A stretch of 62,632 nt of DNA, filler included, from Nemertoderma westbladi (GCA_032718475.1; 4 parts of 4 records of this genome joined end to end with filler, not necessarily neighbours in it), one strand, 5' to 3'; positions 1-62,632 are shown, counted from the whole stretch's first letter. Translations and numbers: made by a program. Notes: generated by a model not told the origin, from the letters alone.

Positions 1-784
1 CAACGACACGAACCAATACGCGCGGGTGGTAACAGCTGTAGGAGTAAGGCAGGCATCGCGAGGTTAGGCTACGCGTAGGTGATAGGCAGCGATTGGTTGA
101 AGGCAACGACGCGAATCAATATTGATGGTGACAGATGGTCATTAAACACCTCGATTTAGCACCGGAATTTGGCATTTTTTAATTGCCTCCGAGATGTGGC
201 CCGTAGCCCAGGCTAGGGAGGAGTTAGCCGAGAACTATGCTTCTCCTACTACTGCAATTGCCCTCGGTTGGCAATTGTCATCGAGGGGCAATTTTCCGGG
301 AGGCCATGGTCCGTGGGGCAATTGTCCGAGGGGCAATTGTCCGGGGACAATTGACCTAGTTCTCCCAAGAGGTTACCTAACTTCATGACTCGTCCCAGGC
401 GTGTTTACTAATTTCATCCAATCAAATCGTTGGCTGTTTGGAACCACTACAAAATATACAAATAGTTTACAAAACATACAAAATTTCCTAAATTACAGTA
501 TATGCTTACACTGACAAAGCACATATCTCTATTAAACATTTTAGCCAATCAAATTAGATGTGTGGCGCCATAGTTAAATATATAAACTATTTAAGGGTTG
601 CTTACAAAATCTACTAAGTAAACGAGGAAAATATACAAAATTTTATAAATAACACATGAGCAACATACAACAAACATATAAACGCCAGGCACGTTTTTAT
701 ATGTTTATTTCTAAGCATTTGATAATTGACTGATAATGATCTTTGTTCAATGATAATGTGTTTCTCCATGTTCTGTGACACGGG

Positions 785-994
785 AAACTCGAACGATACA
801 ATGCGCTGTGAGTGTCAATAGTTAGACAACGTGGGCAATAAGCGGAATTATTTTCCGAGTTCAGTTAACTCTTGGATTGCGAAACAATCAGTTGATGTAA
901 TCGCGTTTCGAAACTTATCATTGAAGTGATCTGATTCCGTTATTGACTTAACATTAACGAGTTTCCACCAGTTGAGAATGGTTTCAATAACTTC
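785..994 (-). repeat. Inverted duplicate of transposase segment 2027-2259
   Basis: Direct reverse-complement match read by eye (aaactcgaacgatacaatgcg... vs ...cgcattgtatcgttcgagttt), with a short deletion in this copy. Confidence 0.9.
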
Positions 995-1049
995 CGTTGG
1001 TAGCAACTGACAGATGTCGTTGCTGCGATTCGCCGTTCTCTTGATTCAA

Positions 1050-3007
1050 CTACTAATAATGGTAATTAAGGCTGTTTGGAGAAGGCCCACCAACTCGTTC
1101 AGAAAGTGGTTGAATCCGGTTCCTCAAAATATCAGAGCCAATTGGAGTTCCTGTCCCGTCAGCTGGAACTTCATTGCTCTAATACGTACTCCAAGTCTGA
1201 CTACTTGGTGGCGATACAGGGATTCCCGAAGATGCCGTATAAGATCTTGCGAACCATTGCAATTTTACCATCCGAACGAAAAATGCGATCTCTAAAGCAG
1301 GCAGTAACTAGTGATCTTCTAGTCGAAACTGCCTTCAAGAAAGTACGCACACCTATGGTGAATACTGGTAGTCTACCTGTGACCAAGCTCCAAACTGCGT
1401 TAATTATGGACGGAATGAACATTCTACCTCACCTCGACTGATGTACCAGGGTCATAGCGTATTTGGTTATGCTGAGGATCAACCAAGTGAGTTGGCTACG
1501 TCAATGTTATGTACCATGATGCGCGTTCTTAGCAGTGGTCCATCCGTCATGGTTCAGATGATTCCAGTCTATTCAATGGTATCGCAATATCACAGTAGTC
1601 CTTGTTTATAGTAATTTAATTAGGTGGAATTAATTATTGCAGTACTGTATTGCTGTTTGCTAGTACTGTAACAGTCAGATACCTAGTGGATAGGCCTAGT
1701 GCTAGTCCATAGTCGAGTGAGTAGGCGTAGGCCTATTGATATGACTAAGAAGTACTGTGTGGTTGGTTGCACTGGCAACTACTATTATTATTATTATATA
1801 ATATATAATATATTACTTGCAGATAACTGAGAAGCTACAGTTGCTCCAGATTGGTGGTGCCATTGGTCGTTGGCAAGACGTTGTTGATCTGTAGCGGTTG
1901 ACGTCGCTTACTAAGTCTGCAGTAAGTCCTGATTCATTGCAACTTCAGAATGTGAAGCATGTAACCCGCATCTTTGATGATCGTGTCGTTGCTGCATTGC
2001 ATCTCCGTGGTTGCAACCAGACACCTGAAGTTATTGAAACCATTCTCAATTGGTGGAAACTCGTTAATGTTAAGTCAATAACGGAATCAGATCACTTCAA
2101 TGATACGTTTCGAAACGCGATTACATCAACTGATTGTTTGGCAATCCAAGAGTTAACTGAACTCTGAAAAGAATTCCGCTTATTGCCCCACAAGAATGGC
2201 AAGAATCGAGAACGTTGTCTAACTATTGACACTCACACCGCATTGTATCGTTCGAGTTTAGGTCTTTGTGATCTTGCGAGCTATCTATTAAGTATCGGTT
2301 TCAGTTATGTTCTAACAGCTGAGGGGGAACAAGATATTCTCGAGGGCGAGTTTGGCTGTTTCCCTGCTATGGCTGGCGCCAATAGTACAATTACAGCTAA
2401 GAAGGTTGACAGTGCTTTCAGGTCGCGTGGTCTACTCGCCTTATGTAAGATGGGGGAGCTACCAACTACCCTCACATTACCTGAGCACCCGAAGACGTGC
2501 ACAGGGTGTCAACAACCACTATCCGAAGCACTATCGGAAGCTCTTGAAGCAATCGACGACCTTATTGACTTTGAGGTGTCTGAGGAAGATAGACAGTCTG
2601 CTGGATATGTTGCAGGTTTCATTGTCCGGGTTAATCCTGAATTGGATAACAGTGGCGAAACCAACGAAATTAATAACCAATTTATTCGAACAGTTTCTCG
2701 TGGGGGTCTCATTGAACCTTCCCATGAGCTTGTTTTGTGGACCATGGAATCTGCAGCATGGATTGACAGTGTCCCAGAGGGTACAGTGCTCTGCTTCCGC
2801 CAGTTGGAGATAATTTGCCACGCCATCTCTGTCCGCTACGAGCTGAGCCCTCAATGTCAACCACCAATGTCAGCCTGTCGTACCCTTGCCAACACCCCTC
2901 TGAATGGGATGCAGAAGCGCTCAAAGGAACGCCATAACTCAAAGCGACCTCGGGTAGAGAATAAGTCTATCAAGTTGCTTCGAATTAGTGGAGCAAGTAA
3001 ATCCTAA
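1050..3007 (+). pseudogene. Fragmented THAP9/P-element-type transposase
   Basis: ORF pieces 1076-1441, 1898-2167 and 2183-3007 carry P/THAP9 hallmarks: LPSER, LIMDGM (catalytic D region), QNVKHVTRIF, QDILEGEFG (QDxLE.xFG), CxxC, YVAGFIVR, SRGGLIEPS. A THAP-like start MTKKYCVVGCTGNY lies at 1741. Multiple stops and frameshifts. Putative terminus tagtagtccttg ends at 3774. Confidence 0.85.
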
Positions 3008-5099
3008 ATACTCGTAATTAGATCTACAATTACCAAAACTTTTCATTGTCCATAAATCATAAATATCATTTGATCACTTAATAATAATTAGCTTAATTTG
3101 TAGTTTAATATTTGGCCATTTCAAATTTCAACTCTTTTTCAAGTCAGCTTTTTTTATAATTTTAATTTGTGCTGTTTTTATAATCTCAATATGTGCATTA
3201 TTTTAATTTTTTGTAAGTTGACTCTTGCATTAACACACAGGCTGCACTCGTTTACTTTAAAAGCCTGTTTGCGCTCGTCCTGTACATATAGTCACAAAAA
3301 TATAATGTGTACAACCTACCAATATCGTTCATATTGTCCAATGGCGATTAATTTATTATTTAGTACTCTTCTCCTTTAAAAGTCTCGTTATCTCCCTCGC
3401 TACGCTCGGTCGTGTTCTATATATACTATATTACAAGAATATTATTAAACTTTTTTTGTGATAAATAACCTAAATTACGGAAAACACTGAAGATTGGCTT
3501 TTGGGTATCACGAAAGAACGTATCATTTGCTGTTTGCATTAGTAATTTATTAGTAAATTTCGGGGTTATTTTTTTTAATCAATTAAAGTTACTCAGGATG
3601 ACTACCAGCAACCTTATAATTAGTACCAATCGATTCAGCGTTAATGAAATATCTTAGAAAGTTGTTTTTACTTGTCATGAGATGAAATTGAAGCTTTTCT
3701 GCTATTAAAATGAATGGCCCCCGCTAGCGGTCCCTGAAGATCTGCTATGCCAGTCCTTATTATAGTAGTCCTTGGTAGATGGTAAGTCTACCAGCCACGG
3801 CCTTGATGTTACAATAGGCCTAAACTGTAAACGTCTGAACGTAATGTAATGTTGCAGTGTTGTGAAGAGTCACTACTGTACTTTACAAAACCATAAAACA
3901 TGTACAAGTACAGTACATTACCGTACCGGTGAGTTTGAAAAAGGTGGACTGGACACCAGAAAACAAGGACAATTGACAGACCAATCACGGGCGATTTATG
4001 TCACATAGCATGTCCACCTTTTTCAGCTTTTCAAATTTGAAAAAAGGTGGACTGGGTTGAGAAAGAACAGCAACAAGCAATGATTTTTGTTGCTATTGAC
4101 TGCATAAAACTCCCATAGTATTCCTGGCTGTTGGTGGTAGTATGTATTTCGGCGCCATTTATAGAACAGAGTTTGACTGCTGGCTGCTTAGAATGGAACT
4201 TATGTAAAAACGGCCCCCCAAAAACCATAGCTGTTGTAAACCAGAGTTGAAACATCGCTTTGAAATGCATCTTCATCAATATCCCCAATAGAATTGGTAC
4301 CAGTAAAGTTAAAAACCTGTCGTCTAGCAACTTCCTCGTGGCGCGAGGAAGTTGTTTGAAAATCGTCAGATTAACTTTCCTCATCATTGGTTTCAGTAAT
4401 ATTGTCAGTATAGTTAGGCTGCTGTAGCTGATCGACTGCGCAAGTTGCAAACTAAGCAACACAAAGACATGGGAAATTCAATAGGGTTTAATGTACCTTC
4501 ACACGAACATAACAATAGATTGCTCACCCCATCATCAGCACTAATTTCGTTAACCTGTGCTGGAACCAGTGGTATCATTGTTTCTTCATTGGCATTTGGG
4601 TTCGGCTCAAAGCCAGGCTTTGAATTGTTTGTCTATGCAGTGCGTCGAGATCCAAAGATGAACAAACGACGTCAACTGTCCTCTTCAATCTGTTAAACAA
4701 ATTATAAATATTACCTCCATTTAGAACTTCACCTGGAGAAAGATTTGTATGAAGGAGCTTTGTGTGGCACGATTGTAGGATAGTGAATTGGTTATCATCT
4801 AATAGGCCAGGGGGCAGTGCCAATTTTTGAGTGAAAAGATTCGCGATTCTCAGAACTACACCTTCTGCTGACACATATTTTTCTAGGGATACCTCATTCA
4901 ATAAACAACCAGCTGCAATGATTGTTTTTACTTCCGACTCCATAAGATTTTGGTAATAAATTAACATCTTCTTTGAAGGTTATTGGTCTATGCGATTCTG
5001 CTGTTGGAAGTGGAGTGGCACAAAGCGGGGTGAAGGTTGGTGCAGTACACAAGGAGCTGGAGGCTATCCCCACAACTCAACAGCGAGAATATTAAAACA

Positions 5100-5950
5100 C
5101 ACTAAAAATATCATATAAGCAGCTAATTCTGGAAAAAAGAAACTTTTTGAACTGAAAAGGAGCAACGATTGGTTCAGGAATGTGAGACGGACAAAGGACA
5201 TTTCTGGAACATTTTAAAACCACGGCAAATAAAACCAGTTGTACAGCAGGTTTCTCAAGAAGATTGGAGCAACCACTTTACCAAACATCTCAAGGCTCGG
5301 CTAGACAAATTCCAAACTTACCCGACTTGCCAGAACAATCTACCATAGGCCTAGACTTGGGCAGTCCAATTCGAATTCGAGAGTATGAAATAAATGATTC
5401 CTTGGCTAATCAGAAGAACAACAAGGCGCGTGGACCGGATATAACTAATGAGGCGTTGAATGTCGGTTCTGGTCATCTCCTGCCACTCCTACTCGTCTTG
5501 TTTACTATGTGCTTCTTAGCTGCACCTTATCCTTTCCTATGGTTGTCATCTTATCTTATTCCCGTCTATAAATGTAATGGTCAGAAATCATTCCCTGATA
5601 ATTACAGTATCATGGAGCGGCTCTTCTCTCATGTACAGTATATCAAAGGTTTACACTAGTATATTGGCCTGTCATCTGTATAAATGATTAAATGGGTGGA
5701 GTCCAATCAAAAACTACCCGATTCACAGTATGGATTCCGAAGAGGACGCTCCACTCTCGCAGGAATCAATTAAGATTCTTTATAACCGGATACAGGCAGC
5801 AAAAGCCATTGATTCTTTGAACAGGGAAACACTTATTAAAAAACTGTCTGCTATTGGAGTTAGCAGAACATTTATTGCAATAATCTGGGCTCTTCTGGCG
5901 ATCAATTTTGCAAGCTAAGTATTGGTGCCTATAACCTTGACCCTAGCGAA
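5100..5950 (+). pseudogene. Non-LTR retrotransposon (LINE) reverse transcriptase remnant
   Basis: LANQKNNKARGPD, LIPVYK...DNY, QYGFRRGRST (alternate frame near 5725) and KAIDSLNRETLIKKL match LINE RT domains 0-3. Frameshifted. Confidence 0.8.
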
Positions 5951-6442
5951 CAGACTATAGGGGTATTCTTAGGAAGGAGACAAATGGGATTCACGACTCA
6001 AAGTCAAAACCAGATTAATTAGATGCAATAATATCACAGAAACACAATGGCGTTTACAGAATTCAATAAGATGTTAAAATAGCCGAGATATTGTTGTTTT
6101 CAGTTTAAAACTTTCATGGTGGACCCACTTTTAGAGTACCCATTGGTTTTCGTGAAACATTTCGAAAACTAATAAAGGTGTTACAAAACCGTTTGCATAT
6201 TTGAAATCTCCATAAAATTTCAGATAATATACAACAACTTGATTGTCTTTATACAAATTTATATATATACTGCCACGACAACATTGATAAATCGACCCAC
6301 TAATTTTTTTGGCCGTGCTGCCATTTGGCAGGCCGTATTTAAGTAGGCCATGGATGAAATTGTTGGGGGGTGGTGCAGGAGGTTTATCGCCCAGTTTAAA
6401 ATGTTGTTATAAATTAACGGTTACTTTCAATATCTCTCCACT

Positions 6443-6580
6443 GCTCCTCCTTGGTGTTTTGGTTAAATCCGTTACTTCACATCTCTCGGAGGTCGTGAGT
6501 TCGACCCCGCATGGTGGGATGGGCAGTTTTCGTTTTGGGCACGAATGCTTTAAAGGGGCGAGCCAGGGCGCATCTCTTAA
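6443..6580 (+). mobile_element. tRNA-derived SINE (same family as 47749-47890)
   Basis: A-box-like tggtgttttggtt and B-box gagttcgacccc, followed by a body gggcagttttcgttt..gcacgaatgctt..ccagggcgcatctct that is shared with the copy at 47.8 kb. Confidence 0.7.
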
Positions 6581-9500
6581 ATATTAGCTAATTTTTTTTC
6601 CTAACGCCCCCACACGGGGCAATTGGTAGCATTTTTAGGAAGTAAACGTCCGCGGTTTACCATCTTCATATCAGAATGTTAAATCTTATATGTTATCATA
6701 TTTTTACTTCATGTCTGTTTCACTAAATTCTAATTAAATTAAAGGAAGAACAGGAGTCTTACACCCCCAATAACCCCCTGTTAGTCAGTATGTCGTTAAC
6801 ATCAATTATCACTAAATTCTAACAGACTAGACGAAATCCACAGGAAAAATTTTAAATTCTAAAATACTGTTATCTAAAACATTAGTAAATTTTACAACTC
6901 TGAAGTATTGTCTTTTTATTTTTCAACAATTAAAGATAATAATCCCCCCCCCCCCCCCCCCCCATAGCTTCGCTATTGCCCGGCTGCAGTAGCAGCACCA
7001 AGATTGGGAGATAATTTGAAGAAAATAAGCGCACGTACAGTTTGGGGGTTAAATAATATGAATTTGTTATTTGTTTATTAATTAGTAATTATTTCGTTAT
7101 TGTTAATTAATAATTACATATTTGGTCAGTAATGGTTGACCGATGCGCCTGTAAATAGCCTCTCGTCAACAAGTCAACCCCACCGACTAGCGGTACTGAC
7201 TGTTTTTGCTGACGGGGCTCTGTCGAACAACGCGTCCCTGATAGCAGTAAAGGGGGTCTCTTTATTGAGGGGCAGTATTATTATTGCCGCGGAACTGCCC
7301 CAACTCATCACCTCTCCCACTCCCGATCTCCGACGAAAATGAACATAAAATCAACATACACCAACCCGCAACCCTACCCCACACACCGACACCACCCACC
7401 CCCTACCCACCCACACCTAAGTTTCTGGAAGATTGTAACCAATACAAAACACAGGCTAAGTTGAATGATGCAACTAAAACGGTAAGCTCGAAAGACGAAT
7501 GCATGAATCACTGAGAATTTTATTTCATGGAATACATTATTATTAACTTATAATAAATTAATTTCAATACTCACCTAACATTTAAGCGAGTGTCAATACA
7601 TACTCCTTCATAAGCATGCTATTCATTACGGTAAGTGGTACTTACTATATAAATTTGACAAAAGCTGGCATTGTAATTCATCTCTAATAGCATGGTATAA
7701 ACTAACGAAAAATCGACAATTAATAAGATTGATATTATTACTTACTTACTTCCTTGTAATGTATATTTTTCAGAAATAATTATTTAGATGCGTTAATCTC
7801 ACATATTTTCAGGCCCTTCACATCCCATTTTACCCAACTTTTCATTTTCATTTTCACTTTCAGGGGTTTTAATTTCCATGCGGTATAGGGTTCTGCAACT
7901 TTTAGTGGCAACACTAGAGACATCTAACCCAGGGTAGGGTATTCCTTAAATACCCCCCTGTAGGTGTTGGGCTGGGCTCCTATGGGTAAGATACAGCATA
8001 GCGCACTACCCAACTAACAAATTACTAATACTTACTTACTATTTAATTCCGACTCTATCCTATAACGATAACGGACAACATCACTACCAAAAATAAAAGA
8101 ATGTCACCTCACTACCCCAATAGAAAATCCACAACCTTTTCATTACACGCGTCATGATATTAATAACCCGATGATGATACCCCTTTGTTATTGATATTAT
8201 ACCCCTGCTATATTGAATATTCACCGCGCAACAACCTGAAAAGAACAAACCGACAACATCTATGGGAAAACGAATAAACATGTCAAGTTGATTTATAGGT
8301 TTGACTATAAACAAACACCAATGCTCTCTGATTACAGACCTTCCAACCACCAACCCTTGCTCTCATCCCAGCATTATTAATGAGAGGGACATATTAACAC
8401 GTTCGTGGGGCCTTCGCGCAGCACGAGGCCCAGTTATGAGATACAAATTAAAATTGTGCGACTGTATCACAAAATCAGGTTATGAGAGATTAACCAACAC
8501 CACCAATTAATCAAAGAAAGGGGGACAGTACGCGTTCACCCCTTTTAATCTGCACCCCCCCCCCCCCTCCCTTCCCACCCACCAATACATAACCGCGACA
8601 TCTACCACCCACGGAAGGGTAGCACGAACTTATTTCCAAACGCACGTTCAATATGCAAAGCCAGGTGGTTTATAGGAATATAATCAATGCAGTACTCGTC
8701 TTCATTATAAGCCTCTTTGCGTTCGACCTGTTTTGTATTAAAATATATTTATTAAACGCAGGCTGACGCTCTTTATAATAATAATACCTAGGGATGCCAG
8801 CTTCCAGACTTTCAATCTTTACTGCCGCGCAAACCCCGCAGAGGAAGTTTTGGTTTGAGAGATCAAGCCCATCGGGCGATTATTGAAAAATGGTCACACT
8901 TCACATCAAAAAATTAACATCCCCATCACCAAAAATGGTTTCCATATCCTAAAAGTATGGTATCTAAAGTGTAGGAAATGGGTATGGATGAGTAAATATT
9001 TGATCGCTTAGAAAAAATACTGGGATGTAAAGTCTGCTGAAAATTGATAACATAATTATCCTAATAATTTACGTTTTTAAAAGTAATTTAAAAATATTAT
9101 GGTATACATTACCATGCAAAATGCATGCATATTTTGGAAGCACCACTGCAGTAAACCATTTCACAAAAATAATTATTGGATTTCAGTAAGCCATCTTACG
9201 GAAACAAATGATTTGCTCACTAGTGCTGGAAATTCCGTCAGTCACAGAAATTAGCAGTAAAGTTTAGTTATTCTGAAACAGAAAGGCTTTCTGGCAAACT
9301 TTCTTATCCACAAATTCAGATATTCTCCTGACCACAATGCATGACAAGGACTTTGCTGTGAAATTAGCGTAGGCTGACTGGTGACTGATGAATTATCAAA
9401 TATTATATTTTCCATGAATGCAGGGTCCATATTTAAAAGAAGATGACTAGATTTTCGTAAAGAATTTAATTGAAACAGTATTTAATAATAAATAAATTAA

Positions 9501-9937
9501 TTATCGCTCGAGTTCCTGCAGCTTTTATTCGTGGCAGGAATGTTTGAACGCTAATAAGTCGGTCAATCATGGATGAAATGGAACCAAACTTGGTACACTT
9601 GTAGTCTTAAAAAAATTTAGAAATTCTACACACAGACAGACTTCTACAGTTCCCCGGTCTGCCGCTAGGGGGCGAATTAACAGAAACGTAAAAATAGCTG
9701 TAATTATAGAACCAACGATCAGATTCATCTGAAATTTAGTAGTAGTTACCTAAGAGCATTGCTTAATTAGAAATTCTACAGAGACTTTTACAGTTCCTGT
9801 CTGCCGCTAGTGGGGAATTGTTAGAGCTCCAGTTCAACGTGCTTAGCACGGTTTAATAAACAATCAATTAATTATTTTATTCAATACAGTAATTATAACA
9901 GTAAAATGCAATGTATTCTATTTTTTAGTGAAATCAA

Positions 9938-10198
9938 GAGATAGGAGGGGGGTGGGACTGGACGCAAATCCCATCTTGGCGAATTAATATCCCGCCTCAA
10001 TATTAATTTCTAAATTTTGGGAAAGGAGCAGGTTACAGTGGCACGTTATTTTAACCAAAACAATAAAGTAAACACAATAGAACAGGTTACAGTTTTATTT
10101 TTGAGAGTAATCAGCTGTTGTTATTTGCGTCCAATTTCCCCTGGAGAGGGATGAATTTTTATTGCGTCCAGCCCCCCCCCCCCCCCCCCCCCCTATCT
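9938..10198. mobile_element. MITE with 9-bp TSD (Mutator-like)
   Basis: TIRs gagatagg(G)n actggacgca / tgcgtccag(C)n tatct, flanked by tgaaatcaa at 9929-9937 and 10199-10207. Partial relatives near 36595, 47635 and 61930-62138. Confidence 0.75.
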
Positions 10199-10429
10199 TG
10201 AAATCAAATACCAAAAATATATTTATTATATGAACAATCTATTTGGAAATTGTAAGTTCGGCCTATCTCTTTACCATAAGCTCAGTATCTTTATCTGGTG
10301 TGTTTTTATTATTTTACCAATTATTTAATATGTTTGATAGAATTGAACAACACCGCCCAACACAACCAACTCTCTATCCGCCTCGAGCATCGAGAATACG
10401 AGAAACTCGATCGAAATACCTGCTTATCC

Positions 10430-10960
10430 CAGTAGTATCCGTCCGTAGTCTAGTCACCGGACCGCTGCGGTTTACTCCCGTAGAACAGTAGAATTCCCGC
10501 AGCTTCCGACCCAATTCGACAACGAATTCGCTTCACACTTTCGCGTCACAGAGAACGTAATCCAGTGCGATAACGTCTGCCCAACGTTCAACCATTTCCC
10601 CCAGGCGATCCCAGGATCCGGGCCGCCGCTAAACCCAGATCGCAATCCTCGTCGATTCGTCCAGTCGTCGACGTAAGTCAGTAAGTGGGACTCTTCCCAC
10701 CGCACTCCAAGGTGGGTGACCGGAGTGAGGCATGATGAACTTGGCAGTGGCCCGCATTACGATCTGACCGACCGCCGTATTCCCAGTGTCTGAGTGTAGT
10801 AAATACCCAAATAGAATCGTACTGACAAACAAGCAATTCCGTAGTATTCCCCCGTTAATCACCTCTTGAAGCAACTCGGCTGCTCGGGTCCAGATACATC
10901 GGACTGTCGGGAGCGTTTCAGACATCAGACAGTAATGGAGCGGCATTTGCGAATATTTCC
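10430..10960 (-). pseudogene. Possible C-terminal remnant of an L1/Tx1-like ORF2
   Basis: CpG-rich island. PTVRCIW...STILFG...TAKFIM...ERW resembles the tail after the zinc knuckle of L1/Tx1 ORF2. Contains in-frame stops. Weak resemblance only. Confidence 0.3.
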
Positions 10961-11729
10961 AATGGTTTTATAATAAATAAGGGGATTCAACAGTTCAATG
11001 CTAAAACAAATGGATTATTCCTAACCCCACCCCAATACAGCAATATACCTAACAGTATATAGCTTAGGTACCACAGTCTGACTAGCTTTAAATATTAGAG
11101 TATGAAAATTATTATAGGACCCTCATGGAAACGAGGTATATACCTCATGAGGCTATCCTTACACCAGAACCCTTTATTTAAGTAAATAAACATTTTATAA
11201 GTTGACTATCTACATAAATCAGTATTGGTGCTCCTAAATATCTAGTGTTATTAGGCCTACTTGTACTGTAGGCCTAATATCGTAACGTAATCTTTATAAA
11301 TGTATTATTGTGAATTTTAAAAGGTTTAATTATGTGTAAAAAACAATCAATCAATCAAACCATAATCAGCACAGTCAGCCTACGCATGGGTGGTACCTAC
11401 GGTGCGCACTACAACGGCTGAACGGCAGTACAGCAATACGGTGTACCGTGCCAATGACTGAATGATTAGCGGTAACTACTGAACTATCTAAACTATTATA
11501 TTATTATTACCGGTACTAGGCTAATTAGGCCTAAACTATAATCACCGCAAGGGTTTCCGGGGCCATGTTTAGATTACATGATATGGCATGTCTGCAGTGT
11601 ATGGTACCGGCTGACCTGTATTACAGCCTGACAGTACCGGTACAAATGGTACATGCAGATTGGCAGACAGCCCCTATGTTTTGCAAAATTTGTCAGAAAA
11701 CCAGCTGATTTATCCTACAGTAATAATAA

Positions 11730-12070
11730 TTTAACGCATGTTAATTTTGGATAAATAAATATATTATAACTACAATAACAGTTACACTGATGCTGCACGA
11801 AGGCCCCACGCAAATTCTACTTGGAAAATTTTCAAACTTTTGCCAAACAACATGTGTACCAAGTTTGGATAGATTTCATCAAGGATTGGCCGAGTTATTA
11901 ACGTTTAAAATAAAATACTGAAAAAAAACGCGACAGAACGACAGAACGACAGAACGACAGGTTGATTAATGGTACCACTACGCTAAGGCTCTCTCACTTC
12001 GTGGCTCGCCCCACAGGTTGATTAATGGTACCACTACGCTAAGGCTCTCTCACTTCGTGGCTCGCCCCAC
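11730..12070 (-). mobile_element. DINE/Helentron-associated-like interspersed repeat fragment
   Basis: Reverse complement of 27600-27885 (aacgttaataactc..ccaaacttggtaca..). Contains an (acagaacg)n microsatellite and a ~54-bp tandem duplication at about 11957-12070. Confidence 0.55.
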
Positions 12071-12316
12071 ATATTTCTAGGATTAGCCTCCATACCCAAA
12101 CCCCCTTCCCCCACATGGCAGCATATTAGTCCATCAGAATATCAATCCCTACAGGCAAAAAAGCCAATATCCCACTGGCTTATACTAAATGAACCATTGG
12201 GGAAAATCTAACTATAGTTGACCTTTCTGAATCTGGGCTACTTAATTTTGTATAGTAGAGTTAAGCAGATATCCATGTGGTGCAAAATGATGAGTCCAAT
12301 TTTCCTAAGACAATAA

Positions 12317-13983
12317 TCTATATATATAAATATCCTCTGTCTGTCTGTGAGTCTGTGAGTCTATGAGTCTGTGAGTCTGTCCAAGCTATACGCTCCGACA
12401 CACGAGCACCAATCTGAGCGAATGATACATCGATCGAAAGCTCTCGTCCCGAGCACGTAAACTATCGCTATCTCGAGGCTTATTTTACGCGTATGCTTGC
12501 GTGAATGCGTATTTTGTATTCGCTGCAACATGTTGTGTGATAAAATCTCAAAGTGATTCGAATATTCCTTTTGGCAGTACAGGCCTGGCAAAGCTGAGAG
12601 TTAGTTAGCAAGGCAGCTAGCTACTTGCAGACCAATCATAGGTGGCCTGCAGCAGGCTGGGTTGGTTAAGTAGTAATCTCAATAAATAGGACCCAGCAGG
12701 AGAGTGGAGTGGATCTACTGTGATTGGTTCTTGACTTACATTGGTAAGAACAAGCAGTAAATCTTAGATTAGCTTTTTTTCAGTTCACATATTGTTTATA
12801 ATCATAAACACAAAATGATTCAATTATTCATTTTTGCAATGTACCGGATGGGTGCTAGCGAGGTAGGCCTAGCAGGTCGTCAGTCCGTCATCCTACAAGT
12901 TGGATCTTGACTCTATCATGTGCGTGCACCTATATAATGCAGACCATCCTCAGCCCGTGAACATGAATTGTAAAGGCTATCTCGAGGCTGATTTTTTACA
13001 CATTTACTTGATACTTGCATGAATGCGTCTTTGAGGTAAAATTGCATTATTCTGCAGTTGTTTTGTTATCGGAGAAATTACTGATCAGCAAGCAGGAAAT
13101 TGTAACAGCAGTTATTGCATCATCGTAATTCGTAACCACTCTGCTGACACTTTGCAGAATAAATTCTACCTGACCATAGCTGCGTGTTGGGAGGACGCCG
13201 ACCAGTTTGCGGTTCTTCAGTCTGCCACTAGGAGGCGAAATGTCTGAAAGTGAAAATCTTATCCTATTTTGTTATTAATAATGATTTTTAGCTGATACTT
13301 AGGTCCTTTACACAATATGTTTATAATGTTTTTTGCTGATACCAAGCAGAGTATACTACACCGTAGGGTGTGTATTTGGGCTTGGGGAGACGATGACTAA
13401 TCTACAGTTCCCCAGTCTGCCGCTATTAGGGGATGAAATGTCTGAATGAGGAAACCTACAATTTTGTTGTTTATGAATGCTTTTTTGCTGATACTTGGCA
13501 CTTGGCAGAGGACTACTACACCATAGTCGTCATGTTTGGGGAGGACGCTAACCAGTGCATAATTATGCAGTCTGCCACTAGGGGGCGAAATGTATGAAAT
13601 TAAAACCTTCCATTTTAATACGATAGAGTTGCTGCAGTGACCTACTGCACTATAGATTATGTTTGCGAGGACGCTAACCACTACTCTGCAGTTATACAGT
13701 TTTCCACTAAGGGGAAAATATTACACACAGTTTAAACCTTTTCACATTTTATTATTTGTAATCCATTGGAGGTGTTACTTGGAAGGTATCTACTACAACA
13801 TAAAGCCTTATGTTTATTATTGTATGTAGCTGCAACTAAAACGGGATCAGTCTGTTAGTCGTATGTAAAGTTTTGTTAAGTTAATTAATTAATTTATTTA
13901 TGTTTGATATTGTCCATTGATTGATTGATTGTATAGAAGCTTGTGAACTAGAAAGCCGTGGCCGAAGGCCACGGGCTTTCTAG
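12317..13983 (+). mobile_element. Non-autonomous Helitron
   Basis: 5' A|TC terminus (tctatatatataaa) followed by a (ctgt/gagt)n microsatellite. 3' GC-rich hairpin gaaagccgtggcc-gaa-ggccacgggctttc ending in CTAG|T. No TSD, as expected for Helitrons. Confidence 0.8.
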
Positions 13984-15396
13984 TTATATATATAAATACG
14001 TAACTACAGTAAGATGAAATGTCCGTACTTATTAAAGTACAATAAAGCCACTACTATATTTAAGTATTATTGGTAGGCAGAGTATTAGGAATGCAAAGTT
14101 CAGATCCTCGTGTCTCGGCTAAACCAAGCTCTGGGTAGACCTTGGAAACGACTTGCCTCTTCACACTGACATTGCTTCGTGCGATATTGCTCTCATACCG
14201 TATATTAAATAATACATATAGTAGCGTGAGGTCCCTTTAACAGTAGCGTATAACGCAAAATAAATCTGTTAAACCCTTTGACCATCTGTAATTCTAGTCG
14301 ATTAAGATATCGCGGCACCCACCGATATACTTGAAAGACAAATTCTAGAATCAGTGGTTAACGTCCCCAGACAAGTTCTGGAATAAATCGGTGCCCATCT
14401 CAAATATTAATTAATTAATATTTGCAAATCTAATAAATCAAAATCTGTAAAATTCAGATCCTGCAATAATTCTAGTCAATTAAGATATCGTAGCATTTAC
14501 CGATATTCTTAAAAAGACAATTGTCATAGAATTAAGGATCTTGTGTCCCTAGACATGTTCTAGAATCAAAATATGTCCATTTAATTATCAAATAATAAAA
14601 TTTCAGGGAATAAATTTAAATTCATGCCTTTTAATGAATTTAATAAATTGCCATTTTTACGCAATTTATAAAGTTCCCAAAATTCCATTAATTAATAGAT
14701 CAAGGGAGCGGAGATTTATCTTATCATGCGTATGAGAGTGTGAAAGTCTCCCAAACATAGTCAATAGCCGATAAAATTCATAAAGTCATGTATAAAACAG
14801 AACATTGACTATTAAAGAATACTATTAAATAACATCCCAGATCTGTATGCATTGGAATTACCCTAATTCTACCGCTAGCTTTGCATAATGTCACCATAGC
14901 AACAACCACGCTAGAATTAGAATTGAGTTAAAAGAACAATAGAAAGCTTGTCCCATTGAATAGCATAGGGAATAAATAGCGCACTACTAGTATCCAAGGA
15001 TACATACTAATACAGTGACATTCTGGAAGGCATTGACTAACGGACAAATGGCCCGAATGTGTGTAATTTGTGACAAGTTGTGTGTGTGGTATTTGTGAGT
15101 TTATAGGTGAATGTTACTGCTAAGGTGTGTTTACAGTAGCCAGTCGCAATCGTAAAAGTAACCTAACTCTCCAAGGAAAACCTGAAGTACATCTAAGCCT
15201 TTGGGACGGACAGTCGAGTGACTTGTGCCGGTTGTCGTTGTCGTTGTGCGGCTACGTCGTTGGCGAAAGTACAGCGGCGACGACACATCGGCGCTGAGGA
15301 TCTCGTACTGTCCGGGGGTTAATTGGAGTAGGCAGCGACGCTCGCTAGCCTAAATATAAACTCCTTATAATATGGATAAACTCATATATAGCAGAT

Positions 15397-16092
15397 ATGA
15401 CGGAGTTGATAGAAGATGGTCTTGGTATCGGGGAGCGATATACTCTACTTTTACAAGCGTTTGTTGATAGCTTAATACGCGGCGACGTTGGTCCAACTGC
15501 TGCGGAGGACGATGGTCGTTATATCGAACCGACAATGTCCCAAGTGCAGCTCTCGCGAGAGTTGGACTATAGAAAATTCGCTGCTCGATATACGCAGCGT
15601 AATGGTACGTATATGGGCTTCTTAACTACTGGTCATCCTATCGATTTACACGATACGGACAATGTCGACACCAAAAGGGAAATGGTACGATTGAAATATC
15701 CTACCCAGCGGAGGCGGAACGATAAACCAAGAATGGAACACGAGAATTCTATTCGAAACAGACTCGAAAGAGAAGACGTTGAGGAGCCGGATAAACGCAG
15801 CGACTTCAACGATTATCTGGAATTCCTGATAGAAACATATCTCAATATTGCCAGTCAACAAAATCTAGAAACTCGATATCCTCAAGGTATACATCATGAC
15901 CGCATGGTAGAACTCAAACGGCTCGATTCCCCTATGATGTATCTTACCGCCGATCGACCGCTACCTGTTGTACCGAATAGCTTCGAACGGATGGAGGAAT
16001 ATTGTAAGCTGGAGAAAGATCACTCGCGTTTCCCCTACAAGACGTACGTTTTTGGGTATTATTACGGTAAATGCCCTAGACCCAGCCAATAA
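15397..16092 (+). CDS. Orphan 231-aa ORF, unknown function (probably part of an unclassified mobile or viral element)
   Basis: Uninterrupted 696-nt ATG-initiated ORF with globular-looking composition in a CpG-rich patch. No family recognised. Confidence 0.45.
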   Translation: MTELIEDGLGIGERYTLLLQAFVDSLIRGDVGPTAAEDDGRYIEPTMSQVQLSRELDYRKFAARYTQRNGTYMGFLTTGHPIDLHDTDNVDTKREMVRLKYPTQRRRNDKPRMEHENSIRNRLEREDVEEPDKRSDFNDYLEFLIETYLNIASQQNLETRYPQGIHHDRMVELKRLDSPMMYLTADRPLPVVPNSFERMEEYCKLEKDHSRFPYKTYVFGYYYGKCPRPSQ

Positions 16093-17487
16093 ACGGAAAG
16101 ACATAAACATCCACGGAAACGTTGTGTTAAACACAGTTGTGTTCGTTATATTTACTGGAGTTTCGAGCGAAACTTGTTTGACGTATCACCTATGCTCACT
16201 CGGCTCTAACGATCCTAGAGTAAACCTACGATCAGAGTCCCGGAATACTCGGTCAAACCTCCTCATTCCTTAGTTGGACCTCAGACCTGCGATCCTGGTG
16301 GTGTCGCGGATCCTCGCGGACAGTATTCACTGTTCAAGATCTAGTGCTACCCTAACAATTAATCGGTAACACTCCGACAGTGATTTCTAGCTAGCCGCCC
16401 ATCTTACCTAGCTGGATTATGACGCAGACACCTAATATCACTATCCAACCGTATGGTCGTCCCGTTTAACGCGATACAACCCTTCATCAAGGTGAAGGAG
16501 AGCGTTGTACGAAACGAGGTAAACGCTATTCTATAAAGATCAAAAAGAAACCTGCGTTTGTTCAGATAAACGTAAGTTACAACAGTAAGTCCAATCGATA
16601 AACAAATTGGCCTTCTCTCAGTTCGATTGGGAAACCTCGAATCTCAAAGAAGATATCAAGCTTAGAAAACCCTATTCTCTGCGAGAGTTTTGGACGAACG
16701 TATTCCATGACAAGCGGAGGAAAATCAGCTCGAGGAGAAGCATATCGAAACGGCAGATACCTCGACCATAAACCTACACCTTCTGATGCAATCATATTGC
16801 ACCCTTCACCCAGGAGTTATGGCCCTCCTAGTAAAGTGGCTCCCCCCAAAGAGAAAAAGACTCTTGCTAGCCTCAAAAAACTGCGTAAACGCCGTCTGCG
16901 TAAGAAAGACTAACTGTTTAGAGTATCTTTATGTTTTAGAAACTGTGATTTTTATATTTTATAGACTGAAAATCCCATTTTCTGGGAGCGGTGTAAAAGC
17001 TTTTGCTGAATTGTCCGGTTACTTTTCCTTATTTTTCCCGTAAAATACTCTGTAGTTGGTTTACCAGGCATAAAAAGGCCGTGTCCTTGCTGTACTGGTG
17101 TTTTAGCGGACATAAAAGCTATTTCTTCTGTATTTGTACTTTAGAGGACATAATCCGTAATTCCGTGACGTAAAAGCTCGATACTCTTGAAAACAGTGTC
17201 GCTACCATGACGACGGCTAGCAGCTGATATTGCCACGTCGACGTTTCTTTGTTTCTTTGTTCTCTCGTTGTTCAGGTTGACCAATCAGAGCGTTTGTTGT
17301 CTCTGTGTTGGAGGTATATACAGAAACTCAGTAGTTCAGTGTTATGTTTTTGCCCAGAGCCTAAGAACCGGCTTTTGGCACCTCCGTGTTTTCAGTTTTT
17401 AGTCTTACACTAGTAGGTTTAATTATAAGGACATATATCCTTTAACGCACCTAACGACTACTGCTAACTGATCATACATACTGACTG

Positions 17488-18374
17488 CTGAAACATTGCA
17501 AACTCATAACAATCAGTGTTTTCATTGTTGTTTTATACTGCTATTTACTGTCAGTTCTTCATAATATGGTTGATGAATTATTATATTTGGAATAACGATA
17601 AATAACCCCGAAACCCAATATTCTTGATATACCGAAGGTAAGAGAGAAAGGTTACCAATAACGATTGTGACTTAAGACCTTTGGCAGTTTAACCCACCAA
17701 ATTAAGATGTCTTCTAGATATTAAATCAGTTTTTAGTCTATGACAAGTATTTGATTCACTACACTAGTCGAAACCAATCCGTGCGCGACCATTCACCCGC
17801 TGGATATTCCCGGGAGATTGGGTTCGACGGTTTAATTTTATTGCTATGTAAGCCTAATGTATTATTCGACTGACAGTATTATATAATCTCTGACAATATT
17901 ATTCACCTTCGGGAATATTAACAGTTCCTTTAGGACGTGGCGCTTTATCTATATAAACAGAGTTATGACTTAAACTACTCACAACGATATGGCTTAATTA
18001 TAATTCACATATATGGCGCATTCTTTAGGAATTGCTTCTTTAACAGACTCACTCATACACAATGCTGCACAATACTGCACACTAATCTGCCAATCTTCAC
18101 TGATTTTAGTCACATATAAAAGGAACACAGGCTGACTCATGTAGGGTCTATCAAATAACATTAGATTCACTTCAAACCACTTTAACATAAGTCACAATCG
18201 TTTATTGGTAACCTTTCTCTCTTACCTTCGGTATATCAAGAATATTGGGTTTCGGGGTTATTTATCGTTATTCCAAATATAATAATTCATCAACCATATT
18301 ATGAAGAACTGACAGTAAATAGCAGTATAAAACAACAACTGAACACTGATTGTTATGAGTTTGCAATGTTTCAG
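17488..18374. repeat. Near-perfect inverted repeat, arms 17488-17674 and 18188-18374 (right arm runs into gap)
   Basis: ctgaaacattgcaaactcataac...gattgtgactta is the reverse complement of taagtcacaatc...gttatgagtttgcaatgtttcag. Confidence 0.9.
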
Positions 18375-18474
18375 NNNNNNNNNNNNNNNNNNNNNNNNNN
18401 NNNNNNNNNNNNNNNNNNTTAATTAATTAANNNNNNNNNNNNNNNNNNNNNNNNNNNNNNNNNNNNNNNNNNNN
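18375..18474. other. Assembly gap with TTAATTAATTAA linker
   Basis: N-run, 12-nt linker, N-run. Identical construct at the two other gaps. Confidence 0.98.
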
Positions 18475-19716
18475 AGCCGGTCTCTCTAACCTGTAGTGTT
18501 ATCAAGAAAATTGGGAATTGGGTGATTTATCCGTATTATCCAAATAGCGATATTTCCATCAACAAATATTTACAATTAATAACTGACGGTAAAATAACAG
18601 TACAAACAATATGATTAATGAGTTAGAAGTATCAAGGTGAGATGAGTGATTTAAGTCAGTGAGTTCGTTTCGTTAGGTAACAGTTTATACTTTCGATAAT
18701 TCAAGCAGTTTACGGTACAGCAGTATCTGATTGGCCCAAGCCAAACAAAGAACCACGCGGCCAATGGCTGTTTCCATGTCAGCAACCAGCTGCTAGATGT
18801 CGTAATATGAATCATCACGGCTAAACTGTGAAAGGTGGTTGATGCATTACAAGTTTTTTGTCTTACCATGTCCGCTAAAACACGTATATAGCAGAATGAT
18901 TTTTATGTCCGTTAAAACACCTGTAAAGGTACCTTGCGGGCGAGGGGAATATATATACAGTTAGAAAACCTTTTTAGAGTATTCCAGCGCCTGGGGGGAA
19001 CTGGCCAGCATAGGCAAACGTATCAGTTATCCCACAAAAGCTTTTACAGATGGTGCGGCCATAGTAGCAAAGTTTGCAATAGATATTCAACATAAACTAA
19101 GAGAACACCTGTTTGACAGCACTAAATTTCTTATGTCTCCCGTCAACAGCGCCTCTCTGCATCTCGGGTCACGATCATCATCACTTGAAATGGCACACGA
19201 CATTATTGAGCTCTACAAATGCAAATATGAAAAGAACTTTACGGAAAACTGCAAAAAAAAAGGCTAAACCATGTCAATACACCACACACTACCGGTGACC
19301 TTAAAGCAGACTTTGACCACCTCAGGAATGATATGATAAATACTATATCTGTTTTACAGACAAGACTTTGCAAATCCGAGGCTAACTATGCCAACCTAAC
19401 TACACACTTCCAAAATCTAGAGGACGAATTACAGCACGAGCGGCATGTACATCTATTTTTTAGCATATTGCTACAAAATGCAGCAATATCAGACCACAGT
19501 GAAAGATGTCAGCAACAAATCGACAGCGACCACAACTACCTTCCTAGACGACAACGAACTCAGTAATACTTGGCTAGTAATAGACGAATGTTCCCAAACT
19601 CCAAACTCATACAATGTGGGGACAGAGACACATAGTAACTCCAACAGCAACCATCCATCAGAAGATGTGACGCAATGCAACCCTACTAACCACCGCCAAT
19701 CCAAGGACAAGGCCCA

Positions 19717-21937
19717 AAATCGCAGCGACTCAAATGTAGCTGATAAATGTGGCATTAATTTTTGCAATGAAACTCCAGTAATTGTCTGATTGATTGACAT
19801 GGGTTAACCTTACATGGCTCGAAGTGTAAATGCCTTACAGTCTTGTATAGAGCTCCTGTATTTCCTACGAAACAGAATATATGGGTATATGGGTCAAGGA
19901 AAGGTGGGTTTGGCTCCAGAGAAAGTAGATCAACCAATGGTGGTGCGGTTTACCATCAATTAATGCGCATCCATTGGCTAGGCCAAAGTAGGTAGGAATG
20001 TATCCCAAGTAATTATAATATAACCGTTACCTATATTGATTGTGGCTCAGTTGGCTAGTATAGAGTGTAGAAGTCAGACGGTTTTCAACCGTCGCCAGTA
20101 CTGCTATTATTGTGCTGTATTACCGGTACAGTAGTTATACATGCATCTGACATTATATCAACATTCAGTCATTAACTCATTTATTCTACCGGCCTTTGGC
20201 CTTTCAGCCCCAAAGCCTTCAGTCACACTAGCACGCGGCGACGCGTATCTAAACCACGACAAAACCCGGTCGGGAATCCCTCGCCAACTCGGGGATCCCG
20301 TCACAGCAGTTACCCCCATGTGAAGAATACCAGGTTTTCACCAAAAACACAGGTTAGGTTACAGAAGGGCTGAATCTAACCAAAACAATAAACGAATTAG
20401 TATATGTGCAGGTTATGAGACAGAAATAAGCACTATAAAACACTTAATAAATATAAATTAAAAAAAAATAAAAAATCTTCGTATATAAAATTCCAATAAA
20501 AAGTCGACCGAAAAGTGAAATCCTGGTATTCTTCACATGGGCACACTTCATGGCCTTTTTATTAATTAATTTGTAACGAAACAACAGAAATACTTTTAAT
20601 TAACCCGAATTAATAACTTAATCCGATATATAATATAATAACTTAATTGCTATTCTGTTTCTAAAAGTCATTAAAAACTCAATATTTTAATCTGGAATGC
20701 AATACCTAGAAATCAAAAACTTTGTTTTTTAAATATGATTTTAGAATTTTTACTGTTGTTTTATTTAAGTACGATCTAGAAAGATGTTTAATGTTTTTAT
20801 ATCCGCTGTTTTTATTTAGATCGCGCCTTGAACAAAAACTCCGATAAAGCGCCATACAAATATAATATATTATTTTTATTAAAATACGGAAAATACGGTA
20901 AGATAAAGTACAATTCACTTTCGCTATAATTGAAGTTTCAGCACAATTTCAGTTTCATTTGCATTGCCCCCCAAATTTCAAGAAGGAATCTTTTTTTCAA
21001 AGATGTAAATCGTACCAACAGCGTCATAATGTAACCAACTTCAATATCATAAACTCCATCTCCACAAATATGTCTCCATCTCCACCAATAAGTCTCTATC
21101 TACCACCAATCAATATCTTCGGTTTCTTCTGCATTGCCTCATCAAAGGATTTCTAATAGGCAGGGCTGCCTTAAATTAAAATTAATTAGGCCTAATAGAA
21201 ATTCATATTGCTTGATACATATATAATTTAATCTACTAAACTAATCAAAAAATGGCTTGAAAATAACATTCAATTAAAAATAAATATGTGGGCCATTAAA
21301 AACTAATGTAATGTGTTAACACTAAGCTCATATTCTTCCATATGTTTCAGTTAGATTGGCAATTTTTGGTAGTTAATCAGTGCATATGAATATATCGCGT
21401 GAGTATGTCCAAAATGGTCCAAAAAAGTGTCCCATACTTGGTAGGTTTTTTATCAGAAAATGCGAACTGATACAGATTTAGATGGTCACATCCATTTCTT
21501 ATATAGTTTTTTTGTCATATGGGTTGTATCAGTGAGACTGCTAGGTCAAAATCTACAGTATGTGGCCAAGTTGATAAAACTGCCAAGTCACATAACGTGA
21601 TGGACGTCCCATACTTGACATTGTGTTGGGAGCAGAAGTTTATCATTATCATGGTCTACGTTTGTTTCTCTCACTCAATAACGGCCGATAAATTTTTGGT
21701 GCACTTTTTGGTTTCACATGCAGAAATCATCGCTCTTTCTAACCATCACTATGGCGAATTCTCAAAGTTAATTTCAAAATTTAACAAATCTCAAATATCA
21801 CGTACGGACTTTGGTCAATATGGTTGGAATTAACCCATGTATTGAATTTGGTCTAGTCAATCAATCAGACAATTACTGGAGTTTCATTGCAAAAATTAAT
21901 GCCACATTTATCAGCTACATTTGAGTCGCTGCGATTT
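19717..21937. mobile_element. Non-autonomous TIR element, ~90-bp inverted ends (19717-19810 / 21831-21937)
   Basis: aaatcgcagcgactcaaatgtagctgataaatgtggcattaatttttgcaatgaaactccagtaattgtctgattgattgac is present in exact reverse complement at about 21856-21937. No TSD found. Confidence 0.75.
20315..20541. mobile_element. MITE with CCC...GGG termini (nested in 19717-21937)
   Basis: 20-bp TIR cccatgtgaagaataccagg / cctggtattcttcacatggg. Second copy at 32859-33062. Confidence 0.8.
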
Positions 21938-22334
21938 GTTTTTTAATTAACATTTAGTTCGGGATTATATTTTAATTATTACAGAAGTAAACTGGATGGA
22001 TAAATCGATTTTCTGCCGTATTGCCTGACAAATGATTTATATTTTCACTATTATCGGGATATTTTATTTACCGAGAATGGCAAGGTTAATAAAAGATCAG
22101 GAGCTTGGCGAATATGTGCATCACGTTATAAGCCTAAATTGAATAATAAAAATTAATAAAGTGATAAAACATTTTTAATGTCCATGAGAAATAACTGAAA
22201 TATGATAACCCGAGGATATTTAACAACTAATATTTCAAGTAGGTCACAAATAATGTCATACCTTTCACTTTTGGATAATTCATAAATAAATTATTGTTTT
22301 GACGATAATTAAAATATAAATATTTACGAAATCT

Positions 22335-22741
22335 CAGTGCCGGATTAAAGGGTTTTTGAAGAGCATAATAACTATAATGGCGACTGATAACATTTCTAAA
22401 TGTTTACTGTTGGCCTACTGTTGTTTTCATTATAATTAATTATCCAAAATTATAATTAATTACTAATAAATAGGCAGGGGCAGCTATATTAATTTAATTA
22501 CAAAATATTGGATGAGACGATTGGAATGCTATATTTTCCTTGAAATTAATAATATTATCATAATTATTTAACTCTCAAAATTAAAGAGGTAAAAAATATG
22601 GATTTTTTCATATATTTTTACATATACATATTGGATTTTTTCCTAAAAAAAAAGGTAAACAATAAGATCAAATTTGTTGACCTACATTTAACACAAGTGC
22701 GTGCTTCAATTGACTACCCGCAGCCCCTTAATCCGGCACTG
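22335..22741. mobile_element. hAT-like MITE just downstream of the M6PR-like stop codon
   Basis: TIR cagtgccggattaa / ttaatccggcactg. TSD not preserved. Confidence 0.65.
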
Positions 22742-22831
22742 TAACTCCCTATGATTTGATCTCGTTTTTGGTGTTAGAGTTGCTGAAATTTAACACTACA
22801 TCATCATCAGTCTGTTGCTACTCTCCATAAC

Positions 22832-23590
22832 TTACAGCTTATCGTACTCCGAGCGTCCCCTGCAACACGTGTACTTCCCAACAAACAACCCACCGTCTCT
22901 AACTAAAAAAGGAAAATCGGACCAAAAACTTCGGTTAGGAATAACATCAACTCCTTCGGCTTTCTTAACAAACTTCATCACCACAATCCCGACGACGATA
23001 TAGAGAATAACGACAACTATAAGACTTATACAGAGTGCTGAACCTATAGACAAGCCACCGCTGACGGGGTTGCCTCCATCTGTACAGTCTTTAGCCCCTA
23101 GACAGGCGCATTGATGCTTCAACTCCAATGAGTATTGTCCTGGTTGCTGCTCGCTAGCAGTGAAAACAGGTTCCGTAGAGTCAACGCACGTTAGCAACAA
23201 CACGGTTGCTATGGACGCGTCTTCATTAAAGTAAACAATTTGTACACCGGTACCAGGTGTGTAAACGAAAGTCGCTTTCTTTTGTATACCTATTACAGTG
23301 CATCCACTTGTTGAAGATGTTTTGGTTCTAGAAGCAGCTATGTCGCCGCCAGTGCACCCGTTACCTGGGGTGAATGGCTGACAGGGGTTGTAGTCGTAAT
23401 TGAAACTCCCGTCACTGTCCTCGCTGGTGTAACTAAAACGTGGGCCATCTGATCTTGCTAGAGGATGTAAGCTGTATTCCCCGCTACCGTCGGTCATTTT
23501 ACAAGAGCATTCATCGATTTTTGTGCAATCTAGTGTCACAGACCCAACAACACCAACAACTAAAAGGGAAATTCCGCGCAAAAATAGCAT
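22832..23590 (-). CDS. Cation-dependent mannose-6-phosphate receptor / ATG27-like type I membrane protein, intronless CDS, 252 aa
   Basis: Signal peptide, MRH-domain pattern (YSLHPL, YDYNPC, LTC, LKHQCAC), GGLSIGS plus TM helix, EGVDVIPNRSFWSDFPFLVRDG cytosolic motif, C-terminal YDKL (YxxPhi). Confidence 0.88.
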   Translation of the reverse strand: MLFLRGISLLVVGVVGSVTLDCTKIDECSCKMTDGSGEYSLHPLARSDGPRFSYTSEDSDGSFNYDYNPCQPFTPGNGCTGGDIAASRTKTSSTSGCTVIGIQKKATFVYTPGTGVQIVYFNEDASIATVLLLTCVDSTEPVFTASEQQPGQYSLELKHQCACLGAKDCTDGGNPVSGGLSIGSALCISLIVVVILYIVVGIVVMKFVKKAEGVDVIPNRSFWSDFPFLVRDGGLFVGKYTCCRGRSEYDKL

Positions 23591-24018
23591 TGTCTGTTGC
23601 AGTTGTAGTTTACATGAGTTTCAAAAATTTATAAGCAGAATAATAAAGTGATTGTGAGATTATTTATTTAATACTACTTTATTAGCATTTTAATTATTTA
23701 TTGCTACCAAAGTCCGCCCAAACGAGAAACGGAATTGTTAGTTTAGATTAACCTCAGTTGATAATATTATTATCAATAATCGTAATCAGGTGAGTTTCGA
23801 AGTAATAAAATAGATCTCAGGAAAGGAAATGAAAAGTTAAGGTGTTTTTATGTTAACGTACTGTAGGTAGGCTAGCTAGTCTATTTCATATAGGCATAAA
23901 TAATAATTTAATAATAATAATAAAGTATTTATATAGCGCTAAATTTACGTTTATAGTACTCTAAGACTAAGTACCTGTACATAAAATTTAATATTAAAAG
24001 TGGTATACAGTAAGTATC

Positions 24019-25022
24019 TATGGTGGCCCTGAGCGGCCAATTTTTGTAATCTTTTTTTTGTTCCCCCGACTTTTACAAACTCGTTCGAACGACTTTACAA
24101 AACTCGGAAAAACAAATCTAATTGGATGGAGTGGTTTCTATACCAACTAACAAACACCTGATCAAGTTTGTTTCCCCGACCTTTGCAGGTAATTGTCTTA
24201 TAGAGGCCCTGGTTGGCTGATAAAAGGAAAGTGATCGGCAAACATGTGAAACACGAAACACCGAACGCAACCCAAAGGCCCTCCTTTCTCTGTCTTGGCA
24301 GTAACCTATAAGGCAGGGAAGGCGACACAATAAATCCCAAGGTTGAACACACCGTAAACATACAACCCTTTATCTTTACTCCCCGAACATAAGCTAGGTA
24401 TCCATATCGCTGTGTTGGCGCACGAGTTACGATATTATTGTAACTAGCTCGACATGGTATCGAACCCGAGACCTCCTAGCAAGTAGTAAAGCGGGTAACC
24501 ACTCTTCCACCAAGTTGGCACTTAAGTACAATTGTTATCAGTTATACTGTACCTAATAGCATCTGTAGATTGTCATGGTTTGGGAATAGGACATGAGGGA
24601 ACCAGGTGTCTTTATTTTTTTTGCTTTTATTTATCTTTTAGTGGGAGCGGAAAATATCAAACCAATAAAATATGTAATATTGGATACCGATTCGATAAAA
24701 AAAAAGGTTATCAAAGGGACTGTAGCTTCAGTCTGATTGGCTAAATTATGGAAACAAACTTGATTGAATGTCAGTTCATATAGAAACCACTCCAGCCAAT
24801 TAGATATGTTTCCTCGGGTTTTGTAAAGACGTTCGAACGAGTTTGCAAAAGTCGGGGGGACAAACTTGATTGAGTGTTTGTTGGTATAGAAACCACTCTA
24901 GCCAATTAGATTTGTTTCCCCGAGTTTTGTAAAGTCGTTCGAACGAATTTGCAAAATTTTATTTTTTTAAATTTAAAAATGTATTACAAAACTTACAAAA
25001 CTGGCCGCTCAGGGCTACCATA
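24019..25022. mobile_element. Non-autonomous DNA transposon with TATGG...CCATA ends and 6-bp TSD (IS3EU-like)
   Basis: TIR tatggtggccctgagcggcca / tggccgctcagggctaccata. TSD agtatc at 24013-24018 and 25023-25028. Long subterminal inverted repeats (24060-24180 vs 24755-24955). Confidence 0.8.
24200..24520 (-). mobile_element. tRNA-derived SINE nested in the IS3EU-like element
   Basis: Minus strand shows tggtggaagagtggtt (A box) and gggttcgatacc (B box). The 3' boundary is approximate. Confidence 0.55.
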
Positions 25023-26807
25023 AGTATCAGTTAGTTTCAAAATATTTCAAAAGAATATAATTTATTTTATTAAAATTTCAGTTTCATCATCATTCAATTT
25101 TAGTTTATTTGCAAGTAGCCATTTTATAACTGCAGTAAAAGCCTTTTGAATCTCTGGTTCAGCCTTTACATCATTTTTTTTGATACTTGCAAGAAAAGAG
25201 AAGTACACTTGGTGATCATCGGCCGGCATGACTATGTGCAGACTACAGCCCTGCGGGAAACCATAATCGAGATTTTTGTTCGCTGAACTTTAACTTAATA
25301 TTCGAACATGATCACATCTATTCGTGAGTAAGAGGATTTGAACCAATTCAGGCACGAACCGCAGACACCCCTATTGTACTGTAGGCGAACAACTTCACCA
25401 TTCTTTCCTGATCTATGGTGTCACAGGCTCACTCATATCTAGCTTCACCAGCAGTGTAACTTCACCATCATCCATTTTTGATAATATATCCGATTTTAAT
25501 TTTAGTACAGTAGTGCAGTTTCAGTACTATGAAAACGGCGGTAAGCTGATCGGTTTGGTGTAATGGGTTGTTATTTTCAATCTGCGGTATAAATTATTGT
25601 TTCATTGCAGCTTGCTTAGTGAGCTTGCCAACACAGGGCAGACCACTAATCGGGCGATAGTTTAGGAGAATCTTTCCATCGAGAGGACATTTCTTTGTAA
25701 TCGTGGAGATCGCAGAATACTTCCAAAGTCTAGAAAAGACCCTATTTGTAAGGAATTGTTTACCGTAGTGTCGGTAATCGCTGGCAGTAGGCCTATCCCA
25801 CTGAGAAAACTCTTGACTAGAAATGTTAGTTTTTCGATATCAGTCTCTTCAAGCGTATCGAAATTAGACAAATTGAGTTTAGCACTACAGGCAAGTTCGT
25901 CATCCTCAACCTCTGAGTCTGTATTGGTTGATTCCTTATCAAATTCATCACGTATTAATTTTATTATTGAATGGAAAAAATTGCTAAGCATTTCATTAAG
26001 TTCCATATTTGAACTGTGGGGAGGATATTCTATATTAGGTGGTTGTTGGGACAGACTTTTACCAAAGTGAAAAACTTTCTTTGGTCACCATTGCAGCCTA
26101 CAATAGAACTCAGCCCTTGATTTAGATAGAATTAGTGAATATTTGTAGCGAATACTTGTTGCGAATCAGTTTATAGTTTTACAGGACTCGATTTAATCTT
26201 GTCCTTCTCCCCAAACGTTCCAAGTTTCTTAAATTTCCTTGTATTTTCTGATACCGATATATCCTGATACGAGTGATACGGCAGCAAAAACTAAAGAGAA
26301 TTACGGTATGTGAATTTGAGACAAGGGACAATCTTATTGACACAAATCCAATCTCAGCGAATGAATATCTCGTCTTGTCGCAGTGAGTTAACAATGTAAA
26401 TCAATTGAAGGAAAAGAGCAGGCTGCAGATGCACAAAAACAATACACCAGAGTCAATACAGTAGCACTGATTATGGTTTCACCTTTGCATCGTGAATCAG
26501 GTGATATTTGCGCCTATCCTCAGAGAGGAATAATGCATTGTGATTTTTGAGAGACCCCTCCCCACATCTAGGGACTTTCCAACTTAAACAACAATTCAAA
26601 TTATACCAATTTATATAAATGTTTATATTTTTATTAAACATATTGAAATATACATTTATTTACCATACATATATTCTGTAGGATAACTTTATATTGACAT
26701 ATATAGATGGCCATCAATAAATATATCATTATTATTATTATACCTTATAAAGGCTATTTCGAATTTAATTTGTACCATATATATAGACCTTTCGGTAATC
26801 TGTTGCC

Positions 26808-27076
26808 TTAGTTACCAGTTAGGATATTTCTTAGATATGAGGCTAACACACCAGTTGCTAAGGAACTGATGTGTGAGTGACAATTTTCTCCGAACTGCGT
26901 ATCATATCTACGAACTCTTTTATGGGCTCCGTCGTTATTGGTCGGCGAACTCGTCACTGGATGCTCATTGGCTGCCCTCTCTCCGTAGCAACCTTCGGGA
27001 CGTTGCCAAGTTAATATTTGGTTCAGCCAATCACGATGTAGGAATTGTTTGTATCCAATTAAATTGCATGTAAATA
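26808..27076 (-). CDS. C16orf89: UPF0764/C16orf89-like secreted protein, exon 6 of 6 (terminal)
   Basis: Acceptor ttttgcag, phase 1. IFTCNLIGYKQFLHRDWLNQILTWQRPEGCYG...RVRR...CHSHISSLATGVL matches the family C-terminus. Ends in TAA. Confidence 0.88.
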
Positions 27077-27599
27077 CTGCAAAATTAATAATCATTTTAC
27101 ATACAGTATTTTTCTAACAAATTTCCTAGAAACACCGGGAACGACAAGCTTCCTGCGTATTTTTTTCAAACTATACAATTAAACAGAACAAATAAATTTG
27201 ATATTGTCCCGGAAACTAAATTAATGATATTTTTGTAAAGTGGCCGACAGCCAAGTTGCCGTAATACCTACCGGTACGGTAGCGCGAACCCAGCTTGATG
27301 GCGAAAGCGATACTACAGTAAAGTGCCTTCGTTATTATTTTTAAAGCGCAACTGGAAATAGCCATGTTGTAGTGTAGTACAGCGGTAGATGGTAGCGCTG
27401 TGCAGTATAGGTATTTGTAACACGGACCTAAAGTCTCAAATTAAAAATTCCCGGGGCGTTTTTTTTTTGCATGTCTACAATTTTCGAACAAAACAAGATA
27501 AACTCAAAGTACTTTAAATAGTTATGTTTCTCGTATATTTATATTTATATATATAATATATTTCATTTTTATTATTATATTATATTTATTTTTATATAA

Positions 27600-27885
27600 T
27601 ACGGGGCGAGCGACGAAAGTAAGCGAGCTTAACATACGGGCACCACTAACTTAATCGGTGTGTCTGTTGATCTGTTGTTCTGTTGCTCTGTTGATGTGCT
27701 GTGTCCAATTTTAAACGTTAATAACTCAGCCAAATCTCGATATAATATATCCAAACTTGGTACATACTGTATGTAGTCTGGCAAAAGTTTAGAAATTTTC
27801 CAAGTTGAATTTGCGCAGCATCTTCGTGCAGCATCTGTGTAACTGTCTTGCAGTTATAATAAATTTATTTACCCAAAAATTATTA
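27600..27885 (+). mobile_element. DINE/Helentron-associated-like repeat fragment
   Basis: GC-rich start cggggcgagcg, (ctgtt)n microsatellite, body homologous to 11730-11930 in the opposite orientation. Confidence 0.55.
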
Positions 27886-27951
27886 GGCTTGGCATCAGCT
27901 GGTTGCTAGGAGACTGCATGATATATCAGATGGGCTTGAAATTCAGCAATA

Positions 27952-28881
27952 CCGGTGTCACAAGGAAATCAGCCCCCCCTAGAATATGCCCCCCGGGGCA
28001 TTATTTCCTAGGATATTATGTCCCCCCGGGCAATTTTTCCTAGGAAATTTAGCCCGGGGGGGCATTTTCTCCTTAGGAAATAATGCCTCCCCTCAGGAAA
28101 ATTAGCCCCCCTCAAAAGTCTGAAAACTGGTACGATACCGGTCTGCTGGTAGCCACTTGTAATCTACCAACTGCAGAACTTGTAATAGTTGGAAGAATAG
28201 TACATAGTACGGTACCGGTCTGCCGGTAGGTAAGCAGGTAAGGCAGTAAGGGCGAAGGGATGTAGAACAGCATTGAAGTATCTAAGTCAGTAGGCTACTG
28301 TAGTAACTATTGGTATAACAGCAGTGCGAGTGTGTGGTGTTGTGTGGGCGCCGAGCAGCTCCAAGCTTTTTTAAGTCTGTAACCTGCTCCTTTCCCTGAT
28401 TTGGTAAAGTGATTGTTTATTGTTTTGGTTAGAAAATCCCGCCTCTGTAACCTGCTCCTTTCTCTCAATTGGTAATGTTATCGTTTATTGTTTTGGTTAG
28501 AAAATCCCGTCTCTGTAACCTGCTCCTTTCCCTGATTTGCTAAAGTGACTGTTTATTGTTTTGTTTAGAAAATCCCGCCTCTGTAACCTGCTCCTTTCCC
28601 TCAATTAGTTAAATGATCGTTTATTGTTTTGGTTAGAAAGGCCTGCCTCTGTAACCTGCTCCTTTCCTTCATTTGGTAAAGTTTTAGTAGTTAGTTTTAG
28701 TAGTAAGTTTTAGTAGTAATACTGTAATAAGTTTTGTTTATTGTATAATTCAGGGGGGGCATAATTTCCTAAGGGGGGGCATTTTTTCCTAGGGAAATTT
28801 GCCCGGGGGGGCATTTTTTCCTAGGAAAATATGCCCCCCCGGGCACATTTCCCGGGGGGGCATATTTTCCTGTTACACCGG
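27952..28881. mobile_element. Non-autonomous TIR element, CCGG termini, TA TSD, repetitive G/C-run subterminal arms
   Basis: ta|ccggtgtcacaaggaaat ... attttcctgttacaccgg|ta. Mirrored cctagga/(C)n(G)n arrays and an internal 68-bp tandem repeat at 28377-28680. Confidence 0.82.
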
Positions 28882-29289
28882 TACAATGCAGCAATAATGT
28901 GGCCTTGGCTGCTTGGGAAGTGTGGTAGGCCTATTTAAGTTTCATCAGCCATTCCAGCATTTCCAGGTTGCAGAGTTCAGAGTATTCAGTTATTCGCGAC
29001 TATTCAGCCATATCATGTACCGGTACGGTACCTTAATCAGATTAAACATATGTTTTACAGTACGGTACCGGTACTGTTACAGTGGTACTGGTACAGAGTT
29101 ACCGGTACCGTCTTCAGACTTCAGGTCGTTGGCGCCACCCACCAATTGGCTCGGCAAAGGCAACCATGCAGCCATGGAAGTTTTGAAATTATGCGGACTT
29201 AAGACTGACTGACATATTGTTAGTTTGTACGAGCTGACCTTTATTCCATGTTCCAGTATCCACTACTGCACTAGGTACCCTAACACGGC

Positions 29290-29500
29290 CAACAGCCCAA
29301 TACTGCAATACCCAGCAACGTTTTGGAATTGTACCGGTACTCAAACAACTCGCCATCAAGGCCACCGCCTCTGTCTGCCGCAGTGTCGTTGGAGACCTCG
29401 ACTTTTGGTATATCGCTACTGCGCTCGCGCTATGGGCAAACTGGACTAACCGATGAGCGAGACCCGAGGACTGAAGAATGCATTGAATTTTTTGAGTAGT
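29290..29500 (+). pseudogene. hAT transposase C-terminal dimerisation domain remnant
   Basis: Across frameshifts reads PATFW / PVLKQLAIK / PPLSAAVS..E..TFG...TGLTDER, resembling the hATC pattern FW..yP.L..LA...PaSSa.sER.FS...rL.de. Confidence 0.5.
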
Positions 29501-29830
29501 TTGACTGTGGACTTCTATGACATCGATGCCAAGCTGCCAATGCGAAAATTTTTTTTAAGTAAAAGAGTGGTTAAATTTTCTTAATTATTTATTTAAATTT
29601 CTTAAGTACCGATTTTGGGATAGAATTGCTCAATTTTAATCTGTATCTAATAACTGAGCCTCTTCCTGGGGGATGGCCAATAACTGAGCCTCTTCCTGGG
29701 GGATGGCCCCACGAACGTGTTCGTTAGTGTAACAAAAAGCACACTAGGGCCTACTCGAATAGGAATACTTTAAACCTTTACAGACACACAAGAATATAAA
29801 ATAGACAATAGACATTACAGCATACTCACT

Positions 29831-31625
29831 GGTTATATTGCAAAATATTGAGACATGAAAAATATCGAGAGTAAAAATAACGGGAGTAAAAACATCGAGT
29901 GTTGAAAAATAACGATAATATCGAGAGTTCAAAAAATGTCGAGAGTAAAAATATCGAGGGTAAAAATATCGAGAGTGAAAATACCGAGTGTTGAAAAATA
30001 TCTCTCGAGAGTAAAAATATCGAGAGTAAAAATATCGAGAGTAAAAATATCGAGTGTTGAAAAATATCGAGAGTAAAAATATCGAGTGTTGAAAAATATC
30101 GAGAGTAAAAATATCGAGTGTTGAAAAAAATCGAGAGTAAAAATATCGAGTGTTGAAAAATATCGAGAGTAAAAATATCGAGTGTTGAAAAATATCGAGA
30201 GTAAAAATATCGAGTGTTGAAAAATATCGAGAGTAAAAATATCGAGTGTTGAAAAATATCGAGTGTTGAAAAATATCGAGTGTTGAAAAATATCGAGAGT
30301 AAAAATATCGAGTGTTGAAAAATATAGAGTGTTGAAAAATATCGAGAGTAAAAATATCGATTAAATAAGGGTTGTATGATAATTTTTTTTACTAAAAATG
30401 TTCTACAAACAACAATATTTATCAACATTTGGTAGCTTATACAGTACGTGTTCTAATATAATATTTAACAATATTTATAATATTTAACAATATTTATAAT
30501 ATTTAACAATATTTATAATATTTATCAAAATTTATAGCTAGAACTTCTTTTATATTTATTAAAAAATAGCAAAAACTAGCTAGTATACCGTAATAAATCT
30601 GGTAAATGGGTACACAAGGTGTATTTCATAATGCCATTCACTTGCACTTGCACTGTTGTAACCCACTGCAATATTGTTCCATAATTCTAAATAAATTGCT
30701 CAAGCAAAATGCAATATTTTTACTCTCGATATTTTTCAACACTCGATATTTTTCAACACTCGATATTTTTCAACACTCGATATTTTTACTCTCGATATTT
30801 TTCAACACTCGATATTTTTACTCTCGATATTTTTACTCTCGATATTTTTCAACACTCGATATTTTTACTCTCGATATTTTTACTCTCGATATTTTTCAAC
30901 ACTCTATATTTTTCAACACTCGATATTTTTACTCTCGATATTTTTCAACACTCGATATTTTTACTCTCGATATTTTTCAACACTCGTTATTTTCGATATT
31001 TTTCATCTCGCGTTATTTTTACTCTCGATATTTTTTAATCAAGTTAATTTTCAACACTCGTTATTTTTACTCTCGATATTTTTTAATCAAGTTAATTTTC
31101 AACACTCGTTATTTTTACTCTCGATATTTTTCAACACTCTATATTTTTCAACACTCGATATTTTTACTCTCGATATTTTTCAACACTCGATATTTTTACT
31201 CTCGATATTTTTCAACACTCGTTATTTTCGATATTTTTCATCTCGCGTTATTTTTACTCTCGATATTTTATAATCAAGTTAATTTTCAACACTCGTTATT
31301 TTTACTCTCGATATTTTTTAATCAAGTTAATTTTCAACACTCGTTATTTTTACTCTCGATATTTTTACTCTCGATATTTTTCAACACTCTATATTTTTCA
31401 ACACTCGATATTTTTACTCTCGATATTTTTCAACACTCGATATTTTTACTCTCGATATTTTTCAACACTCGTTATTTTCGATATTTTTCATCTCGCGTTA
31501 TTTTTACTCTCGATATTTTTTAATCAAGTTAATTTTCAACACTCGTTATTTTTACTCTCGATATTTTTACTCTCGTTATTTTTACTCTCGATATTTTTCA
31601 AGTCTCGATATTTTTAACCATTACC
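29831..31625. mobile_element. Foldback element with internally repetitive 15/16-bp inverted arms and 8-bp TSD
   Basis: Left arm (aaaaatatcgagagt / aaaaatatcgagtgttg)n at 29831-30360, inverted right arm at about 30715-31625, GG..CC termini, TSD tactcact at 29823-29830 and 31626-31633. Confidence 0.88.
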
Positions 31626-31676
31626 TACTCACTACCTTGGTTAATGTAACTATAGTACAGTAAGCACACAACTCAC

Positions 31677-31836
31677 TGTTCTCTAGAAATAAATCTCTAA
31701 GCTCGTAGGACATTAGCGGATGCCTCATCAATTTAAGACTATCACCGTAGATAGAAGAACACACATGGTTTATAATACTGGGTATTGTTTTACCGTGAAG
31801 TGCCGCCTTAAAATCCAATATATCACCACAACCATT
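31677..31836 (-). CDS. C16orf89: C16orf89-like exon 5
   Basis: tttcag| ... |gtgagt, phase 0 to 1. NGCG...VCSSIY...RDLFLEN matches the family RDxFxE motif. Confidence 0.88.
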
Positions 31837-32512
31837 CTGAAATAATAAAACTTTAATGTTGACAATAAAATCCATATAATATACTGTATAATACATAGGC
31901 CTATATTCCATAGACTGCCAGTAGTATCAACTCCCCACTGTTTAACATGTTCCAGATTGTTGTGTAGGCCTACTAATTAACTGGAAAAAATGGTTTTGCA
32001 ATGCAAGCTTTTAATGATACATAAAAATGAACTACAGCTGAAATAAAGGCTTTCAAATAATTTATAAGTCCCTCGAGGCTTACAATTCTATTTAATAATT
32101 TCTCAATGTTCTAGAAACTTTCGTTTATGTATGTGAAGCTACGCAATATAGATATTGTACAGGCATGCAGTTGTTGCAAACCTACTCATGAGATATCATA
32201 AATATTTGGTTCCAAAATATTAGTATATTCATTGAATATAATACAGTATATTGAATCCAGGGTACGAGAATTAATGTTAAGAATGGCCACAATACACGGT
32301 GCAATTTCACAAAATATAATGTTGTTATCAAGCCAAGCGTTTATTGAAAATATTTTATTGCAAAATCGAAAACTAGTTTTATGTTTCAAATTTCACGAAA
32401 TATGTTAAGATTTGTAGAAAATATTATGTATTGTAATATTAATTAGAAAATGACACTATATTACGGGTCTGTTGTAATTAGGCGCTACAGTATGTACGAC
32501 AGGCCTACTGAC

Positions 32513-32621
32513 CTGAATGGCGACCATCAAGTATAGTATTTGGTGCGTTGCTTGGTAACCATGTGCATTAGTGCCTGTCATCATATTCCAACAAAATTCT
32601 GTTATCGTGCAACGGTGGTAT
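32513..32621 (-). CDS. C16orf89: C16orf89-like exon 4 (not in ORF track)
   Basis: ttttag| ... |gtcagt, phase 2 to 0. YHRCTITEFCWNMMTGTNAHGYQATHQILYLMVAIQ contains the family C..C..GY..THQ.LY motif. Confidence 0.88.
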
Positions 32622-32858
32622 CTAAAATGATAAGAAGCCCATCATTTAGGCCTACTTTACTTATGTTTATTCATTATCCGGTACGTGTACTGCATCGACT
32701 ATATTTATTAAAAGACGCAGGTGAATAACATAATATATAGGCCAGTGCGTGCACCACAAATAATTTAGGGGGTATAGATCCGAGGGTGGTTATTCATCTA
32801 GACACATGTGATGTATATACCATATTTTCTCCTTTTACATTTCTCTTTGTAGTTTCCT

Positions 32859-33062
32859 CCCATGTGAAGAATACTAGGTTTTTATAAAAACCCAGGTTAC
32901 AGAAGGGCTGAATCTAACCAAAACAATAAACAATAAATTAGCACTCAGTATACAGGCTACAAAAGACTTAATAATAGGAGATTTAAAAAAATTCAAATTC
33001 TTCATATATAAAATTGCTATAGAATTTCGGCGGAATAGTGAATACCTGGTATTCTTCACATC
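32859..33062. mobile_element. Second copy of the CCC-terminus MITE
   Basis: cccatgtgaagaatactagg ... cctggtattcttcacat, with a body homologous to 20315-20541. Confidence 0.75.
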
Positions 33063-33490
33063 TGCATTGCCAGTAACATTCCACTTCTTTCGCTAACATT
33101 TCATATATCTTTTTATTTAGTCTGGGAATGTAAATAAACATATAGATTATATTCACAGGTTACTCAGGTTGAACAATGTCTCATTTGTTAAATTCGCAGA
33201 CTATATAACATATAGTACAGTATATACTCATCAATGAATATGGTGTCATCTGAAACACATGATCTCCTGCTGCCCTTAATTTCCTGACCTTCAGAAAAGG
33301 TGGAGATTGCGATTCCCGTGTATTTAAGGCAGATCAGCCTTACTGAGAGCAGTTGAAAGATGTATCTGTAATATTTCTAACTACCATTATTATGATATTA
33401 CTTCAATATTCTTACATGCATGTCTTGTTGTATTTCTACTACTGTACAGTACTTACAGACATATTTTAACAAGTGAGATTTGTGACTAAC

Positions 33491-33650
33491 CCGTTAGTCC
33501 CAATCACAGCAGATACACACTCATCCGACTTATTCTCATCAAAAGAGTGCGACTTCTTATTATATTTTGTGGTCGGTACTATTTGTAGAGGAGGTAGTAT
33601 CTGTTCGACTTTAAGCCACATATCGGTGTTATTGACAAGTGGAGCCAATC
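33491..33650 (-). CDS. C16orf89: C16orf89-like exon 3
   Basis: ttttccatag| ... |gttagt, phase 1 to 2. FDENKSDECVSAVIGT matches the family F.E..SD.C...l.GT motif. Confidence 0.88.
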
Positions 33651-34142
33651 CTATGGAAAAAGAAAAATGGAAATGATAAATATTAAGAAGTAAAATAAAG
33701 TAACTCAATTAGGACAGTCAATTCCTACATGGAGAAATATTGTTACTCTCTTTTATATATTAATTGGGCAACCGTTTAAAAACATGAATAATGATAATAT
33801 TTATTTCGATATATTTATTTGTGGGTGAAGTACAATAGCATATCATAGTGTGAAGAGAAAGGAGTTTTTTTGGTTTCTGAAGGAAGATAGTGAGTGATAG
33901 AAAATAAAGTCACGAAATAAATACTTTGTAACAATTATTTGGTTTTAACTCTTAAAATTGAAGATTTCGATACGATTGCTGATTTTATACGGCGGGGTAG
34001 CTCAGTTGGTAGAGCGCTGTGTCTCCAATCTATTGGTTGTAGGTTCGAACCCAACCTGGGTCCACTCTGCCTTTCATCCCCTTGAGACGATAAATTTAGG
34101 ACCAGTTGAATTTGAGGGAGTAAAACTTGAAATACGAGTAAG

Positions 34143-35349
34143 GCCCACCCGTACCTTCGGGTAGCAGATAGGAGTAGCGCCTACCCCTACCCTCGGGTAT
34201 CAGATATGAGTAGCGCCCACCCCTACCTTCGGGTTGCGGATAGGAGTAGCTCCCACCCCTACCTTGGGGTAGCAGATATGAGTAGCGCCCACCCCTACCT
34301 TCTGGTAGCAGATAGGAGTAGCGCCCACCCCTACCTTCGTGTAGCAGATATGAGTAGCGCCCACCCCTACCTTGGGGTAGCAGACATGAGTAGCGCCCAC
34401 CCCTACCTTCTGGTAGCAGATAGGAGTAGCGCCCACCCCTACCTTCGGGTAGCAGATAGGAGTAGCGCCCACCCCTACCTTAGCGTAGCAGATAGGAGTA
34501 GCGCCCACCCCTACCTTCGGGTAGCAGATAGGTGTAGCGCCCATCCCTACCTTCGGGTAACAGATATGAGTAGCGCCCGTCCATACCTACGGGTAGCAGA
34601 TAGGAGTAGCGCCCACCCCTACCTTCAGGTAGCAGATAGGAGTAGCGCCCACCCCTACCTTCGGGTAGCAGATAGGAGTAGCGCCCACCCCTACCTTAGC
34701 GTAGCAGATAGGAGTAGCGCCCACCCCTACCTTAGCGTAGCAGATAGGAGTAGCGCCCACCCCTACCTTCAGGTAGCAGATAGGAGTAGCGCCCACCCCT
34801 ACCTTTGGGTAGCAGATAGGAGTAGCGCCCACCCCTACCTTAGCGTAGCAGATAGGAGTAGCGCCCACCCCTACCTTAGCGTAGCAGATAGGAGTAGCGC
34901 CCACCCCTACCTTAGCATAGCAGATAGGAGTAGCGCCCACCCCTACCTTAGCGTAGCAGATAGGAGTAGCGCCCACCCCTACCTTAGCGTAGCAGATAGG
35001 AGTAGCGCCCACCCCTACCTTCAGGTAGCAGATAGGAGTAACACCCACCCCTACCTTAGCGTAGCAGATAGGAGTAGCGCCCACCCCTACCTTCGGGTAG
35101 CAGATAGGAGTAGCGCCCACCCCTACCTTAGCGTAGCAGATAGGAGTAGCGCCCACCCATACCTTCGGGTAGCAGATAGGAGTAGCGCCCACCCCTATCT
35201 TCTGGTAGCAGATAGGAGTAGCGGCCACCCCTACCTTCTGGTAGCAGATATGAGTAGCGCCCGTCCATACCTTCGGGTTGTAGATAGGAGTAGCGCCCAC
35301 CCCTACCTTCGGATAGCAGATATGAGTAGCACCTACCCCTACCTTCAGG
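34143..35349 (+). repeat. 36-bp minisatellite, ~33 copies (gtagcagataggagtagcgcccacccctaccttcgg)
   Basis: Visible tandem array. It produces the spurious 12-aa-repeat ORFs on both strands. Confidence 0.97.
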
Positions 35350-37039
35350 CGCGGATCCACAATAGGGGCGCGTGGCGCCGCGCACCATAGATTTTTTGAG
35401 AAAGAAAATAAAAAGAGTAAGATAAAAATATTTTTTTTGATTTACTATATTGATAGTTACGCTAAAACATAAAAAAGACGACTTGCTAACGGCTAACCCA
35501 AAGCGGAATCCACATTCATTAACCACAACTTCCATCTCCATACCATCACCATCCCCAAGTTAAAATCACTGTAAGCCTTCCCAAGGGCGCGCTCCATGTA
35601 GGTGGGATGGGGGGGGGGGGGGGGTGGGGAGGGGTATCACCTTAGCGCTATAGGGGCTGTTGCGCTGTCAGTTAGAGAGGTAACAGCCCATGGGGTAAGG
35701 ATTTACCCATGGGGCGCTAACTATCAGATAGTCTGATACCAACTGTCAGACAGTCTTTTTCAACTATCAGATAGATGATCGCCCAGTTACAAGTTGCCCG
35801 AGTAGTTGTATTTTTTAAACCCCGAGTGTTGTTGACGGAGTCTGTTACTTCCGAAATCGTTGATCGTGGTGCCGGTGCCGGAATTCTGGCTTTGATTAAA
35901 AACACTGAACTGCTGAACGATGGCGGAATCTACGAAACCCGGCCGGATTCTCTAATCCGAGGAGGCGACGGAGTCAATTAAACGTAAACAATGAAACAAT
36001 CGCGATGGACAATGGAGTCTATTCAATGTATCCAGAACGATACGATGGCGACGGAGTCTATTACAGTATTAAACACGCAACCAAAGCGATCAGACGATGG
36101 CGAAGTAATCTACAAAACAGAGAACGACAGGAAGGCGATGGAGTTTATTAAACCCAGTAAGATGGTGCATAGCGCAGCGATCGAGATGGATAACGGAGTC
36201 TATTACAGTATTAAACCTGGAACGAAGACGGTGGAATCTATAGGCCTAAACCTGGAACAATGCGAACAAGGCTACTGTAAAGTTAGACTAGACTGGTTTG
36301 TGAGATTAACTTGCCAATACTAACTCAATACAATTTGCTTTCTTCGAATTCCTAATAATATATTTTAATCTTAATAATAATTATTCAACATCAATTATTT
36401 TATAAGTCTTGTCAATGTAATAAGATTGCTAAAGACTAAAGAGCTAACTTTAGGATAATCTGCCTTATATTTTTAGAATTATTATAATTAATTTTGTTAT
36501 GTTTATAATGAATTGTATCTTTTGACAGACTACTTGATGCGCGACCGTGATAATAAAATTAAATGGTGCCGAAATATTTTCACTTAACTGCAGGTAGGGG
36601 GGGGGGGGGGGCAATCAATATTCTTCCCTCTCCAGGTGAAAATCGACGCAAATAACAGCTTGTTTACTACTAAAATAAAACTGCATCCTGTTCTATAGGA
36701 AAAAACATTATAGGGGAAACTTTAGCAAGTTGTGTTTATTTTAACCGATAGACAAGATTACATGTTTACCAAGTTTGGTATAATTTAGTCAAAGATTGAA
36801 TGAGTTACGATTTAAAATTATCAGTGGAGGGTGAAGGCGGTGGGCCAGGATTCAGTTATACTTGAATAAAGAATAGTGATTAAAACAAGGGATACGCGAT
36901 ATATGACACTGCTGTATAAGTTCATTGAATGACTGTTGATTTCGAAACATTTAATTCAAAACTATATAAATGTTAATATAATGTTGGATTTTTTTTTTGT
37001 AATAATTAACAAATGAATTATATTTCATTAATCCACCGT

Positions 37040-37235
37040 CCACCCCTACCTTCGGGTAGCAGATAGGAGTAGCGCCCACCCCTACCTTCAGGTAGCAGAT
37101 AGGAGTAACACCCACCCCTACCTTAGCGTAGCAGATAGGAGTAGCGCCCACCCCTACATTCGGGTAGCAGATATGAGTAGCGTCCACCCCTACCTTTGGG
37201 TAGCAGATAGGAGTAGCGCCCACCCCTACCTTCGC
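37040..37235 (+). repeat. Continuation of the 36-bp minisatellite, ~5 copies
   Basis: Same unit and orientation as 34143-35349. Confidence 0.95.
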
Positions 37236-37389
37236 ACCTTCGAGTAGTCAGCTATCGAAAGAGGAGCCCTCGGGTCGCCTCCGTCTTCGGTCGACTGTTT
37301 GCTTGCTTGATAATTATGAACAGCATAAAAGTTAAACATGAAAGTTACACGATTATTGTTCAGAATAATTTGTTTCAAATTCCGCTCAC

Positions 37390-37527
37390 CTTTATAGTAA
37401 TTTGGCGCGTTCTTCACAACGACAGGTAACAATTTATCCACAGTATCATCTATATCAGTTACTAACGCAGCTAAGGAACTGGCTACCTTCGCGTCATTCA
37501 CCTTGTCATAAATCCCAGAAAGTTCTC
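37390..37527 (-). CDS. C16orf89: C16orf89-like exon 2
   Basis: ttttcacgcag| ... |gtgagc, 138 nt, phase 1 to 1. GELSGIYDKVNDAK...APNYYK. Confidence 0.85.
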
Positions 37528-38965
37528 CTGCGTGAAAATAATAATACAGTTCAAACGAAAACAGTAAAGATTACTTTCGTGAATATATTATTTTTGTTAG
37601 GAATTGCATATCATTTAATATGATATGCATTAAATAAGTTGAATATTTAGTAATTCATGGCATATCGTTTCAATCTCGAGTTATTGAAAGGGGTTGTTTG
37701 TTGTTTTCATATTTATAAAAATAATATACTGACGAGGTTTTATTGAGCGACTCACACTAAGTGGTAAGTCGTTAGACAGGTCAGGCTGTTACCATCCTTT
37801 TACTCAGCACTTTAGTACAGGTAGTCACTGGGAACGCCTAATGCACTCGATAAAAGAGTAACAGAGATGGGCTTTTATAGTACTATTTGTACTGTACAAT
37901 GTAGATTAATTGTAAACAATTAACTATTTATTACAAAGAAAACAAATATGCTTTCCGCTGACACTGAGGTGCAATAAAGGAAATAAGCTGTTTGTTTTTC
38001 ATGTAATACGTAATTTTATTCTACGAAATCTCCTTTCACCTCGCCTTTACGCCTTTCAAACTTCCCATTACTCGCTGAACAATAGTCCTGCGTAGAAGAG
38101 GATATCACATTCGCCATATGTGTGGTGTGTCTGGTAGCACCAAGAACAGACAGAATGTCGACTTGAGAGTGAGGAAAAAGTGGTGCGCAGCCCTCCCTTA
38201 AATACCTTCTCAAGAAGGGATCTATTTGGGTAGCCAAGGAGACTGCTGAGTGGCCAGTTAGTTTGTCACTTTTTGATCCAAAAGGTGGGAACACTCTCGC
38301 TAGGGGTGTGTTACCAATAGAGTGCTGTAAAGATAGCAGATTACTTTTCGATCTGAAAGGGTGAAGCTTCCCTCTAGGGGCACATATAAAGTGTTAAAGA
38401 AAAACTGTTGAATTTAGCTGTTAGGTCCATCGACAACCTGGCGATTATTTACAATGTTAATGGTTGAACTAACAAGTTATATATACAGTACGTACCGTTT
38501 AGTATAATTAACCTTTCCTGTTATAAACTCGTTGTTCAGTGTAAACATAATTTATATCTAAAAATCCTCTATTTTCTCACTTAATTTTGTAGAAAACCAT
38601 GCATTTGCTAAACACAATTATTACATTCTAAAGTTTAATTTTGTGATAGAAAATCGTTGTATTACTAAAGTTATTTTTAAAATGTGCAAAAAGCCAGCTC
38701 AGCTGCCACACCTCTGACCTTTAAGTAAAAAAAGAGATCTCCATGGCAAATTTGACTCACATGAAAAATTTTGGTTTATTGTTTTGGTTAGAAAATAACG
38801 CCACCGTAACCTGTTCCTTTCCCTTAACGTTTTAAATTAAATTAAGAATTTAAACCCACTAAACTCATATTTGGTGTCCGCAGTCATTTTAAGTGCCATT
38901 AACTCCTTCAATATATATTGTGGGTTTTGTTCTTGGCAATTTAATTCTGATCAACTCCAACTTAC

Positions 38966-39170
38966 CTTGTGCTGCCCGTAGTCCTATGATACCATCCACA
39001 ATAAGTTGCTCTCCATGATTATTTGTATATTGTACCAGCCTATCAAGGGCATCAATAACAATGGCCGCGAGATTATTATCTACGGGGGCATAGCCTTCCT
39101 GAGATAAACAACGATTACTTGCTAACAATAGCAAAAACCACCATACTATCTTAGTCAATAATATTACCAT
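38966..39170 (-). CDS. C16orf89: C16orf89-like exon 1 (signal peptide). Spliced CDS 205+138+160+109+160+269 = 1041 nt, 346 aa
   Basis: ATG, hydrophobic signal peptide, DALDRLVQY...LIVDGIIGLRAAQG (family N-terminal LDG..G.R motif), donor |gtaagt. All exon phases join in frame. Confidence 0.88.
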
Positions 39171-39499
39171 ATCAACAATTAATTATAAGTTTTCTAATTA
39201 TCACCTTTACCTAAACTTCAATTAAAACTGAAGTATATTTCTTAGACAATGATAATTATTAGTTGCTATAAGATAGGCTTATTAGAACAGGAAATTTAAT
39301 GACTTGAATGTTTACAGCATGTTTATTACATTAATGGGTATTAATAATAACTATTTATTTCATTGTAAATAATAATGTTGCAGTATTATATTCATCGAAT
39401 TTAATGTAGTAAGTATCCTATAGTGACACAAAAATAGCAAACCTGCATACAGTTTCTTTCACACTTAACTATTCTGAAATCGAATCTGGAAGAATCTGG

Positions 39500-39880
39500 A
39501 AAGGGAACTGCAGGTGTAGAACCCACGACCTTTGGAGTGGTGTGAATGCAAGACAATGGATTCAACCGCTACAATGCACAGAAAATATCGAATATACTTG
39601 TATTAGAACACGATTCGTAGAAAATGTCCAAATAATACTTACACTTTATACTGTTGTTACGTTCAATATGCTCAAAGTAACAATAAACACAATATTGCAA
39701 TGTTCTAGATACGAACAAGGGCGAAATCGCCCAAAGGTCCGCGTCTACTAACGCAGGTGCTGTCTCCTTGAATGGCACTTAACAATCTTACTAACAGAAA
39801 ACTTCAACGGAATGTGGGGATTGAACTAGGGACCTAGAGATTCCAAGTACCACGCCCTACCAAGTGATCCACTTCGCGCC
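39500..39880 (-). mobile_element. Two degenerate tRNA-like SINE heads
   Basis: Minus strand: gtggatcacttggtagggcg...agttcaatccc (about 39810-39880) and tgtagcggtt...gggttctacacc (about 39500-39578). Confidence 0.45.
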
Positions 39881-40899
39881 ATATGAAGCCTTAAAACCAA
39901 AACCCAAGTGGAAATTAATATCAACAACACCAACAACAACAACGGAGTGAATACAAGAGGTCTCGCTACGCGGACCTAATAACGTAAGTGAGGGCATCGC
40001 ACACACCCCTGCGCTAAGGCTCACCTGGAATAAGTGACTCGCCCCACACTCACACATGAATGGCAGCCATATTTCAATGGATACTTAATGTAAATTTCTG
40101 GAGTACATAACCATTAAAAACACGGCAGATACTATTACTATACAATTTCCTTCTATCATTACTCTTCAACTAACTAATCAGAATTGAGATGAAAATATGT
40201 TTTGTCGAAATCCTTAAAAAATCACGTTATTGTGATGTATAGAGTGTAAAATGATGTTCCACATAAATGTTTTTTCGTACTTTTTAGACCACATTATTGG
40301 CCAGTTATGACGAAAACGATCGGAGAATATCTCCCGGTATTACAGTACCACTAGTATTACACGGGACTGTTACTACAAATAAAGGCTAAACTGAATCTTT
40401 GTCCTATAATAATGCAATTAGAAAGGAAAACCAAAACAGTTAGTTTAGGCTCATCGCGTAACTTCGCTTTCATATAAAGTGAAATAAAATGAAACCGGAT
40501 ATTTAAAAGGAAGGTGATGAATGGGGCTCCCTGTTTCATTGGCCGAAAGAAGCTGTAAACAGCCACACACTGATTGCATTATCAATCAGTATTTAGCCGG
40601 CGGTTAAAAGATCGTTAGGCAGTCCGCCCCCGCCGAGAAAACCAACAGTTTAATCCCAATAGCGCCTAAAGTCAGCCACAAAGGTTAAAAGGCGAGCAAA
40701 AGTATACTCATTAGAGGAAGGCAATGGTTTCCATTACATCCACCGGTAGTGTATTCTCTCATTCAAACCACAGTCTGAATGTTAATTAAGTCAGGAATGA
40801 ATTTTAATCAAATCCCTGTGAGAGCACTTTTGAATCGTACTTTATTGCGACTTGCCAGAGTACATGAGATAAAATAAGTCTGTCCAAATTACTTTCAGT

Positions 40900-41681
40900 T
40901 TCGAGCGGTTGTTTAAAATGTCTTCAAAACCGCCTATTTCGCCACCAGGTACGTCCTGAAACAAGTTTGACACGATAATTGCGTAATGGACTGATCTCAA
41001 TGATATCTCCAACTTTGTTCCAACTTTGATCTTGTATTCGTACTTCAGTTCCAATTCATAATGGTTGGAGGTCTCTCGCACTTGCGTTATAAAGGGTTAC
41101 GGTTTTGTTTATTGTTTCATCAGCAATTTTCCACCACTTGGGGTCAAACGCTGTATGGTGTATTGGAACCTTGGAACCTATATGACGACCGAACACAATT
41201 TCGTTAGGCGATATCCCAGTGTCAGTTCGTGGGGTGTTACGGAGTTCCATTAACCCCACTTGGAATTCCTCGGCGTTTATATCAGGTTTATCCATTTTTG
41301 CTAGCATATTTTTAATTTGTTTCACATATATGGTGAACTTGTAGTTAATTCTACGGGATCTACGCCCCATCGGTTTAGCAGTTGTCAGAAACTTGCTGCG
41401 TTATATTGGGGCCCATTGTCACTTCGGAATTTAGTTGGTATTCCCAGTTCGACAAAGAATTTCCTGACTACAAATCCAACTTGCTGGGATGATGGGTCGT
41501 GTTGCCACTGAGCAACTAATGGATAGCATTAGTTGCATTAATGTTACTGACGCTCACTGAAGTCCCCGTGTTTGGGTCGTCTACTGGTGACCGACTGAGA
41601 CAATCTGCTATGAGATTTTTTTTTCCTGGTTGCCATTTAATAGTAAACTGATATTTAGATTGTAGAGTTGCTTTGAAACGT
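40900..41681 (-). pseudogene. Gypsy/Ty3 LTR-retrotransposon pol remnant (RNase H end plus integrase)
   Basis: YQFTIKWQPGKKNLIADCLSR, LGIPTKFRSDNGPQY and LMELRNTPRTDTGISPNEIVFGR are classic Gypsy RH/IN motifs. Deleted, frameshifted and truncated by the gap. Confidence 0.88.
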
Positions 41682-41781
41682 NNNNNNNNNNNNNNNNNNN
41701 NNNNNNNNNNNNNNNNNNNNNNNNNTTAATTAATTAANNNNNNNNNNNNNNNNNNNNNNNNNNNNNNNNNNNNNNNNNNNN
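41682..41781. other. Assembly gap with linker
   Basis: N-run with TTAATTAATTAA. Confidence 0.98.
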
Positions 41782-42154
41782 CAACGAGGACATGTTGGAT
41801 TGAACAATCAGCCATTACTGCATTAATTCATTGGAATTTAGGTACCGATATATAATACATATATATAGGCCTAGCTGTATAACAGTAGGCCTAGTCAATC
41901 AGCTGAGAGAGGTTTATTTATTTAAGAAATTTTCATTGAAAGGCTGAAAGGTATAAAAAAAGAAATACTGGTAGTTTAAACATAGGCCTACATCATATTC
42001 TGAAGTTCTGACAGTCTGATCACCTCCTCTCACCTCTTGTCAATCAGTCAATGTCAAGTATCAATAAAACCGTAGTAGGCCCTATAGGCAGATAGGCTCT
42101 ATCTAACTGACTACAGCTACAGCACTGACTAAGCGTGAAGCGTACTAGACAATT

Positions 42155-42650
42155 ATTATTATTTTATTTAAGACACTCAGTTTAATAAACAATAAAATAT
42201 AAACAGGGGGAACACCACCTAGGTACAAATACCTAATACGAAGTTATAATTAGATATATAAAATTACACTTACAGGTGGATAAAATACACATTTAAGTAG
42301 AAAGGCAAAGGCAACAGATAAAGGGATAAACGCTAATACAAACAACAAAAATAAAACTACAAAAATGACAAACGAAATAAAACCAAGCAAACAGAGATTA
42401 TATCATCAAGTAGAAAATAAACATAATTTGTTTCGAAAGCCATTTTATAAAAATTATAAAATACCAAATTAAGTATTAAAAACTATTTGTTACCGGTAGA
42501 TTAAATATAAATAAAAACAAATAAAAAATATACTGATATACGTGGTTAATTTAAAAATTTGTTAAAATGACATTATGGTAATAGATCAACATCTTTCAAT
42601 TTATCAGTAAAAATATTTACATTTGCAGAATTGACAATTTCTTCGGGTAC
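42155..42650 (-). mobile_element. CR1/L2-type LINE 3' end fragments
   Basis: Minus-strand PEEIVNSANVNIFTDKL resembles the LP..iV.s.s...Fk.kL ORF2 terminus. A small stem-loop and AATAAA-rich tail follow. Confidence 0.45.
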
Positions 42651-43778
42651 GGTAAGTATTATTCATGTTATTAATAATTAATAAATTTTTAATAATAGTT
42701 TTTTTAGTTAGTTATATACCTAATTTATAAGTATAGCTGTATAGGCCTAAGTAAATTTTAATTAATCTATCATTTTTTAGTACGTTTTTTAAGTCAAATT
42801 ATTATTAAGCAATTATCAGATTAATGATTATTATATTACTGTATTACAGGGCATATATTTAGGAATTGTGCCATTTTTGTACAATAATAAATCACTTTGA
42901 GTTTGTGGCATTTATTACTAATTATAATTAATTAATTAATAATTAATTAGCCTACTTAAAAATTAGCAGTTTTAGTTAATTAGGCAGTTATGCAATATTA
43001 CAGTGCAATGTATGCTAATCAAGTATTGTGTTAGGTGTTAGGGGCGCGGGCGGTAGCGCTCTAACTAAATAGGTAGGGGTTTGGGCAGTTGGGTGGGAGC
43101 AGCATATTTTGAATCAAACGTCAAAATTATAAGTTAACGTTCTAAGTATTTTGTTATAGGAAGCCGGTAAATTGACCAAATTTCTAGGTGGTTTCCTCAA
43201 GGAAGCGGTAAATTGACCAAAAATACAAAAATTTTATTAGTTCCCGTATTTTACGGGAACTGCTAAAAGGACATTTAAAAAAATTTAAAATGCTGAAATG
43301 GAGGCCCCCAAACTGCCAAACAGGAACGTCCCCAATATTACAAATAGAGGCCATACCGGTAACCGTACAGCCAGGTTGGAATTCATGCATGAGCGCGCAG
43401 GTACGCTTTGTTGTTATGAGATCACCGCGCACCTGAAATTGGCTCGTCGCGCACCTCATCATCCATACAAAATCGCGCAGCTCATGTCATGCATATCTCA
43501 AAAAATCGTGCAGGTCATATGAACAATTTTACATTCCTATTTTACAGCTTTGAGCGTTTTAAGCTTATCTTAGTACGGCTGTCTGTCTGTACGTTGAATC
43601 TACATAATACATGTAATTTTTGCAACATCAAAATTGTTAATATTAAAAAATATTTTTTGAATCCACTACATTTACATTTGAAAATACATTACTCTACTGA
43701 ATAAAATTTGAATAAATATGCAATAGTTAAGTCATACTTATAATACATTGTTACTTTCTGACTTTACCTGTTTACTAA

Positions 43779-44999
43779 GGGTCCTACTAAATACTACAAA
43801 AAGCACAAAACAAGCACAAAAAAGCACAAAAAAGTCAAGAAAAGCACAAAAAAGCACAAAAAAGGTAAAAAAAGCACAAAAAAGTAAAAAAAAAGCACAA
43901 AAAAGCAAACTGATAGCTGTTTATTGAGCTTGTAATAGAACAGATGATAGAAGAAGCAATATCATGTAGTGCAGTAGTGTCTAGGCTACCGGAAGGATAA
44001 TCACATGTCCAGTATGCTTTCATGTCATAGCTGCCAGTGAGTGAGTACCAGCACGAGCACTTACAGGTACAGCCCTACCACGAGCACCCTAGTGCAATAT
44101 CAGGCTAATGTCAGTATGTAAAGATGGTTCAATTCAAATATCAGGATAGAACTTATAATACTGTAATATACTTTTTTATTGTCACATTATGTCAACTTAT
44201 CAGCGTTCTGATTAATTACTTGTAACGATGTAGCGATGTGGGAGATGTAGCGACGCAGCATAGGCGCTTGTAAACTGGATATGTCAGTGTTGACCGAAAT
44301 CGCGATTATTCTGTTATTGGAATGCCTTTGTTCACCGATAAATCGACATACTGTACAATTATCACATCACGGTCTGCCCGAACCTCTCGAGTGGGCGATC
44401 GATAACGTCTGAGGACAAGTATGATGATATTAGTCATAGTCATACTTGCAATAATCTCGCTTAGGTCGGAACTGCCTTGTCTTGTCGGAACTTATCTTAT
44501 ATGTCAATATTCTATTTTATTTTACCTTAATTGACGACCCCCATGAGTGCCTTAGATCCTTGGTGTTCTTTCCCACGATCGTAATATACTGTAGTTTTAT
44601 TAAACTATTAATCTATACTGTAGGCCTATGTGTTTGATTATGTTTTTTTTATAGTGAATTTAATTACAAATACACTTTGCAGTATTGTGGCCTTTACATA
44701 CTGTAGGTCAGAACGTTGCAAATTAATCAATCATAGGCGTATGGGTTACCTTCGTATGTGGGGGGTGTCAGGGTGTCTGTAACAATATCTCTCATATTTT
44801 CGCCTCCAGCCCCCCCCCCCCCCCCCCCATGTCTCTTGAAGTGAGAATGTTTTTTTTGTGCTTTTTTTTTACTTTTTTGTGCTTTTTTTTACTTTTTTTG
44901 TGCTTTTTTGTGCTTTTTTTGTGCTTTTTTGTGCTTTTCTTGACTTTTTTGTGCTTTTTTGTGCTTGTTTTGTGCTTTTTGTAGTATTTAGTAGGACCC
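43779..44999. mobile_element. Foldback/TIR element with 10-bp (aaaaagcaca)n inverted arms
   Basis: gggtcctactaaatactacaaaaagcac... at 43779-43910 is mirrored by ...gtgctttttgtagtatttagtaggaccc at about 44850-44999. No TSD evident. Confidence 0.8.
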
Positions 45000-45985
45000 A
45001 TTGTGGGGCGACCCATGCATTGCTGTATTGAGCGGGGGCTGACTGGCTGATCTACTGTCTGACTGTAGCTGTCTAGCAGTCAGAGAGCTGGAGAGTGGGC
45101 TATTCTGCTATTAGGCTGCAATACAATCTTATGTGTTTTAATGCAGCTTTTTGTACTGTTGTATTCAAAAAACACAAAAAACTGTCCCAAGCCCGCAAAA
45201 TTGCAGAGGGAGAACTCAATAAAGTTGCAGATAGAGGCGTACATACATCAGTACATAGCCTACAGGCCTACATACTCTGATACTGACATAACGTAGCTTA
45301 CAGTCTATTCTTCAGTAGGCTATACTGGACTGGTATATGGGCTACTTTCACTTTCTGACTTTAGGACTATGACGTATGACCTAAATTTTGAGTCTCAAGG
45401 AGTTTTATCTACCCACTGCATAGTATGTACCGGCTGACCGGTATTGCATTATGTTGTTTTATAAGAAGAGTAGCCTATTTCTACTTGTATGCCAGTATGC
45501 CAATCAAAATTTACATGAATCAAATTTCTGTCAATCATTTCATACTTGGCTTGGCACTTGGCCACAGAACCAAGGCCGCTACCCGCTAGTGATTGACACT
45601 GTACTGCTGTAGTGCTGTAGTGTGTACTGTGTAGCAGCGCATATTTCGGTGCCGTTGCATTTGCTTACATTTAATTATATTTGTATACAAGTTTAGCTGT
45701 TTAGTGTAGTGTAGTGTATACCGGTACTACACCAGTACGAGTACACTGGCAGACTGGCTGACTGGTATACACGTTTTGTATGCTTTTCTCACTCGTTTGT
45801 ACTCTTTTGTACTATTTTTGCACTCTTTTGTATTATTTTTGCACTTTATTGTACTCTTTTGTAGGCCTACTATATTGTACTATTTTGTATTTTTTTGTAC
45901 TTTTTTGTACAGATTCGTCGGACCGGTATTTGTGGATATCCGATGATATACTGATTACCGGTATGCAATATCTGAATATGCTGAT

Positions 45986-47213
45986 ATGAGTCTTCTTTGT
46001 GTTATTATTTTAACATCCTGTTTGGGTTCCTGGCTTCCTGTGCACGGCTCGCGTCTTAGCCATCCAGCCATCCTGCTGCCGTTTCGTTCCGATGGACTGA
46101 GAAGTATATTTACTATCGTTGGGGAGGACGGATGTTTCACATGGTGGTCCAACAACCCGGAGCGGGTCTCCGTCGAACCTGTCGCCGCTACAACTAAAGG
46201 TGGCGTCCAGTGCAGTCTAAATGCGGTGGTCACCGCTGTGGACACCAGTAGGAAACGCGTCAGCTCTGTCGTTTACGCTAAAGAATACAGCACCGGCGAA
46301 ATATTGAGATGCGATGTTATTATAGATAATATTTACGGGATCGATATAATCACGACGATGCGTCATTTATTCCTCGGAAATCCACCCGAAAAGATAGAAA
46401 TCCGAGCGTTCGACCAGCAAAACAACACATTTTCAACGCTAGGAGGCGTGGCTGTAGACTGGTTTATTGGGGTCTCACCTCGAATAGACGGTGGTTCTTC
46501 TACCACTGATCCACACTCCATCCTGCGGTTAATTCCCTTTGCGAAATCGAGTTATACTGTTTCCTCAGAGATAACGCATTTGGAGGAGCGTGGATCTCGT
46601 GGGAGTGTTGTCCTAGTCGAGGGATTAAAGTCGGGCTCAGTCACCGTCTCCGCGACATTCGATAAAGGCGATAACCTCAGGGTTAAATCCTCAATAATCC
46701 TTTGGGTCGTAGACAATGTAATGCTGATTCCATCCCAGTTGGTTTATCTATTGGTTAATGATAGAATCCAATACGCGTTAGCGAAGTTGCGTTCTGGTAA
46801 ACTCATCCACATCCCTATGCCGTCGACTCAGTACTCGGTTGGTTTATCTAACGACTCGGTAGTTTCCGTTAGTCCTTCTCTCTTTGTTTCTGCTGAGTTT
46901 CAGGGAACCACTCAACTCATAACCATAGACTCAACCGTGGCCCCTTCCCCTCCCTCTTCCATCCCCCATCTCCCTTCCGCCTCCATCAACGTCGTTCTTC
47001 CCAACTTCCTCCGAATTTCGTTGGCTTCCGGGGTTGCCTCAATGACCTCTGGTAACGACTACGTTGTCTTGGTAAGAGTCTACGACGATCACCGCAATCC
47101 TGTTTATCTATCTGAGTTCATCCAGATAGCTACTAAGTTTACTCTGGAGGGGTTGACTGTTGCCATGTCAACTAAGAATGGAACCTATCATCGCGTTAAA
47201 CCAAATCTTAAGG
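45986..47213 (+). CDS. NUP210: Nuclear pore membrane glycoprotein 210, coding exon 1
   Basis: Signal peptide, then PAILLPF, GCFTWWS, GEILRCDVIIDNI..IDIITTMRHLFLG.PPE...RAFD..NNTFSTL.G, which is the gp210 N-terminus. Donor AAGG|gtaaga at 47214, phase 1. Confidence 0.92.
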
Positions 47214-47337
47214 GTAAGATAGAGTTATAAAGTTTAAAGGTGGGCCTAACTAGCTGATTTAGAAAACAGGTATAATGTCCTATATGTGTAACAAAGGTAC
47301 ACGGACTCATAATTATACAATATTGCAATTATATATA

Positions 47338-47468
47338 TATGAAATGCATTAGGCCCATAAGTAGTTTTCAGATTTTGTCTGAGTCCGTATGTCAAAAGTA
47401 TAGCTTACTTTTGACATACGGACTCAGACAAAATCTAAAAACTACTTATGGGCCTAATGCATTTCATA
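47338..47468. repeat. 131-bp near-perfect palindrome (63-bp arms, 5-nt loop) in the Nup210 intron
   Basis: tatgaaatgcattaggccc...gtcaaaagta-tagct-tacttttgac...gggcctaatgcatttcata, with one mismatch seen. Confidence 0.93.
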
Positions 47469-47748
47469 CAAAATCTTCAAAGCGACAAAAGGTTTAACAA
47501 GATGTAAATTAAGGCGGTTGTGAATTGTATACGAATACAGTACTATAGTAGTGCATGTAACAGTTGGTGAGATCATTTTAGTTCGATTATCAGGTGAACA
47601 TTTTTGTGAAATTCTGTTACACATACCCTTCTCAGATAGGGGGGGGGGGGGGGGGGACTGGACGCAATAAAAATTCACCCATCAAGACTGAATTCACTTT
47701 AAAAAACACGGTGGCAGTAAATTTTCCCTAGTTACATAGGTTAGTTAA

Positions 47749-47890
47749 ACTCACCTTAGTGTAGTGGTTGGGGTTGCATTGAATTTACATCTCTCTGGAT
47801 GTCGAGGGTTCGATTCCCACATGAGGGCCAGGGCAGTTTTCGTTTCGGCACGAATGCTTGATGGGACTAACCAGGGCGCATCTCTGACTT
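47749..47890 (+). mobile_element. tRNA-derived SINE (family of 6443-6580)
   Basis: tagtgtagtggtt A box, gggttcgattccc B box, shared body. Confidence 0.7.
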
Positions 47891-48081
47891 GCATCCTTAG
47901 GTGGTAGCTCTAACTGCCGAATAAAAGTTTACTTGTTTATTTTTCTTACAACTACAATTGTTGACAAGTATCTTAAAATAATTGGTAAGTATATGTTAAA
48001 AAAATAAATGAATCGTTCAAAAACCGCCGGAATTCCGGCCGGAACGGAATTCCGGGACATCCCTAGTTTAGATATACTAAA

Positions 48082-51000
48082 TAATAGTGGAAACTTTATT
48101 ATTTGTTTAGGTAAACTAATAGTGGAAACTTTATTGTTTGTTTAGGTAAACTAATAGTGGAAACTTTATTGTTTGTTTAGGTAAACTAATAGTGGAAGCT
48201 TTATTGTTTGTTTAGGTAAACTAATAGTGGAAACTTTATTGTTTGTTTAGGTCAAGGATGTTATTACGTTACGTTACGGTATCTTTTCAGGAATACGGTT
48301 GCTCAATATTTTTCCGTAACGTAAACCGTAACGTAATAGCTTTTTCAATACCGTAACGTAATTTTACTGTATATTTTTTCCGTAAACCGTAACGTAATAG
48401 CGTAATATTTGTTTTAGCTACCAAGCAATCATTTTGGACAAAAAGTAAATCTTTCGACAAAAAACTTTCACTTTCACTTGCATGTTCTAGCTAATTCAAT
48501 ATAAAGCTAAATGCTTTTAGGTTTTGTTTGTCTTCTACACGGTCTTCTTATAGCCAGCTTCCTGGCTTCTCCGGTTATTTATGATAAAGTCCCCCTATCA
48601 ATATTGCCAAAAGCTCTTAAAAAGCTTAAAAAGCTCTTTGCCCCAAAAGTTCTACGCGCACTTCTTCAGTATAGGCCACTTAACAAATACAACAACACAA
48701 AAACAACGTAAACTACACTACATAATCTTCCAGAGTTTCAGCAACACTATTAAAATTCGACCAATCTGAAGGCGACCAAATACAGAGTTCTAGAACACAA
48801 TAAATCTCGTCCTGAGTTTCAACTCACAAAGTTTCGGAGGTAATTTCAAGATTAATAAATTCTTAGTTTATTATAACGAAAATAATAATAACGTTTTATA
48901 CCGGAGTTAAGGGAGTAAAGTTTAGTTCCCTAGCGATTAGTAGCAGTATTAACAGGACAGTAGCTCCCCGGACAGTAGCCCCCAGGGATTTTATATCACA
49001 GAAATTCCAGAATATAATATTTTTTTAATGTTTTTTAGTATTGGGTCTGGGTGAATATTCTAGAACAGTATATATATGTTTTTGTATGATAGCTACCCGT
49101 TCCCGTTCTACCAAGTCAGTCAGTACCGGTACTGTGGGCCTTGGTTCTACACAGGAATACAGAATAGTGATCAATAAAGCGGGAAATTTGAAGTTATTTT
49201 TATGTTAAGTTAATTTGCAATTTCAAAACATTGAAACTACTGTATAATTTTCCGATTTTTAGACAAAAATAGGATGAAACTTTAAATATCTGGTCCTATG
49301 GCAATCTGAACCGGTTATTACGTTACGGTATTTTCGGTAATACGCAATTATTTTTTTCGGAATACAGTAACGTAATTTAGAAATTATTCCGTAATGTAAT
49401 ATCGTAACGTAAAAAGTTCAGTTTTTCAACCGTAACGTAACGTAATACCGTATCGTAACGTAGCATAAAACATCCTTGGTTTAGGTAAACTAATAGTGGA
49501 AGCTTTATTGATTGTTTAGGTAAACTAATAGTGGAAGCTTTATTGTTTGTTTAGGTGAACTAATAGTGGAAACTTTATTGTTTGTTTAGGTAAACTAATA
49601 GTGGAAACTTTATTGTTTGTTTGGGTAAACTAATAGTGTAAACTTTATTGTTTGTTTGGGTAAACTAATAGTGGAAGCTTTATTGTTTGTTTAGGTAAAC
49701 TAATAGTGGAAGCTTTATTGTTTGTTTAGGTAAACTAATAGTGGAAGCTTTATTGTTTGTTTAGGTAAACTAATAGTGGAAGCTTTATTGTTTGTTTAGG
49801 TAAACTAATAGTGGAAGCTTTATTGTTTGTTTAGGTAAACTAATAGTGGAAGCTTTATTGTTTGTTTAGGTAAACTAATAGTGGAAGCTTTATTGTTTGT
49901 TTAGGTAAACTAATAGTGGAAGCTTTATTGTTTGTTTAGGTAAACTAATAGTGGAAGCTTTATTGTTTGTTTAGGTAAACTAATAGTGGAAGCTTTATTG
50001 TTTGTTTAGGTAAACTAATAGTGGAAACTTTATTGTTTGTTTAGGTAAACTAATAGTGGAAGCTTTATTGTTTGTTTAGGTAAACTAATAGTGGAAGCTT
50101 TATTGTTTGTTTAGGTAAACTAATAGTGGAAACTTTATTGTTTGTTTAGGTAAACTAATAGTGGAAACTTTATTGTTTGTTTAGGTAAACTAATAGTGGA
50201 AACTTTATTATTTGTTTAGGTAAACTAATAGTGGAAACTTTATTATTTGTTTAGGTAAACTAATAGTGGAAGCTTTATTGTTTGTTTAGGTAAACTAATA
50301 GTGGAAACTTTATTGTTTGTTTAGGTAAACTAATAGTAGAAACTTTATTGTTTGTTTAGGTAAACTAATAGTGGAAACTTTATTGTTTGTTTAGGTAAAC
50401 TAATAGTGCAAACTTTATTATTTGTTTAGGTAAACTAATAGTGGAAACTTTATTGTTTGTTTAGGTAAACTAATAGTGGAAACTTTATTATTTGTTTAGG
50501 TAAACTAATAGTGGAAACTTTATTGTTTGTTTGGGTAAACTAATAGTGGAAACTTTATTATTTGTTTAGGTAAACTAATAGTGGAAGCTTTATTGTTTGT
50601 TTAGGTAAACTAATAGTGGAAACTTTATTGTTTGTTTAGGTAAACTAATAGTGGAAACTTTATTGTTTGTTTAGGTAAACTAATAGTGGAAACTTTATTA
50701 TTTGTTTAGGTAAACTAATAGTGGAAACTTTATTATTTGTTTAGGTAAACTAATAGTGGAAACTTTATTATTTGTTTAGGTAAACTAATAGTGGAAACTG
50801 TATTTTTGTTTAGGTAAACTAATAGTGGAAGCTTTATTATTTGTTTAGGTAAACTAATAGTGGAAACTGTATTTTTGTTTAGGTAAACTAATAGTGGAAG
50901 CTTTATTGTTTGTTTAGGTAAACTAATAGTGGAAACTTTATTATTTGTTTAGGTAAACTAATAGTGGAAACTTTATTATTTGTTTAGGTAAACTAATAGT

Positions 51001-54000
51001 GGAAACTGTATTTTTGTTTAGGTAAACTAATAGTGGAAGCTTTATTGTTTGTTTAGGTAAACTAATAGTGGAAACTTTATTATTTGTTTAGGTAAACTAA
51101 TAGTGGAAGCTTTATTGTTTGTTTAGGTAAACTAATAGTGGAAACTTTATTGTTTGTTTAGGTAAACTAATAGTGGAAACTTTATTGTTTGTTTAGGTAA
51201 ACTAATAGTGGAAGCTTTATTGTTTGTTTAGGTAAACTAATAGTGGAAACTTTATTGTTTGTTTAGGTAAACTAATAGTGGAAACTTTATTGTTTGTTTA
51301 GGTAAACTAATAGTGGAAACTTTATTGTTTGTTTAGGTAAACTAATAGTGGAAACTTTATTGTTTGTTTAGGTAAACTAATAGTGGAAACTTTATTGTTT
51401 GTTTAGGTAAACTAATAGTGGAAGCTTTATTGTTTGTTTAGGTAAACTAATAGTGGAAGCTTTATTGTTTGTTTAGGTAAACTAATAGTGGAAACTTTAT
51501 TGTTTGTTTAGGTAAACTAATAGTGGAAACTTTATTGTTTGTTTAGGTAAACTAATAGTGGAAACTTTATTATTTGTTTAGGTAAACTAATAGTGGAAAC
51601 TTTATTGTTTGTTTAGGTAAACTAATAGTGGAAACTTTATTATTTGTTTAGGTAAACTAATAGTGGAAACTTTATTGTCTGTTTAGGTAAACTAATAGTA
51701 GAAACTTTATTGTTTGTTTAGGTAAACTAATAGTGGAAACTTTATTGTTTGTTTAGGTAAACTAATAGTGCAAACTTTATTATTTGTTTAGGTAAACTAA
51801 TAGTGGAAACTTTATTGTTTGTTTAGGTAAACTAATAGTGGAAACTTTATTATTTGTTTAGGTAAACTAATAGTGGAAACTTTATTGTTTGTTTGGGTAA
51901 ACTAATAGTGGAAACTTTATTATTTGTTTAGGTAAACTAATAGTGGAAGCTTTATTGTTTGTTTAGGTAAACTAATAGTGGAAACTTTATTGTTTGTTTA
52001 GGTAAACTAATAGTGGAAACTTTATTGTTTGTTTAGGTAAACTAATAGTGGAAACTTTATTATTTGTTTAGGTAAACTAATAGTGGAAACTTTATTATTT
52101 GTTTAGGTAAACTAATAGTGGAAACTTTATTATTTGTTTAGGTAAACTAATAGTGGAAACTGTATTTTTGTTTAGGTAAACTAATAGTGGAAGCTTTATT
52201 ATTTGTTTAGGTAAACTAATAGTGGAAACTGTATTTTTGTTTAGGTAAACTAATAGTGGAAGCTTTATTGTTTGTTTAGGTAAACTAATAGTGGAAACTT
52301 TATTATTTGTTTAGGTAAACTAATAGTGGAAACTTTATTATTTGTTTAGGTAAACTAATAGTGGAAACTGTATTTTTGTTTAGGTAAACTAATAGTGGAA
52401 GCTTTATTGTTTGTTTAGGTAAACTAATAGTGGAAACTTTATTATTTGTTTAGGTAAACTAATAGTGGAAACTTTATTGTTTGTTTAGGTAAACTAATAG
52501 TGGAAACTTTATTGTTTGTTTAGGTAAACTAATAGTGGAAACTTTATTGTTTGTTTAGGTAAACTAATAGTGGAAACTTTATTGTTTGTTTAGGTAAACT
52601 AATAGTGGAAACTTTATTGTTTGTTTAGGTAAACTAATAGTGGAAACTTTATTATTTGTTTAGGTAAACTAATAGTGGAAACTTTATTGTTTGTTTAGGT
52701 AAACTAATAGTGGAAACTTTATTGTTTGTTTAGGTAAACTAATAGTGGAAACTTTATTGTTTGTTTAGGTAAACTAATAGTGGAAACTTTATTGTTTGTT
52801 TAGGTAAACTAATAGTGGAAACTTTATTGTTTGTTTAGGTAAACTAATAGTAGAAACTTTATTGTTTGTTTAGGTAAACTAATAGTGGAAACTTTATTGT
52901 TTGTTTAGGTAAACTAATAGTGCAAACTTTATTATTTGTTTAGGTAAACTAATAGTGGAAACTTTATTGTTTGTTTAGGTAAACTAATAGTGGAAACTTT
53001 ATTATTTGTTTAGGTAAACTAATAGTGGAAACTTTATTGTCTGTTTAGGTAAACTAATAGTGGAAGCTTTATTGTTTGTTTAGGTAAACTAATAGTGGAA
53101 ACTTTGTTGTTTGTTTTGGTGAACTAATAATAGTGTAAACTTTATTGTTTGTTTAGGTAAACTAATTGTGGAAACTTTATTGTTTGTTTAGGTAAACTAA
53201 TAGTGGAAACTTTATTGTTTGTTTAGGTAAACTAATAGTGGAAACTTTATTGTTTGTTTAGGTAAACTAATAGTGGAAACTTTATTGTTTGTTTAGGTAA
53301 ACTAATAGTGGAAACTTTATTATTTGTTTAGGTAAACTAATAGTGTAAACTTTATTGTTTGTTTAGGTAAACTAATAGTGGAAACTTTATTGTTTGTTTA
53401 GGTAAACTAATAGTGGAAACTTTATTATTTGTTTAGGTAAACTAATAGTGTAAACTTTATTATTTGTTTAGGTAAACTAATAGTGGAAACTTTATTGTTT
53501 GTTTAGGTAAACTAATAGTGGAAACTTTATTGTTTGTTTAGTTAAACTAATAGTGGAAACTTTATTATTTGTTTAGGTAAACTAATAGTGGAAACTTTAT
53601 TGTTTGTTTAGGTAAACTAATAGTGGAAACTTTATTATTTGTTTAGGTAAACTAATAGTGGAAACTTTATTGTTTGTTTAGGTAAACTAATAGTGGAAAC
53701 TTTATTGTTTGTTTAGTTAAACTAATAGTGGAAACTTTATTATTTGTTTAGGTAAACTAATAGTGTAAACTTTATTGTTTGTTTAGGTAAACTAATAGTG
53801 GAAGCTTTATTGTTTGTTTAGGTAAACTAATAGTGGAAACTTTATTGTTTGTTTAGGTAAACTAATAGTGGAAACTTTATTGTTTGTTTATGTGAACTAA
53901 TAGTGGAAGCTTTATTGTTTGTTTATGTGAACTAATAGTGGAAGCTTTATTGTTTGTTTATGTGAACTAATAGTGTAAACTTTATTGTTTGTTTAGGTAA

Positions 54001-54575
54001 ACTAATAGTGGAAACTTTATTGTTTGTTTAGGTAAACTAATAGTGGAAACTTTATTGTTTGTTTATGTGAACTAATAGTGGAAGCTTTATTGTTTGTTTA
54101 TGTGAACTAATAGTGTAAACTTTATTGTTTGTTTAGGTAAACTAATAGTGGAAACTTTATTGTTTGTTTATGTGAACTAATAGTGTAAACTTTATTGTTT
54201 GTTTAGGTAAACTAATAGTGTAAACTTTATTGTTTGTTTATGTGAACTAATAGTGGAAGCTTTATTGTTTGTTTAGGTAAACTAATAGTGGAAACTTTAT
54301 TGTTTGTTTATGTGAACTAATAGTGTAAACTTTATTGTTTGTTTAGGTAAACTAATAGTGGAAGCTTTATTGTTTGTTTAGGTAAACTAATAGTGGAAGC
54401 TTTATTGTTTGTTTAGGTAAACTAAATGTGGAAACTTTATTGTTTGTTTAGGTAAACTAATAGTGGAAACTTTATTGTTTGTTTATGTGAACTAATAGTG
54501 TAAACTTTATTGTTTGTTTAGGTAAACTAATAGTGGAAGCTTTATTGTTTGTTTAGGTAAACTAATAGTGGAAGC
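48082..54575 (+). repeat. 35-bp tandem satellite (~150 units) built from the Nup210 intron/exon-2 junction
   Basis: Unit GTAAACTAATAGTGGAA(A/G)CTTTATTGTTTGTTTAG. About 5 units lie before and about 145 after the MITE insertion. The last partial unit is the start of exon 2. Confidence 0.97.
48253..49478. mobile_element. hAT-type non-autonomous element inserted in the 35-bp satellite
   Basis: TIR caaggatgtt / aacatccttg, (cgtaa)n subterminal repeats, perfect 8-bp TSD gtttaggt at 48245-48252 and 49479-49486. Confidence 0.9.
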
Positions 54576-57500
54576 CCAATTTGCATCCATCGTTCTTGAG
54601 GATAACTCCATCTATTTCCTACGGCCGCCGGTCGTAGCAACGGCTTCCTTCGATGTATTCGACCCGCTCACATTGCGACCCAATCTATTAGCGTTCCCAT
54701 GGTTACCGAAACGCGAGACACCCTACAGCCGCACCCTAGCGGCGACGGGCGGCACGGGAGACTACCACTGGTACGTGGAGGACAGCAAGGTGTGCAGAGT
54801 GGATGACACGGGAACGGTAACCACGGCTGGCGCTAGGGGGCGCACTAGGGTGGTTGTAAAGGACTCCGAAAACCGCGTCGCTGAGTCTACGGTTGCGGTG
54901 GACGAGCCTAGCGAGTTAGTACTGAACGCTAGTCGAGTTGAGGCGGAGGTGGGTACCGAGTTACTGTTACCCGTTGGGTTGCTGGTTGCCACAGACGACG
55001 GACATAAACTCCCGGTCTCCGACTGCCGTGGTCTCAGTTTCTCTCTCGATCTCACCGCCTCTCCTCCCGTCTTCCGATCCTCCGAATCCGTTCTCTCGCC
55101 CTCAGATTCGGGTTGCTCCGGGCTACCGATGACGTCACTAGCCCCCGGTTTCACCACGGCGACCGTCTCGCTGAAACTCCCCGGATCCAACCGGTTGCTA
55201 AGCGACCGAGTTACTCTCGCGGGGTTCCACCCACTGCGGTTCCTGGAGCTCCCGCTGGATGGCGACGGGACGGTCAGCGTGCCGCCGGGTACCGCGTTGC
55301 CGCTTCGACTGTCCGGGGGCCCGTTGCCATGGCTACACGACCCGTCTACTTTCCGGGTGACTTCGTTCCGAACGCGGGAGTCCGGCGATCCGGTCCGTTC
55401 CGACTCGACGGGAACCGATCCCGACGGAATCCACATGGTCTCGTTGGGTTGCTCGGAGACGGAGTCCTTCCGGTTCGCCGTGGAGGTCGGCAACCGGGTC
55501 TCCCCGTTGAACCGGGACCCCGCGCGGTCGCGCGCCGCCGTCGACGTGGTCTGCGTCCATCCAACGCGCGTGGTCCTGCGACTGGAGGCCGCGGACAACG
55601 CGGTTAAACCCTCGTGCCCCGAGGAATCCCGCGACTCGATCCACGTGGTCCGCAACTCGCGGGTTCGGCTCTCGTTCCGGGGGTTCGACGACCGCGGTCG
55701 ACCGATGCTCAACCTGTCCTCCCTGACGACCAGGTGGACCGTAGACGGGGCGGCTGAGCTGGTAGGGGAGGAGTTGACCGTCGGTGACCGGGTTGGCCAA
55801 CCCGTTACCGTCACAGCCTGTCTCACTAAATATAAAACGAAGATCAACTCGAAAGGAGTAAACTTTCCGATCTGCGATAAACTGAAACTCCTCGTTGTGA
55901 ACCCGATCTCGCTCGATCCCCGGAGTATCTCACTCTTCAATCATCCCTCCAGTAAGTTCACAACCAAAGTTTCCGGTGGTTCAGGTTACTTTAACGTTAT
56001 TGCCAGCAACTCATCCGTTCTAGAATACTGGCATAGCAACAAGGACGGTAAACTGACTGTTGTTCCGATCTCGGACGGGTCTATCGTTCTGTCTGTGACC
56101 GACTTGTGCGTCGCCGGTAAGTCGGGATTCGTCGAACTCTCGGTGGATGTCTGGGGAATCGGTTCGATCCGAATCGATTCCGCCACTACGGTTATGGTTG
56201 GCCGCGAGTTGGATGTGCGAGTCCGGGTTAGTAACACCCAGGGACGCCTAATGGACGCCTCTCTCTACCATCTCATGGATCTTAAAACTGTGGTGAACAG
56301 TTACCTCGAGGTTGTCGATGTCCTCGAGGAGGTTGACGGCGTGGTTCGTGTGCGGGCGGCGGCTGTAGGTACCGGGTGGTTGAGTGTGGAGACACAGGGT
56401 ATATCGAGCTCCTCCCTGGAGGTCGTCGTGTTCCCTCCGCTCTCCGTTCAGCCCCCGCGGGTCTCTCTCCTCCCGGGCGGTCGTCTCCGACTCCGGGCCC
56501 ACGGCGGGCCTCCCACCAATTCCCGGATTATATTCTCCTCGGAGGAACCCCGAGTATCTTCCGTTTCCAGCGACGGACTCCTCCGCGCCTCCGATATCGG
56601 CGTCACCGCGATTAGGTGCTCCTCCGTTTCGCTCTCCGACGAATCCGTCGTCTATACCAGCGCCGCGGTCGCCGTCCACGTTAAACTCCTCGACGGGGTT
56701 TCCATTAAACTCCCGTCTGCCGTCGTCCTCGTCGATCAGCTCCTCCCGGTTTACGTAAAGGGACTCGGGGAATTTGATTCCCCCTTTATATTCTCCGGTT
56801 TGCTCTCGGCGATCTCGTTTAAGTGGCACGTTTCTAACCCGAGCACCGCTCGCATCCAATCGGTGGTCGAGCCATCCGTCTCCAAGCAACCGGAGGACTT
56901 CGCTGTGCGGTTGCTAGGGGTTACCGCCGGGGAGGTCCGACTAGTTGTGGAGGTGACGCCCCCTGGCGGTGGGACGGTGTTATCGGCTTCCGCCCTCGTC
57001 CAGGTGGTACCTCGGTTGGAGTTTCCCGCTCCTTGCGGTTCCGTTTGCAGGTTGACCATGTCGCCCGGCTCGGAATTCCCGCTGCGAGGCTCGGCTAACT
57101 ACCCCGAGCGACTCGTGTACGAGACACTGCCGCAAGATGGCGGTGACCTGGTGACGATCAGTAAGGACGGAGTGGTCACCGCTAAGGATGGCGTCGGTTC
57201 GCAACTGGTTCGCGTCATCGGGTCCCAGTCCCGCGGCTTTAACGATTCTATGGTTCTCGATATCCGAGTCGATAAGGTTTATATGGTCGCGGCGTTCGTC
57301 GACTTCTCGCGACTCGTTACCATGGATACCGGGGGTGTCGCGTCTGGTTCGTCGCCGTTGGGGAGCGCCGTGGCGGTGGGCGTTCGCTACCAGGACGCCC
57401 TGGGGCGGGGGTTCGATGCCCACAGAGGAGGCGTCGAGGTGGCGGTGGACGACACGGACGTGGTCCAGGTTGTCGGCGCCGGACCCCGCGCCGGAGTCCG

Positions 57501-58623
57501 CACGGAGTGGCGCGCCGGGTCCGTCGGGGTCGCTATACTCAAAGTGTGGGAACCCGTCGATGGGTCCACCCAACCCGACGGGTCTCTCCAACCCAACGGA
57601 TCCACCGAGTTGGCCGACTACATCCCGATTCGCGTCGCTGATTGGCTGTCTCCCTCCGACTCGAGCTACTCGGTTATGGACCTGGTCTGCTTCTCCTGCC
57701 CGGTTGGGGACGGACAGTGGAGCGCTACCGACTCCGTCTCCATCGATGTGGACTCCCGTACCGGGATGGCTCTGCTACGGGAACCGGCTTCGGTTCACGT
57801 CTCTCTTAAACTTCCGACCGCCGGCGCCACTCCGCTCGAACTCCACAAACCCGTAGATATCCAGCCGGTCGTGTCGGTTTCCTTCCAAACCAACTCATTA
57901 AACAACTTCGTCAGCGATAAGGAACGCGAGTATTTGTTCCCCGTTATTTTCCATTCCGCCACTAAAGACGACGTCCACATATTCGGCGACTGTTCCGGGG
58001 CCAAACTCAACGCGTTGTTGTTCCGACAGCTTCCCTTTACGTGCCGGGCGTGGATCGAGAACATCGCCGCTTCCCGAAGCGTCTCCGTGGTCAGCGCCGC
58101 GCAGTTCGACACCGCCGCATTGCAGTTTGTATGCTCAGTTAGTCTTGAGACTCGGACCTCTTCTCTTTCAGCCAGTCTGGACTCCCAGATCAACTTACAG
58201 GCGACTCTCGTTGGGAACGCACGCAACCAACCCACCGTCGCTTCCTCCGTTATCTCCCTCCCGTTTCATCCCAAGTTCGTTATGTCATCCTCTTCCGTTA
58301 TTCTCTCGTCCGAGGAGCCGTTGGGACACATAACTCTCTGTGGGACTCGTTTGGTTGCGGACTCCCTTCGGATTGGCGAGAGTGTCCCCGGTTGGGTCTC
58401 CCTCGGCGCGTTCCAGTACGACGAACCCACGCACACTCTCACCATCCCGGTCTACGCCCGGGAGATCGTGCATCACGAACGGGCCCCGTTGGTGCTCACG
58501 CTGACCTGCGGGGTTACCGGCCACACAGAGACCATCACTGTCGAGTACAAACAGTCCGGTGCGATGGTCTCTCCGTTGGTCTACCAACACAGACGGGGCG
58601 GTTTAATGCACGAGATCCTATCA
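54557..58623 (+). CDS. NUP210: Nup210 coding exon 2 (over 4 kb, truncated by gap before the TM helix)
   Basis: Acceptor ttgtttag| at 54556. The phase-1 join gives ...LKG KLIVEAQF in the 1367-aa frame. gp210 motifs: LAFPWLP, ATGGTGDYHW, GGPLPW, LFNHP, GGSGYF, VFPPL, GGPP, YQDALGRGFDA, repeated Ig-like domains. Confidence 0.92.
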
Positions 58624-58723
58624 NNNNNNNNNNNNNNNNNNNNNNNNNNNNNNNNNNNNNNNNNNNNTTAATTAATTAANNNNNNNNNNNNNNNNNNNNN
58701 NNNNNNNNNNNNNNNNNNNNNNN
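58624..58723. other. Assembly gap with linker
   Basis: N-run with TTAATTAATTAA. Confidence 0.98.
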
Positions 58724-58992
58724 CTATCTTTTTTCAATGAATATACCAACCAATAAATATTACAATTTACCTATTCTAGATGAGCTTTAACTAATGCCAT
58801 ACAATTTTATTATTATTATTAAATTCTGAAAAATTTCAAAAATGAAGCAGATAATTAATTGATTGTATTATCACCAAAATAATTAAAGATGAAGTTACAT
58901 AAAGTCTTAACTAACATAACGTCAACTTCAAATGATATATCAATTTTATAATATGGAATATAATTTCAATCCAAATGATCCATATGAAAATA

Positions 58993-59817
58993 CACCATGA
59001 CCCGTAATAGTGTTAATATAGTGCCAACTTTTTCTACAAATCTTTATAATATTGCTTGAAAATTGAAACACAACTTGTTCCACTTACCATCAATGTAATG
59101 TCCTCATGAAGTCGGAATTTTCGATATTGCCTGTAAATTTTTTTTATATACTTTTAAAAAAGTGTCTTTTGCGAAATTGCACATCTCCCATCGCCACTAT
59201 TGTTCATCTTAGTGAAGAATTTTTCATATCATTAAAAAGATTGCGTTGCAAGTATTCTAAATATGTAACAATATCTGAATTTCGTTGAGAGAGAGCTGAG
59301 ATAGGCGTTCAAAGATTGCAAGAATTATCGTTCGCTGGAGGCCATTTATTCTATTTAATAAATAACAGTGGTGACAGCAGAACATTGTGTATTTATTAAA
59401 TACTTTAGAATAAATGGCCGAACTATAGCGAACTATACTTTATACTTCTTGCAATCTTTGAACGCCTATCTCTCAGCTGTTTTTCAACGAAATTCAAACA
59501 TTCTTACATATTTGGAATCCTTGCAACGCAGGCTTTCTAATGATATGAAAAAATTACGTCACTAATGTGAAGAATGGCCACGATATGGAGAGGTGCGAAT
59601 TTCGCAAAAGACACTTTTTTAAAACGCTTATTAAAAAAACTTTACAGGCGAAATCGAAAATTCCGGCTTCAATGGGGTCATCGTCGGTGAGTGGAACTAG
59701 TTGTGTTTCAAATTTCAAGCAATATGATAAAGATTTGTAGAAAAATCTGGTGGGGGGGGGGGGGGGGGGTGGGGGTCCGTGTCATCAGAAAATGACACTA
59801 TATTACGGATCATGGTG
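58993..59817. mobile_element. Almost fully palindromic MITE, CAC...GTG termini, TA TSD
   Basis: ta|caccatgacccgtaata ... tattacggatcatggtg|ta. The arms pair over about 58993-59330 / 59440-59817. A related end fragment lies near 32370-32470. Confidence 0.85.
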
Positions 59818-59820
59818 TAT

Positions 59821-61821
59821 TTAATGAATGTTGAAACATCCAACAAGGAAATTTACAATTGCCTGTTCCATATGGGCCCTGACGGATTGATGCCAGGTGG
59901 AATGTTGATGAGAACTATAAATTAATTCACTAAACTGAATATTTTTCTCAGTCAATTCATCAATGAGCCCAGCAGTGTGATCGAAAAATACAAATTTATC
60001 CTCAGTATTATGAATAATTAAGAGCCGTTGGGATGTTGTGTTGAATTTAGCTAAGTTGGATTGTTCAATAGATCGCAGTTGGAAGGGCCACGTTTCTCCG
60101 CCTTTTGGTGTGCCAAAATATCTCTCAACCATGAAAGAAGCATACAGTTTCCAGTTTGTAATTGGTGCCACAATAACGTTGCAAGAGAATGGAGATTGGT
60201 TGGTAGTCGCAGCCAATAGCCCAATGTATCCACCATACAGTTCTCCCCATAGTCCCACTCTTGATCCGTTTACTCTCCCACTGCTCACAAGATCATTTAC
60301 AACAGCAATTACATCAACGATTTCCAGATCACCCAGTTGTTTGTAAATGGAGTTTCGGAATGTCGCACCATATCCAGTTGAGCCATGAACATCAATCTCC
60401 ACCACCATAAAGTCCAATGATCCTACCAAATAGCTAACCAAATCAATGTCAAACTTATCCTGAACCAGGTGCGATCCTGGTCGGTCAGGTAAATGAACTA
60501 CCAATGGATACATATGTTTGTTGTCGTAATTCATAGGCAAATAAAGTTTAGCATGAATTTCTTCATTGTACTTTGTATTTACTACCAAGTGTTCGGTAAT
60601 AGGTAGACGAAACAATTCGATGCTCTCATTGTAAAGTTTAATATTATCTTCAAGCATTACAGTAGAACCAGTCTCAATGTTTAATGCTAAATCGAAAGGA
60701 TATGCAGGGCCTTGGCAAGTGAGAACAACCCAGTTACTAATCCGAGATGACAAAACAGTGAAATAAGTGCAATTATTTTCTCTTATGTTACAGGTAACGC
60801 ATTTAGCGATATGGTTATTGTCCATACTGTACAGATGCTGTTGATGTGGTGAATTCTGATTGGATAAATAAAATACTTCGTCATCATCTAGTTTAACTAG
60901 TTGACTTACTTCCCACTTCCCAGATGTAATAAACTCTACCGAGTCACCAATTACATTTGTAACCAGGTTTATTCTGCCGATGTGCTTATATGATCCATCC
61001 ACGTAGTTTTGTCGGGATTCAAGTACAACATATATTAGATCGCCATTATTACTCGCTAAAGGAGGACTGACAACATCTATCCAAGGTTTATTAAACGTCG
61101 AAAAAATAACACGAGTGTTCAATTCACTAACATCTGTTACAGTTAAAACGCTGTAATGTTGTTCGCGATTCGCCCACTGAACAAAGAGCTGATTGTTGTT
61201 CAACCAATTTACACTTAGAATATATAAATTATGCCATTCATCATTCGGAATACGTAGAGAATCCCCCAAATCTTTCAATTCATAAGAATTTCCCGTAAGA
61301 ACTTGAACACAATACAGCTTTGTATCTGGGTTAATTTTGCCAGGAAAAGGGACTCGTATTCCTTTTACATCTTCGGAAGAATAATTTGGTATAATTTTCT
61401 CGTCAACTTTACTGTCATCAAATTTTAAGTAAGCTATATAATTCCCATTCGGTGACCACCACATTCCTTTGGTTTGCTTCAAAACTTCAACTTCATACAG
61501 CCAGTCAGTAACTCCATTGTATATAGTGCCACTAATACCATCATTGGTCAGCATTTTAACGCTATCATCAAATGCGGTAGGCTCATTTTTTATGTATATG
61601 TTATTGTTTCTTATAAAAGCAATGGAATGTCCAACTGGTGACCACTCAACATATTGAATCCTGGAGTTATTGAGCAATAGGTTGACGAATTTGCTTTGTT
61701 CAACATCATAAACTACATATTGAGCAGTGTACGAATAAAGTACATTGTACTTGAGATCAGTTGTAATTAATACAAACTTGCCATCTGAAGAAACACTCAG
61801 GTTATCTATGAGATATTGGTC
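59821..61821 (-). CDS. DPP4-family (S9B) protein, inactive DPP6/DPP10-like, 2001-nt terminal exon; earlier exons lie outside the window
   Basis: Acceptor ttattacag| at 61822. SSDGKF, WSPVG, NGVTDWLYEVE, WWSPNG, ITSGKWEV, DVHGSTGYG, GELYGGY in place of GWSYGG, HNTEDKFV, ...GCF terminus. Confidence 0.92.
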   Translation of the reverse strand, partial: DQYLIDNLSVSSDGKFVLITTDLKYNVLYSYTAQYVVYDVEQSKFVNLLLNNSRIQYVEWSPVGHSIAFIRNNNIYIKNEPTAFDDSVKMLTNDGISGTIYNGVTDWLYEVEVLKQTKGMWWSPNGNYIAYLKFDDSKVDEKIIPNYSSEDVKGIRVPFPGKINPDTKLYCVQVLTGNSYELKDLGDSLRIPNDEWHNLYILSVNWLNNNQLFVQWANREQHYSVLTVTDVSELNTRVIFSTFNKPWIDVVSPPLASNNGDLIYVVLESRQNYVDGSYKHIGRINLVTNVIGDSVEFITSGKWEVSQLVKLDDDEVFYLSNQNSPHQQHLYSMDNNHIAKCVTCNIRENNCTYFTVLSSRISNWVVLTCQGPAYPFDLALNIETGSTVMLEDNIKLYNESIELFRLPITEHLVVNTKYNEEIHAKLYLPMNYDNKHMYPLVVHLPDRPGSHLVQDKFDIDLVSYLVGSLDFMVVEIDVHGSTGYGATFRNSIYKQLGDLEIVDVIAVVNDLVSSGRVNGSRVGLWGELYGGYIGLLAATTNQSPFSCNVIVAPITNWKLYASFMVERYFGTPKGGETWPFQLRSIEQSNLAKFNTTSQRLLIIHNTEDKFVFFDHTAGLIDELTEKNIQFSELIYSSHQHSTWHQSVRAHMEQAIVNFLVGCFNIH

Positions 61822-62632
61822 CTGTAATAATAAATATACAAATTTATTTACAATGGAAAAAGGTATGAAGTTTGAATTGTATTTGCAATATCTGGCCGGA
61901 CACCGACCGGAAGCAATAAATATTCATCCCTCTCCAGGGGAATTCGACGCAAATAAAAGCTGATTACTCTCAAAATAAAACTGTAAACTGTGTTCTATTG
62001 TGTTTAGTTTATTGTTTAGGTTAAAATAACATGCCACTGTAACCTGCTCCTTTCCCTAGATTGAGAATTTAACATTGAGGCGGGATATTAATTCACCAAG
62101 GCACGTTTTGCGTTCAGTCCCCCCCCCCCCCCTGTCTCCCTTCATCCATCAGGGATATATCCTTTATTAATTACATAATTAAATTTATACTTAAATAATT
62201 CAAAATATATTTAAATAATTAAAAATATTCGAAACGGCTGTCTACGTCTTATAGATAGCAACTTACAAGCAAACTTTTCCCTTGTTTACTAAGGTTTAGT
62301 ATCCGGCCGGACATTTGTCCAGATATCTGGTGCACCCCTAACCCCTATTTTAGAACAAATATTTATTGTTCTTGGAAAATGTATATTTTTAAATTTCACA
62401 GAAAAATTTCAAAAAAGTGTATAAATATTTCTTCTTGAGCATTATTTGTAAATAAATAAACCTACATGACATATAATACTTTATGTCACAAAAGTAATAA
62501 AAACTAACTAATGCAAAACAATGGCGCCTGAAACCCTAAAGTGAATATGTGTGCAAAAATCAAACAACTTATAAAATCCACGAAAACAACACTCAGAAAA
62601 TTCATATTTTTCGTGATTTTTCAAACACTCAT

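Follow-up and report, generated by a model that had tools for sequence, protein, structure and literature searches.

The window analysed here, a stretch of 62,632 nucleotides from Nemertoderma westbladi (GCA_032718475.1), consists of contigs with N spacers between them and carries a Nup210 gene on its plus strand, in two exons separated by a long intron filled with repeats. The gene was recognized by its NUP210 Ig families in Pfam, four of which lie in exon 1 and six, together with Big_2, in exon 2; the identity proposed by the first-pass annotation of this DNA is thus borne out in both exons. Exon 1 (45908..47213) is supported by Pfam and by bases 1-1306 of a transcript contig from sequencing run X2, the start of which we took as the exon's left limit. 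Its ATG is at 45986, and it encodes a start that resembles a signal peptide as well as Ig domains 1-4. Exon 2 (54557..58623, 60% G+C) begins by coding for G-K-L-I-V-E, as had been stated, and is open to the contig end; there an N spacer follows, and the gene is cut at 58623 with its C-terminus missing. Over its whole length the protein is about 26-28% identical to Nup210 from vertebrates and a limpet, and the best matches of exon 1 are vertebrate sequences with 33-35% identity. A DPP4-like sequence is also present in the window, with best matches of 29-31% identity, again in vertebrates.

The intron (47214..54556, plus strand) is 7,343 nt long and is the only one in the 5.3 kb of Nup210 coding sequence within the window. 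It begins with the 5' splice site GTAAGA (47214..47219, phase 1) and ends with the acceptor AG at 54555..54556. The donor at 47214 was the only one tested that gave a gap-free open join, and the loose end of the X2 contig coincides with the end of exon 1; the acceptor follows from the join in the same contig, made without an extra base, and from a gap-free protein alignment. The exon 1 end at 47213 and the acceptor at 54556, both proposed previously, are therefore correct. The join interrupts the Ig_4th domain of Pfam, is gap-free relative to five aligned homologues (five of the six found), and yields a frame that is stop-free over 1,764 codons, from 45989 to the contig end. Joins to two other in-frame AGs, at 54569 and 54575, leave gaps of four and six residues, respectively, relative to the homologues, and both were dismissed as acceptors. 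The 5' part of the intron that precedes the array (47220..48075, no strand assigned) is mostly made of high-copy repeat fragments, with depths in DNA runs of up to thousands of times that of the exon, and contains, at 47338-47468, an inverted repeat whose 63-nt arms form a hairpin.

A 35-nt array split by a DNA element

Repeat copies account for 5,255 of the 7,343 intron nucleotides, i.e., 72%. Each 35-nt unit consists of the first 18 nt of exon 2 and the last 17 nt of the intron, the same composition that the sequence had first suggested. TRF reports a period of 35 at 48078-48252 (5.0 copies) and at 49479-54573 (145.7 copies, 96% matches). The left block (48076..48252, plus strand) has five units, the first of them degenerate, and the main array (49479..54574, plus strand) has 145 units of 35 nt, followed by a final 18 nt that are the real start of exon 2. 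There are thus 151 junctions between intron-derived and exon-derived sequence, namely 150 decoys and the true one at 54556/54557. The AG is kept in 136 of the 150 decoys, AG|GT in 134 and TAG|GTAAAC in 132, and 134 of all 151 junctions combine an AG with a CTAAT at -40..-16. That most of them read AG|GT is due to exon 2 starting with GT. The last unit (54522..54556, plus strand) carries its CTAAT at 54527-54531, in the exon-derived half, with the adenosine at -27, in agreement with the branch-point spacing given before. Downstream of every junction, the first 19 nt are the same. The earlier claims of about 150 tandem acceptor copies, mostly with AG|GT, and of a true acceptor hidden among well over 100 local equivalents are accordingly upheld. 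No further copy of the unit was found in the window, which has three matches of 11-12 nt elsewhere, and among metagenome contigs 286 pattern matches produced no confirmed relative.

The repeat had been described as a single array from 48082 to 54575. The tandem copies are there, but the array is not continuous: five junctions lie on one side, and 146 on the other, of a 1,226-bp insert that had been overlooked. This insert (48253..49478, no strand assigned) sits at a unit junction and is a non-autonomous hAT-like DNA element. It has perfect 10-bp terminal inverted repeats and is flanked by an 8-bp target duplication, GTTTAGGT, at 48245-48252 and 49479-49486, whose positions 4-5 are TA, like those of Buster targets. 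The source consulted characterizes hAT elements of this kind by a target duplication of 8 bp, inverted repeats of 5-27 bp at the termini and a length under 4 kb (PMC3517528); the corresponding values for the insert are 8 bp, 10 bp and 1,226 bp. The element has no open reading frame of at least 120 aa, and no second copy of it exists within the window.

The units have a mean identity of 97.6% to their consensus, and the array ends are divergent. Inside the main array there is a 22-unit duplication (50325 and 51687); a run of 22 unit types recurs 39 units apart, compared with a maximum of 8 in 200 shuffles. Minisatellite turnover within the array is therefore evident. Near the 3' end, a zone at 53889..54492 (plus strand) includes nine variant junctions reading TAT|GTGAAC, all inside an 18-unit span, in which the acceptor AG is lost and the donor is weaker. 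Junctions with a dead AG amount to 9 of the last 20, versus 5 of the other 129, in a tally that, like some others here, uses 149 decoys, the junction at the insert's left edge being left out. This crowding may mean that decoys carry a cost, with purifying selection in the vicinity of the true site. A statistical case that selection removed AGs there was rejected, however: the nine copies represent one variant, so the Fisher test (p = 3e-6) is invalid, and counts per variant type give p = 0.05 and 0.10.

The array and its transcript in public sequencing runs

Eight public runs are listed, none of them recorded as RNA, and four, X1 to X4, contain the exon. For these, assembled contigs were compared with both flanks of the intron. 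X1, X3 and X4 are DNA-like and represent two samples, X1 and X3 being from the same one. In all three, contigs cross the boundary between exon 1 and the intron; the DNA-like runs also include both unit types, with either A or G at position 18. The depth of the unit relative to the exon is about 50-fold in X1, 160-260-fold in X3 and 90-160-fold in X4, where these are summed contig depths rather than copy numbers. Since the ratios for X1 and X3 disagree within one sample, they are no measure of array length. X1 and X4 are blank at the bin for the AG-dead variant while X3 is not; as X1 and X3 are one sample, these blanks are uninformative. Thus, a large array exists in two samples, and its length is not given by the depths.

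X2 yielded a contig of 1,639 nt, at a depth of 62.7, that was found at both intron flanks. Its bases 1-1306 correspond to 45908-47213, and bases 1307-1639 (333 nt) to 54557-54889, with zero extra bases in between. Although X2 carries the label 'DNA?', we read it as a transcriptome, based on this spliced contig and on its low repeat depth: a high-copy repeat bin reaches 159 times the depth of exon 1 in X2, versus 4,600-12,600 times in X1, X3 and X4. On the same ratios, the reading of X2 as DNA from an intron-less allele was rejected. The spliced contig and the RNA-like repeat depth show that Nup210 is expressed and that splicing goes to the last AG in the assembled form, a single contig from a single run. 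At the repeat bins of 54470-54539, X2 gave no contig; because assembled contigs drop rare forms, this blank is no evidence against splicing intermediates. The first-pass annotation had called for RNA joins of exon 1 to distinguish one-step from stepwise removal of the array. The direct join of 47213 to 54557 was indeed recovered, but the two routes lead to the same mRNA and are not separated by it.

These data also bear on whether the locus could be an assembly artefact or a dead gene copy, both of which had been raised as doubts. The window is pieced together from contigs separated by N spacers, assemblies often get long repeats wrong, and the array length given here is that of the assembly rather than of long reads. 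Nevertheless, the unit occurs at high depth in three of three DNA-like runs from two samples, with both unit types present, and the array is therefore no artefact of assembly; the gene copy, for its part, has a frame open over 1,764 codons and a spliced contig. We consider either explanation exceedingly improbable.

Choice of the last acceptor

Our favoured interpretation, which we hold to be probable, is that the spliceosome passes over the 150 spare borders and goes to the last AG in a single step. There is likewise a good probability that the array is a 'mirage', that is, a 35-bp minisatellite copied from the border of the intron and exon 2 in an expressed Nup210 gene. The position of the branch point may explain how such a repeat could arise. 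Of the original intron, 17 nt remain next to the true AG, and the adenosines between -19 and -33 all belong to the last unit's exon-derived half; branch points are typically 19-37 nt from the acceptor, according to the source consulted (PMC10078293). The true acceptor thus likely takes its branch point from copied exon sequence, namely the CTAAT adenosine at 54530. A small duplication across the border would have brought the exon's CTAAT to a position 27 nt before the real AG, and an exon-derived branch point would explain why that duplication was tolerated. With this branch point in each unit, every unit would be a complete, self-contained acceptor, and for this reason the gene could keep splicing while slippage and unequal exchange multiplied the unit. 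The hAT-like element would have arrived in the array later.

As to what singles out the last AG, it likely wins because it alone adjoins real exon sequence, whereas each decoy precedes more U-rich repeat. The G+C content is 26% over the final 100 nt of the array, 48% over the following 100 nt and 61% over the 100 nt after those; the T content falls from 46% to 16% across the true site. The cue would therefore be either exon-side signals or this compositional step. In its alternative scenario, the first-pass annotation had the last AG chosen through enhancers in exon 2. The choice of the last AG fits better than a ladder does; the enhancer part found no counterpart, as none was identified in exon 2. 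A search of the literature on compositional steps as acceptor cues gave nothing useful. With a length of 4 kb or more, exon 2 is too long for ordinary cross-exon definition to explain the choice of acceptor.

The outcome of a wrong choice can be read from the frame. A join of exon 1 to any of the 135 AG-intact decoys tested runs into a stop 17-44 nt downstream (135/135), which in 116 cases is the unit's own terminal TAG. A decoy-joined mRNA would thus encode a protein cut after about 420 residues. Messenger RNA with an early stop is typically degraded by nonsense-mediated decay, and rare decoy joins, ending within 44 nt, would likely be removed in the same way.

The first-pass annotation had proposed instead that the array splices itself out as a recursive ladder. 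Here, exon 1 would join a decoy, the join would regenerate a donor, and the array would be removed in hops of at least two units; stated more fully, the GTAAAC at the start of exon 2 would regenerate donors all along the array and create a ratchet over up to 134 zero-length exons. The former looks unlikely to us, and the latter has only a slim chance. To be sure, AG|GT is present at 134 of the 150 decoys, the decoys are transcribed up to 6.4 kb ahead of the true site, and weak regenerated sites are sometimes functional in Drosophila, according to the sources cited (PMC8184009; PMC8605326). The regenerated donor forms five Watson-Crick pairs plus a wobble with U1, and it outpairs most GT sites nearby: pairing with U1 is at least as good at just 1 of the 87 sites of exon 1, 15 of the 309 of exon 2 and 7 of the 53 of the unique intron sequence. 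It lacks a G at +5, however, and its duplex with U1 is predicted at -6.2 kcal/mol, whereas the real donor reaches -8.9 and the donor of the next junction -6.7, values that derive from a U1 motif of general knowledge and not from a species-specific donor model. In Drosophila, weakened ratchet donors are described as leading to inclusion of cryptic exons, and the exon junction complex as suppressing regenerated donors (PMC8605326, PMC8184009). Because the regenerated donor is no stronger than the next one, the donor-competition model, as presented in PMC8605326, would have the stop-bearing piece kept. The last rungs are also problematic: from 54522 there are 35 nt left to the true site, less than the minimal intron of about 60 nt quoted in PMC3265369, and at 54487, the rung 70 nt away, the AG is gone. 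Published mirages splice normally, and recursion is not invoked in the parts of those reports consulted (PMC3087553, PMC3902484); nor did titles and abstract openings in the openly accessible literature reveal a report of recursive removal of such an array. Overall, the ladder gained no positive support, and the weak donor, the 35-nt dead end and the early stops make it unlikely. It keeps its slight probability because the final mRNA is identical by either route.

Two further explanations were considered. One is that a sizeable share of transcripts joins decoys and is destroyed, such that array length and the fraction of AG-dead units tune Nup210. The decoys would allow it, given the AG in 136 of 150, the combination with CTAAT in 134 of 151 junctions and the early stop after every join tested; AG-dead variants are concentrated near the true site, and human 6-16 and CBS intron 13, both donor-side cases, show partial use of the nearest pseudo-sites, as reported in PMC1557585. 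Yet the nine clustered AG-dead junctions share one variant and probably go back to one event with local spread, the decoy closest to the true site (54522) is intact, the acceptor AG is affected in 3 of 15 substitution types (p = 0.05), and other variants cluster as well; we find this explanation rather doubtful. The other is that structure hides the decoys, with the halves of the unit pairing and the array folding into a rod that is looped out. A single unit does form an imperfect hairpin of 14 pairs (-6.6 kcal/mol, z = -2.3 relative to linear shuffles). Against controls that were shuffled and then repeated, however, the array is ordinary (z = -1.0 and -0.8 with RNA parameters, -0.2 and +0.2 with DNA), which rules out the unit hairpin as a selected feature; moreover, the true acceptor is predicted to be paired as much, and to be as accessible, as the decoys. 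We regard this as very improbable. One-step use of the last AG in a mirage remains our preferred explanation.

The locus is a natural test system in which one acceptor is picked among 151 near-identical ones. The variant units serve as positional barcodes, and AG|GT allows a comparison of one-step and recursive removal on the same substrate. The array also hints at why some borders amplify, in that the first bases of the exon likely supply a branch point once duplicated. Should recursion prove true after all, the satellite would permit its own expansion by being spliced out of an essential gene, and it would be the first mirage shown to act as a chain of ratchet points; satellite growth would be linked to the birth of ratchet points, to the surprise of splicing specialists.

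Comparison with known splice-site repeats

Minisatellites termed 'mirages' have been described in amphioxus, in the genes for globin BflGb6 and Adh3 (PMC3087553) and for troponin C and PGBD5 (PMC3902484). In the description consulted, splicing is undisturbed even though many copies keep AG/GT signals (PMC3087553). As in those arrays, the repeat in Nup210 joins the 3' end of an intron to the 5' part of the next exon in tandem, with splice signals in many but not all copies and a normal mRNA (PMC3087553), here one contig with the authentic site. Its 35-nt unit, which spans the border, falls inside the 10-72 bp range quoted for Adh3, and concerted turnover and divergent array ends are shared too. 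The accounts consulted also point to differences: Nup210 has 150 spare copies rather than the 3-6 of BflGb6, its exon starts with GT, a DNA element splits its array, and its intron is the only one seen in the gene.

Human genes offer smaller counterparts on either side of the intron. CBS 844ins68, a 68-bp duplication of the border of intron 7 and exon 8, also duplicates a 3' splice site, and there too the distal copy is used and the mRNA is normal (PMC1802585, PMC2630376). CBS has two copies, however, versus 151 here, and its choice is credited in these sources to G runs between the sites, whereas the Nup210 unit has at most GG, rarely GGG. Minisatellites that repeat a splice site also include the 37-bp VNTR of F7 intron 7, 6-16, CBS intron 13, LMNB2 and PDGF, as compiled in PMC1557585. 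In arrays of the F7 type the end unit spans the exon-intron border and the authentic site dominates, as in Nup210. These are donor-side repeats, for which 5'-to-3' scanning is described as taking the first site (PMC1557585); Nup210 takes the last of 151 acceptors, and such scanning is therefore no explanation.

Drosophila ratchet points and RS-exons share with the decoys an AG|GT juxtaposition that a branch-like motif and a U-rich tract precede (PMC8605326, PMC8184009). As described there, ratchet points are single and conserved, with introns of about 50 kb (the mean given in PMC8184009) and strong regenerated donors that prevail over the downstream donor of the cryptic exon; splicing intermediates are a further hallmark. 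Nup210 has 134 repeat copies, a weak regenerated donor that does not exceed the donor downstream, and an intron of 7,343 nt. Likewise, the Rogers model of intron gain, as outlined in PMC3265369 and PMC2891723, starts from a tandem duplication across AG|GT, the extra copy being spliced out. Unlike in that model, where both splice sites come from the duplicated segment, the Nup210 donor lies outside the repeat, and the locus gives no sign of a newly gained intron. The comparison lends no support to such an origin, as the 5' end of the intron and the start of exon 2 are alike only at GTAA, a similarity equalled in 809 of 2,000 shuffles. Taken together, these comparisons place the Nup210 array among the published mirages, probably as a very large but harmless case. 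Its distinctive features are the size of the array, the AG|GT in most of its units, and a branch point that is likely derived from the exon.

Contig structure and the 3′ end of Nup210

Identical 100-nt spacers, each consisting of 44 N, 12 bases with stops and a further 44 N, are found at 18375-18474, 41682-41781 and 58624-58723. These spacers show that the window is made of joined contigs, so genes that adjoin in the window need not adjoin in the genome. Nup210 is truncated where one such contig ends, at 58623. In the sequencing run read as a transcriptome (X2), a second contig, of 4,076 nt, begins at window position 54891, and would extend about 340 nt beyond the contig end. This transcript contig may therefore hold the missing Nup210 C-terminus.

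Intron content, composition and upstream repeats

The animal looks intron-poor, because a DPP4-like frame of about 700 aa (59821-61923, minus strand) and a mannose-6-phosphate-receptor/ATG27-like frame of 262 aa (22832-23620, minus strand) are both uninterrupted, and only one intron is seen across 5.3 kb of Nup210. The G+C content of this gene differs sharply between exon 2 (54557-58623), at 60%, and exon 1 (45986-47213), at 48%. Directly upstream of the gene lie 10-nt repeat tracts, at 43798-43907, 44852-44980 and 45774-45910, the first two in opposite orientations.

Other tandem arrays

A 68-nt repeat of 4.5 copies (28376-28682) is flanked by inverted GC-rich arms, at about 27985-28092 and about 28752-28845. 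Its unit contains an acceptor-like U-rich tract, with TTAG at its end, that resembles the end of the Nup210 intron; inspection by eye found no exon flanking the repeat. One 36-nt unit forms two arrays, 34132-35346 (33.8 copies) and 37040-37234 (5.4 copies), separated by about 1.7 kb. Ahead of the former is a tRNA-like stretch, at about 33990-34065, although ARAGORN called no tRNA. Two AT-rich 32-nt arrays, 29838-30360 and 30714-31615, lie face to face on opposite strands and resemble the arms of a foldback element.
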